Shown: positions 1 through 64,000 of the stretch, piece by piece
How the letters are laid out: every line of letters begins with the position of its first letter
How positions within the stretch are numbered: the stretch's first letter is position 1
Source of the DNA: Haplodiscus bocki
Lineage: Eukaryota
Length of the DNA: 64,000 bases
Direction: 5' to 3'
Assembly (NCBI GenBank): GCA_965655095.1
Contig: OZ296651.1
Coordinates: 110,732,001-110,796,000, forward strand
Made by a program: the position numbers and the translations under genes
The notes under the pieces: generated by a model
Databases searched by the model: none
The model's input: the letters and a program-made list of their open reading frames with translations, nothing else
Told to the model about the DNA's origin: nothing

Positions 1-579
1 GTAGGGGGTGTTTTTGGAGTCATCTGGGGCTAATGAAAAAATTTGTATTCGCGGTCTAAATCCGTAGGAGCCTTCTTTCAGGCTGAAAATGGGCGATTTG
101 TAACGGTGATGCGTATCACCAACACAAAATATCACTTTCGGCACTGTGAGACTCCCCCGCGGGGTGCGAAACCTGCATCACCGAACTTCACTCATCAGTG
201 AGTACTTGCTACAAGTATATAGGCGTGGAAGCCGTAATACCAATCCCTGAGAAGATATTAGACATTTTGTTCCAAGTGACTAAGTCAGTGACTAAGTCAA
301 AAATATTGAGTCTCACAGTGCCGAAAATCTCAACACAGAGGACCTATAGAAAAAAATTTCAGCAGAAAAAAGTTCCTAACTTCCGAAAATATGGCCGCAT
401 GCAAAAAATCAGGCAAATCGTATGGTTCAGTTTCGAGATCGTTTTTGGGAGCCCCTATTTCTATAATTACGTCCCAGAAAGCTTTACTGATGAGGCGGGA
501 ATGGGAACCCTACCCTTCCCGCCGAAAAAGACGGGCCACAATCGCCCCGCGCACCTAGCGGTCGAAGCTATTTCGAATG
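1..579. repeat. Common region shared by all A and B units (this copy truncated by the window start)
   Basis: The same block (14-mer CGGCACTGTGAGAC, GGTGATGCGTATCACC hairpin, doubled GTGACTAAGTCA, GC hairpins, CACCTAGCGGTCGAAGCTATTTCGAATG) recurs, ending at 579, 4132, 7743, 20079, 23468, 27034, 30604, 42938 and 55273. Confidence 0.95.
487..579. other. Multi-hairpin junction motif; candidate rolling-circle terminus/origin (one per unit)
   Basis: GGCGGGAA...TTCCCGCC stem (494-523), CGGG-CCAC-n5-CCCCG stem (532-549), CTAG (555-558) and TCGAA-GCTAT-TTCGA (562-576). A and B sequences diverge just after it. Confidence 0.6.
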
Positions 580-3500
580 GCGAGAATGGCCGGTTGTTTT
601 TGCTCACGCATGGAATCAATTGTTTCCTAACTGAATCGTCTTTTCATTGTTCAATAACAGTTTTTTTGTGAATAAAAAAACAGCCATTACAATTGTTTTG
701 ATTCAATGGAACGTCAGCTGAAAGTTTTGGGAACTGTGAAACTAATTTATCACCGGCAGTCCTGGCAAAATCGGAAATCTGACACTGTTTACGCGAACGA
801 GTGACTTAGGGACTTACTGGAAACTTTCAACTGCACCACCTTTATTTGTGTCAATAAGAGCACTTCTATTTTGAAAGACGAGAAAATAGAGCATCTGAAG
901 ATATTTTAATTCTATGGAACGTAAGCTGAAGCTTTTGGAAACGCGGAATAGAAAAGGCCACCACCTTAGTTGGCAAAACGGCAAATCGGGCACCGTGTGC
1001 GCGCAGGAGTGTAAGTGAATTAGTGGAAACTTTCAGCAGGCTTGGAACGTGAAACGGAGGATGAGTACCCAGTACCAGTGGTCTGGCGAATCCAAAAAAA
1101 GATGGCACTTCCAGTGCAACATTTCTCTGAAACTAGATGTGCAGAAGCATCTTCTTTATTCGAACAGCGTCTGTCGCACTAACTGAAGTGCATGAGGACC
1201 CCATCAAAGATTCATTTTCATCACTTGCAGTAGCAAGTGATGAAAATGAAAACCATTTTACCTACCTTGAGTCCACTAAAATCGAAAAGAGTAGTCAGCA
1301 ATTGCTCCTGTTTGTAGAGGATTTGTTGCTTGTTGTTAAGTGTAAAAAAAGGTAACGAAGAAAGACTCCGTTGCACCTACCGTCCCCTGAACGTTGCCAA
1401 AAGGAGTAGTTTGAAATTTGAAAATTGTTGGAATGAAATAACTGTGTTTTTTGGAACAAATCAAAGTAAATCAATGAGAACATTCTGAACAAAAATTGGA
1501 ACCGGAAAATTGAATATTGCAGGCAGTGTGTTCAGGAGGCAAACAATCTTATTTCCGTCCTCCGTGATGAAACGATACGAATTCATGAAATTGAAGTTTC
1601 AAGGAAAGCATAAGAATGTATATATGCATCAACTGGAGCATGAAAAAAAATATCTGTCAGTTGATAGTGCCACCAGCTTGGTTGTCGTGATTTTGAAAGC
1701 TGTATATCGTATCAAACAAATGGGGTAGTGCAAGAAGTTATCTTTACGGAAGAAAGAAATTGACAGAAATTTGGCGCTCCCCTCGATTGGTTTTTAGTTG
1801 CAGCCTCACATGAAACGACCAGACGTCTACTTTTGTTTTCAAATGCTTGGGAAGCAAATATTAGAAGCGCACTCTCGGCATCTTCGACACGGTTCATAAA
1901 GGAAAAATTGCCTCTCGACGATTGAGACCAGTTTGTCTACCGAAACGATAAACAGTTAGAAGTCAGGAAACCAACAATACAAATTATAGCATCATTGTTT
2001 ATCCTATTGTCCGTATTAAACTACAAGATGACAGGCACTATGGCGTCTTTCCTATTTTTGGCCTTCAAACATGGCTATGTTTCTCTCCGCAACAGTACTT
2101 GTCATAAAATTTTCGATGAATAAAAATCTTTTTTTTTGAAAAAAATTCTTCTTTATATCTCTAATAATGTAATTTGTGAGAACCTTACGTACGTAAACAG
2201 TAAAACGAGGTGATGAGGAAGGAAACGTGCCCTTGAAAGTTCAACTGACATCCTTTTTCAAGATCTGCGAGACCTGTTTGTCGAAAAACGTAGCACAGAA
2301 ACTCCAAGTTGATAAAATCAGCATACCGTCGAAAAGTTCAGGAAACTATGTCAAATCCAGAGTAACTTCTGATTCTATGTTACCATGGAAACTTAATTGC
2401 AACGTTTCAATTTCACCTTGAAACTTTCTTGGCTCGCAAGCGCTGAAAATTTTGTCAATTCAAGTGCGATTTGGAAAAAAACTAATTGAAAAGACTCAAA
2501 AGTCGTTTTTTCGGCACAGTGAGACATCAATTTTGGATGAAGGGTAATGAAACTATCGAAAAAAATTTTTCCAATGAAGCTGCTTGAAACCATAGCCATT
2601 GTTGTACGAAAAAACTCGAAAAAAAATTTTATTCATCGAGGGGCAAATCGATCATTTTCGGCACTGTGAGACTACGCGGGGGCATCACATCGAGCAATAG
2701 TGGTTGTTTTTGTAGTCATCAGGAGCTTTGGAATAAACCTATATTCTTGTTCTGGACTTGTAGGAGCCTTTTTTCAGGCTGATAACGGGCGATTTGTAAC
2801 GATGATGCGTTTCGCCAACACAAAATATCACTTTCGGCACTGTGAGACTTCCCCGAGGGGTGCCAAACCTGTATCACCGAACTTCACGCAATGAGTACTT
2901 ACTACAACGACAGGCACTAGGGAGTCTTTCCTATTTTTCACCTTCAAACAAGACTATGCTTTTCTCAGCAAGAGTACTTGTCATAAAATTTTCGATTATA
3001 AAAAATCTCTTTTTTTGAAATTTTCTCTTTTTTCTCTAGAACAATGAAATTGGTAAGGAACTTACTTACGTCAACATGTAAACGAGGTAATGGAGAAGGA
3101 GAGGTACCCTTGAGTGTTAAAATGGCATGCTTTTTCAAAGATCTGTGAGACTTTTTTGTCGAAAAAACAAAGCAAAGAAACTCCAAGTTGAAAAAATCGG
3201 TATACGGGCGAAAAATTCAGAAGAATATGTCAAATCCAGAGTCACTTCTAATTCTGTTTTACCATGGATATTTATGTTGCAACGTTTCCACTTCGCCCTA
3301 AACATTCTTGGATCGCGAGCACTGAAAAAATTGTCAGTTCGAGTGTGATTGGTAGAAAACAAGTTGAAACGACTCAAAAATCAATTTTTTGGGCACAGTG
3401 AGACATAAACTTTGGATTAAGGGTAACGAAAACATCGAAAAAACTTTCTGCAGTGAAATTGCTCGAAACTACAGCCATTGATGTATAATACAACCTCAAA

Positions 3501-4132
3501 AATTTTTTGGGGGGCAAACCGGTCATTTTCGGCACTGTGAGACTACCCCGGGGGCACATTATGAGGTAAGAGGGGGTGTTTTTGGAGTCATCTGGAGCTA
3601 ATGGTTGAAATTGTACTTATGGTCTGAATCCGTAGGAGCCGTCCTTCAGGTCGAAAATGGGCGATTTGTAACGGTGATGCGTATCACCAACTCAAAATAT
3701 CACTTTCGGCACTGTGAGACTTCCCCGATGGGTGCCAAACCTGTATCAACGAACTTCACTCAATGAGTACTTACTACAAGTATAGGGGCTTGGAAGGCAG
3801 AATACCAATTCCTGAGAAGATATTAGAGATTTTTTTTAAAGTGACTAAGTCAGTGACTAAGTCAAAAATTTTGAGTCTCACAGCGCCGAAAATCTCAACA
3901 CAGATGTTCGATAGAAAAAAATTTCAGCAGAAAAAAGTTCTTAACTTCCGCATGCAAAAAATCAGGCAAATCGTATGGTTCAGTTTCGAGATCGTAATTG
4001 GGAGCCCCTAATTTTATAACTCCGTCCAGAAAGCCTGACTGATAGAGGCGGGAATGGGAACCCTACCGTTCCCGCCGAAAATGACGGGCCACCACTACCC
4101 CGCGCACCTAGCGGTCGAAGCTATTTCGAATG
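580..4132. mobile_element. Type A unit 1 (~3.55 kb), non-coding tandem unit, putative non-autonomous partner of the Helitron-like element
   Basis: Repeats head-to-tail, shares the common region with B units, has no conserved long ORF, and contains internal ~0.21 kb and ~0.88 kb duplications. Confidence 0.75.
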
Positions 4133-7100
4133 GCGAGAGTGGCGGGTTGTTTTTGATCACGCATGGAAGCAAAGGTTTCCTCACTGAAGCGTCTTTTCAT
4201 TGTGTCAATAACAGTTTTTTTGTGACTAAAAAGAAAAATCAGGCATTACACTTGTTTCGATTCAATGGAAAGTCAGCTGAAAGTTTTGGAAACTGGGAAA
4301 GGAATTTATCACGGGCAGCGCTTGCAAAGTGGGAAATCTGCCACTGTTTACGCGCAAGAGTTACTTAGGGAGTTACTGGAAACTTCCAACTGCAGCACAT
4401 TTTCTTTGTGTCAGCAAGAGCACCTCTATTCTGGAAGAGGATAAAAATGAGCATCTGGAGATATTTTGGTTCAATGGAACGCAAGCTGAAGCTTGTGGAA
4501 ACGCGGAAAAGAATTTGTCAACGCCTTAGTTGGCAAAACGGCAAATCGGGCACCGTGTAGTCACTGGAGGGTTTCTTTGATTTAGTCGAAACCTTCAGTA
4601 GGCTTGGAAATTGAAACGGACGTAGAGTACCCAGTACCAGTGGCCTGGCAAATCCAAAAAAGATGGCACTTCCACTGCAACATTTCTCTCAAATTAGATG
4701 TACAGAAAACACCTTCTTTATTCGACTAATGGCTGTCGCACTAACTGAAGTGCATGAGAACCCTACCAAAAATTCATTTTCATCACTTGCAGTCGCAAGT
4801 GATGAAAATGAAAACCACTCTACCTACTTGATTTCAGTATAATCAAAAAGGGGTAGTCACCATTTGGTCCTGTTCGTAGAGGACTTGTTGCTTGTTGTCA
4901 CGTGTAAAAAAAGGTAACGTAAAAAGTCTCCGTTGCACCTACCTTCCCTTGAACGTTGCCAAAAAGAGTAGTTTGAAATTTGAAAAGTGTTGGAATGAAG
5001 TAACTGTGCTTTTTTGGAACAAATCAAAGTTAATCAATGAGAACATTTTGAACAAAAATTGGAACCGGAAAATTGAAAATACAGGCAGTGTCTTTAGAGG
5101 GCAAACCAGGTTAAATCCGTCCTCCATGATGAAACGATACGAATTCATGAAATTGAAGTTTCAAGAAAAACATAGGAATGTATACATGCATCAATTAAAG
5201 CATGGAAAAAAATATCTGTCATTTAATAGTGCCATCGGCCAGGCTGTCGTGATTTTGAAAGCGGTTTATGGTATTAAAGAACTGGCGTAGTTCAAGAAGT
5301 TATCTTTACAGAAGAAAGAACGTGACAGAAATTTGACGCTCTGCTCGATTGGTTTTTAGTAGCAGGCTCACATGAAACGTTGAGACGTCAACTTTTGTTT
5401 TCAAATGCTTGGGAAACAAAGTATGGAAGCGCACTCTCGGCATCTTCGACACGGTTCATACAGGAAAAAATGCCTCTCCACGATTGAGACTAGTCAGTCT
5501 CCCAAAAAAAAGAACATTTAGTCGTCAGGAAACCAACAAATCAATTTAAAGCTTCATTGATTATCCTAATATCGGTAAATAACTGCAAGACGACTGGCAC
5601 TAGGGCGTGTTGCCTATTTTTGACCTTGAAACAAGGCTATGCTTCTCTCAGCAACAGTACTTTTCGAATACTTTATGACAGAATACTTTATGACGAATAC
5701 TTTTTCGAAAGAGAAAAAAATCTTTTTTTTTTGAAAATTTTTCTTTCTTCCATGTAACAATGAAATTTGAAGGAATCTACCTACGTCAACAGGAAAATGG
5801 GTTGCTGGAGAAGGATATGTGCCCTCGAATCTTCAAATGGCATACTTTTTCAAGATCTTCGAGACCTTTTGTCGAAAAAAACGTAGCACAGAAGCTCCAA
5901 GTTGAAAAAATCGGCATATGGGCGGAAAATTCAGAAGAATATGTCAAATCCAGAGTCACTTCTGATTATATGTTATCATGGAAGTTTGATTGCACCGTTT
6001 TCATTTCGCCTCGAAACATTCTTGGCTTGCGAGCACTGAAAATTTTGTCAATTCAAGTGCGATTGGGAAAAACTAAATGAAAAAAATGAAAATTTATTTT
6101 TTTTTCGGCACAGTGAGAATTAAACTTTGGATGAAGCGTAGGGAAAAAATCGAAAAATCTTTTTCCAAGGAAGTTGCTTGAAAGCATGGTCATTGTTGTA
6201 CGAAATATCTCGAACAAAAACTTTTGGGCAAAACCGCTCTGTTTCGGCACTGTGAGACTACCCCGGTGGCACCATATGAAGCAATGGTGGTTTTCTTTGG
6301 AGTCATCTGGAGCTTTGAGATCAAGTTGTATTCATGGTCTGGACTTGTAGGAGCCTTCATTCAGGCTGAAAACGGGCGATTTGTAACGGTGATGCGTATC
6401 GGCAACACAAATTATCACTTTCGGCACTGTGACACTTCCCCGGGGGTTGGGAAACCTGTATCACCGAACCTCACTAAATTAGTACTTACTACAACAACAG
6501 GCACTAGGGCGTGTTTCCTATTCTTCAACTTCAAACAAGGCTTCGCTTTTCTCAGCAACAGTATTTGTCGTAAAGTTTTCGATGAATAAAAATCTCTTTT
6601 GAAATATTATCTTTGTTCTGTGTAATAATTAAATTTTTAGAGAACTTACTTACGTCAACAGGTAAATGAGGTGATGGAGAAGGCAATGTTCCCCTGAGTG
6701 TTTAGAGAGCTTGGTGTGCTTTTCTACAGGTCTGCGAGCCCTTTTGTCGGAAAAAAAGTAGCACAGAAACTCTAAAACTCTAAGTTGAAAAAATCGGCAA
6801 GCAGATTAAAAATTCAGAGGACTATCTCAAATCGACCGTCACTTGTGCTTTGTACTACCCTTAAAATGTAAGCTGCAACGTTTAGATTTAGCCTTGAAAC
6901 TATGTTGGTTCACGATCCCTGAAGAAAAATACTTTTTCAGTAGGATTGGGAAGAAAACTAATTGAAAAAACTCAAAAAAAACAAATTTTCGGCACTGTGA
7001 GACATGAATGTCTGCTGAAAGCTATTGAGAACGTCGAAAAACTAATACCCAATGACATTGCTTGAAACTACGGCCCTCGATGTATGAATTGACTCGAACA

Positions 7101-7743
7101 CACTTTTTGAACCACATCCAATTTTTTTCGGCACTGTGAGACTACCCCGGGGCCAACTTATGAGGTAATAGGGGGTGTTTTTGGAGTCAACAGGAGCTAG
7201 TGAACAAAATTGTACTCATGGTCTGAATCCGTAGGAGCCTTTCTTCAGGCTGAAAATGGGCGATTTGTAACGGTGATGCGTATCACCAACACAAAATATC
7301 ACTTTCGGCCCTGTGAGACTGCCCCGCGGGGTGCGAAACCTGCATCATCGAACTTCACTCAGTGAGTACTTACTACAAGTATATGGGCTTGGAAGCCGTA
7401 ATACCAATCCCTGAGCAGATATTAGAGATTTTGTTGCAAGTGACTAAGTCAGTGACTAAGTCATTAATATTGGGTCTCACAGTGCCGAAAATCTCAACAC
7501 AGAGGTCCGATAGAAAAAAATTTCAGCAGAAAAAAGTTCCTAACTTCCAAAAATATGGCCGCATGCAAAAAATCAGGCAAATCGTATTGTTCAGTTCCGA
7601 GTTCGTAATTGGGAGCTCCTAAATTGATAACTACGTCCCAGAAAGCTTTACTGATGAGGCGGGAATGGGAACCCTACCCTTCCCACCGAAAAAGACGGGC
7701 TACAATCACCCCGCGCACCTAGCGGTCGAAGCTACTACGAATG
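4133..7743. mobile_element. Type A unit 2 (~3.61 kb)
   Basis: Colinear with A1; second sub-repeat is the variant carrying gagcttggtgtgctttt and aaactctaaaactcta. Confidence 0.75.
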
Positions 7744-8727
7744 ACAAGGCCTGCATTTTTTCTAACTTTTAGTGTATGTCTGTTGTTCCCCGCTTCGTTT
7801 TATTTCCCTACCGATAATATTTTCTTTCACGACTATCATGAAAAACGCTCAACTCTTGTCTCTTAGAAGTGTATATTTGTTCCTTGACACTTAATTCAAA
7901 ATTCAGGAGCCTCCGAGCACAACTTTGGCTACTTATGGTTTTTCGAATGCTTAGATGTTTTTTCGAAGAAAAGCATTTTCATGGATCACTTTCTGGTTTT
8001 TTTTTGTACTTCCATACACGATTCATTTAAAATGAAGACTGCTTAAAATAGCTTAAGTTTAAGTGCACTATATCAAACATTGATTGATTGCCTATTATGA
8101 TTTTTGCAATACCTTTCGCTAAATGTATCCTAAAAAACTTTCAGCTTTCTTGGTATTTCAATATGTGAAACTGACTTTCAGGTTCAAAGTTTTGGTTGTA
8201 GATAGAATAAAATGTTTTAACTCAAAGAATTTAATTTACTTCAGAGAGCTCAGGAAAAATGCCAATCAAAACACAGCATTAATTCATGAGCAACAAGACA
8301 ACAACAACACAGTTAGCTGTACTTAGCTCAGAGAAGTTTTTAATACAAACATGGTTCTAAAACAAAAAGAACACTGTTGCAAGTATGTAAAACTCATTTC
8401 AAATGTATATAAGAAGCGAAAACTTTGTGGCTCATGTTTTTTGCATCTTTCAAGTTAACATTTTTCTGAAAATTTTTGGATTGAAACTTTTCACTAGCGT
8501 AGGTTTTTGTATTTCTGAATAACATTCCAGGGATATCAGTACATGTCTTCTAATAATAGTAAAAATAGGCAGGAGGACTAAGATACAAAAATTTGTCTTC
8601 TTGGGTCGAGCACGTTGCACTCACCTCAGACGTTTCATAAGACTAAACATGATAAACTAATAGGTTTCATTTATACGATGCTGTGTCATTCTGGCCCCGG
8701 CCCCTCTTCATATATTCCCAACCTGCT

Positions 8728-9711
8728 TCAAACATTGCCATCATGGCCATACATTAAAACATTTTGAGCAGCAGAAAACAGTGTGACGGGCTCTATTGAG
8801 GAAATGTGGTATGCAAACGTCCCACTCGCTACACCTTCCTCATCCATTGCCGGTTTGAACCAGCCCGTTATACGAAACCCCTGATTAGCCGCAACATTAT
8901 TGGCCAATTCTATCACTTCATCCTCCATGTCGAATGTATCCAAATTATCCGAAGACAACTGTTCGGTTCTTTTATTGGCATGAACCAAATTCTTTGTGAG
9001 GGCCATGGATGTAAACTCCACCGCCTTTTCACCAGTTACACGCTCACCCAATTCGTTGCAAACAATCTTGAAAGTCAGTGCCCAATGCTTTTTACTCTCC
9101 GCTAAAATGCAAGGACAGGGGTTATTTCCCTGGGCGTCGCATAATTTTCCATTGCACACATTGTCTTTAGGCATAGCTTGAAGTATGCGGAAATTTGATG
9201 GAATGAAATCAAAGAACACGTAATTAGGGATATTGATATCAGTGGGGGGAGGTTTGTGTACATTTCCCCTTCCAGTAGGAACAACAGGGTCACCAAACTG
9301 AATCAAAGGATTTTGTGTTGTTTTCAGATACCCAATTACTTTAGGGCTTAGTACCCAAACGGGGCAACCTGGCGCAAGATGTTGACTATAGCACAGTATT
9401 CTTCTTGACTCCATTGATGTTTGCGTGAAAGTTAGCAGGACATGATTTGTCCCTTCCACACCTAGTACGATAAACCTATCATTGTTAACTTCCTGGTATC
9501 TCGATTTGAAAGTGTTTTTTGCAGGTTTATAGTAATTGATTTTTTTCAAACCTGGTGTTGCATAAAGAAAAACACACTTCAGCTTATAACGTGAAGGTAA
9601 TTCATATTCATCACTTATGATTTGATTATACTGTTTTGTTTCGAATTTTTCGTTGACACTCATTTGAACCTCATTCAGGGGCTTTTCGAACTTGATGTAA
9701 CCTACAGGCAT
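8728..9711 (-). CDS. 327-aa element-encoded protein of unknown function with C-x4-C-x7-C-x-C motif (possible Zn-containing OB-fold/RPA-like)
   Basis: ORF is open in all four B copies; motif CNGKLCDAQGNNPCPC; many differences between copies are at third codon positions. The function is inferred only. Confidence 0.85.
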   Translation of the reverse strand: MPVGYIKFEKPLNEVQMSVNEKFETKQYNQIISDEYELPSRYKLKCVFLYATPGLKKINYYKPAKNTFKSRYQEVNNDRFIVLGVEGTNHVLLTFTQTSMESRRILCYSQHLAPGCPVWVLSPKVIGYLKTTQNPLIQFGDPVVPTGRGNVHKPPPTDINIPNYVFFDFIPSNFRILQAMPKDNVCNGKLCDAQGNNPCPCILAESKKHWALTFKIVCNELGERVTGEKAVEFTSMALTKNLVHANKRTEQLSSDNLDTFDMEDEVIELANNVAANQGFRITGWFKPAMDEEGVASGTFAYHISSIEPVTLFSAAQNVLMYGHDGNV

Positions 9712-10013
9712 TTTGCACTGAAAAAAAAACGGAGTTTTTGTTTAAAACTGGTAATGCTACCAAAATTGATAGCTGGATGCATTTTTAAAAGGCATAGCCA
9801 AAACAATTCTCATCAATACTTATTGCGATTTTGAAATTGCAGCTGCGAGAAAGAAAACAGTAGACCCTGTAGAAAAATACTCGACCCGTTCGAAAATACT
9901 GAGACCTAATACGCAAAATGGTTACTTTTCAGGTGTAGACAAAACTTTTGAAGATAAAACGAAAAATGACGTATCCATTGTAAGATAAATGCAGGTAAGG
10001 GAAAAATTCAGGA

Positions 10014-10058
10014 GAACGCTCGCATCGGGCACGTAAAACGTCCCCGCTGACTCGCTAG
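10014..10058. terminator. Conserved GC hairpin + CTAG between the GIY-YIG stop and the orphan ORF (Helitron-end-like signal)
   Basis: CGGGCACGT-AAA-ACGTCCCCG-ctgactcg-CTAG is nearly invariant at 10014, 32875, 45210 and 57562, while its flanks drift. Confidence 0.55.
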
Positions 10059-10096
10059 AAAAAATAACAAAGTAAAATTTAATTGTATAGCAAGGA

Positions 10097-10604
10097 TCAT
10101 GAAATAACAGTTCCGCAACAACAAAAGACTAAGTTACCAAATTGATTGGAATTGCATAAAGTTCGAAATTCATCAACAAGTGCGTCAATTCTTAAATCAA
10201 AAAACAACAGTTGGTGCAAAGAGGTCTCCATAAGCAACCTGTCACTGTCATTTTGAAAATTATAACAGAATGCGGCCAATGACCATGGTCTGCGATGAAG
10301 TGGTAATGTAAAATTGCCTCCGTAACCACTGTTATGTTCAAGGAGACGTGTGAGAACACTTCTTTTCGTTTGACCAACATAGGTAGTTTTCAAAGTTTTG
10401 TCTTTCAAGCTCACAAGAACATATACGAAACCAAGAATAACGTCTGGAATTTCAACCCGAATTGGACGGAATTGAAATTCTGGTAAATTCAGCACTGTAG
10501 GAGCTCTGCTCATTGTTTGAAGATTCATCAATCTTTTAGTTACTTCAATTTCATGAGGGGTTGTTTTCGACAAAATAGCTCTGATCGCCCGACAAGTGTC
10601 ATCA
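10097..10604 (-). CDS. GIY-YIG endonuclease exon (last exon of the RepHel gene)
   Basis: GFVYVLVSLKDKTLKTTYVGQTKRSVLTRLLEHNSGYGGNFT..RPW..E resembles the SLX1/UvrC-type GIY-YIG pattern; the exon is open in all four copies. Confidence 0.85.
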
Positions 10605-10729
10605 CTGCAATTAGAAAAAGGCTTTTCCTTAGTTCCTCAATTGGTGCAAGAATTAAAATCTGGATGAAGAAATGAATTTGACCTATTTATGTCTCATCTA
10701 AAATTGGAGCCCCTAAGGAAAAGCCTTAC
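10605..10729 (-). other. Predicted 125-nt phase-2 spliceosomal intron joining the helicase to GIY-YIG
   Basis: AT|GTAAGG donor and TTTTTCTAATTGCAG| acceptor. Splicing gives FVGDI-DDTCRAIRAILSKTTPH in frame. Same length and sites at 33466-33590, 45801-45925 and 58153-58277. Confidence 0.8.
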
Positions 10730-13700
10730 ATATCGCCAACAAAGATAATATTTTTCAATTCTCTGACACGACTGACAATAACATAAAGCTGGGAAGCCAT
10801 CCAAAGTGCATATTTCCGTTCCTGAATGGAAACTTGAGTTGCTAACTTTGGAAAGGTATCTCCCATTAACTTATGACATGTGAGAGCTACGTAATTTGTT
10901 AGAGGAAACTGGATTCTCCGAACAGATGATGCTTTCATTTTGTAAATAAAACCATTACTTTTGTATACTCTTGTTGTCGGCCAATTCAAAAACAACTGTT
11001 GGCTAAACAAATTTGGGGTAGCTATGGAATCAATTTCAGGTGACACGTAAACCAGTATAGATGTGTCACTGGGCGACGGTAATTCTGCCACAATACATAT
11101 TTGTCCCTGTGTCAGAGGTCCAGTGTTTATTGTCAACCTGACAACAGAATGCTTTTTCAAAACTAATTTCGCAGGTTCCCTACATTCACGGTCTAAATAA
11201 TTGACTGCCTGATGCGTTGCCGGAACCCAGTAGTTGCTTCTATTTGTGCACATTTCATCTTGAGATAAAAACTCAACAAAAGGTTCGTTGGAGGCTGTCA
11301 CCGAATTTTGATAGGCTGCGATGGCTTCTCTTTCTGCTTCTTTTTTACCGAAAACTTTCATCACTGATGTATCGGACAATGAATCCCACGATGGGATGAA
11401 GGAACAGTTTGAACGTATTATTTCGCTGATGGTATCTATATCCCGCGTGGGTATTGGCTTCTGCGACATTAAATCCAGAAGCTGCTGCCCCACTGGGTCT
11501 AACATTCTAACTAAACTGGTCAAAAAATGAGTTTGGAAGCAAAATAAAATCGTGGGTGACAGAAAAACATCTGAACCGTCAATAGCTGGTAGTTGATTGG
11601 TGTCTCCGTTACCTACGACCATTACACCGCCGAACATGCACGTATTTTCTCGAACATTCTGCAGAATCAGGTTAATTGTGGATAACAGTTCACCATTGAG
11701 AAGTCCAATTTCTTCAATTACCAGAATGTCCAAAGATAGGAGTAAAGCTTTCTGCTCCGGATGGTTATGTAACTTCGTCATTGCTCTTTCCATTGCTGTG
11801 TTGGGATCTAATTTTTTGTTGACCCCGATGCAGAACAGGCGGTGTATATGTAAACAATTGAAATGAGACGCTCGACGAGCGGCTAAACTGGTAACATAAC
11901 ATTGAAGTCCATTCATCATGGCATAGAGCAAACAGATGCTTGTTAGGTGACTTTTTCCAGATACTGGTCTACCAAGGACAAGTTGGTTCCTAATTGACTC
12001 ATGTGATTGCAGAACTTGATCAACAGCTGCAAAAAGTCTTGTTAGAACAACCTGCTGTTGACGGTGTGATGCTACTGATTGATGACTTGGTTTAATAACT
12101 GCTGGGACCCAATGTGCTGTTGGGTTTTGAGTTATTGTATTCGGAACGTTGGTGACATTTTGTGGTCGTAAACGTTGAAAAAGACGTTCTTGCGTTTCCT
12201 GCAGAAAAACCATTAAAGTTCTTTCTGTCTGCTCTGTCAAGTGACTCATTAGAACTGGCGGAAAGCAGTTGCTAGCAACGCTGTCGTTCAAAATTAGATC
12301 TTGAATTGCTTCGGCTGCAAAAACCAAACGCGAAGAGAAGGAAACGTTGCCTCCTGGAATGTAAATTAACTGTTCTAAAATGTAACGTTTAAGGAGATGA
12401 TGGCTATCAGTTATATCATATTGTGCTTTTCGTGGAATAATTCCAGCAGTCACGAAACAATTCCTCAGGCTACTAGAAGAAAACAAATCGAGTTCCGTCT
12501 CGAAAGAACCCATTGTGTATAGCAGATGGAGTAGGAACTTGAAATGGTTTTTCGGATAAACTTTAGAAAAGACGATTTCTGCTGGACCCGCTGACAGCAT
12601 CGTACTCTCTGCCACGTATATTTCTCGGAAATTTGTTGTGTTCAAATTTCTCAACACGTTTTCAAACTCAGCGACACGTGGGTCATTAAAACCTGTGAAC
12701 TGCGTGAACCATATTTGTAATTCACGCAAGGCTGAAGATCTCAATTTAATTTTCGAATTAGTTCCATCTAACCATGGTCTTGGAACGAGTGATAAAGTTG
12801 GAATGACTTTGTTGGAGTGAATGCGTGTCTTGTCTCTCACGAAAAAAGCGAAGTAATCTTTCAACTTACGAACAAATAGTAATTCGGGTGGACGGATTGA
12901 GAAAAGAGTGACTTTATCGATTGAGAAATTGGAGTGGGAAGCGTCTTCTATCTGCGTTTTTTGACGATTTGTGAAACAATTATGCTGCGGGAACAACAAA
13001 AATTCACGTTCACTCAGGGAATTACCGTCACTGCCACTGGGTAGAACATACGAACGAGGTTTCCTGTAGAATTTTCCTCCACGGTTTTCCAAAGATATTG
13101 AAGGAACATGAACGAATTCAAAGTTTGTAATAACCACTGGCAGCTTCAGTAACCACCACAGGTATTCAGTTTGAGATACATTTAAAGCTGAGATTGCTGG
13201 CGTCTGTCTTTCCTGTTGTAGAGACTTATTGTTCTGGATTTGAGCTCCCGTGACTTTCAAGTTTTGCAGCTCCATTTGCTGTATCCGAAAAGAATTGTCT
13301 GCTGTTCCTGCTTTCATTTGAACACTACCATGTTCTTCTTTTCCGGCAGCATACTTGTTTAAATATTGGAAGCAAAATTTCTGGTGATAATTTGAACATT
13401 GCTGCTGGATTTGGTCAGAGCAAATAACTTGGGAGAAGTAGGCATAATTTGAGAACCTTTGTCAGCAGCATATGAGACTTTTTCGCACTTCAATTGTTCT
13501 CCTACTTCGTAATTCCAGTCGTCAATAAAACGAATTAGGTTCAGCTGTGCCAAAATTTGGGCGGCCTCAGCTGAATAGGTTTGCGGTATTTCTTTCAGCC
13601 ACAAAGAATGGGAAGGGGCATATGGTTGAAAGCGACAAATTTTTTTTCCAGTTGAATCTGTTTTCTTGAAACAGCGGCCCGACGTATTTTCGCAATTGTG

Positions 13701-16700
13701 ACATTGAATTTTAAAGCAAAGGTCGATGATGTCACTCAACTCCTCAACGGTGTCGATCAAGTGGATCTCGGAATGGAAAAGTTTTTCAAACGCGTCAATG
13801 AAATGTTTTCGTGTAGATTCCATTAGTGATTCAATTTCATGTCTTTCATTTTTCAACCAGAGTAAAAAGTGGTAATGAGGAAAATTAGCCGCCAACGACT
13901 GAAACTCGGCGCGTCCCCAAAGTTTTACAATATTACCCAAAAGATTCTCGTCTGAATTAAGCAGATAATCAACCAGCTCATTAACGGTATTGTTCCACAT
14001 TTGCAACAACATTGGCATGTACAACTGGAACGCAGCTTTGTAAAGTTCCGTTCTTTTGTCTGGGAACATTTCCTCGATGGCGTTGAACATCGGTGCAATT
14101 CCAAAATGTTTCTTTTGGTTGACCGTAATTGTGAGAAAAATCGCAGGTGTTTCGGTTTTGATTGCTTTAGCAAGTTCGACGACGTTTTTCTCAGAATCCA
14201 GCAAGGAGAAACTGACTGACTGAGGAACAGAGTGCAATTGTTTGCCTTTAATTTCAATGTTATGCACACCTCGCTTGAAAAACTCTGAAGTGAAACTACT
14301 TTGTAAACTAACATTGAGCAGCACGTCAGTGAGATAAAACAAATACTTGCTGTTACAAGAGACCGGTAGCTCAATATTATTCACACGGGCGAGAACGTGT
14401 TGGTGGAAGCTGGCGAATCCGTAATGATTATTACTCTGCTCGTCGTCTTACAAAAAGTACGGCAAAGCTCCAGTAAAAGCGCCGTCTGATTCCTGATTGA
14501 AAAACACACTGGGACAAAATAGCGATTCAGTTTGAATTAAAGAAAGAACGTCACCCGGATTGGCGGCCGCAAAGTTCTGAAAAAACCGTAAGTACTTTTT
14601 TGACATGACTATAGGGCTTTCGAATCGCCTACACACATTGAGAGCTCCATTAAGGAGCAGGTGAAATGGGGCCATATTGTTTTCAGTTTCGAGCTCTGGC
14701 AAAATGTTTGTGGCTTCCGTTTCCCCGCACTGAGTATTCACGGCACCTGTCTCTTCGATGCCGACAAAATTGACAAGAGACAGAGAATCATTCGAACCGC
14801 TTACATTTGAAGGCGAGAAAGCATTGTCTATCGATAAGGTCGGTAAATTATTTGATTCCATTTCTGAGTCAACCGAAATATTTGAAGGTGAGGGCGAACT
14901 GGCTGCGACAACAAAACAATCGAACCGTTCAGAATACTCTCGGAAATGATTAGAACAAATTGATACTCCACAAAATTCAACTGGACAACGCCATGCAGAT
15001 GTCCGTGAACAGTCAGCAACTGAACACCTGAAAACTGACGATTTTATGTCGACAGACAAATACATTTTGTGTGTGGAACAAGTGCAAACATCTTGACCTC
15101 CAAAAAAAACCAAACTTCCGGTACGAGTAACAGAATTATAATTGTTTGACACATATAACAGAATGTTCCATGATCTGTACAGACCTTCGAGCATTGTTGT
15201 TGAGTTGCATTTGGTAGAAGTAAAATCAGGCAAAGAAACTGACCACCAATCTGGTAAGTGAATACCGTAACGAAAAAAAAAAGAAATTTTCTCCCTCACT
15301 AAAAAGCGAAACTAAATGAAATGTGGTTGAATGCAGTGTGAGTGTAAAGGGAGGAGGATTCAACCTCGACGGGAGTTGGCTGCAAACGATTACAAAACAT
15401 TGAAAATCAAAATCTTCCGCTATATCAAACAAATCTATCATTTGGTGTCGAATAACTAACTGCCGAAAGGGAACGTAGAAAGAAGCACAAAGAGGCATTG
15501 TCTCAAAAGCTTGATGAATCGCAGAAGTGGCAGTTGACACGGAAAAATACAATTGGAAGTGTTGTTGCAACAAGGATATAGCTCTATTAACCGTTTCTCC
15601 TTTTTTCTTTTTGTTATTACCCAATTGATGTAATTTTAAAATGTATTGAGACCAGTTGCAAACATTTAGAAGGATGTGACCAAATAATTCCAGATTTTGG
15701 TGCCAAAAAACAAGCAGACTTGCACCTTGCGAAACAGTATACAGCAGTTTCGGACAGCCCTGGGGCTCAGCGCCATGTCTTCGGTCGTGATGAACGATGA
15801 GGAGAGAGGGTGGTACACAAACTTTGCCGCCAGTATGGCAATCCAAATAAAGCTTAACGCTACTCAACGAAAACATTGTCAGGTAAGTTCCTGAAGACAG
15901 ATGCTGCTCAAAAGCAACTTCGTCAACGAACAGCGGGAACTTTGCAATGAAAGATCGCATGTTCTCGTCTATTTCATTCTGATTCGTGAGACGAGTCAGG
16001 AAATTCCTTATGTCTCTGCGGTGGTCATAAACTAGCGATTCCGATTGAGGAAGCAGCTGATCACTTTTTACATTATAATTTCGCTGGTTAGTTACAATCA
16101 AGGTGCTGATTCCGTCATACCCGCCTTTACTCGTTGCCATAGAATACGTGTGCGAGAAACTTCCCAATTTGAAAGGTGTAGCATTTCGCACTTTTGTCGC
16201 CATTGGAGCAAAACGATCACTTTGCGGATGCAGTAGATTCCCGAGAGGAGAAGTAGGGACGTGAACGATTTTTTTGTGAGATTTTTGTGAGCTTGGCATG
16301 TTTTGAGAAAAAGCCCATGGTCGTTGACTTCTAAACAAGGCGAACAGACAAAGGTATCAAGGTGTTGGCAAGCTCGTAAAAAGTCTTTGCGCATTCCTCG
16401 TAAACAATGTGCGTCAGCTTGGAAGGATTTGAAAGAGGGAAAAAAGTAGTTTAACAAATGGACGAAGGAAATGTTATCGCAGGCAAAAAGTGGAACAGAG
16501 CACCCGGCAGGACACTTGACGAAAGGAAAACAGTGTTTATTGAACTCGTGTTTCAAATTAGCCGCTTTGAACTCCTTCTTGCTTTCCAAAAACTTTCGCT
16601 GTTTGACTGTATAGTCCTGGAAAAGACTGCTGCTGGTATCTTCCTCTAGTTGGTGGTATGCTTCGCTCCAGCATTTGTACCAGGACTGTCTCATTTCAAC

Positions 16701-18100
16701 GGGAAGTAACTTATAAAAGTAGTAACCATTGCAATTATTTTTAGAACTTAATATTAACGTGCAGAAAACCGCGGGCCACGCAAATTTCCACTCCAAGCTA
16801 TCACAAAACTTCTCACAAAGTTGACAAGTGCAGATGAGACTTCCCAATGGCGACTTCACTTTTGCCCCAAATTTTTTTTTCCTGTGTTTATTAGAGCATG
16901 AAATCGTTTCAAAATGTAGGTTATAAAACGATGTACTCTCTCGCAAACAAATTGCGCATGTCGTAGGACTAGGAGATGGGACAACACTGCAGGTTGTTGA
17001 AGCAAGAAGTTCCCGTAAATCCACTTCACAAATCACTTTAAAAGTAGCTGTGCTGGTCCTTGTAACCAGCGAGGCAAATGTATTACTCTCGATTGAGCTT
17101 TGCAAATCACTTGACCCCCGTGTGCATGAAGAAGCGTCAAAAGTGCCAACGTCTAATTCTTCAGAATGAGTACTTTCCAAAAACGAAACAGCTTCAGTTT
17201 CACCATTATCAACAACAAACACAGTTTGCTCTGCTTCATCGACAGCACTCGCAAAGCGGCCAGTTTTTGGGTCTCTTTCTCTAACAGACATGCCAGACAA
17301 GTATGTTAATTACATGGCCACAAAACTAGAACCACCTAAGCTGTGCTATAGTGGGTTGATTCTTCAAAAAAGACATGCTGACGTTCAAATCGATTAACGA
17401 AATACAATTCAGAAATTAAGAAGAAAAATCACCTAAGCGTAGCTATGATGGGTTGATTCTCTCTTTAGCAGTAACAATTTCAAATACTGTGACCGATATA
17501 ATGGTTTTCAGTTGAGCACCAAATTCACAGGGCTGTCAAAATTCCATTTATTGAACAACAGAATACTAGGAAAACTGCCACTCGAGACGCTGAAGCAACC
17601 ATCCATGAATCGTCATTACGTCAATAATATCAGCAACCCATAATTCAACTGAAAACATCATATTCGAGCAGGCGAAACCACAGTTTCCGTTTTACACGTA
17701 CCAGAAAAAAAACTCCCAGAAAGAATGATCAAGAAGGCACCTTTAAAAAAACCGCCTGATAAAAAAGATTCTTGAGTATAACGTTTATGCAAAACCTATG
17801 AAAGCAAAAAGTTCCAATTAAGAAAGGCAAGTTCCTTCAACACTTATGGAAGTTCAATAAATTCCAAGTACAATTTCAAAGTGACTAAAACAATCAACAA
17901 ACCTATACTGATCATTGAAAACAAATCAATGTTCAGTAAAAAAAATACTGCATCACTTAGGTTTCATTCGGAGATTAAAGAAAACCAGAAAAGTATTGGC
18001 AGCTAAAAACAAAGACAGATTGTAAAAACAAAATCAATGAATCAAAAATCAAGTGAAAAGCTTCATTGCACAGAGGAAATGAATTCCTAAACTGAAAACA

Positions 18101-18822
18101 CTAGAAGCGGTTGACAATTTTTCGTCTGATCAAACTTTGTAAATTGAAATTTCCACGTGTGTCTAGATGCACTTTATCAAATTTGAAGATGTTCTTATTC
18201 GCCAATTTTGACGCAACTCCATGGTATATGTATCCACCATTGGCAGCTCCTCGTTGAGAGAAGAGATTCAGTTCTTTTATCAAGTTGGACACCTCGTTGT
18301 CCAGCCTCAAACATACAGCCAGAACGTGAATCCTGTTAACTTTTGACTGCAGCATTACGACAAGTTCCATAATTTGTTGATGAACCTGAACAATCAAACG
18401 AGAAATTGTTGTATCTTTTCTGAATTTATCATGCCAAAACTCATTTACTGCATCTTTTCCGATACTACTGAAAACAAAGCCTACCTCTCATGGGTTGAGA
18501 CACGAGGTCCCACCTAAGGCAGCATGAAAAAAAATAAGTCCACGTTTCGACAAACTTTTGCTTGAAGTCAAGATTACACAATTTAAGTAAATATATTAAC
18601 CATAGCTGGTGGAACAGCTGGAGCTCCATTCCATTGTTTCAAACTGTTGCCGCCCAAGAACAGAATAATTTGCTCATATTCTCCATACCTCATACTATTA
18701 ATGCATCCAACAACTCGCCGATCATTCGGCCTGGCTCCGGAATACGCGAAGACTTTTGTATTAGGTAGAGTTAAGTTCAAACCCATGGAATCGCTGATCA
18801 AGGCAAACTTCGATATAGACAT
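18101..18822 (-). CDS. SGNH/GDSL-type hydrolase, ~168 aa, two exons (18822-18601, 18385-18101)
   Basis: Blocks ISDSMG (I), YSGA (II), LFLGGN (III) and FDKVHL (V). Phase-0 intron ATG|GTTAAT...TTGTTCAG|GTT gives PPAM-VHQQIMEL. Confidence 0.75.
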
Positions 18823-20079
18823 TTTCTGACTCTGGAAAAAGGTTTGTTGACCTTTTTGTAAAATGCAGTTAACCGAATTGTATGGTTAACAGTTCAAAAA
18901 TTTTACTAGGCAATAATGGACACTGTGAACCCTAAAACATCAACAACGAAATGTGTGTAACGTACAACTAAAAAAACGGAACAGGCTAAATTACTTATAT
19001 ATTACTTTTGAAAGTTCAGTTTTAGATAACTTGCCTGTTTGGAATTGTACGGAACCTAGAAGCAGATCACCACTTCATACAAAAGACGTGAACGTTGTAC
19101 TCCATATGAAACGAATAAACGACAACATATTAAACATGAACCATTGGTTTAAACCCATAAAATCTTCGGCAATTTCCCTGACATAAGAGCAAAAATGTGG
19201 TCGTTAGTCACCGGGGCATTGAAGCAGTTGGATTGCGAATGCTTAAATTGAAAGGATGTTACTTGATTTAACGTAAACATTATTTAGAAAGTTTTTCCAT
19301 AAAAAATATCACTTTTAAAATTTTCGGCATTGTGAGACACATACATTCAAAATGGGCTCAGGAAAACGTCGGAAGTTTCATTTTTCATCAAAATATTTGA
19401 AAACTGCACCCGTTCAGGTAACATTTGGAAAGAAAAAAATTATTGGATGACATTGGTCATTTTCGGCACTGTGAGACTACCCCGGGGGAATCTCATGGGG
19501 TATTAGGGGGTGTTTTTGGAGTCATCTGGAGCTACTGGATAAAGTTGTATTCATGGTCTGAATCCGTAGGAGCCTTCCTTCAGGCATAAAACGGGCGATT
19601 TGTACCGGTGATGCGTATCACCAACACAAAATATCACTTTCGGCACTGTGAGACTCCCCCGCGGGGTGCGAAACCTGTATCACCGAACTTCACTCAATGA
19701 GTACTTACTGCAAGTATATAGGCTTGGAAGGCGTAATACCAATCCGTGAGGAGATATTAGAGATTTTGTTCAAAGTGACTAAGTCAGTGACTAAGTCAAA
19801 AAAATTGAGTCTCACAGCGCCGAAAATCTCAAGACAGATGTCCGATAGAAAAAAATTTCAGCAGAAAAAAGTTCTTAGCTTCCGAAAATATGGCCGCATG
19901 CAAAAAATCAGGCGAAATCGTATGGTTCAGTTTCGAGATCGTTATTGGGAGCCCCTAAATTGATAACTACGTCCCAGAAAGCTTTACTGATGAGGCGGGA
20001 ATGGGAACCCTACCCTTCCCGCCGAAAAGGACGGGCCACAACTACCCCGCGCACCTAGCGGTCGAAGCTATTTCGAATG

Positions 20080-23000
20080 GCGAGAGTGGCATGTTGTTTT
20101 TGCTCACGCATGGAAGCAATGGTTTCTTCACTCAAGCGTCTTTTCCTTGTGTCAATAACAAATTTTTTTGTGGAAAAAAAATAGACAATACACATGTTTC
20201 GATTCAAGAGAACGTCAGCTGAAAGTTTTGGAAACTGGGAAAAGAATTTATCACCGGCAGTGTGTGCAAAATGGGAAATCTGACACTGTTTACGCGCACG
20301 AGTGCTTTAGGGAGTTACTGGAAAGTTTCAACTGCAGCACATTTTGTTTGTGTCAACAAGAGCACTTCTACTCTGAAAAGGGAAAGTGGAGCATCTAAAG
20401 ATATTTTGATTCAATGGAACGTAAGTTGAAGGTTGTGGAAACGATTAAAAGATAAAGTCACCGTCTTAGTTGGCAAAACGGGAAATCGGGCACGGTGTAC
20501 GCGCAGGAGGGTTCCAGTGAGTTTGTGGAAACTTTCAGCAGGCTTGGAACGTGAAACGGACGATGAGTACCCAGTAGCAGTGGTCTGGCGAATCCAAAAA
20601 ATATGACATTTCCAGTGCAACATTTCTCTCAAATTAGACGTCCAGAAAACGCCTTCTTTATTGGAACAACGGCTGTCGCACTAATTAAAGTGCATGTGAA
20701 TCCTACTAAAGTTTCATTTTCATCAATTGCAGTAGCAAGTGATGAAAATGAAAACCATTTTACCTACCCCGAGTCCAATAAAATCAAAAAGGGTAGTCAC
20801 CAATTGGTCCTGATCGTATAGGACTTGTTGCCTGTTGTCATGTGTACAAAGAGGTAACGAAAAAAGACTATGTTGCACCTACCATCCCTTGAACGTTGCC
20901 AAAAAGAGTAGTTTCAAAATCGAAATTTGTTGGAATGAAGTAACTGCGTTTTTTTGGAACAAATCACAGTAAATCAATGAAAACATTCAGAACAAAAGCT
21001 GGAACCGGAAAATTGAAAATGCAGGTAATGTCTTCAGAAGGCAATCAAGGTTATTTCCGTCCTCCATGATGAAACGATACGAATTCATGAAATTGAAATT
21101 TCAAGGAAAGCTCAACAATGTATACATGCATCAAATAGAGCATGGAGATTAATATCTGTCATTTGATAGTGCCATCAGCCAGGCTGTCCTGATTTTGGAA
21201 GCGGTATATGGTATCCAAGAAGTGGGGTAGTGCAAGAAGTTATCTTTACGGAAGAAAGAATTTGACAGTAATTTGGCGCTCCGCTCGATTGGCTTTTAGT
21301 TGCAGGCTCATATCAAACGATGAGACCTCTACTTTTGTTTTCGAATGCTTGGGAAGCAAATAATGGAAGCACACTCTTGGCATCTTCGACATGGTTCGTA
21401 TAGGAAAAAAATGCCTCTCCACGAGTGAGACTATTCAGTCCACCAGAAGGAAGAACAGTTAGAAGTCAGGAAACCAACGAATCAATTTGAAGCTTCACTG
21501 TTTATCCTAATATCGGTAAAAAACTGCAAGATGACAGGCACTACGGCGTCTTCCCTATTTTTTGGCCTCCAAACAAGGCTATGCTTTTCTCAGCAACAGT
21601 ACTTGTCATAAAGTTCTCGAAGAAAAAAAATCTCTTTTTTTTGAATTTTTCTCTTTTTTTCTGTGTAACAATGAAATTTGTAAGGAACTTAGTTGCATCA
21701 ACAGGTAAATGGGGTGATGGAGAAAGAGATGTGCCCTTGAAAGCTCAAATGGCATACTTTTTCGAGATCCGCGAGACTGTTTTGTCGATAAAACGTCGCA
21801 CAGAAACTCCAAGTTGAAAAGATCGGCAAAAAGCCGAAAAGTTCAGAAGACTATGTCAAATCCAGAGTCACTTCACTTCTGATTCTATGTTACCATGTAT
21901 TTTTGTGTTGCAACGTTTTCAACCCGCCTTGAAACATTCTTGGCTAGCGAGCACTGAAAATTTTGTCAATTCAATTGCGATTGGGAAAAAACTATTTGAA
22001 AACATCCAAAAATCATTTTTTCGGCACAGTGAGACATGAAATTCAGATGAAGGGTTTTAAAACTATGGAAAAATTTTTTTCCAGTGGAGCTGCTTGAAAC
22101 CATAGCCATTTTTGTACGAAATGACTGGAAAAGAAGTTTGGCCAAATTTGATCTTTTTCGGCACTGTGAGACTAGCCCGGGGGCATCACATGGAGCAAAA
22201 GTGGGTGTTTCTGGAGTCACCAGGAGCTTTGGGATAAAATTGTATCCTTGTTCCGGACTTGTATGAGCCTTCTTTCAGGCTGAAAACGGGCGATTTGTAA
22301 AGGTGATGCGTATCGCCTACACAAAATTTCACTTTCGGCACTGTGAGACTTCCCCGCGGGGTGGGAAACCTTCATCACCGAACTTCACTTAATGAGTAGT
22401 TACTACAACGACAGGCACTAGGGCGTCTTTCCTATTGTTCAACTTCAAACAAGGCTATGCTTTTCGCAGCAACAGTACTTGGCATACAGTTTTCGATGAA
22501 TGAAAATATCTTTTTTTGAAGTTTTCTTTTTTTCTATGTAACAAATGAAATTTCTAAGGAACTTACTCGCGTCAACAGGTAAATGAGGTGATAGAGAAGG
22601 AGATGTGCCCTTGAGAGTTAAAATTGCATGGTTTTTCAAAGATCTGCGAGACTTTATTGTCGAAAAAACGTAGCAAAGAAACTCCAAGTTGAAAAGATCG
22701 GCAAAAAGCCGAAAAGTTCAGAAGATTATGTCAAATCCAGAGTCACTTCTGATTCTATGTTACCATGTATATTTGTGTTGCATCGTTTTCAATCCGCCTT
22801 GAAACATTCTTGGCTAGCGAGCACTGAAATTATTGTCAACTCAAGTGCGAATGGGAAAAAAATTAATTGAAAAAAACTCAAAAATCATTTTTTTGGCACA
22901 GTGAGACATAAACTTTGGCTGAAGGGTAATAAAACTGTCAAAAAAATTTTTTTCCAATGAAGCTGAATAAAACCATAACCCTTGTTGCACGAAAAAACTC

Positions 23001-23468
23001 GAAAAAACTTTCGGCCAAACCGATCATTTTCGGCACTGTGAGACTACCCCGGGGGGTGCGAAACCTGCATCACCGAACTTCACTCAATGAGTACTTACTA
23101 CAAGTATATAGGCTTGGAAGCCGTAATACCAATCCCTGAGGAGATATTACAGATTTTGTTCAAAGTGACTAGGTCAGTGACTAAGTCAATAATATTGCGT
23201 CTCACAGTGCCGAAAATCTCAACACAAAGGCACGATAGAAAAAAAATTTAGCAGAAAAAAGTTCCTAACTTCTGAAAATATGGCCGCATGCAAAAAATCA
23301 GGCAAATCGTATGGTTCAGTTTCGAGATCGTAATTGGGAGCTAAAGATTTTATAATAAGTCCCAGAAAGCTATACTGATGGAGGCGGGAATGGGAACCCT
23401 ACCCTTCCCGCCGAAAAGGACGGGACACCAAAGCCCCGCGCACCTAGCGGTCGAAGCTATTTCGAACG
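20080..23468. mobile_element. Type A unit 3 (~3.39 kb; ~180-bp deletion in the common region)
   Basis: Colinear with A1; two adjacent 14-mer-led segments are fused at ~23030-23060. Confidence 0.75.
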
Positions 23469-26400
23469 GCGAGAACGGCGGGTTGATTTTGCTCTCGCAT
23501 GGAAGCAATCGTTGCTTCACCGAATATTCTTCTCATTGTGTCAATAAGTTTTTTGTGACGGAAAAGAAAAAAAGCCATTACACTTGTTTTGGTTCAATGG
23601 AACGTCAGCTGAATGCTTTGGAAACTGGGAAAGGAATTTAACAACGGCAGCGCTTGCATTATGGCAAATCTGACACTCTTTACGCGCACGAGTGACTAAG
23701 GGAGTTGCTGGAAACTTTCAACTACAACATATTTTCTTTGTGTCGACAAGAGCATTTCTATACTGAAAGAGGAGAACATAGAGAATCTAAAGATATTTTC
23801 ATTCAATGGAAATTAAGCTGAAGCTTGTGGAAACGCGGAAAAGAAAAGGTCACCGCCTTAGTTGGCAAAACGGCCAATCGGGCACCGTGTACGCGCAGGA
23901 GGGTTTCAGTGAGTTAGTGGAAACTTTCAGGAGGCTTGGAACGTGAAACGGACGTTGAGTACCCAGTACCACTGGTCTGGCGGATCCAAAAAAGATGGCA
24001 CTTCCAGTGCAACATTTCTCTCCAATTAGATGTCCTGAAAAGGCCTTCTTTTTTCGAAGAACGGCTGTCGAACTAACTAAAGTGCATGAGAACCCTACCA
24101 AAGATTCATTTTCATCACTTGCACTAGCAAGTGATGAAAATGAAAACCATTTTACCTACCTTGAGTCCAGTAAAAAGAAAAGGGGTAGGCACCAATTGGT
24201 CCTGTTCGTAGAAGAATTGTTGCTTGTTGTCGCGTGTAAAAAGAGGTAACGAAAAAGACTGCGTTGCACCTACCATCCCTTGAACGTTGCCAAACAGAGA
24301 AGTTTGAAATTTGAAATTTTTTGGAAAGAAGTACCTGTGCTTTTGGCAACAAATCAAAGTAAATCAATGATAACATTCCGAACAAAAATTGGAACCGGAA
24401 ATAGGAATAGTGCAGGCAGTGTTTTTAGAAAGCAAATAAGGTTTTTTCCGTTCTCCATGATGAAACGATACGAATTCATGGAATTGAAGTTTCAGGGAAA
24501 GCATAAGAATGTATATATGCATCAAGTAGAGCATGGAAAAAATTATCTGTCAGTTTATAGTGCCATCAATCAGGCTGTCGTAATTCTGAAAGCGGTTTTT
24601 GGTATCAAACAAATGAGCTAGTGGAAGAAGTTATCTTTACGGAAGAAAGAAATTGACAGAAATCTGGCTTTCCGCTCGATTGGCTTTTAGTTGCAGCCTC
24701 ACATGAAACGATGAGACGTCTACTTTTGTTTTCAAATGCTTGGGAAGCAAATTATGGAAGCGCACTCTCGGCATCTTCGACACGGTTCATATATGAAAAA
24801 ATGCCCCTCCACGATTGAGACTATTCCGTCTACCAATAGGAAGAACAATTAGAGGTCAGGAAACCAACAAATCAATTTATAGCTTCAATGTTTATCCTAA
24901 TATTGGTAGATAACTGCAAATTGACAGGCACTAGGTCGTCTTTCCTATTTTCGGCCTTCAAACAAGGCTATGCTTCTCACAGCAACAGTACATGTCATAA
25001 AGTTTTCGAAGAAAAAAAATCTTTTTTTTGAATTCTTATCTTTTTTCTGTGTAACAATGAAATTTGTAAAGAACTTACCTACGTCAACAGGTAAGTGAGG
25101 GGATGGAGAAGGTGATGTGCTCTCGAAATTTTAAATGGCATACTTTTTCAAGATCTTCGAGACCTTTTGTAGAAAAAAACGTAGCACAGAAACTCCAAGT
25201 TGAAAAATCGGCAATTGGGCGAAAAATTCAGAAGACTATGTCAAATCCAGAGTCACTTCTGATTGTATGTTACCATGGAAAATTGATTGCAACGTTTTCA
25301 TTTCGCCTCGAAATATTCTTGGCTCGCGAGCACTGAAAATTTTGTCAACTCAAGTGCGATTGGAAAAAAACTAATTGAAAAAAATCATTATTTTTTTTCG
25401 GCACAGTGAGATATACAACTTTGAATGAAGGGTAAGGAAACTACCGAAAAACCTTTTTCCAATGAAGCTGCTTGAAACGATAGCCATTGTTGTACGAATT
25501 ACCGCGAAAAAAAAATTTTTGGGCAAAACCGATCCTTTTCGCCACTTTGAGACTACCCCGGTGGCATCATATGGAGCAAGGGTGGGTTTTCTTGGAGTCA
25601 CCGGGAGCTTTGAGATAAAGTTGTTTTCATGGTCTGGACTTGTAGGAGCCTTCCTTCAGGCTGAAAACGGGCGATTTGTAACGGTCATGCGTATCGCCAA
25701 CACAAAATATGACTTTCGGCACTGTGAGTCTTCCCGGGGGTTGAGAAACCTGTATCACCGAACTTCAGTAAATGAGTACTAACTACAACGACAGGCACTA
25801 GGGCGTCTTTCCTATTGTTCAACTTCAAACAAGACTACGCTTTCCTCAGCAACAGTATTTGTCATAAAGTTTTCGATGAATGAAAATCTCATTTTTTATT
25901 GTGTTTTTTTTCTATGTAGCAATGAAATTTGTAAAGAACTTACTTACGTCAACAGGTAAATGAGGTCATGGAGAAAGCAATGTTCCCTTGAGTGTATAAA
26001 GAGCTTGGTGTGCTTTTCTACAGATCTGCGAGCCCTTTTGTCGAAAAAAAATTCGCACAGAAACTCTAAAACTCTAAGTTGAAAAAATCGGCATGCAGAT
26101 TAAAAATTCGGAAGACTATCTCAAATCCACTGTCACTTGTGCTTTGTACTACCCTTGAAAAGTACGCTGCAACGTTTAGATTTTGCCTTGAAACTATGTT
26201 GGTTCCCGATCCCTGAAAAAAAATACTTTTTCAGTAGAATTGGGAAGAAAACTAATTGAAAAAACTCAAAAAACAAATTTTCGGCACTGTGAGACATAAA
26301 TGTTTGCTGAAAGCTATCGAAAACGTCGAAAAACTATTTCCCAATGACATTGCTTGAAACTACAGCCCTCGATGTTTGAATTGACTCGAACTCATTTTTT

Positions 26401-27034
26401 GGACCAAATCTACTTTTTTCGGCACTGTGAGACTACCCCGGGGGCAACTTATGAGGGAATAGGGGGTGTTTTTGGATTCAACAGGAGCTAAGGAACAAAG
26501 TTGTACTCATGGTCTGAATACGTAGGAGTCTTCCTTCGGGCTGAAAATGAGCGATTTGTAACGGTGATGCGTATCACCAACACAAAATATCATTTTCGGC
26601 ACTGTGAGACTGCCCCGCGGGGTGCGAGACCTGCATCACCGAACTTCACTCAGTGAGTACTTACTACAAGTATATAGGCTTGGAAGCCGTAATGCCAATC
26701 CCTGAGGAGATATTACAGATTTTGTTCAAAGTGACTAAGTCAGTGACTAAGTCAATAATATTGAGTCTCACAGCGCCGAAAATCTCAACACAGAGGGCCG
26801 ATAGAAAAAAATTTCAGCAGAAAAAAGTTCTTAACTTCCGAAAATATTGCCGCATGCAAAAAACCAGGCAAATCGTATGGTTCAGTTTCGAGATCGTATT
26901 TGGGAGCCCCTATTTCTATAACTACGCTCAGAAAGCTTTACCGATAGAGGCGGGAATGGGAACCCTACCCTTCCCGCCGAAAAGGACGGGCCACCAACGC
27001 CCCGCGCACCTAGCGGTCGAAGCTATTTCGAACG
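23469..27034. mobile_element. Type A unit 4 (~3.57 kb)
   Basis: Colinear with A2 and A5. Confidence 0.75.
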
Positions 27035-30000
27035 GCGAGAACGGCGGGTTGATTTTGCTCTCGCATGGAAGCTATCGTTGCTTCACCGAATAATCTTCTC
27101 ATTGTGTCAATAAGTTTTTTTGTGACGGAAAAAAAAAATAAAAGCCATTACACTTGTTTTGGTTCATTGGAACGTCAGCTGAATGTTTTGGAAACTGGGA
27201 AAGGAATTTAACAACGGCAGCGCTTGCATTATGGCAAATCTGACACTCTTTACGCGCACGAGTGACTAAGGGAGTTACTCGAAACTCTCAACTGCAGCAT
27301 ATTTTCTTTGTGTCGACAAGAGCATTTCTATACTGAAAGAGGAGAAAATAGAGCATCTAAAGATATTTTCATTCAATGGAAATTAAGCTGAAGCTTGTGG
27401 AAACGCGGAAAAGAAAATGTCACCGCCTTAGTTGGCAAAACGGCCAATCGGGCACCGTGTACGCGCAGGAGGGTTTCAGTGAGTTAGTGGAAACTTTCAG
27501 GAGGCTTGGAACGTGAAACGGACGATGAGTACCCAGTACCAGTGGTCTGGCGAATCCAAAAAAGATGGCACTTCCAGTGCAACATTTCTCTCCAAGTACA
27601 TGTCCTGAAAAAGCCTTCTTTTTTCGAAGAACGGCTGTCGAACTAACTAAAGGCATGAGAACCCTACCAAAGATTCATTTTCATCACTTGCATTAGCAAG
27701 TGATGAAAATGAAAACCATTTTACCTACCTTGAGTCCAATAAAATGAAAAAGGGTAGGCACCAATTGGTCTTGTTCGTAGAGGACTTGTTGCTTGTTGTC
27801 GCGTGTAAAAAAAAGGTAACGAAAAAGACTGTGTTGCACCTACCATCCCTTGAACGTTGCCCAAAAGAGTAGTTTGAAATTTGAAAATTTTTGGAAAGAA
27901 GTACCTGTGCTTTTGGCAACAAATCAAAGTAAATCAATGAGAACATTCCGAACAAAAATTAGAACCGGAAATAGGAATAATGCAGGCAGTGTTTTTAGAA
28001 AGCAAACAATGTTTTTTCCGTTCTCCATGATGAAACGATACGAATTCATGGAATTGAAGTTTCAGGGAAAGCATAAGAATGTATATATGCATCAAGTAGA
28101 GCATGGAAAAAAATATCTGTCAGTTTATAGTGCTATCAATCAGGCTGTCGTAATTTTGAAAACGGTATTTGGTATCAAACAAATGGGCTAGTGGAAGAAG
28201 TTATCTTTACGGAAGAAAGAAATTGACAGAAATCTGGCGTTCGCTCGATTGGCTATTAGCTGCAGCCTCACATGAAACGATGAGACTTCTACTTTTATTT
28301 TCGAATGCTTGGGAAGCAAATTAAGGAAGCGCACTCTCGGCATCTTCGACACGGTTCATGTAGGAAAAAATGCCTCTCCACGATTGACACTATTCCGTCT
28401 ACCAAAAGGAAGAACAATTAGAAGTCAGGAAACCAACAAATCAATTTATAGCTTCATTGTTTATCCTAATATTGGTATATAACTGCAAGATGACGGGAAC
28501 TAGGTCGTCTTTCCTATTTTCGGCCTTCAAACAAGGCTATGCTTCTCACAGCAACAGTATTTGTCATAAAGTTTTCGAAGAAAAAAATTTTTTTTTGAAA
28601 TCTTATCCTTTTTCTGTGTAATAATGAAATTTGTAATGAACTTACCTACGTCAACAGGTAAATGAGGTGATGGAGAAGGTGATGTGCCCTCGAAATTTCA
28701 AATAGCATACTTTTTCAAGATCTTCGAGACCTTTTTTAGAAAAAAACGTAGCACAGAATCTCCAAGTTGAAAAAATCGGCGTGTGGGCGAAAAATTCAGA
28801 AGACTATGTCAAATCCAGAGTCACTTCTGATTATATGTTACCATGGAAATTTGATTGCAACGTTTTCATTTCGCCTCGAAACATTCTTGGCTCGCGAGCA
28901 CTGAAAATTTTGTCAACTCAAGTGCGATTGGAAAAAAACTAATTGAAAAAAATCATTATTTTTTTTCGGCACAGTGAGATATACAACTTTGAATGAAGGG
29001 TAAGGAAACTACCGAAAAAAATTTTTCCAATCAAGCTGCTTGAAACGATAGTCATGGTTGTACAAATTATCGCGAAAAAAAATTTTGGGCAAAACCGATC
29101 CTTTTCGCCAATGTGAGACTATCCCGGTGGCATCATATGGAGCAAGGGTGGGTTTTTTTGGAGTCACCGGGAGCTTTGAGATAAAGTTGTTTTCATGGTC
29201 TGGACTTGTAGGAGCCTTCCTTCAGGCTGAGAACGGGCGATTTGTAATGGTAATGCGTATCGCCAACAAAAAAAATCACTTTCGGCACTGTGAGACTTCC
29301 CCGCGGGGTAGGAAACTTTTATCACCGAACTTCACTTAATGAGTAGTTACTACAACGACAGGCACTAGGGCGTTTTTCCTATGGTTCAACTTCAAACAAG
29401 ACTACGCTTTTCTCAGCAACAGTATTTGTCATAAAGTTTTCGATGAATAAAAATCTCTTTTTTTGAAATGTTATCTTTTTTCTATGTAACAATGAAATTT
29501 GTAAAGAACTTACTTACGTCAACAGGTAAATGAGGTCATGGAGAAGGCAATGTTCCCTTGAGTGTTTAAAGAGCTTGGTGTGCTTTTCTACAGATCTGCG
29601 AGCCCTTTTGTCGAAAAAAAATTCGCACAGAAACTCTAAAACTCTAAATTGAAAAAATCGGCATGCAGATTAAAAATTCGGAAGACTATCTCAAACCCAC
29701 TGTCACTTGTGCTTTGTACTACCCTTAAAATGTACGCTGCAACGTTTAGATTTTGCCTTGAAACTATGTTGGTTCCCGATCCCTGAAAAAAAATACTTTT
29801 TTAGTAGAATTGGGAAGAAAACTAATTGAAAAAACTCGAGAAACAAATTTTCGGCACTGTGAGACATAAATGTCTGCTGAAAGCTATTGAAAACGTCGAA
29901 AAACTATTTCCCAATGACATTGCTTGAAACTACAGCCCTCGATGTTTGAATTGACTCGAACTCATTTTTCGGACCAAATCCACTTTTTTCGGCACTGTGA

Positions 30001-30604
30001 GACTACCCCGGGGCAACTTATGAGGTAATAGGGGGTGTTTTTGGAGTCAACAGCAGCTAAGGAACAAAGTTGTACTCATGGTCTGAAAACGTAGGAGTCT
30101 TCCTTCAGGCTGAAAATGGGCGATTTGTAACGGTGATGCGTATCACCAACACAAAATATCTTTTTCGGCCCTGTGAGACTGCCCCGCGGGGTGCGAAACC
30201 TGCATCACCGAACTTCACTCAGTGAGTACTTACTACAAGTATATAGGCTTGGAAGCCGTAATACCAATCCCTGAGGAGATATTAGACATTTTGTTCAAAG
30301 TGACTAAGTCAGTGACTAAGTCATTAATATTGGGTCTCACAGTGCCGAAAATCTCAACATAGATGTCCGATAGAAAAAAAATTCAGCAGAAAAAAGTTCT
30401 TATCTTCCAAAAATAAGGCCGCATGCAAAAAATCAGGCAAATCGTATGGTTCAGTTTTGAGATCGTAATTGGGAGCTCCTAATTTTATAACTCCGTCCAG
30501 AAAGCTTTACTGATAGAGGCGGGAACGGGAACCCTACCCTTCCCGCCGAAAAAGACGGGCCACAAAACGCCCCGCGCACCTAGCGGTCGAAGCTATTTCG
30601 AATG
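27035..30604. mobile_element. Type A unit 5 (~3.57 kb)
   Basis: Very similar to A4 and shares its diagnostic variants. Confidence 0.75.
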
Positions 30605-31585
30605 ACAAGGTCTGCATATTTTCTTACTTTTAGTGTCTGTCTGTTGTTCCTCGCTTCGTTTTATTTCCCTACCGATAATATTTTCTTTCACGACTTTCAT
30701 CAAAAACGCTCAACTCTTGTCTCTTATAAGTGTAGGTTTGCTCCTTGACACTTAATCCAAAAGACAGGAGCCTCCGAGCACAACTTTGGCAACTTATGGT
30801 TTCTCGAATGTTTGGATTTCTTTGGAAGAAAAGATTTTTCATGGATCACTTTCTGTTTTTTTTGTAGTTCCATACACGATTCATTTACAATGAAGAGTGC
30901 TTAAAATAGCTTGGGTTTAAGTGCACTATATCACACATTGATGTAATTGCCTATTATGATTTTTGCAATACCTTTCGCTAAATGTATCGTAAAAAACTTT
31001 CAGGTTTCTTGGTATTTCAATATGTGAAACATACTTTCAGGTTCAAATTTTTGTTTGTAGATAGAAGAGAATGTTGGAGCTCAAAGAAATTAATTTACCT
31101 CAGACATCTCAGGAAAAAGCAATCAAAACACAGCAATAATTCATGAACAATAAGACAAAAAGAACACACTTAGCTGTACTTAGCTCACAGACGTTTTTAA
31201 TACAAACATGGTTTTAAAACAAAAAGAACACTGTTGCAAGTAAGTAAAACTGCTTTGAAATGTGTATAAGAAGCGAAAACTTTGTGGCTCATGTTTTTTG
31301 TATCTCTCATGTTAACATTTTGCTAAAAGGTTTGGGATTGAAACTTTTCACTAACGTGGGTTTTTGTATTTCCGAATAACATTCCAGGGATATCAGTACA
31401 TGTCTTCTGTATTAGAGTAAAAATAGGGAGGACGACTAAGATACAAAAATTTGTCTTCTAGGGTCGAGCACGTTGCAGTCACCTCAGACATTTCATAAAA
31501 CTAAACAAAACAAACTAATTGGTTTGATTGATACGATGCTCTATCATTCTGGCCATGGCTCGCCTTCATATTTTCCCAACCTGCT

Positions 31586-32572
31586 TCAAACATTGCCATC
31601 ATGGCCATACATTAAAGCATTTTGAGCAGCAGAAAACGGTGTGACGGGCTCTATTGAGGAAATGTGGTATGCGAAAGTCCCACTCGCTACGCCCTCCTCA
31701 TCCATTGCCGGTTTGAACCAGCCCGTTATACGAAATCCCTGATTAGCCGCAACATTATTCGCCAATTCAATCACTTCATCCTCCATATCGAACGTATCCA
31801 AATTATCCGAAGACAACTGTTCTGTTCTTTTATTGGTATGAACCAAATTCTTTGTGAGAGCCATGGATGTAAACTCCACTGCCTTTTCACCAGTTACGCG
31901 CTCACCCAATTCACTGCAAACAATCTTGAATGTCAGTGCCCAATGCTTTTTACTCTCCGCTAAAATGCAAGGACAGGGGTTATTTCCCTGGGCGTCGCAT
32001 AATTTTCCATTGCACACATTGTCTTTAGGCATAGCTTGAAGTATGCGGAAATTTGATGGAATGAAATCAAAGAACACGTAATTAGGGATATTGATATCAG
32101 TGGGGGGAGGTTTGTGTACATTTCCCCTTCCAGTAGGAACAACAGGGTCACCAAACTGAATCAAAGGATTTTGTGTTGTTTTCAGGTACCCAATTACTTT
32201 AGGGCTGAGTACCCAAACGGGGCAACCTGGCGCAAGATGCTGACTATAGCACAGTATTCTTCTTGACTCCATTGATGTTTGCGTGAAAGTTAGCAGGACA
32301 TGATTTGTCCCTTCCACACCTAGTACGATAAACCTATCATAGTTGTTAACTTCCTGGTATCTCGATTTGAAAGTGTTTTTTGCAGGTTTATAGTAATTGA
32401 TTTTTTTCAAACCTGGTGTTGCATAAAGGAAAACACACTTCAGCTTATAACGTGAAGGCAATTCATATTCATCACTTATGATTTGATTATACTGTTTTGT
32501 TTCGAATTTTTCATTGACAATCATTTGAACCTCATTCAGGGGCTTTTCGAGCTTGATGTAACCTGCAGGCAT
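31586..32572 (-). CDS. 328-aa orphan protein, copy 2
   Basis: Intact ORF nearly identical to 8728-9711. Confidence 0.85.
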   Translation of the reverse strand: MPAGYIKLEKPLNEVQMIVNEKFETKQYNQIISDEYELPSRYKLKCVFLYATPGLKKINYYKPAKNTFKSRYQEVNNYDRFIVLGVEGTNHVLLTFTQTSMESRRILCYSQHLAPGCPVWVLSPKVIGYLKTTQNPLIQFGDPVVPTGRGNVHKPPPTDINIPNYVFFDFIPSNFRILQAMPKDNVCNGKLCDAQGNNPCPCILAESKKHWALTFKIVCSELGERVTGEKAVEFTSMALTKNLVHTNKRTEQLSSDNLDTFDMEDEVIELANNVAANQGFRITGWFKPAMDEEGVASGTFAYHISSIEPVTPFSAAQNALMYGHDGNV

Positions 32573-32957
32573 TGTGCACTGAAAAAAAGGCGGAGTTTTT
32601 GTTTAAAACTGGTAATACTACAAAAATTGATAGCTGGATGCATTTTTAAAAGGCATAGCCAAAACAATTGTCATTAATACTTATTGCGACTTTGAAATTG
32701 CAGCTCCGCAAAAGAAAACACTAGACTATGTCGAAAAATGCTTGAGCCGTTCGAAAATACTAAGAACTAATACGCAAAATGGTTACTTTTCAGGTGTAAA
32801 CAGAACTTTGGAACAAAAAACGAAAAATGACATATCCATTACAAGATAAATGCAGATAAGGGAAAAAATCAGGAGAACGCTCGCATCGGGCACGTAAAAC
32901 GTCCCCGCTGACTCGCTAGAAAAAGTAACAAAGTAAAATTTAATTGTAAAGCAATGA

Positions 32958-35900
32958 TCATGAAATAACAGTTCCGCAACAACAAAAGACTAAATTACCA
33001 AATTGATTGGAAATGCATAAAGTTCGAAATTCATCAACAAGGGTGTCAATTCTTAAATCAAAAAACAACAGTCGGTGCAAAGAGGTCTCCATAAGCAACC
33101 TATCACTGTCATTTTGAAAATTATAACAGAATGCGGCCAGTGACCATGGTCTGCGATGAAGTGGTAAAGTAAAATTGCCTCCGTAACCACTGTTATGTTC
33201 ATGGAGACGTGTGAGAACACTTCTTTTCGTTTGACCAGCATAGGTAGTTTTCAAGGTTTTGTCTTTCAAGCTCACCAGAACATATACGAAACCGAGAATC
33301 ACTTCAGGAATTTCAACACGAATTAGGCGGAAATATATTTCTGGTAAATTCAGAGCTGTAGGAGCTGTGCTCATTGTTTGAAGATTCATCAATCTTTTAG
33401 TTACTTCAATTTCATGAGGGGTTGTTTTTAACAAAATAGCTCTGATCGCTCGACAGGTGTCATCACTGCAGTTAGAAAAAGGCTTTTCCTTAGTTCTTCA
33501 ATTGTTGCAAGAATTAATTTCTGGATGAACAAATGAATTTCACCTAATTACACCTCATATACAATTGGATCCCCTAAGGAAAAGCCTTACATTTCGCCAA
33601 CAAAGATAATGTTTTTCAATTCTCTGACACGACTGACAATAACATAAAGCTGCGAAGCCATCCAAAGTGCAAACTTCCGTTCCTGAATGGAAACTTGAGT
33701 TGCTAACTTTGGAAAAGTATCTCCCATTAACTTATGGCATGTGAGAGCAACGTAATTTGTTAAAGGAAATTGAATTCTCCGAACAGATGATGCTTTCATT
33801 TTGTAAATAAAACCAGTACTTTTGTAAACTCTTGTCGTCGGCCAATTTAAAAACAACTGTTGGCTAAACAAATTTGGGGTAGCTATGGAATCAATTTCAG
33901 GTGACACGTAAACCAGTATATAGATGTGTCACTGGGCGACGGTAATTCTGCCACAATACATAATTGTCCCTGTGTCAGAGTTTCAGTGTTTATTGTCAAC
34001 CTGACAACAGAATGCTTTTTCAAAACTAATTTCGCGGGTTCCCTACATTCACGGTCTAAATAATATACAGCTTGAGGCGTTGCGGGAACCCGGTAGTTGC
34101 TTGTACTTGTGAACATTCCATCTTGAGATAAAAACTCAACAAAAGGGTCGTTGGAGGCTGTCACCGAACTTTGATAGGCTGCGATTGCTTCTCTTTCTGC
34201 TTCTTTTTTGTCGAAAACTTTCATCACGGATGTATCGGCCAATGAATCCCATGATGGGATGAAAGAACAGATTGTACGTATTATTTCTCTGATGGTATCT
34301 ATATCCCGCGTGGGTATTGGCTTTTGCGACATTAAATCCGAAAGCTGCTGCCCCACTGGGTCTATCATTCTAACTAAACTGGTCAAAAAATGAGTTTGAA
34401 AGCAAAATAAAATCTTGGGTGACAGAAAAACATCTGAACCTTCAATGGCTGGTAGTTGATTGGTGTCTCCGTTACCTACGACCATTACACCGCCGAACAT
34501 GCACGTATTTTCTCGAACATTCTGAAGAATGAGATTAATAGTGGATAACAGTTCACCATTGAGAAGTCCAATTTCTTCAATTACCAGAACGTCCAAAGAT
34601 AGGAGCAAAGCTTTCTGCTCCGGATGGTAATGTAGCTTCCTCATTGCTCTTTCCGTTGCTGTGTTGGGATCTAACTTCTTGTTGACCCCGATGCAGAACA
34701 ACCGGTGTATATGTAAACAATTGAAATGAGACGCTCGACGAGCGGCTAAACTGGTAACATAACATTGAAGTCCATTCATCATGGCATAGAGCAAACAGAT
34801 GCTTGTTAGGTGACTTTTTCCAGATCCTGGTCTACCAAGGACAAGTTGGTTCCTAATTGACTCATGTGATTGCAGAACTTGATCAACAGCTGCAAAAGTC
34901 TTGTTAGAACAACCTGTTGTTGACGGTGTGATGCTAGTGATTGATGATTTGGTTTAATAATTGCTGGGTGCCAATGTGTTGTTGGGTTTTGAGTTATTGT
35001 ATTCGGAACGTTGGTGACATTTTGTGGTTGTAAACGTTGAAAAAGACGTTCTTGCGTCTCCTGCAGAAAAGCCATTAAAATTCTTTCTGTCTGCTCTGTC
35101 AAATGGCTCATTAGAACTGGCGGAAAACAGTTGCTGGCAACGCTGTCGCTCAAAACAAGATCTTGAAATGCTTCGGCTGCAAAAACCAAACGCGAAGAGA
35201 AGGAAACGTTGCCACCTGGAATGTAAATTAACTGTTCTAAAATATAACGTTTAAGAAGATGATGGCTATCAGTTATATCATATTGTGCTTTTTGTGGAAG
35301 AATTCCAGCAGTCACGAAACAACTCCTCAGGCTACTAGAAGAATACAAATCGAGTTCCGTCTCGAAAGAACCCATAGTGTATAGTAGATGAAGTAGGAAC
35401 TTAAAATGGTTTTTCGGATAAACTTTGGAAAAGACGATTTCTGCTGGACCTGTTGACAGCATCGTACTGTCTGCCACGTATATTTCTCGGAAGTTTGTTT
35501 TGTTCAAATTTCTCAACACTTTATCGAACTCAGCGACACGCGGATCGTTAAAATCTGTGAACTGTGTGAACCATATTTGTATTTCATGCAAGGCTGAAGA
35601 TCTCAATTTAATTTTCGAATTAGTTCCATCTAACCATGGTCTTGGAACGAGTGATAAAGTTGGAATGACTTTGTTGGAGTGAATGCGTTTCTTGTCTCTC
35701 ACGAAAAAAGCGAAGTAATCTTTGAGCTTACGAACAAATAGTAATTCGGGTGGACGGATTGAGAAAATAGTGACTTTATCGGTGGAGAAATTGGACTGCG
35801 AAGCATCTAGTATCTGCGTTTTTTGACGATTTGTGAAGCAATTATGCTGCGGGAACAACAAAAATTCACGTTCACTCAGGGAATTTCCGTCACTGCCACT

Positions 35901-38900
35901 GGACAGAACATACGAACGGGGTTTCCTGTAGCCTTTTCCTCCACGGTTCTCCAAAGATATCATGGAGTGTGAATGAATTCAATGTTTGTAATAACCAATG
36001 GTAGCTTCAGTAACAACCAAAGGTATTCAGTTTGAGAAACATTCAAAGCTGAGATTGCTGACGTCTGTCTTTCCTGTTGTAGAGACTTATTATTCTGGAT
36101 TTGAGCTCGCGTGGCTTTCAAATTTTGCAGCTCCTTTTGCTGTATCCGAAAAGAATTGTCTGCTGTTCCTGCTTTCTTTTGAGCACTACCATGTTCTTCT
36201 TTTCCGGCAGCATACTTGTTTAAATACTTGGAAGCAAAATTTCTGGTGATAATTTGAACATTGCTGCTGGATTTGGTCAGAGCAAATAACTTGGGAGAAG
36301 TAGGCATAATTTGAGAACCTTTGTCAGCAGCATATGAGACTTTTTCACACTTCAATTGTTCTCTTACTTCGTAATTCCAGTCGTCAATGAAACGAATTAG
36401 GTTCAGCTGTGCCAAAATTTGCGCGGCCTCAGCTGAATAGGTTTGCGGTATTTCTTTCAGCCACAAAGAATTGGAGGGGGCATATGGCTGAAAGCGACAA
36501 ATTTTTTTCCAGTTGAATCTGTTTTCTTGAGACAGCGACCCGACGTGTTTTCGCAATTGTGACTCTGAATTTTAAAGCAAAGGTCGATGATGTCATTAAA
36601 CTCTTCAACGGTGTCGATCAAGTGCATCTCGGAATTGAAAAGTTTTTCAAACGCGTCAATGAAATGTTTTCGTGTAGATTCCATTAGTGATTCAATTTCA
36701 TGTCTTTCGTTTTTCAACCATAGTAAAAAGTGGTAATGGGGAAAATTAGCCGCCAACGACTGAAACTCGGCGCGTCCCCAAAGTTTTATGACATTGCCCA
36801 GAAGTTTCTCGTCTGAATTAAGCAGATAATCAACCAGCTCATTAACGGTATTGTTCCACATTTGCAACAAGATTGGCATGTACAACCTGAACGCAGCTTT
36901 GTAAAGTTCAGAACCTTTGTCTGGGAACATTTCCTCGATGGCGTTGAATAACGGTGCAATTCCAAAATGTTTCTTGTCATTGACCGTATTTGTGAGAAAA
37001 ATTGCAGGTGTTTCGGTTTTGATTGCTTTAGCAAGTTCGGAAACGTTTTTTTCAGAGTCCAACAAGGAGAAATTGATTGACTGAGGAAGAGAGTGCAATT
37101 GTTTGCCTTTAATTTCAATGTTATGCACACCTCGTTTGAAAAAATCTGAAGTGAAACTACTTTGTAAACTAACATTGAGCAGCACGTCAGTGAGATAAAA
37201 CAAATATTTGCTGTTACAAGAGACCGGTAGTTCAATATTGTTCACACGGGTGAGAACGTGTTGGTGGAAGCTAGCGAATCCATAATGATTATTCTTTTGC
37301 TCGTCGTCGTACAAAAAGTACGGCAAAGCTCCAGTAAAAGCTCCGTCCGATTCTTGATTGAAAAACACACTGGGACAAAAAAGCGATTCAGTTTGAATTA
37401 AAGAAAGAACGTCACCCTGATTGGCGGCCGCAAAGTTCTGAAAAAACCGCAAGTACTTTTTTGACATGACTATAGGGCTATCGAATCGCCTACACACATT
37501 GAGAGCTCCATTAAGGAGCAAATGAAATGCTGCCATTTTGTTCTCAGTTTCGAGCTATGGCAAAATGTTTGTGGCTTCCATTTCCCCGCACTGGGTATTC
37601 ACGGCACCTGTCTCCCCGATGCCGACAAAAATGACGAGAGACAGAGAATCATTCGAAACGCTTACATTTGAAGACGAAGGAGGTTTGTCCATTGATGAGG
37701 TTGCTGAAATATTTGATTCCATCTCTGAGTCAATCGAAATATTTGAAGGTGAAGGCGAAGTGGCTCCGACGACAAAAAAATCGAATCGTTCAGAATATTC
37801 CCGGAAATGATTAGAGCAAATTGAAACTCCACAAAATTCAGCTGGACAACGCCACGCAGATGTCCGTGAACAGTTAGCAACTGAACACCTGAAAACTGAC
37901 GATTGTATGTCGACAGACAAATACATTTTGTGTGTGGAACAAGTGCAAACATCTTGACGTCCAAAAAAAGCCAAACTTCCGGTACGAGTAACAGAATTAT
38001 AGTTGTTTGACACATATAACAGAATGTTCCATGATCTGTGCAGACCTTCAAGCATTCCCGTTGAGTTACATTTGGTAGAAGTAAAATCAGGCAAAGAAAC
38101 TGACCACCAATCTGGTAAGTGAATACCGTAACGAAAAAAAAAGAAATTTTCTCCCTCACCAAAAAGCGAAACTAAATGAAATGTGGTTGAATGCACTGTA
38201 AGTATAAAGGCAGGAGGATTCAACCTCGACGGGAGTTGGCTGCAAACGATTACAAAACATTGAAAGTCAAAATCTTCCGCTATATCAAACAAATCTATCA
38301 TTTGGTGTGGAATTACTAACTGCCGAAAAGGAACGTAGAAAGAAGCACAAAGAGGCATTGTCTCGAAAGCTTGATGAATCGCAGAAGTGGCAGTTGACAC
38401 GGAAAAATACAAATGGAGGTGTTGCTGCAACAAGGATATAGCTCTATTTATCGTTTTTGCAGTTTTCTGTTTGTTGTTACCCAATTGATGTAATTTAAAA
38501 ATGTATTGAGACCAGTTACAAACGTTTAGAAGGATGTGACCAAATAATTCCAGATTTTGGTGCCAAAAAACAAGCAGACTTGCACTTCGCGAAACAGTAT
38601 ACAGCAGTTTGGGACAACCCAGGGGTTCCGCGCCATGTCTTCGGTCGTGATGAACGAAGAGGAGACACGGTGGTACACAAACTTTGCCGGCAGTATGGCA
38701 ATCCAAATAAAGCTTAACGCTACTCAACGAAAACATTGTCAGGTAAGTTCCTGAAGACAGATGCTGCTCAAAAGAAACTTCGTCGACGAACAGCTGGAAG
38801 TTTGCAATGAAAGATCGCATGTTCTCAACAATTTCATTCTGATTCGTGAGACGAGTGAGGAAATTTCTTATGTCCCTGCGGTGGTCATAGACTAGCGATT

Positions 38901-40153
38901 CGGATTGAGGAAGCAACTGATCACTTTTAACATTGTAATTTCGCTGGTTAGTTACAATCAAGGTGCTGATTCCGTCGTACCCTCCTTTACTCGTTGCCAT
39001 AGAGTACGTGTGCGAGAAAGTTCCCATTTTGAAAGGTGTAGCATTTCGCACTTTTGTCGCCATTGGAGCAAAACGATCACTTTGCGGATGCAGCAGATTT
39101 CCGAGAGGAGAAGTAGGGAAGTCCACAATTTTTTTTGTGAGATTTTTGTGAGCTTGGCATGTTTTGAGAAAAAGCCCATGCTCGTTGACTTCTAAACAAG
39201 GCGAACAGACAAAGGTATCAAGGTGTTCGCAAGCTCGTAAAAAGTCTTTGCGCATTCCTCGTAAACAATGTGCGTCCGCTTTAAAGGATTTGAAAGAGTG
39301 AAAAAAGTAGTTCAACAAATGGACGAAGGAAATGTTATCGCAGGCAAAAAGTGGAACAGAGCACCCAGCAGGACACTTGACGAAAGAAAAACAGTGTTTA
39401 TTGAACTCCTGTTTCAAATTAGCAGCTTTGAACTGCTTCTTGTTTTCTAAAAACTTTCGCTGCTTGACTGAATAGTCCTGAAAAAGACTGTTGCTGTTAT
39501 CTTCCTCTAGTTGATTGTTTGCTTCGCTCCAGCATTTGTACCAGGACTGTCTCATTTCAACGGGAAGTAACTTATAGAAATAGTTTACCATTGCAACTAT
39601 ATTTAGAATTTAAAATCAAAGTGCAGAAAACCGCGGGCCACGCAAATTTCCATTCGAAGCTATCACAAAACTTCTCACAAAGTTGACAAATGCAAATGAG
39701 ACTTCCCAATGGCAAATTCACTTTCGCCCCAAATTTCTTCTTCCTGTGTTTATTAGAGCAAGAAATCGTTTCAAAATGTAGGTTATAAAACGATGTACTT
39801 TCTCGCAAACAAATTGCGCATGCCGTAGGACTAAGAGATGGGGCAACACTGCAGGTTGTTGAAGCAAGAAGTTCCCGGAAATCCACTTCACAAATTACTT
39901 TAAAAGTAGCTGTGCTGGTCTTTGTAACCAGTGAGGTAAATGTATTACTCCCGAATGAGCTTTGCAAATCACTTGACCCCCGTGCGCTTGAAGAAGCCTC
40001 TAAAGTGCCAACGTCTAGTTCTTCCGAATCAGTACTTTCAAAAAACGAAACAGCTTCAGTTCCACCATTGGCAACTACAAATACAGTTTGCTCTGCTTCA
40101 TCGACAGCACTCGCAAAGCGGCCAGTTTGTGGGTCTCTTTTCCTACCAGACAT
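32958..40153 (-). pseudogene. Rep-Pif1-GIY-YIG transposase, copy 2 (disrupted); intron 33466-33590
   Basis: Same motifs, including SKYLNKYAAGKEE. Lesions near 39580, 37555, 36500, 35960, 34894 and 33918. Confidence 0.9.
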
Positions 40154-40967
40154 GGCAGACAAGTATTTTAATGAAATGGCCACAAAACTAGAAACACCTA
40201 AGCTGTGCTATATTGAGTTGATTCTTCGAAAAAGACATATGCTGACAATCAAATCGATTAACGAAATATAATTCAGACACGAAGAAGAAAAATCACCTAA
40301 GCGTAGCTATGATGGGTTGATTCTCTCTTCAGCAGTAACAATATCAAATACTGTAACCGATATAATGGGTTTTCAGTTGACCACCAACTTCACAGGGCTG
40401 TCAAAAATCCATTTATTCAACAACAGGATACTAGGAAAATTGCCACTTGAGACGCTGAAGCAACCACTAATGAATCCTCCTTGCGTCAATAATATCAGCA
40501 ACCCATAAATAAGCTGAAAACATCATATTCGTGCAAGCGAAACCACAGTTTTCCGTTTTATACGTACGAGAAAAAGGAAAAACTCACAGAAAGCATGATC
40601 AAGTACGGAACTTTAAAAACGCCTGATATAGGAAATTCTTGAGTAAAGAGTTTATGCAAAACCTATAAAATCAAAAACTTCAAATTAAGAAAGGCAAGTT
40701 CAATCAACACTTTTGAAATTCAATAAATTCGAAGTACACTTTCAAAATCATTAAAACATTCAAGAAAGCTATACTGATCATTCAAAATAAATCAATGTTC
40801 TGTAAAAATCAATACTGCAACACTTAGGTTCCATACGGAGATTAAAGAAAAACAGAAAAGTATTGGCAGCTGAAAACAACGAGAGATTGTAACAGCAAAT
40901 TCAATGAAACAAAAATCAAGTGAAAAACTTAATTGCACAGAGGAAATGAATTCCTAAATTGAGAACA

Positions 40968-41683
40968 CTAAAAGCGGTTGATAATTTTTCGTCTGATCAA
41001 ACTTTGTAAATTGAAATTTCCACGTGTGTCTAGATGCACTTTATCAAATTTGAAGATGTTCTTATGCGCCATTTTTGACGAAACTCCATGGTATATGTAT
41101 CCACAATTGGCAGCTCCTTGTTGGGAGAAGAGATTGAGTTCTTTTATCAAGTTTGACACCTCATTGTCCAGCCTCAAACATACAGCCAGAACGTGAATCC
41201 TGATAACTTTTGACTGCAGCATTACGACAAGTTCCATAATTTGTTGATGAACCTGAACAATCAAACGAGAAAACGTTGGATCTTTTCTGGATTTATCTTG
41301 CCAAAACTCATTTACTATATCTCTTCTGATACTACTGAAAACAAACCGTGCCTATCATGGGTTGAGACACGAGGTCCCACCTAAGGCGGCATTAAAAAAT
41401 CCACGTTTTGACGAATTTTTGATTGAAGTCAAGATTACACAATTTGAATATTTATATTAACCAAAGCTGGGGGAACAACTGGAGCTCCATTCCATTGTTT
41501 CAAACTGTTGCCGCCCAAGAACAGAAAAACTTGCCCATAATCACCATACCTCATACTATTAATGCATTCAATAACTCGCCGATCATTCTGCCTGGCTCCG
41601 CAATACGCAAAGACTTGTATATTAGGTAGAGTTAACTTCGAACCCATGGAATCGCTTACCAAGGCAAACTTCGATATAGACAT
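40968..41683 (-). CDS. SGNH hydrolase copy 2, exons 41683-41462 and 41252-40968
   Basis: VSDSMG / CGA / GGN / DKVH motifs; exon sizes of 222 and 285 nt match copy 1. Confidence 0.75.
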
Positions 41684-43926
41684 TTTCACATTTTTGGACT
41701 CTGGAAAAAGATTCGATGACCATTCTGTGAAATGCAGTAAACGGAATTGTTCGGTTAACAGTTCAAAATTTTTATTCGGCAATAATGGATACTGTGAACC
41801 CTAAAACTTCAACAACGAAATGTGTGTAAAGTACAACTAAAATACTGAAAGACAAAATTACTTGAACATCACCTTTGAAAGTTCCGTTTTAGATACTTTT
41901 ACTCTTTGGAATTGCACGGAACCCAGAAGCAGATCACCAGTTCATACGAAAAGCGTGAATGTTGTTCTCCAAAAGAAACGAATAAACGAAAAAATATTTG
42001 ACATGGGCCATTGATTTGAGCCAATAAACTTTTCTGAAAATTCCATGGCATAAAAGCAAAAAGTGGTCAGTGGGGCATTGAAGCAGTTGGATTGCGAATG
42101 CGTAAATTAGAAGTATGTTAGTTGATTTAACCAAAAAAATAAATTTCAAAAATGTTTCTCCACAAAAAACATCACGTTTGAAATTTTCGGCATTGTGAGA
42201 CACATAGATTTAGTGGGGCCAGGAAAACGTCGGAAGTTTTAATTTTCATCAAAATTTTTGAAAACTTCAACCATTCAGGTAACATTTCGAAACAAAAAAA
42301 TAAATGGATGAAATTGGCCATTTTCGGCACTGTGAGACTACTCCGGGGGCAACACATGGGGTAATAGGCGGTGTTTTTGGAGTCATCTGGAACTACTGGA
42401 TAAAATTGTATTGCTGGTCTAAATCCCTAGGAGCCTTCCTTCAGGCTGAAAATGGCCGATTTGTAACGGTGATGCGTATCACCAACACAAAATATCACTT
42501 TCGGCACTGTGAGACTTCCCCGGGGGGTGCCAAACCAGCATCACCGAACTTCATTCAGTGAGTACTTACTAGAAGTATATAGGGTCGGAAGCCGTAATTC
42601 CAATCCCTGACGAGATATTACAGACTTTGTTCCAAGTGACTAAGTCAGTGACTAAGTCGAAAATATTGAGTCTCACAGTGCCGAAAATCTCTACACAGAT
42701 GTTCGATAGAAAAAATATTTAGCAGAATAAAGTTCCTAACTTCCGAAAATATGGCCGCATGCAAAAAACGGGGCAAATCGTATGGTTCAGTTTCGAGATC
42801 GTGATTGGGAGCATAAAAACTTATAACATGCCCAGAAAGCTATACTGATGGACGCGGGAATGGGAACCCTACCCTTCCCGCCGAAAAGGACGGGCCACCA
42901 ACGCCCCGCGCACCTAGCGGTGGAAGCTATTTCAAATGACAAGGTCTGCAAATTTTCTAACTTTTAGTGTCTGTCTGTTGTTCCTTGCTTCACTCTATTT
43001 CCCTACTGATATTTTCTTTCACGACTATCATCAAAAACGCTCAACTCTTGTCTCCTATAAATGTAGGTTTGCTCCTTGAGACCTAATTCAAAATACAGGA
43101 GCCTCCGAGTACAACTTTGTCAACTTATGGTTTTTCGAATGCTTAAAAATTTTTCGAAGAAAAGCCTTTTCATGAATCACTTTCTTTTTTTTGTAGTTCC
43201 ATACACGATTCATTTAAAATGAAGAGCGCTTAAAATAGCTTGGGTTTAAGTGCACTATATCAAACATTGATCTAGTTGCCTATTATGAATTTTGCAATAA
43301 CTTTCGCTAAATGTATGGTAAACAACTTTCAGCTTTCTTGGTATTTCAATAAGTGAAACTTACCTTCAGGTTCAAAGTTTTGGTTGTATATAGAATAAAG
43401 TGTTGGAGCTCAAAGAATTTAATTTACTTCAGACAGCTCATGAAAAAACGGCAATCAAAACACAGCATTAATTCATGACCAACAAGACAACAACAACACA
43501 GTTAGCTCTACTTAGCTCACAGAAGTTTTTAATACAAACATGGTTGTAAAACAAAAAGAACACTGTTGCAAGTAAGTAAAACTGATTTCAAATGTGTATA
43601 AGAAGCAAAAACTTTGTGGCTAATGTTTTTTTTGCATCTTTCAACTAAACATTTTTCTGAAATTTTTTGGAATGAAACTTTTCATTAGCGTACGTTTTTG
43701 TAATTCTGAATAACATTCCAGGGATATCAGTACATCTCTTCTAATAATACTAAAAATAGGGAGGATGACTAAGATACAAAAATTTGTCTTCCTGGGTCGA
43801 GCACGATGCACTCACCTCAGACATTTCATAAGACTAAACATGATAAACTAATAGGTTTCATTTATTCGATGCTCTATCTTTCTTGCCGTGGCTCGTCTTC
43901 GTTTATTCCCAACTTCCCAACCTGCT

Positions 43927-44913
43927 TCAAACATTGCCATCATGGCCATACATTAAAGCGTTTTGAGCAGCAGAAAACGGTGTGACGGGCTCTATCGAGG
44001 AAATGTGGTATGCAAAAGTCCCACTCGCTACGCCTTCCTCAACCATTGCCGGTTTGAACCAGCCCGTTATACGAAACCCCTGATTAGCCGCAACATTATT
44101 GGCCAGTTCTATCACTTCATCCTCCATATCGAATGTATCCAAATTATCCGAAGACAACTGTTCGGTTCTTTTTTTGGCATGAACCAAATTCTTTGTGAGG
44201 GCCATGGATGTAAACTCCACCGCCTTTTCACCAGTTACGCGCTCACCCAATTCGTTGCAAACAATCTTGAATGTCAGTGCCCAATGCTTTTTACTCTCCG
44301 CTACAATGCAAGGACACGGGTTACTTCCCTGGGCGTCGCATAATTTTCCACTACACACATTGTCTTTAGGCATGGCTTGAAGTATGCGGAAATTTGATGG
44401 AATGAAATCAAAGAACACGTAATTAGGTATATTGATATCAGTGGGAGGAGGTTTGTGTACATTTCCCCTTCCAGTAGGAACAACAGGGTCACCAAACTGA
44501 ATCAGAGGATTTTGTGTTGTTTTCAGATACCCAATTACTTTAGGACTTAGTACCCAATTGGGGCAACCTGGCGCAAGATGCTGACTATAGCACAGTATTC
44601 TTCTTGACTCCATTGATGTTTGCGTGAAAGTTAGCAGGACATGATTTGTCCCTTCCACACCTAGTACGATAAACCTATCATAGTTGTTAACTTCCTGGTA
44701 TCTCGATTTGAAAGTGTTTTTTGCAGGTTTATAGTAATTGATTTTTTTCAAACCTGGTGTTGCATAAAGGAAAACACACTTCAGCTTATAACGTGAAGGT
44801 AATTCATATTCATCACTTATGATTTGATTATACTGTTTTGTTTCGAATTTTTCATTGACACTCATTTGGACCTCATTCAGGGGCTTTTCGAGCTTGATGT
44901 AACCTGCAGGCAT
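43927..44913 (-). CDS. 328-aa orphan protein, copy 3
   Basis: Intact. The ATG at 44913 matches the other copies; the upstream ATG at 44982 is in frame only in this copy. Confidence 0.85.
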   Translation of the reverse strand: MPAGYIKLEKPLNEVQMSVNEKFETKQYNQIISDEYELPSRYKLKCVFLYATPGLKKINYYKPAKNTFKSRYQEVNNYDRFIVLGVEGTNHVLLTFTQTSMESRRILCYSQHLAPGCPNWVLSPKVIGYLKTTQNPLIQFGDPVVPTGRGNVHKPPPTDINIPNYVFFDFIPSNFRILQAMPKDNVCSGKLCDAQGSNPCPCIVAESKKHWALTFKIVCNELGERVTGEKAVEFTSMALTKNLVHAKKRTEQLSSDNLDTFDMEDEVIELANNVAANQGFRITGWFKPAMVEEGVASGTFAYHISSIEPVTPFSAAQNALMYGHDGNV

Positions 44914-45292
44914 TTTGCACTGAAAAAAAAGGAGTTTTTGTTTAAAACTGGTAATGCTACCAAAATTGATAGCTGGATGCATTTTTAAAAGGCATAGCCA
45001 AAAAAATTCTCATCAATACTTAATACGATTTTGAAATTGCAGCTGCGAAAAAAAAACACTAGACCATGTCCAAAAATACTTGACCCGTTCGAAAATACTA
45101 AGATCTATTACGCAAATTGGTTACTTTTCAGGTGTAAACAGAACTTTTGAACAAAATACGAAAAATGACGTATCCATTATAAGATAAATGCAGATAAGGT
45201 AAAAATGCAGAACGCTCGCATCGGGCACGTAAAACGTCCCCGCTGGCTCGCTAGAAAAAATAACAAAGTAAAATTTAATTGTAAAGCAATGA

Positions 45293-48200
45293 TCAAGAAA
45301 TAACAGTTCCGCAACAACAAAAGACTAAATTACCAAATTGATTGGAATTGCATAATATTCGAAATTCATCAACAACTGCATCTATTCTTAAATCAAACAA
45401 CAACAGCTGGTGCAAAGAGGTCTCCATAAGCAACTTGTCACTGTCATTTTGGAAATTATAACAGAATGCAGCCATTGACCATGTTCTGCGATGAAGGGTT
45501 AGAGTAAAATTTCCTCCGTAACCACTGTTATGTTCATGGAGACGTGTGAGAACACTTCTTTTCGTTTGACCAACATAGGTAGTTTTCAAGGTATTGTCTT
45601 TCAAGCTCACAAGAACATATACGAAACCGAGAATTACTTCTGGAATTTCAATACGGATTGGGAGGAAATATAATTCTGGTAAATTCACAGCTGTAGGAGC
45701 TCTGCTCATCGTTTGAAGATTCATCAATCTTTTAGTTACTTCAATTTCATGAGGGGTTGTTTTGGACAAAATAGCTCTGGTCGCTCGACAAGTGTCATCA
45801 CTGCAATTAGAAAAAGGCTTTTCCTTAGTTCTTCCATTGCTGCAAAAATTAAAGTCTGGATGAACAAATGAATTTGACCTATTTATATCTCATCTACACT
45901 TGGAGCCCCTAAAGAAAAACCTTACATTTCGCCAACAAAGATTATGTTTTTCAATTCTCTGACACGACTGACAATAACATAAAGCTGGGAAGCCATCCAA
46001 AGTGCATACTTCCGTTCCTGAATGGAAACTTGAGTAGCTAACTTTGGAAAGTATCTCCCATTAATTTATGGCATGTGAGAGCTACGTAATTTGTTAGAGG
46101 AAATTGGATTCTCCGAACTGATGATGCTTTCATTTTATAAATAAAACAATTACTTTTGTATACTCTTGTTGCCGGCCAATTCAAAAACAACTGTTGGCTA
46201 AACAAATTTGGGGTAGCAACGGAATCAATTTCAGGTGACACGTAAACCAGTATAGATGTGTCACTGGGCGACGGTAATTCTGCCACAATACATATTTGTC
46301 CCTGTGTCAGAGGTCCAGTGTTTATTGTCAACCTGACAACAGAATGTTTTTTCAAAACTAATTTCGCAGGTTCCCTACATTCACGGTCTAAATAATTGAC
46401 TGCTTGATGCGTTGCCGGAACCCAGTAGTTGCTTGTATTTGTGCACATTTCATCTTGAGATAAAAACTCAACAAAAGGTTCGTTGGAGGCTGTCACCGAA
46501 TTTTGATAGGCTGCGATGGCTTCTCTTTCTGCTTCTTTTTTACCGAAAACTTTCATCACTGATGTATCGGACAATGAATCCCATGATGGGATGAAGGAAC
46601 AGTTCGTACGTATTATTTCGCTGATGGTATCTATATCCCGCGAGGGTATTGGCTTTTGCGACATAAATCCAGAAGCTGCTGCCCCACTGGGTCTAACATT
46701 CTAACTAAACTGGTCAAAAAATGAGTTTGGAAGCAAAATAAAATCATGGGTGACAGAAAAACATCTGAACCGTCAATAGCTGGTAGTTGATTGGTGTCTC
46801 CGTTACCTACGACCAATACACCGCCGAACATGCATGTATTTTCCCGAACATTCTGCAAAATGAGGTTAATTGTGGATAACAGTTCACCATTGAGAAGTCC
46901 AATTTCTTCAATTACCAGAATGTCCAAAGATAGGAGTAAAGCTTTCTGCTCCGGATGGTTATGTAACTTCGTCATTGCTCTTTCCATGGCTGTGTTGGGA
47001 TCTAACTTTTTGTTGACCCCAATGCAGAACAGGCGGTGTATATGTAAACAATTGAAATGAGACGCTCGACGAGCAGCTAAACTGGTAACATAACATTGAA
47101 GTCCATTCATCATGGCATAGAGCAAACAGATGCTTGTTAGGTGACTTTTTCCAGATCCTGGTCTACCAAGGACAAGTTGGTTTCTAATTGACTCATGTGA
47201 TTGCAGAACTTGATCAACAGCTGCAAAAAGTCTTGTTAGAACAACCTGCTGTTGACGGTGTGATGCTAGTGATTGATGACTTGGTTTAATAACTGCTGGG
47301 ACCCAATGTGCTGTTGGGTTTTGACTTATTGTATTCGGAAGGTTGGTGACATTTTGTGGTCGTAAACGTTGAAAAAGACGTTCTTGAGTTTCCCGCAGAA
47401 AAGCCATTAAAGTTCTTTCTGTCTGCTCTGTCAAGTGGCTCATAAGAACTGGCGGAAAGCAGTTGCTAGCAATGCTGTCGTTCAAAACTAGATCTTGAAT
47501 TGCTTCGGCTGCAAAAACCAAACGCGAAGAGAAGAAAACGTTGCCTCCTGGAATGTAAATTAACTGTTCTAAAATGTAACGTTTAAGAAGATGATGGCTA
47601 TCAGTTATATCATATTGTGCTTTTCGTGGAATAATTCCAGCAGTCACGAAAGAATTCCTCAGGCTACTAGAAGAAAACAAATCGAGTTCCGTCTCGAAAG
47701 AACCCATTGTGTATAGCAGATGAAGTAAGAACTTGAAATGGTTTTTCGGATAAACTTTAGAAAAGACGATTTCTGCTGGACCCGCTGACAGCATCGTACT
47801 CTCTGCCACGTATATTTCTCGGAAATTTGTTCTGTTCAAATTTCTCAACACGTTTTCAAACTCAGCGACACGTGGGTCATTAAAACGTGTAAACTGCGTG
47901 AACCATATTTGTAATTCACGCAAGGCTGAAGATCTCACTTTAATTTCCGAATTAGTTCCATCTAACCATGGTCTTGGAACGAGTGATAAAGTTGGAATGA
48001 CTTTGTTGGGGTGAATACGTGTCTTGTCTCTCACGAAAAAAGCGAAGTAATCTTTCAACTTACGAACAAATAGTAATTCGGGTGGACGGATTGAGAAAAG
48101 AGTGACTTTATCGGTTGAAAAATTGGAGTGGGAAGCGTCTTCTATCTGGGTTTTTTGACGGTTTGTGAAACAATTATGCTGCGGTAACAACAAAAATTCA

Positions 48201-51200
48201 CGTTCACTCAGGGAATTACCGTCACTGCCACTGGGCAGAACATACGAGCGTGGTTTCCTGTAGAATTTTCCTCCACGGTTTTCCAAAGATATCGAAGGAA
48301 CATGAATGAATTCAATGTTTGTAATACCCACTGGTAGCTTCAGTAACCACCAAAGGTATTCAGTTTGAGAAACATTTAAAGCTGAGATTGCTGACGTCTG
48401 TCTTTCACGTTGTAGAGACGTATTGTTGTGGATTTGAGCTCCCGTGACTTTCAAGTTTTGCAGCTCCGTTTGCTGTATCCGAAAAGAATTGTCTGCTGTT
48501 CCTGCTTTCATTTGAACACTACCGTGTTCTTCTTTTCCGGCGGCATACTTGTTTAAATACTTGGAAGCAAAATTTCTGGTGATAATTTGAACATTGCTGC
48601 TGGATTTGGTCAGAGCAAATAACTTGGGAGAAGTAGGCATAATTTGAAAATCTTTGTCAGCAGCGTATGAGACTTTTTCACACTTCAATTGTTCTCCTAC
48701 TTCGTAATTCCAGTCGTCAATGAAACGACTTAGGTCCAGTTGTGCCAAAATTTGGGCAGCCTCAGCTGAATAGGTTTGGGGTATTTCTTTCAGCCACAAA
48801 GAATTGGAAGGGGCATATGGTTGAAAGCGACAAATTTTTTTTCCAGTTGAATCTGTTTTCTTGAGACAGCGGCCCGACGTGTTTTCGCAATTGTGACTTT
48901 GAATTTTAAAGCAAAGGTCGATGACGTCATGCAACTCTTCAACGGTGTCGATCAGATGCATCTGGGAATGGAAAAGTTTTTCAAACGCGTCAATGAAATG
49001 TTTTCGTGTAGATTCCATCAGTGATTCAATTTCTTGTCTTTCATTTTTCAACCATAGTAAGAAATGGTAATGGCGAAATTAGCCGCCAACGACTGAAACT
49101 CGGCGCGTCCCCAAAGTTTTATGACATTGCCCAGAAGTTTCTCGTCTGAATTAAGCAGATAATCAACCAGCTCATTAACTGTATTGTTCCACATTTGCAA
49201 CAAGATTGGCATGTACAACTGGAACGCAGCTTTGTAAAGTTCGGAGCTTTTGTCTGGGAACATTTCCTCGATGGCGTTGAACATCGGTGCAATTCCAAAA
49301 TGTTTCTTTTGGTTGACCGTAATTGTGAGAAAAATCGAAGGTGTTTCGGTTTTGATTGCTTCAGCAAGTTCGGCGACGTTTCTCTCAGAATCCAGCAAGG
49401 AGAAACTGACTGACTGAGGAAGAGAGGGCAATTGTTTGCCTTTAATTTCAATGTTATGCACACCTCGCTTGAAAAAATCTGAAGTGAAACTACTTTGTAA
49501 ACTAACATTGAGCAGCACGTCAGTGAGATAAAACAAATACTTGCTGTTGCAAGAAACCGGTAGCTCAATATTATTCACACGGGCGAGAACGTGTTGGTGG
49601 AAGCTGGCGAATCCGTAATGATTTTTACTTTGCTCGTCGTCGTACAAAAAGTACGGCAAAGCTCCAGTAAAAGAGCCGTCCGATTCCTGATTGAAAAACA
49701 CACTGGGACAAAATAGCGATTCAGTTTGAATTGAAGAAAGAACGTCACCCGGATTGGCGGCCGCAAAATTCTGAAAAAACCGTAAGTACTTATTTGACAT
49801 GACTATAGGGCTTTCGAATCACCTACACACATTGAGAGCTCCATTAAGGAGCAAGTGAAAAGGGGCCATATTGTTCTCAGTTTCGAGCTCCGGCAAAATG
49901 TTTGTGGCTTCCATTTCCCCGCACTGAGTATTCACGGCACCTGTCTCTTCGATGCCGACAAAATTGACGAGAGACAGAGAATCATTCGAACCGCTTAAAA
50001 TTGAAGGCGAGAAAGCATTGTCTATTGATGAGGTCGCTAAATTATTTGATTCCATTTCTGAGTCAACCGAAATATTTGAAGGTGAGGGCGAACTGGCTGC
50101 GACAACAAAACAATCGAACCGTTCAGAATACTCTCGGAAATGATTAGAGCAAATTGATACTCCACAAAATTCAACTGGACAACGCCATGCAGATGTCCGT
50201 GAACAGTCAGCAACTGAACACCTGAAAACTGACAATTTTATGTCGACAGACAAATACATTTTGTGTGTGGAACAAGTGCAAACATCTTGACCTCCAAAAA
50301 AAACCAAACTTCCGGTACGAGTAACAGAACTATAATTGTTTGACACATATAACAGAATGTTCCATGATCTGTAAAGACCTTCAAGCATTGTTGCTGAGTT
50401 ACATTTGGTAGAAGTAAAATCAGGCAAAGAAACTGACCACCAATCTGGTAAGTGAATACCGTAACGAAAAAAGAAGAAATTTTCTCCCTCACCAAAAAGT
50501 GAAACTAAATGAAATGTGGTTGAATGTACTGTAAGTGTAAAGGGAGGAGGATTCAACCTCGACGGGAGTTGGCTGCAAACGATTACAAAACATTGAAAGT
50601 CAAAATCTTCCGCTATATCAAACAAATCAATCATTTGGTGTCGAATAACTAACTGCCGAAAAGGAACGTAGAAAGAAGCACAAAGAGGCATTGTCTCAAA
50701 AGCTTGATGAATCGCAGAAGTGCAGTTGACACGGAAAAATACAATTGGAGGTGTTGTTGCAACAAGGATATAGCTCTATTAATCGTTTCTCCTTTTCTCT
50801 TTTTGTTATTACCCAAGTGATGTAATTTAAAAATGTATTGAGACCATTTGCAAACATTTAGAAGGATGTGACCAAATAATTCCAGATTTTGGTGCCAAAA
50901 AACGAGCAGACTTGCACCTTGCGAAACAGTATACAGCAGTTTCGGACAGCGCTGGGGTTCAGCGCCATGTCTTCGGTCCTGGTGAACAATGAGGAGACAG
51001 GGTGGTACACAAACTTTGCCGCCGGTATGGCAATCCAAATAAAGCTTAACGCTACCCAACGAAAACATTGTCAGGTAAGTTCCTGAAGACAGATGCTGCT
51101 CAAAAGCAACTTCGTCAACGAACAGCGGGAAGTTTGCAATGAAAGATCGCATGTTCTCGTCAATTTCATTCTGATTCGTGAGACGAGTCAGGAAATATCT

Positions 51201-52486
51201 TAAGTCTCTGCGGTGGTCAAAAACCAGCGATTCGGATTGAGGAAGTAGCTGATCACTTTTGACATTATAATTTCGCTGGTTAGTTACAATCAAGGTGCTG
51301 ATTCCGTCATACCCTCCTTTACTCGTTGCCATAGAATACGTGTGCGAGAAACTTCCCATTTTGAAAGGTGTAGCATTTCGCACTTTTGTCGCCATTGGAG
51401 CAAAACGATCACTTTGCGGATGCAGTAGATTTCCGAGAGGAAAAGTAGGGACGTGAACAATTTTTTTTGTGAGATTTTGTGAGCTTGGCAAGGTTTAGGA
51501 AAAAGCCCATGGCCGTTGACTTCCAAACCAGGCGAACATACAAAAGGTATCAAGGTGTTGGCAAGCTCGTAAAAAGTCTTTGCGCATTCCTCGTAAACAA
51601 TGTGCGTCAGCTTGGAAGGATTTAAAAGAGGGAAAAAAGTAGTTTAACAAATGGCCGAAGGAAATGTTATCGCAGGCAAAAAGTGGAACAGAGCACCCTG
51701 CAGGACACTTGACGAAAGGAAAGCAGTGTTTATTGAAATCCTGTTTCAAATTAGCCGCTTTGAACTGCTTCTTGCTTTCCAAAAACTTTCGCTGCTTGAC
51801 TGTATAGTCCTGGAAAAGACTGCTGCTGGTATCTTCCTCTAGCTGATGGTATGCTTCGCTCCAGCATTTGTACCAGGACTGTCTCATTTCAAAGGGAAGT
51901 AACTTAAATAAATAATAACCATTGCAATTATATTTGGAACTTAATATTAACGTGCAGAAAACCGCGGGCCAGGCAAATTTCCTTTCCAAGCTATCACAAA
52001 ACTTCTCGCAAAGTTGACAAATGCAAATGAGACTTCCCAATGGTGACTTCACTTTTGCCCCAAATTTTTTTGTATCCTGTGTTTATTAGAGCATGAAATC
52101 GTTTCAAAATGGAGGTTATAAAACGATGTACTCTCTCGCAAACAAATTGCGCATGTCGTAGGACTAGGAGATAGGACAACACTGCAGGTTGTTGAAGCAA
52201 GAAGTTCCCGGAAATCCACTTCACAAACCACTTTAAAAGTAGCGGTGCTGGTCCTTGTAACCAGCGACGCAAATGTATTACTCTCGATTGAGCTTTGTAA
52301 ATCACTTGACTCCCGTGCGCTTGAAGAAGCGTCTAAAGTCCCAACGTCTAATTCTTCAGAATGAGTACTTTCCAAAAACGAAACTGCGTCAGTTTCAGCA
52401 TTATCAACAACAAACACAGTTTGCTCTGCTTCATCGACAGCACTCGCAAAGCGGCCAGTTTCCGGGTCTCTTTTTCTATCAGACAT
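45293..52486 (-). pseudogene. Rep-Pif1-GIY-YIG transposase, copy 3 (disrupted); intron 45801-45925
   Basis: The 806-aa fragment links Rep motif 3 (KYLNKY) to Walker A GRPGSGKS in one frame. Lesions near 52070, 51540, 51475, 50720, 49819, 49065, 46663 and 46050. Confidence 0.9.
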
Positions 52487-53293
52487 GCCGGACAAGTATG
52501 TTAATTACATGGCCACAAAACAAGAACCACCTAAGCTGTGCTATATTGGGTTGATTCTTCAAAACAGACATGCTGACATTCAAATCGATTAACGAAATAT
52601 AATTCAGACATCAAGAAAAATCACCTAAGCGTAGCTATGATGAGTTGATTCTCTCTTTAGCAGTAACAATTTCAAATACTGTAACCGATATAACGGGTTT
52701 TCAGTTGAGCACCAAATTCACAGGGCTGTCAAAATTCCATTTAATCAACAACAGGATACTAGGAAAACTGCCACTCGAGACGCTGAAGCAAGCATCCATG
52801 AATCTTCATTGCTTCAATAATATCAGCAACACATAATTCAGCTGGAAACATCAAAGTCGAGCAGGCGAAACCAAAGTTTCCGTTTTACACGTACCAGAAA
52901 AAGGAAAAACTCCCAGAAAGAATGATCAAGAAGGCGTCTTTAAAAAAACCGGCTGATAAGAGATTCTTGAGTATAAAGTTTATTCAAAACCTATCAAAAC
53001 AAAAAGTTCCAATTAAGAAAGGCAAGTTCATTCAACACCTATGAAGTTCAATAAATTCGAAGTACAATTTCAAAATGACTAAAACAATCAACAAACCTAT
53101 ACTGATCATTCAAAACAAATCAATGTTCTGCAAAAAAATACTGCATCACTTATGTTTCATTCGGAGAATAAAGAAAACCAGAAAAATATTGGCAGCTAAA
53201 AACAAAGAGAGATTGTAAAAGCAAATTCAATGAATCAAAAATCAAGTGAAAAGCTTCATTGCACAGAGGAAATGAACTCCTAAACTGAAAACA

Positions 53294-54018
53294 CTAGAAG
53301 CGGTTGATAATTTTTCGTCTGATCAAACTTTGTAAATTGAATTTTCCACGTGTGTCTAGATGCACTTTATCAAATTTGAAGATGTTCTTATGCGCCAATT
53401 TTGACGCAACTCCATGGTATATGTATCCACCATTGGCAGCTCCTCGTTAGAAGAAGAGATTGAGTTCTTTTATCAAGTTGGACACCTCATTGTCCAGCCT
53501 CAAACATACAGCCAGAACGTGAATCCTGTTAACTTTTGACTGCAGCATTACGACAAGTTCCATAACTTGTTGATGAACCTGAACAATCAAACAAAAAATT
53601 GTTGGAACTTTTCTGAAAATTATCATGCCAAAACCCATTTACTCCATCTTTTTTCTGATACTACTGAAAACAAAGCCTGCCTATCATGGGTTGAGACACG
53701 AGGTCCCACCTAAGACGCCATTAAATGAAATAAATCCACGTTTTGACGAATTTTTGATTGAAGTCAAGATTACACAATTTAAATTTTTATATTAACCATA
53801 GCTGGGGGAACAGCTGGAGCTCCATTCCATTGTTTCAAACTGTTGCCGCCCAAGAACAGAATAACTTGCTCATAATCACCATACCTCATACTAGTAATGC
53901 ATTCAATAATTCGCCGATCATTCGGCCTAGCACCGGAATACGCTAAGACTTGTGTATTAGGTAGAGTTAAGTTCAAACCCATGGAATCGCTTATCGAAGC
54001 AAACTTCGATATAGACAT
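53294..54018 (-). pseudogene. SGNH hydrolase copy 3, premature TAA at 53447-53449; exons 54018-53797 and 53578-53294
   Basis: Same exon sizes and splice sites as the other copies; the nonsense codon lies before the DKVH block. Confidence 0.75.
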
Positions 54019-55721
54019 TTTCTGACTCTGGAAAAAGATTTGTTGACCTTTTTGTAAAATGCAGTTAACCGAATTGTATGGTTAACAGTTCAAAAGTTTT
54101 ACTAGGCAATAATGGATACTGTGAACCCTAAAACATCAACAACGAAATGTGTTTAAAGGACCACTAAAAAAACGAAACCGACAAAATTACTTATAAATTA
54201 CCTTTGAAAGTTCCGTTTCAGATAACTTTCCTCTTTGGAATTGCACGGAACCTAGAAGCAGGTCACCAATTCATACAAAAGACGTGAATTTTGTACTCCA
54301 GATGAAACGAATAAACCACAATATTTTAAACATGAACCATTGGTTTGAACCACTAAAGTCTTCAGGAAATTCTCTGATATAAAAGCAAAAAAGTGGTCGT
54401 TAGTCACCGGGGCATCGAGGTAGTTGGATTGCGAATGCTTAAACTGAAAGAATGTTACTTGATTTAACGTAAAAATTGTTTAGAAAAAGTTTTGCCACAA
54501 AAACCTCACTTTTAAAGTTTTCGGCATTGTGAGACACATACATTCAATATGGGGTCAAGTCAATGTCGGAAGTTTCAATTTTCATCAAAATGTTTGAAAA
54601 CTGCACCCATTCAGGTAAAATTTCGAAAGAAAAAAAATTGGATGACATTGGTCATTTTCGGCACTGTGAGACTACCCCGGGGGTAACGTAGGAGGTAGCA
54701 GGGGTTGTTTTTGGAGTTAACAGGAGCTAATGGATAAAGTTGGATTATTGGTCTGGACTCGTAGGAGCCTTCCTTCAGGTCGAAAACGGCTGTTTTGTAG
54801 CGGTGATGCGTATCACCAACACAAAATATCACTTTCGGCACTGTGAGACTGCCCCGGGGGGTGCAAAACCTGCATCGCCGAACTTCACTCAGTGAGTACT
54901 TACTACAAGTATATAGGCTTGGAAGCCGTAATACCAATCCCTGAGGAGATATTAGAGCTTTTGTTCAAAGTGACTAAGTCAGTGACTAAGTCAAAAATAT
55001 TGAGTCTCACAGTGCCGAAAATCTCAACACAAATGACCGATAGAAAAAAATTTTAGCAGGAAAAAGTTCCTAACTTCCGAAAATATGGCCGCATGCAAAA
55101 AATCAGGCAAATCGTATGGTTCAGTTTCGAGATCGTAATTGGGAGCTCCTAATCTTATAACTACGCCCAGAAAGCTTTACTGATAGAGGCGGGAACGGGA
55201 ACCCTACCCTTCCCGCCGAAAAGGACGGGCCACCACTACCCCGCGCACCTAGCGGTCGAAGCTATTTCAAATGACGAGGTGTGCTTTTTTCTAACTTTTA
55301 GTGTATGTCTGTTGTTCATCGCTTCGTTTTATTCCCTACCGATATTATTTTTTCACGACTATCATCAAAAACGCTAAACTCTTGTCTTATAGATGTAGGT
55401 TTGCTCCTTGACATTCAATTCAAAATACAGGAGCCTGCGAGTACCACTTTGGCAACTTCTGTTTATTCGAATGTTTGGATTTTTTGCCATGAAAAGCATT
55501 TTCATGGGTCACTTTCTGTTTTTTTTTGTATTTCCAAACACGATTAATTTAAAATGAAGAGTGCTAAAAATAGCTTGGGTTTAAGTACACTATATCAAAC
55601 ATTGATCTAATTGCCTATTGTGATTTTTGCAATAACTTTCGCTAAATGTATCGTAAAAAACTTTCAGCTCTCTTGGTATTTTAATATGAGAAACTTTCTT
55701 TCATGTTCAAATTTTTGGTTG

Positions 55722-55762
55722 TAGATAGAATAGGATAGAAAGATAGAATAGATAGATAGAAT
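55722..55762. repeat. Short imperfect (GATA/GAATA)n expansion private to B4
   Basis: tagatagaataggatagaaagatagaatagatagatagaata, versus a single tagatagaata-like unit in the other copies. Confidence 0.7.
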
Positions 55763-56277
55763 ATTGGAGCTGAAAGAATTTAATTTACTTCAGACAGCTG
55801 AAAAAAAGTGGCAATCAAAACACACCATTAATTCATGAATAACAAGACAACAAATACAAAGTTAGCTGTACTTAGCTCACAGAAGTTTTCAATAGAAACT
55901 TGGCTCTAAAACAAAAGGAACACTGTTACAAGAAGGTAAAACTGCTTTGAAACGTGTATAAGAAGCAAAAAGTTTGTTACTCATGTTCTTTTGATCTTTC
56001 ACGTTAACATTTTCGACAGGTTTTTCGGATTGAACTTCTCATTAGCGTGGGTTTTTTTTTAATTCTGAATAACATTCCAGGGATATCAGTACATGTCTCC
56101 TAATAACAATAAAAAGAGGGAGGACGACTAAGATACGAAAATTTGTCTTCTTGGGTCGAGCACGTTGCACTCACCTCAGACATTTCGTAAGACTAAACAT
56201 GATAAACTAATAGGTTTAATTTATACGATGCTCCATCATTCTGGCCCTGGCTCGTATTCATACATTCCCAACCTGCT

Positions 56278-57264
56278 TCAAGCATTGTCATCATGGCCAT
56301 ACATTAAAGCATTTTGAGCAGCCGAAAACGGTGTAACGGGCTCTATTGAGGAAATGTGGTATGCAAAAGTCCCACTCGCTACGCCTTCCTCATCCATTGC
56401 CGGTTTGAACCAGCCCGTTATACGAAATCCCTGATTAGCCACAACATTGTTGTCCAATTCTATCACTTCATCCTCCATGCCGAACGTGTCTAAATTGTCT
56501 GAAGACAACTGTTCGGTTCTTTTGTTGGTATGAACCAAATTCTTTGTGAGGGCCATGGATGTAAACCCCACTGCCTTTTCACCAGTTACGCGCTCACCCA
56601 ATTCGTTGCAAACAATCTTGAATGTCAGTGCCCAATGCTTTTTGCTCTCTGCTACAATGCAAGGACACGGGTTATTTCCCTGTGCGTCCCATAATTTTCC
56701 ACTACACACATTGTCTTTAGGCATGGCTTGAAGTAGGCGGAAATTTGAAGGAATGAAATCGAAGAACACGTAATTTGGGATATTGATATCAGTAGGGGGA
56801 GGTTTGTGTACATTTCCCCTTCCAGTAGGAACAACAGGATCACCAAATTGAATCAACGGATTTTGTGTTGTTTTCAGATACCCAATTACCTTAGGGCTTA
56901 GTACCCAAACGGGGCAACCCGGCGCAAGATGCTGACTATAGCAGAGTATTCTTCTTGACTCCATTGATGTTTGAGTGAAAGTTAGCAAGACATGATTTGT
57001 CCCTTCCACACCTAGTACGATAAACCGATCATAGTTGTTAACTTCCTGGTATCTGGATTTGAAAGTGTTCTTTGCAGGTTTATAGTAATTGATTTTTTTC
57101 AAACCTGGTGTTGCATAAAGGAAAACACACTTGAGCTTATAACGTGAAGGCAATTCATGTTCATCACTTATGATTTGATTATACTGTTTTGTTTCGAACT
57201 TTTCATTGACACTCACTTGAACCTCATTAAGGGGCTTTTCGAGCTTTATGTAACCTGAAGGCAT
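56278..57264 (-). CDS. 328-aa orphan protein, copy 4
   Basis: Open ORF with many synonymous changes; the second Cys of the motif is changed to Trp (CSGKLWDAQ). Confidence 0.85.
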   Translation of the reverse strand: MPSGYIKLEKPLNEVQVSVNEKFETKQYNQIISDEHELPSRYKLKCVFLYATPGLKKINYYKPAKNTFKSRYQEVNNYDRFIVLGVEGTNHVLLTFTQTSMESRRILCYSQHLAPGCPVWVLSPKVIGYLKTTQNPLIQFGDPVVPTGRGNVHKPPPTDINIPNYVFFDFIPSNFRLLQAMPKDNVCSGKLWDAQGNNPCPCIVAESKKHWALTFKIVCNELGERVTGEKAVGFTSMALTKNLVHTNKRTEQLSSDNLDTFGMEDEVIELDNNVVANQGFRITGWFKPAMDEEGVASGTFAYHISSIEPVTPFSAAQNALMYGHDDNA

Positions 57265-57644
57265 TGTGCACTGAAAAAAAAGACGGAACTCTTTTTAAAG
57301 CTGGTATTACTTCGAAAATTGATAGGCTGGATGTATTATTAAAAGGCAAAGCTAAAACAATTCTCATCAATACTTATGGCGATTTTGAAAATAAAGCTCT
57401 GAAGAAAACTCTAGACCACATCGAAAAATACTTGACCCGTTCGAAAATATTCAGAACTATATCGCACAATGGTTACTTCTCAGGTGTAGACATAACTTTT
57501 GAACAAAATACGAAAACAGACGTATCAATTTCAAAATATTTGCAGACAAGGTGAAAATGAAGAACGCTCGCATCGGGCACGTAAAACGTCCCCGCTGACT
57601 CGCTAGAAAAAATAACAAAGTAAAATTTAATTATAAAGCATTGA

Positions 57645-60600
57645 TCATGAAATAACAGTTCCGCAACAGCAAAAGACTAAATTACCAAAATGATTGGAAT
57701 TGCATAAAGTTCGAAATTCATCAACAAGTGCGTCAATTCTTAAATCAAACAACAAAAGTTGGTGCAAAGAGGTCTCCATAAGCAACCTATCACTGTCTTT
57801 TTGGAAATTATAACAGAATGCGGCCAATGACCATGGTCTGCGATGAAGTGGTAAAGTAAAATTGCCTCCATAACCACTGTTATGTTCATGGAGACGTGTG
57901 AGAACACTTCTTCTGGTTTGACCAACATAGGTAGTTTTCAAGGTTTTGTCTTTCAAGCTCACAAGAACATATACGAAACCAAGAATTACGTCTGGAATTT
58001 CAACACGAATTGGGCGGAATTGAAATTCTGGTAAATTCAGAGCTGTAGGAGCTATGCTCATTGTTTGAAGATTCATCAATCTTTTGGTTACTTCAATTTC
58101 ATGAGGGGTTGTTTTCGACAAAATAGCTCTGATCGCTCGACAAGTGTCATCACTGCAATTAGAAAAAGGCTTTTCCTTAGTTCTTCAATTGTTGCAAGAA
58201 TGAAAGTCTGGATGAACAAATGAATTTGACCTATTTACATCTCATCTACAACTGGAGCCCCTAAGGAAAAGCCTTACATTTCGCCAACAGAGATTATGTT
58301 TTTCAATTCTCTGACACGACTGACAATAACATAAAGCTGGGAAGCCATCCAAAGTGCATATTTCCGTTCCTGAATGGAAACTTGAGTTGCTAACTTTGGA
58401 AAACTATCTCCCATTAACTTATGGCATGTGAGAGCTACGTAATTTGTTAGAGGAAATTGGATTCTCCGAACAGATGATGCTTTCATTTTGTAAATAAAAC
58501 CATTACTTTTGTATACTCTTGTTGTCGGCCAATTCAAAAACAACTGCCGGCTAAACAAATTTGGGGTAGCTATGGAATCAATTTCAGGTGACACGTAAAC
58601 CAGAATAGATGTGTCACTGGGCGACGGTAATTGTGCCACAATACATATTTGTCCCTGTGTCAGAGGTCCAGTGTTTATTGTCAATCTGACAACAGAATGC
58701 TTTTTCAAAACTAATTTCGCAGGTTCCCTACATTCACGGTCTAAATAATTGACTGCTTGATGCGTTGCCGGAACCCAGTAGTTGCTTGTATTTGTGCACA
58801 TTTCATCTTGAGATAAAAACTCAACAAAAGGTTCGTTGGAGGCTGTCACCGAATTTTGATAGGCTGCAATGGCTTCTCTTTCTGCTTCTTTTTTACCGAA
58901 AACTTTCATCACGGATGTATCGGACAATGAATCCCATGATGGGATGAAAGAACAGTTTGTACGTATTATTTCGCAGATGGTGTCTATATCCCGCGTGGGT
59001 ATTGGCTTTTGCGACATTAAATCCAGAAGCTGCTGCCCCACTGAGTCTAACATTCTAACTAAACTGGTCAAAAAATGAGTTTGGAAGCAAAATAAAATCA
59101 TGGGTGACAGAAAAACATCTGAACCGTCAATAGCTGGTAGTTGATTGGTGTCTCCGTTACCTACGACCAATACACCGCCGAACATGCATGTATTTTCCCG
59201 AACATTCTGCAAAATGAGGTTAATTGTGGATAACAGTTCACCATTGAGAAGTCCAATTTCTTCAATTACCAGAATGTCCAAAGATAGGAGTAAAGCTTTC
59301 TGCTCCGGATGGTTATGTAACTTCGTCATTGCTCTTTCCATTGCTGTGTTGGGATCTAACTTTTTGTTGACCCCGATGCAGAACAGGCGGTGTATATGTA
59401 AACAATTGAAATGAGACGCTCGACGAGCGGCTAAACTGGTAACATAACATTGAAGTCCATTCGTCATGGCATAGAGCAAACAGATGCTTGTTAGGTGGCT
59501 TTTTCCAGATCCTGGTCTACCAAGGACAAGTTGGTTTCTAATTGACTCATGTGATTGCAGAACTTGATCAACAGCTGCAAAAAGTTTTGTTAGAACAACC
59601 TGCTGTTGACGGTGTGATGCTTGTGATTGATGACTTGGTTTAATAACTGCTGGGACCCAATGTGCTGTTGGGTTTTGACTTTTTGTATTCGGAAGGTTGG
59701 GGACATTTTGTGGTCGTAAACGTTGAAAAAGACGTTCTTGCGTTTCCTGCAGAAAAGCCATTAAAGTTCTTTCTGTCTGCTCTGTCAAGTGGCTCATTAG
59801 TACTGGCGGGAAACAGTTGCTAGCAATGCTGTCGTTCAAAACTAGATCTTGAATTGCTTCGGCTGCAAAAACCAAACGCGAAGAGAAGGAAACGTTGCCT
59901 CCTGGAATGTAAATTAACTGTTCTAAAATGTAACGTTTAAGGAGATGATGGCTATCAGTTATATCATATTGTGCTTTTTGTGGAATAATTCCAGCAGTCA
60001 CGAAACAATTCCTCAGGCTACTAGAACAAAACAAATCGAGTTCCGTCTCGAAAGAACCCATTGTGTATAGCAGATGAAGCAGGAACTTGAAATGGTTTTT
60101 CGGATAAACTTTGGAAAAGACAATTTCTGCCGGACCCGCTGACAACATCGTACTGTCTGCCACGTATATTTCTCGGAAGTTTGTTCTGTTCAAATTTCTC
60201 AACACGTTTGCAAACTCAGTGACACGTGGATCATTAAAACCTGTGTACTGTGTGAACCATACTTGTAATTCACGCAAGGCTGAAGATCTCAATTTAATTT
60301 TCGAATTAGTTCCATCTAACCATGGTCTTGGAACGAGTGATAAAGTTGGAATAATTTTGTTGGAGTGAATGCGTGTTTTGTCTCTCACGAAAAAAGCGAA
60401 GTAATCTTTCAACTTACGAACAAATAGTAATTCGGGTGGACGGATTGAGAAAAGAGTGACTTTATCGATTGAGAAATTGGACTGGGAAGCGTCTTCTATC
60501 TGCGTTTTTTGACGATTTGTGAAGCAGTTATGCTGCGGGAACAACAAAAACTCACGTTCACTCAGGGAATTTCCGTCACTGCCACAGGGCAGAACATACG

Positions 60601-63600
60601 AACGAGGTTTCCTGTAGAATTTTCCTCCACGGTTCTCCAAAGATATTGAAGGAACATGAATGAATTCAATGTTTGTAATAACCACTGGTAGCTTGAGTAA
60701 CTACCAAAGGTATTCAGTTTGAGAAACATTTAAAGCTGAGATTGCTGACGTCTGTCTTTCCTGTTGTAGAGACTTATTGTTCTCGATTTGAGCTCCCGTG
60801 ACTTTCAAATTTTGCAGCTCTTTTTGCTGTATCCGAAAAGAATTGTCTGCTGTTCCTGCTTTCATTTGAGCACTACCATGTTCTTCTTTTCCGGCAGCAT
60901 AATTGTTTAAATACTTCGAAGCAAAATTTCTGGTGATAATTTGAACATTGCTGCTGGATTTGGTCAGAGCAAATAACTTGGGAGAAGTAGGCATAATTTG
61001 AAAACCTTTGTCAGCAGCGTAAGAGACTTTTTCACACTTCAATTGTTCTCCTACTTCGTAATTCCAGTCGTCAATGAAACGAATTAGGTTCAGCTGTGCC
61101 AAAATTCGGGCGGCCTCAGCTGAATAGGTTTGGGGTATTTCTTTCAGCCACAAAGAATTGGAAGGGGCATATGGTTGAAAGCGACAAATTTCTTTTCCAG
61201 TTGAATCTGTTTTCTTGGAACACCGGCCCGACGTGTTTTCGCAATTGTGACTTTGAATTTTGAAGCAAAGGTCGATGATGTCATTCAACTCTTCAAAGGT
61301 GTCGATCAAGTGCATCTGGGAATGGAAAAGTTTTTCAAACGCGTCAATGAAATGTTTTCGTGTAGATTCCATTAGTGATTCAATTTCATGTCTTTCATTT
61401 TTCAACCATAGTAAAAAGTGGTAATGAGGAAAATTAGCCGCCAACGACTGAAACTCGGCGCGTCCCCAAAGTTTTACGATATTACCCAGAAGTTTCTCGT
61501 CTGAATTAAGCAGATAATCAACCAGCTCATTAACGGTATTGTTCCACATTTGCAACAACATTGGCATGTACAACTGGAACGCAGCTTTGTAAAGTTCGGA
61601 GCTTTTGTCTGGGAACATTTCCTCGATGGCGTTGAACATCGGTGCAATTCCAAAATGTTTCTTTTGGTTGACCGTAATTGTGAGAAAAATCGCAGGTGTT
61701 TCGGTTTTGATTGCTTCAGCAAGTTCGACGACGTTTTTCTCAGAATCCAGCAGGGAGAAACTGACTGACTGAGGAAGAGAGTGCAATTGTTTGCCTTTAA
61801 TTTCAATGTTATGCACACCTCGCTTGAAAAAATCTGAAGTGAAACTACTTTGTAAACTAACATTGAGCAGCACGTCAGTGAGATAAAACAAATACTTGCT
61901 GTTACAAGAGACCGGTAGCTCAATATTATTCACACGGGCGAGAACGTGTTGGTGGAAGCTGGCGAATCCGTAATGATTATTACTTTGTTCGTCGTCGTAC
62001 AAAAAGTACGGCAAAGCTCCAGTAAAAGCGCCATGCGATTCCTGATTGAAAAACACACTGGGACAAAATAGCGATTCAGTTTGAATTAAAGAAAGAACGT
62101 CACCCGGATTGGCGGCCGCAAAGTTCTGAAAAAACCGTAAGTATTTTTTTTGACATGACTATAGGGCTTTCGAATCGCCTACACACATTGAGAGCTCCAT
62201 TAAGGAGCAAGTGAAATGGGGCCATATTGTTCTCAGTTTCGAGCTCTGGCAAAATGTTTGTGGCTTCCGTTTCCCCGCACTGAGTATTCACGGCACCTGT
62301 CTCTTCGATGCCGACAAAATTGACTAGAGACAGAGAATCATTCGAAACGCTTACATTTGAAGGCGAGGAAGTATTGTCTAATGATGAGGTCGCTAAATTA
62401 TTTGATTCCATTTCTGAGTCAACCGAATGACTTGAAGGTGAGGGCGAACTGGCTGCGACAACAAAAGAATCGAATCGTTCAGAATACTCTCGAAAATGAT
62501 TAGAGCAAATTGATACTCCACAAAATTCAACACGACAACGCCATGCAGATGTCCGTGAACAGTCAGCAACTGAACACCTGAAAACTGACGATTGTATGTC
62601 GACAGACAAATACATTTTGTGTGTGGAACAAGTGCAAACATCTTGACCTCCAAAAAAGCCAAACTTCCGGTACGAGTAACAGAATTATAATTGTTTGACA
62701 CATATAACAGAATGTTCCATGATCTGTACAGACCTTCGAGCATTGTTGTTGAGTTGCATTTGGTAGAAGTAAAATCAGGCAAAGAAACTGACCACCAATC
62801 TGGTAAGTGAATACCGTAACGAAAAAAAAAGAAACTTTCTCCTTCACTAAAAAGCGAAACTAAATGAAATGTTGTTGAATGCACTGTAAGTGTAAAGGGA
62901 GGAGGATTCAACCTCGACGGGAGTTGGCTGCAAACGATTACAAAACATTGAAAATCAAAATCTTCCGCTATATCAAACAAACCTATCATTTGGTGTCCAA
63001 TAACTAACTGCCGAAAGGGAACGTAGAAAGAAGCACAAAGAGGCATTGTCTCGAAAGCTTGATGAATCGCAGAAGTTGCAGTTGACACGGAAAAATACAA
63101 TTGGAGGTGTTGTTGCAACAAGGATATAGCTCTACTAATCGTTTCTCCTTTTTTCTTTTTGTTATTACTCAATTGATGTAATTTAAAAATGTATTGAGAC
63201 CAGTTGCAAACATTTAGAAGGATGTGATCAAAAATTTCCAGATTTTGGTGCCAAAAAACAAGCAGACTTGCACCCTGCGAAACATTATACAGCAGTTTGG
63301 GACAGCCCTGGGTTTCAGCGCCATGTCTTCGGTCGTGATGAACGATGAGGAGACACGGTGGTACACAAATTTTGCCGGCAGTATGGCAATCCAAATAAAG
63401 CTTAACGCAACTCAACGAAAACATTGTCAGGTAAGCTCCTGAAGACAGATGCTTCTCAAAAGCAACGTCGTCAACGAACAACGGGAAGTTTGCAATGAAA
63501 GATCGCATGTTCTCGTCAATTTCATTCTGATTCGTGAGACGAGTCAGGAAATTTCTTATGTCTCTGCGGTGGTCATAAACTAGCGGTTCGGATTGAGGCA

Positions 63601-64000
63601 GCAGCTGATCACTTTTGACATTGTAATTTCGCTGGTTAGTTACAATCAACGTGCTGATTCCGTCATACCCTCCTTTACTCGTTGCCATAGAATACGTATG
63701 CGAGAAACTTCCCATTTTGAAAGGTGTAGCATTTCGCACTTTTGTCGCCATTGGAGCAAAGCGATCACTTTGCGGATGCAGTAGATTTCCGAGAGGAGAA
63801 GTAGGGACGTGAACATTTTTTTTTGTGAAATTTTTGTGAGCTTGGCATGTTTTGAGAAAAAGCCCATGGTCGGTTACTTCTAAACAAGGCGAACAGACAA
63901 AGGTATCAAAGTGTTGGCAAGCTCGTAAAAAGTCTTTGCGCATTCCTCGTAAACAATGTGCGTCAGCTTTGAAGGATCTGAAAGAGGGAAAAAAGTAATT
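57645..64000 (-). pseudogene. Rep-Pif1-GIY-YIG transposase, copy 4 (5' part outside the window; disrupted); intron 58153-58277
   Basis: 451-aa Rep fragment and 803-aa helicase fragment are in the same frame, separated by one TGG>TAG at 60701. Homopolymer frameshifts near 62145 and 62653. Confidence 0.9.

Follow-up and report, generated by a model that had tools for sequence, protein, structure and literature searches.

Helentrons (HLE2) encode one long polypeptide in which a nuclease is fused after the Pif1 helicase, and they combine a 5'-end hairpin with non-autonomous partners and tandem-repeat association (PMC4067079, PMC3627910). The same features are found in the clade represented in the window, i.e. 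the whole 64-kb stretch of DNA analysed here. An N-terminal OTU protease in some clade members and a predicted RPA-like accessory gene are further points of agreement. The clade nuclease, in contrast, is an SLX1-type GIY-YIG domain of unrelated fold and never Exo_endo_phos. No DUF6570 match was found in the clade, its motif 2 departs from the RGSPHxH signature, and its 3' end carries CTAG, with no asymmetric terminal inverted repeat apparent on reading of the junction.

Canonical Helitrons (HLE1) such as Helraiser (7LCC) share with the clade the HUH motif, two catalytic tyrosines, a Pif1 SF1B helicase and a CTAG (CTRR-like) 3' end that is preceded, at a distance of about 11 nt, by a short palindrome. 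The clade differs from them by about 930 additional N-terminal residues, the GIY-YIG domain, a 5' hairpin, a 5' end that is not TC, a Walker B motif with EE and a motif V of the form HK.MG. A single clade sequence gives no match to Helraiser at E<1e-3, whereas the family profile does. The Phytophthora Proto-Helentron, with target A^T, likewise has Helentron-like protein features together with several accessory ORFs and a 3' end in CTAG, but lacks a nuclease domain (PMC4067079).

GIY-YIG has been described in one Helitron-like family, HelenSM92 of Sphagnum magellanicum (HELIANO, PMC11417382; compared by description only), which was presented as a one-time capture in an HLE2 element that has short TIRs and targets TT. 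GIY-YIG nucleases also occur in other eukaryotic mobile elements, namely Penelope-like elements and bdelloid Terminons, the latter with GDSL esterases, Rep ORFs and head-to-tail arrays (PMC6431247). These are retroelements with an RT, which is not present here, and the GIY-YIG found here is closest to SLX1. The fish texim SGNH hydrolase gene (PMC4021074), again compared by description, immediately precedes a Helitron coding region and is co-oriented with it, as is the case for the esterase gene described below; the Helitron type differs, however, and the SGNH gene may be independently acquired.

Array layout and unit junctions

Self-BLAST of the window revealed 12.33-kb units with a mutual identity of 90-94%. 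With the CTAGGTGC motif as marker, unit junctions were placed at positions 558, 4111, 7722, 20058, 23447, 27013, 30583, 42917 and 55252. The lengths between them are, in order, 3553, 3611, 12336, 3389, 3566, 3570, 12334 and 12335 bp, and the last unit (>8.7 kb) ends at 64000. The entire window is array and contains no N runs, and none of it resembles human sequence.

558..7718, minus strand: two short non-coding units (3553 and 3611 bp; self-BLAST)
7650..7760, minus strand: unit junction with 3' palindrome, CCGCTAGGTGC, about 25 nt and 5' hairpin
7719..20054, minus strand: long (autonomous-type) unit 1, 12,336 bp, 5' end at the high coordinate
20055..30579, minus strand: three more short units (3389, 3566 and 3570 bp)
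30580..42913, minus strand: long unit 2 (orphan 31586-32572; GIY ORF 32958-33434)
42914..55248, minus strand: long unit 3 (orphan 43927-44982)
55249..64000, minus strand: long unit 4, truncated at the end of the window (orphan 56278-57264; GIY ORF 57645-58121)

The ends of unit 1 are given to within about 3 nt, the boundary falling inside the junction motif CTAG|GT(G). An earlier note on this DNA had described four colinear 12.33-kb units. The repeat itself was recovered, but three units are complete and the fourth is cut, and long units 1 and 2 have three short units (3.4-3.6 kb, non-coding) between them. The interval 7744-20079 given there has the same period as unit 1 but is offset by about 25 bp. 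Every complete long unit carries three genes, co-oriented as the note had stated and all on the minus strand; no further conserved coding region was found within the long unit. In unit 4 the esterase gene is missing, and so are roughly the first 280 codons of RepHel.

The short units have their ends in common with the long units. For the two at 558..7718, this amounts to about 35 bp of the 3' end and about 580 bp of the 5' end, and they contain internal subrepeats of about 880 bp. The short units are interpreted as non-autonomous partners of the long ones. The related loci L003, L004, L001 and L005 have the same layout, in which short-unit arrays follow an autonomous copy.

At the 7650..7760 junction, a short 3' palindrome (TCGAA..TTCGA) is followed by CCGCTAGGTGC (7722-7715), about 25 nt and a 5' hairpin of the form GGTGGGAAGGG-TAGGGTT-CCCATTCCCGCC, the GGGTAGGG motif starting at 7679. 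The pattern recurs at eight other window junctions, with the GGGTAGGG motif mutated at 4111. The families share the order palindrome, CTAGGTG, hairpin; the hairpin has GGGTAGGG in its loop, and its stems covary across at least five families. Different families abut with the switch located exactly within CTAGGT(G) at L003:15570, L003:18067 and L001:1033. Neither solo insertions nor empty sites were observed, so that mobility, exact termini and target site are putative.

Coding content of the long units

In unit 1, the following gene features were located:

18101..18822, minus strand: SGNH/GDSL-like esterase gene, two exons (ATG at 18822, stop 18103-18101)
10730..17291, minus strand: RepHel exon 1 (N-terminal region, then HUH Rep, then Pif1-like helicase)
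about 14700-13300, minus strand: HUH Rep, part of RepHel exon 1
about 12700-10730, minus strand: Pif1-like helicase, part of RepHel exon 1
10605..10729, minus strand: spliceosomal intron between helicase and GIY-YIG exon, 125 nt, GTAAGG...TTGCAG
10097..10604, minus strand: RepHel exon 2, SLX1/UPF0213-type GIY-YIG nuclease domain (PF01541 and SLX1 profile matches)
8728..9711, minus strand: 'Cys4 orphan', predicted RPA70-like ssDNA-binding protein

RepHel is one gene of about 2,340 codons that encodes an N-terminal region, HUH Rep, Pif1 helicase and GIY-YIG. [quoted passage not shown] The top PDB match of the family profile is the Helraiser transposase 7LCC (E 1.5e-30), followed by Pif1 helicases, and the HUH motif and the Y..KY tyrosine pair align with Helraiser. 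Pfam matches comprise Helitron_like_N, PIF1 and GIY-YIG, the first two falling just below the cut-offs in the window copies. The earlier assignment to a divergent Helitron-like lineage is thus borne out, and the motifs quoted for it (EFQSLAANFPHYH, Walker B ...IEEIG... and ...HKLMG...) are present in the window and typical of the whole clade. Motif 2 of the clade, GN(L/F)PHxH, is one residue longer than published signatures and fits neither Helitron nor Helentron.

Removal of the GT..AG intron restores the reading frame. It is kept in all four window copies as well as in L003, L004 and L001, while L005 and more distant relatives have no intron and the helicase reads straight into GIY-YIG. The GIY-YIG exon is open in all four window copies and matches PF01541 above the Pfam cut-off (E 5.9e-5); its profile matches SLX1 (E 7e-13) and also UPF0213. 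A GIY-YIG nuclease instead of an AP endonuclease had been correctly recognised from the sequence.

RepHel as a whole is a pseudogene in each of the four copies, a point absent from the earlier note, with 2-5 frameshifts and 1-3 in-frame stops per copy (unit 1: frameshifts near 16272, 15270 and 13375, stop at 14450; unit 2: frameshifts near 39580, 36490, 35961, 34899 and 33919, stop at 37557; unit 3: frameshifts near 52060, 50730, 49100, 46670 and 46055, stops at 51497, 49821 and 49081; unit 4: frameshifts near 62655 and 62125, stop at 60703). Among copies, dN/dS is 0.2-0.3 for Rep and Hel, 0.06-0.29 for GIY-YIG and about 0.1 for the orphan; all are under purifying selection. The esterase, with dN/dS of about 1 among window copies, is not, and in unit 3 its exon 2 is interrupted by an in-frame stop near 53447.

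The orphan ORF is open in all four window copies, and its zinc-ribbon cysteines C186, C191, C199 and C201 are invariant. Foldseek matches of its AF2 model (pLDDT 74.8) are RPA70, Teb1, CST, RADX, POT1, LEF-3 and SSB, a consistent set of ssDNA-binding proteins. The matches are weak (E 1e-3 to 1e-2, TM 0.2-0.3), and sequence methods found no link to RPA. As modelled, the protein is an RPA70-like ssDNA binder with tandem OB-folds and a zinc ribbon. RPA-like proteins are a known class of Helitron/Helentron accessory (PMC11417382, PMC6431247), which makes the gene set less unusual than claimed earlier.

Esterase exon 1 extends from 18822 to about 18601 and exon 2 from about 18470 to 18101, the splice sites being approximate. 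The blocks SDS, G, GGN and DxxH are kept in four families, and the esterases of relatives match PF13472 below threshold but collinearly along the profile; the window pieces gave no match to Pfam or PDB. Motifs and sub-threshold matches point to an SGNH/GDSL-like identity. As an accessory gene it had been considered unusual, although texim provides a published precedent. The earlier note had named the lack of the two accessory genes in homologous elements as evidence against its reading, and in 11 related families this is partly the case: HMM matches place the orphan next to RepHel in eight, with absence from three, while the esterase is present in only four and absent from seven. The orphan-RepHel linkage persists at RepHel identities of about 25-32%; orphan position and orientation differ between families.

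Breadth of the GIY-YIG-bearing clade

Fusions were counted among the 150 closest protein-cluster representatives (clusters at 50% identity), 120 of which retain the helicase C-terminus. The helicase runs into an SLX1-type GIY-YIG in 111 of these 120, and the remaining nine end 3-47 residues after it. No AP endonuclease or other alternative C-terminal domain was found among the closest representatives. At least 111 protein clusters (50% identity) have the Rep-Pif1-GIY-YIG architecture, which marks out a clade and is not peculiar to the locus. In a midpoint-rooted tree, the intron-split subclade of the window nests among fused members. Clusters of 18-36 near-identical proteins in the clade reflect copy number.

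Origin of the array and its genes

The 12.33-kb units are best explained, with a probability of roughly 0.85, as decayed copies of a Helitron-like rolling-circle transposon that was autonomous and belonged to the GIY-YIG-bearing clade. The transposase of this clade is a single polypeptide with N-terminal region (OTU in some lineages), HUH Rep, Pif1 and SLX1-type GIY-YIG. With the 3' palindrome and the 5' GGGTAGGG hairpin as guides, Rep may nick the strand to be transposed at the conserved CTAG|GT; displacement of this strand 5' to 3' would then fall to the Pif1 helicase, and the RPA-like OB-fold protein would coat the single-stranded intermediate. GIY-YIG would take over the job assumed for the Helentron AP endonuclease, either target nicking or trimming of branched or flap intermediates. 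The 3.4-3.6-kb units, with both ends in common, would be non-autonomous partners, and head-to-tail arrays could arise by read-through of the termination signal or by integration at the junction of resident copies.

Alternatively, the array could be mainly a product of recombination. Unequal crossing-over would have multiplied one or a few ancient insertions into a higher-order satellite, with no transposition since. The regular period, the common ends of long and short units, the breakage of all four RepHel copies and the extent of the array over the entire window are compatible with this. So is the dS between units 1 and 4, which is 0.25 for the orphan and 0.09 for the helicase; since divergence differs by region, gene conversion or recombination between copies is suggested. 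In a silent satellite, however, copies diverged under purifying selection (dN/dS 0.1-0.3) would not be expected, different families abut exactly at CTAGGT(G), and unrelated families and samples repeat the layout of autonomous copy plus short-unit array. We regard an origin mainly by recombination as unlikely, though worth serious consideration.

Somewhat more doubtful is that GIY-YIG, the OB-fold gene and the esterase are all captured host genes without a role in transposition. The prevalence of the in-frame GIY-YIG fusion, with no alternative C-terminal domain, argues against it, as do purifying selection on GIY-YIG and orphan and the linkage of the latter to distantly related RepHel genes. 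Gene capture is nevertheless typical of Helitrons: HELIANO called the only published GIY-YIG case a captured domain, texim was interpreted as a captured gene, and the variable placement of the orphan and the patchy, unconstrained esterase fit such a history. An endogenous viral or episomal Rep-helicase replicon is very improbable. HUH Rep and helicase also form the core of many ssDNA replicons, and among viral proteins the orphan comes closest in fold to the baculovirus ssDNA-binding protein LEF-3, but the unit has no capsid-like ORF, the Rep-Pif1 fusion with the Y..KY pair is a Helitron signature, and a pattern scan of IMG/VR found no relative. Moreover, the elements sit in contigs of hundreds of kb, and the L008 relative adjoins ordinary eukaryotic genes.

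Under the preferred reading of a decayed autonomous Helitron-like transposon, the esterase is a facultative passenger of the long units. A literature search for Helitron together with GIY-YIG returned only the passing mention of one Sphagnum family by HELIANO, in agreement with the earlier view of a poorly described lineage. The GIY-YIG-bearing clade is a large and almost undescribed branch of Helitron-like elements.

Array structure and coding content of the window

Self-comparison of the window resolved two types of unit, which follow one another head-to-tail in minus-strand orientation: long units of 12.33 kb with a mutual identity of 90-94%, and short non-coding units of 3.4-3.6 kb with internal subrepeats of ~880 bp. 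Both types have ~35 bp in common at one end and ~580 bp at the other. With a conserved CTAGGTGC motif as marker, junctions were located at positions 558, 4111, 7722, 20058, 23447, 27013, 30583, 42917 and 55252. Read in the direction of the genes, with coordinates falling, the array starts with long unit 4, which is truncated by the window end, and goes on with long units 3 and 2, three short units, long unit 1 and two short units. The earlier note had described four colinear units. Given the junction positions and the array order, three of them are complete and the fourth is truncated, and units 1 and 2 are separated by the three short units. The window is free of N runs and of any sign of human sequence, and scans of it for Rfam families, tRNAs and short-period tandem repeats were all empty. 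The five short units (558-7718 and 20055-30579) have both ends as in the long element and at least two adjacent ~880-bp subrepeats at 71-80% identity. Their appearance is that of non-autonomous partners on the way to a higher-order satellite.

In a tblastx comparison with four related loci, only three regions of the long unit are conserved as protein-coding:

18822 to 18101, minus strand: esterase gene, two exons with four SGNH blocks
17291 to 10097, minus strand: RepHel, the transposase gene, with HUH Rep, Pif1 helicase and GIY-YIG nuclease
9711 to 8728, minus strand: orphan, a gene with four conserved cysteines, open in all four copies

Guided by a nearly intact copy from the related locus L003, 2-5 frameshifts and 1-3 in-frame stops were found in RepHel of every window copy; in unit 1, a frameshift lies in the Y..KY tyrosine region. 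Pairwise comparison of the copies gave a dN/dS of ~0.1 (orphan), 0.2-0.3 (Rep and helicase), 0.06-0.29 (GIY-YIG exon) and, with few substitutions, ~1 (esterase); the non-coding parts differ by 7-16%. The low dN/dS values therefore indicate that most of the divergence between copies accrued while the orphan, Rep, helicase and GIY-YIG were under selection, the esterase excepted. Divergence is uneven along the unit, with the most diverged orphan in unit 4 and the most diverged helicase in unit 2. For unit 4, dS against the other copies is 0.23-0.25 in the orphan and only ~0.09 in the helicase (orphan 8728-9711, helicase 10732-13317 and their copies); this mosaic of synonymous divergence suggests recombination or conversion between sublineages. 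Intact natural relatives (L004, P0026, P0066 and others) served in place of a four-copy consensus. The window contains a real, multi-copy, now-decayed Helitron-like element. The novelty is the clade and not the locus: a large group whose Rep-Pif1 transposases bear a GIY-YIG nuclease of the SLX1 type.

Transposase and nuclease of the clade

A single-sequence search of the PDB returned Pif1 helicases only. A family profile of 33 sequences has the Helraiser transposase (PDB 7LCC) as top match (E 1.5e-30), with an alignment that spans motif I, HUH, the Y..KY pair and the helicase motifs. The HUH motif of the window family, EFQ....PHYH, aligns with EFQKRGLPHAH of Helraiser, and both histidines (H162 and H164) are invariant across 33 relatives. 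The tyrosines Y334 (invariant) and Y338 (in at least 90% of the clade) align with Helraiser KYLFKY. The Pif1-family SF1B helicase is located C-terminal to Rep and in the same ORF in intact relatives (2178 aa in L004), whose ORFs comprise 2,100-2,800 residues; it is supported by matches to PF05970 and to Pif1 structures in the PDB at E 1e-28. For the window copies themselves, the Pfam matches to Helitron_like_N (E 2e-6 to 3e-6) and PIF1 (1e-5) are just below cut-off, and that to GIY-YIG (PF01541, 5.9e-5) is above it.

The divergent core motifs that the earlier note had pointed out are shared clade-wide: a longer motif 2, Walker B EE and HK.MG. Motif 2 of the clade, GN(L/F)PHxH (AANFPHYH in the window), is one residue longer and does not fit the Helitron signature RGLPHxH; the Helentron signature RGSPHxH is likewise absent from the clade (PMC4067079). 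The W.R preceding EFQ in the clade (consensus W.R.EFQ) may correspond to the Helentron triplet (F/Y)(W/L/Y/K)R (PMC4067079). An H-x-C...C...C cluster after HUH is conserved throughout the clade (L004 core positions 221-243; window ~13700-13630, minus strand) and may be a zinc-binding insert in Rep.

The helicase ORF ends in ...FVGD, directly followed by GTAAGG; 125 nt further on, TTGCAG is followed by ...DDTCRAIRAIL in the GIY-YIG frame. This layout is found in all four window copies and in L003, L004 and L001, and L005 and more distant relatives, which lack the intron, read uninterrupted through ...FVGD-KTETLDAIRSIL... Because of these two observations, the GIY-YIG domain can be assigned to the transposase gene, as had been proposed, as an exon split off by a 125-nt GTAAGG...TTGCAG intron.

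With an intact relative as query, HMMER gave 2,429 matches in a full scan of 1.84 billion cluster representatives; the best 150 of them all fall in the GIY-YIG clade. The C-terminus of the helicase is kept in 120 of these 150, and 111 of the 120 run on into a domain homologous to the GIY-YIG exon of the window. The remaining nine stop 3-47 residues past the helicase; in those cases among the nine that were checked at the DNA level (window family, L004, L001 and L005), GIY-YIG is encoded just downstream, past a frameshift in L005 and past the intron in the others. None of the best 150 has another C-terminal domain. Helentrons, in contrast, carry a C-terminal apurinic/apyrimidinic (AP) endonuclease (Exo_endo_phos), which is found in none of the 120. 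In a tree built from 107 cores and rooted at its midpoint, the subclade with the intron-split gene falls among lineages in which the domains are fused; it includes L004, which of the intact relatives is closest to the window family. Profile comparison relates the nuclease domain to the catalytic subunits of SLX1 (E 7e-13) as well as to bacterial UPF0213 proteins. The alignment displays VY..YVG, R, HNSG and RPW, corresponding to the hairpin, the conserved Arg and the HN.G / RPW core, and PF01541 is above cut-off for this domain. An N-terminal OTU protease domain is present in L005, L006/P0025, P0028, L002, P0107 and P0045; a search of the window family for it found none. In L005, the N-terminal part of RepHel, OTU included, is tandemly duplicated (6916-10050 vs 10001-12200).

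Almost all clade sequences originate from metagenome assemblies, with contigs of up to hundreds of kb. The L008 locus adjoins ordinary eukaryotic genes. Its contig is gene-dense and eukaryotic (1-9000 and 25549-26382, with a Nipped-B-like cohesin loader and an FtsZ/tubulin-family gene) and has long ORFs without introns, and the clade member there is a distant one; therefore, the clade spans very different hosts. The L008 protein (9968-17965) has, besides its C-terminal domain, a second, partial GIY-YIG-like segment in its N-terminal part (residues 920-988). Neither IMG/VR nor bacterial and archaeal genomes yielded a relative in pattern scans, the sensitivity of which is limited.

Accessory genes and their precedents

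The orphan has no Pfam or PDB match in sequence searches. Its cysteines C186, C191, C199 and C201 (C-x4-C-x7-15-C-x-C) are invariant in 11-14 homologues at identities down to 16-20%. AlphaFold2 predictions reached a pLDDT of 43 with 10 close homologues and of 74.8 after distant ones from related loci were added. The model comprises two beta-rich, beta-barrel-like halves with an OB-like strand order in each, and the cysteines follow the first strands of the second half. In RPA70 DBD-C, a zinc ribbon is located between beta1 and beta2 of the OB fold. Foldseek matches of the model are essentially all OB-fold ssDNA-binding proteins: Teb1/CST, RADX, RPA70 DBD-A/B, RPA trimers, POT1, HIN domains, bacterial SSB and baculovirus LEF-3 in the PDB, and LEF-3 and phage SSBs in a viral library. 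The scores are modest (E 1e-3 to 1e-2, TM 0.2-0.3), as would be expected for two domains that differ in orientation. According to an HMM, an orphan homologue adjoins RepHel in 8 of 11 distinct families, in varying position and orientation; none was detected in L002, L011 (which has little flank) and L012/13. A search of JGI metagenomes with the orphan alignment yielded a single locus, L010, from a Cyphastrea coral metagenome, which is a hint only at a possible anthozoan host of the window family.

The esterase gene contains the SGNH blocks L-I-S-D-S, S-G-A-R, L-G-G-N and D-x-V-H-L in this order, and blocks I (GDS), II (G), III (GxN) and V (DxxH) are kept in four families that are 25-50% identical. 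The window exons have no Pfam match and no PDB sequence match. Homologues in L005 and L007 have three matches to Lipase_GDSL_2 (PF13472) that are below cut-off (E 1e-3 to 5e-3), two pieces of L007 matching successive parts of the profile. The best match of the esterase family profile in the PDB is non-significant (6VJP, E 0.73) and covers blocks I, III and V; the chain was deposited as 'Acetyltransferase' and is presumably the SGNH domain of OatA. The SGNH assignment is probable. A homologue search with exon 2 returned copies of the same genome only, and the HMM detected an esterase homologue in 4 of 11 distinct families.

The gene set had been called unusual, which holds in part only since both the RPA-like and the SGNH genes have precedents. 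RPA-like genes are established accessories of Helitrons and Helentrons (PMC11417382, PMC6431247), and in several fishes an SGNH hydrolase gene, texim, closely precedes the coding region of Helitrons (PMC4021074). Full-text literature searches linked Helitron-like elements to GIY-YIG in one paper only, on HELIANO, which remarks that one Sphagnum HLE2 (Helentron/Helitron2) family captured a GIY-YIG domain; GIY-YIG is absent from its 20 recurrent accessory domains (PMC11417382). GDSL esterases, GIY-YIG nucleases and Rep ORFs also occur together in the Terminons of bdelloid rotifers (PMC6431247), but these are retroelements.

Termini, mixed-family arrays and placement of the clade

In L003, a window-type array stops exactly after ...CCGCTAGGTGC, where an element of another family starts. 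At further junctions between unlike families, the switch is located inside CTAGGT(G). One junction plan is common to the window family, to another two families in L003, and to L004, L001 and L005: a short palindrome, CTAGGTG, ~25 variable nt and a hairpin with the invariant loop region GGGTAGGG. The stems of this 5' hairpin vary by family (GGCGGGAA/TTCCCGCC, GGGCCAAC/GTTGGCCC, GGATTC/GAATCC, GGGC/GCCC, AGGC/GCCT), covarying between families. The 3' end is CTAG, preceded by short palindromes, and the 5' end starts with GT(G/T), not TC. Helitron-like elements as a superfamily insert at an A^T or T^T dinucleotide and leave no target-site duplication, as empty sites reveal. Every copy seen adjoins another element, with no host flank and no empty site among them, so that the boundary, and with it the nick position, is fixed only to within ~3 nt. 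No complement of the 5' terminal bases was seen in the 3' subterminal region when the junction alignment was read by eye. In each of these families, short units with the same junction form an array behind the autonomous copy; its period is 3.6 kb in the window family, 1.97 kb in both L004 and L001, and 1.22 kb in L005. Such shared features are hallmarks of cis-acting termini common to autonomous and non-autonomous partners.

With its CTAG end the clade is reminiscent of canonical Helitrons and proto-Helentrons, which end in CTRR, and with its 5' hairpin of Helitron2. Canonical Helitrons (HLE1) run from 5'-TC to CTRR-3', and a hairpin lies 10-12 nt ahead of the 3' terminus; the junctions of the clade show a 3' CTAG after short palindromes and, within the ~3-nt leeway of the boundary, a 5' GT(G/T). 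Helitron2/HLE2 elements have a 5' hairpin and asymmetric terminal inverted repeats; the clade has the hairpin but no inverted repeat seen on reading.

Three families abut head-to-tail within 3 kb in L003 (15570, 16818 and 18067), each switch inside CTAGGT(G), and an intact RepHel of 2,170 residues from a second family starts at L003:19473. Near-identical arrays of the 1.97-kb short unit lie behind two autonomous families (L004:12549-21005 and L001:20111-23642) whose proteins are only ~50% identical; both loci are from sample ERZ25074608. The common unit suggests cross-mobilisation or a single shared array type. The invariant loop GGGTAGGG equals two telomere-type TTAGGG units minus one T (window 7679 and seven other junctions; L001, L003, L004 and L005).

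Helitron-like elements are currently sorted into Helitrons, without nuclease, and Helentrons/Helitron2, with an AP endonuclease or none. Members of the clade are usually partnered with a predicted zinc-ribbon OB-fold gene and have conserved junction signals and mixed head-to-tail arrays. Tentatively, at a probability of roughly 0.3, the clade could represent a third major eukaryotic Helitron-like group beside these two, with an ancestral SLX1-type GIY-YIG on Rep-Pif1, a dedicated zinc-ribbon OB-fold partner, site-specific integration at each other's CTAG|GT junction, and arrays of autonomous and non-autonomous members from different families that seed satellite DNA directly. A species-rich clade with an unrelated structure-specific nuclease in the position of the AP endonuclease would show that the transposition pathway repeatedly requires a second nuclease, and would give a natural comparison for finding the role of that nuclease. 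It would also explain why detection tools built on known Rep/Hel profiles largely miss such elements. The conserved junction and the mixed-family arrays provide a concrete model of how long-period satellites arise from rolling-circle elements.

Follow-up and report, generated by a model that had tools for sequence, protein, structure and literature searches.

Is the GIY-YIG nuclease that lies behind the helicase of a Helitron-like transposase in this DNA a gene of its own, or is it the end of the transposase, concealed by an intron? Within the window (the whole 64-kb stretch of DNA that was analyzed), the nuclease is indeed listed as a separate, TTG-started ORF (10097..10573, minus strand), as pointed out in an earlier sequence-only reading, which proposed that a hidden intron fuses it to the C-terminus of the RepHel protein. 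The analysis described here arrives at the same answer: what separates the two parts is in all likelihood a spliceosomal intron of the ordinary GT-AG kind, in phase 2 and the sole one in the transposase gene. Its splicing would yield a 2,356-aa Rep-helicase-GIY-YIG protein. The gene belongs to a 12.3-kb Helitron-like transposon, of which four relic copies are found in the window.

Element Copies and Their Decay

The four copies (c1 to c4) are 92-94% identical. The boundaries of c1 (Table 1) were derived from a solo copy (L006:475-12811) and from nine junction motifs in the window. The solo copy carries the 7-nt CTAGGTG at both ends, and tandem junctions carry one CTAGGTG. The junction sequence of the element is CCGCTAGGTGCGCGG.

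All four window copies are decayed relics, and none of them encodes the protein intact. Every copy bears one private nonsense codon, exemplified by that of c1 in Table 1, and two to six private frameshifts, and, apart from the interruption between helicase and nuclease, no frame break in the window is shared by two copies; the solo copy likewise carries disabling mutations. A variant genetic code or stop readthrough was considered and rejected, since each stop is private and replaces a sense codon that is kept in the other three copies.

Besides the transposase gene, the element has another conserved gene, ORF2 (Table 1), for which nine database relatives were found, one of them on a contig exactly as long as the one that bears the intronless P0066. 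No Pfam domain was detected in ORF2 or in these nine relatives, and a PDB sequence search with ORF2 gave no match. Its AF2 model is poor (pLDDT 52.6) and has no significant Foldseek match, with OB-fold ssDNA binders crowding the top ranks. An Rfam scan of the whole window returned nothing.

Table 1. Window coordinates of the features discussed; c1 to c4 denote the four copies of the element.
Feature	Position	Strand	Remarks
Full copy c1, ~12.34 kb	7716..20058	-	bounded by junction motif CCGCTAGGTGCGCGGGG
ORF2, second conserved element gene, 327 aa	8728..9711	-	53% identity with the ORF that follows the L004 transposase
ATTAAA, polyadenylation-like hexamer	10078..10083	-	~15 nt past the exon-2 stop; invariant in 4/4 copies; putative, by sequence
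Exon 2, copy c1	10097..10604	-	one split-codon base, 168 codons, TGA stop 10099-10097; two-helix linker, then GIY-YIG
SLX1-type GIY-YIG core (predicted)	10205..10432	-	exon-2 residues 58-133; Pfam, profile, AF2/Foldseek
METS with catalytic Glu	10220-10231	-	GIY-YIG core
RPW motif	10283-10291	-	GIY-YIG core
R-x3-HN motif	10331-10351	-	GIY-YIG core
TYVG motif	10373-10384	-	GIY-YIG core
GFVY motif	10421-10432	-	GIY-YIG core
Phase-2 GT-AG intron, copy c1	10605..10729	-	125 nt; donor GTAAGG, acceptor CTAATTGCAG
3' stem arm	10618..10632	-	intron positions 98-112; covers candidate branch point CTAAG
5' stem arm	10713..10727	-	intron positions 3-17; overlaps +3 to +6 of the 5' splice site
Exon 1, copy c1	10730..17291	-	ATG 17291-17289; 2,187 codons + 2 nt, private lesions set aside
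Walker A motif GRPVSGKS, PIF1-like SF1B helicase	11950..11973	-	sequence; Pfam PIF1
Rep two-tyrosine motif YLNKY	13351..13365	-	out of frame in c1: private 1-nt deletion at ~13366
Rep HUH motif FPHYHFLLW	13857..13883	-	read from sequence
c1-private nonsense codon	14448..14450	-	TAA; TAC (Tyr) in the other three copies
Equivalent intron, copy c2	33466..33590	-	four-copy comparison
Equivalent intron, copy c3	45801..45925	-	four-copy comparison
Equivalent intron, copy c4	58153..58277	-	four-copy comparison

Splice Signals Between Helicase and Nuclease

The helicase ORF (10726..13317, minus strand) ends with GAT ATG TAA, and its TAA was found to lie inside a GTAAGG donor, just as the sequence-only reading had it. 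The donor GT occupies 10729-10728, so that the last base of exon 1 is 10730 and the interruption is in phase 2 (GAT AT/GTAAGG). On the other side, the acceptor AG (10606-10605) is embedded in CCTTTTTCTAATTGCAG, and exon 2 begins at 10604. The frame of exon 2 is that of the TTG-started ORF and opens just two codons 5' of the acceptor, the preceding TAA being at 10612-10610. The further claim that a CTAAT..TGCAG acceptor 125 nt downstream of the donor restores the frame holds in 4/4 copies: donor, acceptor and the 125-nt length are all unchanged, with no indel, and L006, a fifth copy that comes from a different assembly, has identical splice signals and the same length.

The boundaries of these five introns (GTAAGG...TGCAG) are of the U2 type, with a donor close to GTRAGT. 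A CTRAY-like branch-point motif and a pyrimidine tract are present by eye, as a consensus match only (CCTTTTTCTAAT/CTGCAG); the candidate branch points lie at distances of 9 nt (CTAAT or CTAAC) and 25 nt (ACTAAG) from the AG. Among the frame-restoring GT..AG pairs that occur within 350 nt (n = 15), this is the only one that combines consensus-like signals with retention of all the residues that homologs conserve, which places the intron call beyond chance. Variable sites are somewhat sparser in the 3' 35 nt of the intron (3/35) than in its middle part (18/78), a difference that amounts to a trend only (Fisher p = 0.07).

Uninterrupted Homologs and the Position of the Junction

A search with exon 2 alone returned 307 relatives, many of which are 1,800-2,990 aa long with the match at the C-terminus, and Pfam assigns PIF1 together with GIY-YIG to such relatives, as well as Helitron_like_N in P0066. 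(With the helicase ORF as query, a word-based search retrieved seven unnamed relatives.) Two of the proteins, P0028 and P0066, are encoded by uninterrupted single ORFs of 7,902 and 8,334 nt, respectively; these are the contiguous helicase-GIY-YIG homologs for which the sequence-only reading had suggested a search. In P0028, residue 862 of the helicase ORF aligns with residue 2460 and residue 2 of exon 2 with residue 2463, and in P0066, residue 2598 corresponds to position 10732 and residue 2600 to position 10603, an alignment that holds for 4/4 copies. In both proteins exactly one residue, the split codon, thus falls between the ends of the two exons. More generally, exactly one residue lies between the exons in 31 of the 44 fused homologs whose alignment spans the junction, matching the spliced model. 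Of the 150 best-scoring GIY-YIG relatives, 87 have the helicase upstream in the same chain, so that the refuting condition named in the sequence-only reading, a nuclease encoded separately in all homologs, does not hold.

Other relatives are interrupted at the same place. In L004 and L005, the RepHel ORF is intact over 2,189 codons and is followed by AA/GTAAGT...TTCACAG/G, an intron whose position and phase are unchanged but whose length is 67 nt; in L002, this codon is split, again in phase 2, by yet another version of about 167 nt. The two parts of the protein also appear to have evolved together: helicase and GIY-YIG divergence are correlated across 32 fused homologs (Spearman 0.62; Mantel 0/1000). 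The dN/dS ratio ranges from 0.24 to 0.30 in exon 1 and from 0.12 to 0.29 in exon 2 (both about 0.25), and variable sites in exon 2 are distributed over the three codon positions as 10:13:38. Both exons are under the same purifying selection.

These results bear directly on the view that the GIY-YIG forms a gene apart, whose translation begins at Met26 or Met31 or by reinitiation, and that the GT..AG pair is a coincidence. The mechanical ORF list does give the nuclease an ORF of its own, and gene callers on related contigs start it at Met26 (P0002, P0004); such calls, however, stem from intron-blind gene callers. Between the acceptor and Met26 lie 25 residues that are conserved and can be aligned with the contiguous homologs. 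The ORF starts without an ATG in a frame that opens just two codons before the acceptor, and the junction is exactly colinear with intronless proteins. Taken together, this makes a separate gene very unlikely. Since exon 2 contains methionines at residues 26 and 31, a small additional GIY-YIG product initiated at one of them could in principle still be made.

Alternatively, the 125 nt might be a disabling insertion, for instance of a small palindromic mobile element, that was inherited from a dead progenitor, rather than an intron. The segment does carry 15-bp terminal inverted repeats reminiscent of a miniature transposon, and all window copies are pseudogenes. Nevertheless, the inverted repeats begin at +3, within a canonical GT...AG, and the 15-mer is confined to the two arms in the intron and occurs nowhere else in the 64-kb window. 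Moreover, the same position and phase are interrupted in two other families by unrelated sequences of 67 and about 167 nt, in one case after the intact 2,189-codon ORF, and purifying selection acts on exon 2 as strongly as on exon 1. A miniature inverted-repeat insertion was rejected on the basis of the restricted 15-mer and of the different introns that other families have at this site, and a disabling insertion of any kind is extremely improbable.

The spliceosomal intron, by comparison, agrees with the intronless homologs, the exact colinearity of the junction, the intron position and phase shared with two families and the equal selection on both exons, and the gene structure follows from these observations. 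The fusion of the GIY-YIG to the end of the RepHel transposase by a 125-nt intron, as predicted from sequence comparison, is strongly supported. The protein of ~2,350 aa with two nuclease modules that had been anticipated corresponds to a spliced model of 2,356 aa, although no window copy is intact. RepHel-GIY-YIG is in all probability the architecture ancestral to a lineage that is widespread and for the most part unnamed, and the majority of whose members are intronless at this site.

Exon 1 Encodes a Rep and a PIF1-Like Helicase

The extent of exon 1 is indicated by several observations. Its N-terminus (MSVRERDPKTGRF) aligns with the start of the intact 2,189-aa ORF of L004, the majority frame of the four copies is open for ~2,190 codons, and the exon is colinear with the single-ORF homologs P0028 and P0066. 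The PIF1 domain was recognized by Pfam with 25.3 bits in c1, 36.8 in L004 and 45.6 in P0066 (cut-off 25.9), and Helitron_like_N with 27.8 bits in the c1 fragment, 35.3 in L004 and 32.7 in P0066 (cut-off 28.9); thus, the c1 fragments fall slightly below the curated cut-offs for both domains, whereas the intact relatives exceed them. Pif1 structures were the sole matches in a PDB sequence search, in which the Rep region matched no transposase even at E<=10.

Two complications of the reading frame were considered and rejected. In c1, an A_AAT_TTT heptamer precedes the catalytic tyrosines, suggestive of a programmed -1 frameshift at ~13368, but c2-c4 have an extra G before the two-tyrosine motif and read through it in frame (...FASKYLNKY), which identifies the shift as a private deletion of c1. 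Likewise, further introns in exon 1 are not needed, since the remaining frame changes are indels of 1-2 nt that are confined to single copies and located mainly in A/T runs, and exon 1 of L004 runs for its 2,189 codons without interruption.

Exon 2 Encodes an SLX1-Type GIY-YIG Domain

The domain identity of exon 2 was established by independent approaches. Pfam GIY-YIG (PF01541) matches it with 23.7 bits against a cut-off of 22.6, and the catalytic residues are retained, with GFVY, TYVG, R86, H90/N91 and E126 present in 4/4 copies. A family profile matches the SLX1/HIGLE structures 7wme (E 5.5e-13) and 4xlg (E 1.3e-12) in the PDB. In agreement with this, the AF2 model of exon 2 (pLDDT 87.4) displays a beta-beta-alpha-beta-alpha core, for which Foldseek returns 7wme, 6seh and 7cq3 as best matches (E 8e-5 to 2e-4) and also 4xlg, with UvrC at about E 1. 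The profile and the predicted fold mark the core as SLX1-type; the domain would work like such a nuclease core but is not an SLX1 ortholog. No RING or zinc finger was found after the core, either by Pfam or in the AF2 model, and ~35 residues remain past it. The activity of SLX1 depends on SLX4.

With regard to function, splicing would join exon 1, comprising a long N-terminal region, the HUH/two-tyrosine Rep and the PIF1-like helicase, to exon 2 with its two-helix linker and GIY-YIG domain. The Rep would nick the element ends and become covalently attached, and the helicase would peel the strand off. The biochemical role of the GIY-YIG domain, which we infer from homology, may then consist in a structure-specific cut beyond the reach of a single-strand transferase, be it in a flap or branch on the donor or target side or as a nick in the second strand. 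A comparable additional cut is usually proposed as the role of the Helentron AP-endonuclease. The SLX1-type affinity also fits the earlier suggestion that the domain could act on branched intermediates.

A Stem Joining the Two Ends of the Intron

A perfect 15-bp stem, a new observation, pairs the two ends of the intron (Table 1) and is kept in all five copies. In c3, the 5' arm has two C>U changes, both of which retain pairing as G.U. Compensatory changes were not found among the five copies compared, and the stem is missing from the introns of L004 and L002.

The stem raises the question of whether splicing is regulated. If the intron were retained, translation would halt at the donor TAA, one codon past exon 1, giving a RepHel protein without the nuclease, and the ratio of the two isoforms could tune or restrict transposition. 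Such control would extend, rather than replace, the spliceosomal intron. There is a precedent in the P element of Drosophila, whose transposase is controlled by intron retention. Consistent with a switch, the stop recurs in every copy and in both other families that have the intron, and the conserved stem, with its two G.U-compatible changes, covers both positions +3 to +6 of the donor and a candidate branch point. The sequence-only reading had seen the switch in the TAA itself; the stop that would yield a nuclease-less RepHel is indeed there, but its presence is uninformative, since a phase-2 intron with a GTAAG donor produces a TAA automatically, as it also does in the two other families. 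As for the stem, it lacks compensatory changes, is not shared by the L004 and L002 introns and might equally promote splicing by drawing the ends together; in addition, most relatives are intronless, so that a switch cannot be essential to the lineage. Regulated splicing is an unlikely addition to the reading of this segment as an ordinary intron.

Comparison With Known Mobile Elements

Canonical Helitrons (HLE1, e.g., Helraiser) share with the present element a two-tyrosine HUH Rep followed by a PIF1-like helicase (Helitron_like_N + PIF1), and CTAG in the 3' end of the element is compatible with their CTRR. They differ in that the protein described here is about 800-1,000 aa longer and carries an extra nuclease, and apparently in the termini, as the 5' end has no initial TC and CTAGGTG flanks both ends of the solo copy.

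Closer in organization are the Helentrons, HLE2 elements with a C-terminal AP-endonuclease that occur in head-to-tail arrays and have non-autonomous derivatives and internal tandem repeats (PMC11417382; PMC6431247). The element resembles them in the arrays, the derivatives and the repeats and in having a second, unrelated endonuclease after the helicase of a RepHel protein. Its nuclease, however, is a predicted SLX1-type GIY-YIG instead of an Exo_endo_phos AP-endonuclease, a Pfam domain that is absent from the window ORFs and from the eight relatives scanned (five of them full-length). Helitron-like elements, which make no target-site duplication, typically end in 5'-TC...CTRR-3' with a 3' hairpin (HLE1) or have short terminal inverted repeats and a TT target (HLE2); between the two ends of the present element, no terminal inverted repeat of >=8 nt was found.

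The only published Helitron-like family with a GIY-YIG that was found is HelenSM92, an HLE2 family of the moss Sphagnum magellanicum in which a GIY-YIG located beside the RepHel is described, in one sentence, as captured (PMC11417382, HELIANO). The association of the two enzymes is the same, as far as the published description of HelenSM92 goes, but whereas the nuclease is regarded as captured there, in at least 87 representative clusters it appears here at the C-terminus of the transposase, as an ancestral portion that has diverged along with the rest of the protein.

The nuclease itself is most similar to SLX1/HIGLE/UPF0213 (YhbQ) proteins, with which it shares the core, the GxxY, YxG, R-x3-HN-G and RPW motifs, the catalytic Glu and the closest predicted fold, but it differs from them in having no RING/zinc finger and no evident SLX4-like partner, and in being fused to a transposase behind a lineage-specific two-helix linker. 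Finally, Penelope-like retroelements also possess a C-terminal GIY-YIG, which nicks DNA for integration (PMC6431247); the mobile-element enzyme to which it is attached is a reverse transcriptase in that case and a RepHel in the present one.

Implications for Rolling-Circle Transposition

As ORF-based, intron-blind annotation splits the transposase in two, elements of this type are easily misannotated as a helicase and an unrelated small nuclease gene. A far-reaching interpretation would be that RepHel-GIY-YIG elements constitute a widespread, deep and unrecognized lineage apart from Helitrons and Helentrons, of which the SLX1-type nuclease is an integral part, and that in the sub-lineage seen here a stem-clamped intron sets the ratio of nuclease-bearing to nuclease-less protein; in this full form, the proposal is decidedly unlikely.

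Helitron-like elements are thought to move by means of a single-strand HUH nickase and a helicase. An SLX1-type GIY-YIG placed after the helicase would represent a second, independent solution besides the endonuclease of Helentrons, and the domain encoded by exon 2, with its 168 aa and a confident model, offers a small foldable unit in which the extra cut can be tested. Across a large number of divergent families the nuclease has been inherited along with the helicase, and the two are under equal selection, which suggests that rolling-circle transposition generally requires a structure-specific or second-strand cut.

A hidden intron is predicted to join the GIY-YIG nuclease to the transposase

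The sequence-only reading of the 12.3-kb Helitron-like transposon, present in four copies (c1-c4), had placed the helicase stop inside a GTAAGG donor, with an acceptor 125 nt further on in every copy, and this is confirmed as written. In c1, the donor starts at the G of the ATG closing the helicase ORF (GT at 10729-10728, minus strand), the acceptor side, CCTTTTTCTAATTGCAG, has its last base at 10605, and 10604 supplies the third base of a split codon (AT+T). The 125-nt intron lies between the helicase ORF and the GIY-YIG frame, which from 10604 is that of a listed TTG-started ORF (10097..10573, minus strand) and is open for just two codons upstream of the acceptor. The four copies are 92-94% identical, in a window devoid of N runs; donor, acceptor and intron length are identical in all of them, and none has an indel in the intron or exon 2. 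Among 15 frame-restoring GT..AG pairs near the junction, only the 10729/10605 pair combines consensus-like signals with no loss of a conserved residue.

Exons 1 and 2 were searched separately. A search of 1.8 billion representative proteins with exon 2 by itself retrieved 307 relatives, many of them 1,800-2,990 aa long with the matched region at the C-terminus, and matches often begin at query residues 1-3, i.e., upstream of the listed TTG. Pfam detects PIF1 and GIY-YIG in these long relatives, and additionally Helitron_like_N in P0066. Offline BLASTP of the 150 best GIY-YIG relatives places helicase homology upstream in the same chain in 87 of them, 15 of which also have Rep homology. Contiguous, intronless helicase-GIY-YIG homologues, which the sequence-only reading had proposed to look for, were found in the database proteins P0028 and P0066, encoded by single unbroken ORFs of 7,902 and 8,334 nt. 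When P0028 is aligned, helicase residue 862 (D of FVGD) corresponds to residue 2460 and exon-2 residue 2 to residue 2463; in P0066, residue 2598 finishes at 10732 and residue 2600 begins at 10603, the same in all four copies. The exon ends therefore leave one residue for the split codon, and exactly one residue separates them in 31 of the 44 relatives whose alignments span both. Thus, the predicted fusion of GIY-YIG to the helicase through an intron is borne out by intronless homologues and by the exact fit of the junction.

Related families and possible intron retention

In an ENA assembly, two related contigs (L004 and L005) have an intact RepHel ORF of 2,189 codons, ending ...GGT TCA AA/GTAAGT (slash, splice site), a 67-nt intron with the acceptor TTCACAG/G, and then a 175-codon GIY-YIG exon; this intron shares codon position, phase and in-frame TAA with that of the window but is unlike it in length and sequence. 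A decayed third family, L002, has at this position an intron of ~167 nt, GT/GTAAAT...CCGAAG/C. For the window and L004 the split codons were read by eye, and for L002 via three-base translation. These families are independent support, at the sequence level, for the predicted intron. The intronless P0066 and L004 derive from one sample. L005 (ENA ERZ25074608, contig ctg177350_370x_c, 49.5 kb), which bears the intact intron-bearing relative, is labelled circular by the assembler and has a coverage ~3.5x that of the sample's other contigs; either the collapse of a tandem array or an extrachromosomal circle might account for this.

The in-frame TAA had also been read as a possible switch, in which intron retention yields a nuclease-less protein. 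That protein would indeed end one residue past exon 1, but the TAA is uninformative by itself, because it is automatic with a phase-2 intron and a GTAAG donor and recurs in L004 and L002. What bears on regulated splicing is a perfect 15-bp stem (intron positions 3-17 with 98-112), present in c1-c4 and in L006, a solo copy in another assembly, which spans 5' splice-site positions +3 to +6 plus the candidate branch point; in c3, two C>U changes both leave G.U pairs. However, such a stem may aid splicing as readily as impede it, shows no compensatory changes among the five copies and was not found in the introns of the other families. A regulated retention switch appears improbable.

Lesions, selection and the predicted protein

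Apart from the intron, each break in the gene is confined to one window copy. In exon 1, every copy has exactly one nonsense substitution of its own, private indels are of 1-2 nt, mostly within A/T runs, and no private lesion falls in the intron or exon 2 of c1-c4. Copies were read across the breaks using N/X at private deletions. If these lesions are disregarded, exon 1 stays open from the ATG at 17291 to 10730 and the predicted protein has 2,187 + 1 + 168 = 2,356 aa, close to the ~2,350 aa initially estimated. Between copies, dN/dS ranges from 0.24 to 0.30 in exon 1 and from 0.12 to 0.29 in exon 2; the nuclease exon is therefore constrained as strongly as the remaining transposase. The window copies diverged mostly during active lineages and were disabled later. 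A single-base deletion at ~13366, in c1 only and one codon ahead of the first catalytic tyrosine, by chance makes an A_AAT_TTT heptamer resembling a -1 frameshift site; frameshifting there was rejected, the other copies revealing a mere lesion.

Features of the array and of its transposon copies
Feature	Position	Strand	Remarks
Junction motifs CCGCTAGGTGCGCGGGG	543-561, 4096-4114, 7707-7725, 20043-20061, 23432-23450	minus	
Junction motifs CCGCTAGGTGCGCGGGG, further	26998-27016, 30568-30586, 42902-42920, 55237-55255	minus	
ORF2	8728-9711	minus	327 aa; second conserved gene; Cys-rich motif CNGKLCDAQGNNPCPC
Helicase ORF	10726..13317	minus	863 codons; 3' end ...GTT GGC GAT ATG TAA
Intron stem arms, c1	10713-10727 with 10618-10632	minus	inverted repeat clamping both ends of the 125-nt intron
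Nonsense TAC>TAA	14450-14448	minus	private to c1
Nonsense GAG>TAG	~37557		private to c2
Nonsense CGA>TGA	~49821		private to c3
Nonsense TGG>TAG	~60703		private to c4

An array of autonomous and short units

The whole window is a head-to-tail array of ten units in one orientation, linked by the junction motif: three complete autonomous units of 12.3 kb and one truncated, and five complete short units (~3.4-3.6 kb) plus a partial one with which the window opens (1-552). Because the short units have in common with the autonomous element the first ~600 bp of the latter, and contain ~880-bp internal repeats, they look like non-autonomous derivatives. L006 is 95.9% identical to c2 (30577-42917), which is nearer to it than to its array neighbours (~92%). 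Given this closeness and a dN/dS of ~0.25, the array seems to have grown as active elements, already diverged, inserted side by side time after time, rather than by a dead copy being duplicated on the spot. The heptamer CTAGGTG stands at both ends of L006 (475-481 and 12805-12811) and once per tandem junction (e.g., 42905-42911 of the window); it may be a Rep nick/termination site that recurs at the two termini, or else a target duplication of 7 bp, something unusual for a Helitron.

An ATTAAA polyadenylation-like hexamer (10078-10083, minus strand), ~15 nt past the exon-2 stop and invariant in all four copies, suggests that the transposase mRNA would end ahead of ORF2. The ORF2 product is 53% identical to that of an ORF downstream of the L004 transposase, and another relative, P0176, is on a contig equal in size to that bearing P0066. 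It has no Pfam or PDB sequence match, and its AF2 model is poor; the fold matches, non-significant and mostly to OB-fold/zinc ssDNA binders (RPA, CST, Cdc13, the MCM N-terminal domain), hint at a possible RPA-like protein.

An SLX1-type nuclease in a Helitron-like transposase

The alignment of 34 family members gives the motif string GFVY...YIG.T...RL..HNSG.G...RPW...E, and Y61, Y75, R86, H90/N91 and E126 are retained in the window copies. The family profile matches the SLX1 and HIGLE nuclease domains (5.5e-13 and 1.3e-12); its matches to UPF0213 proteins are weaker. In line with this, the PDB folds closest to the AF2 model (mean pLDDT 87.4) are those of HIGLE and Slx1-Slx4, and UvrC ranks far lower. 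No RING finger lies C-terminal to the core, which is therefore of SLX1 type rather than an SLX1 orthologue. Pairwise identities of the helicase C-terminal region and GIY-YIG correlate among 32 fused homologues (Spearman 0.62, 0/1000 permutations as high; kinship inflates such correlations), which fits a single ancient fusion passed on whole better than a series of captures.

In the literature that could be searched, Helitron-like elements are linked to GIY-YIG by a single sentence only, in the HELIANO paper, which reports the domain as captured in the moss HLE2 family HelenSM92 (PMC11417382); the accessory domains given in reviews are RPA, OTU and AP-endonuclease (PMC6431247). The window element lacks the AP-endonuclease that defines Helentrons, its termini give no clear match to the pattern of HLE1 or of HLE2, and its Rep region has no sequence match to solved transposases. 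Its transposase is Helitron-like and carries an SLX1-type GIY-YIG domain at the C-terminus.

The analyses demonstrate the gene structure, the Rep-helicase-GIY-YIG order, catalytic motifs that are intact at the level of the family, and selection. By analogy with Helitrons, Rep would nick the element ends and become attached to them while the helicase would unwind the DNA; as in SLX1, the structure-specific GIY-YIG may make an extra cut (flap, branch or second strand) at the donor or target, a proposed activity that parallels the AP-endonuclease of Helentrons.
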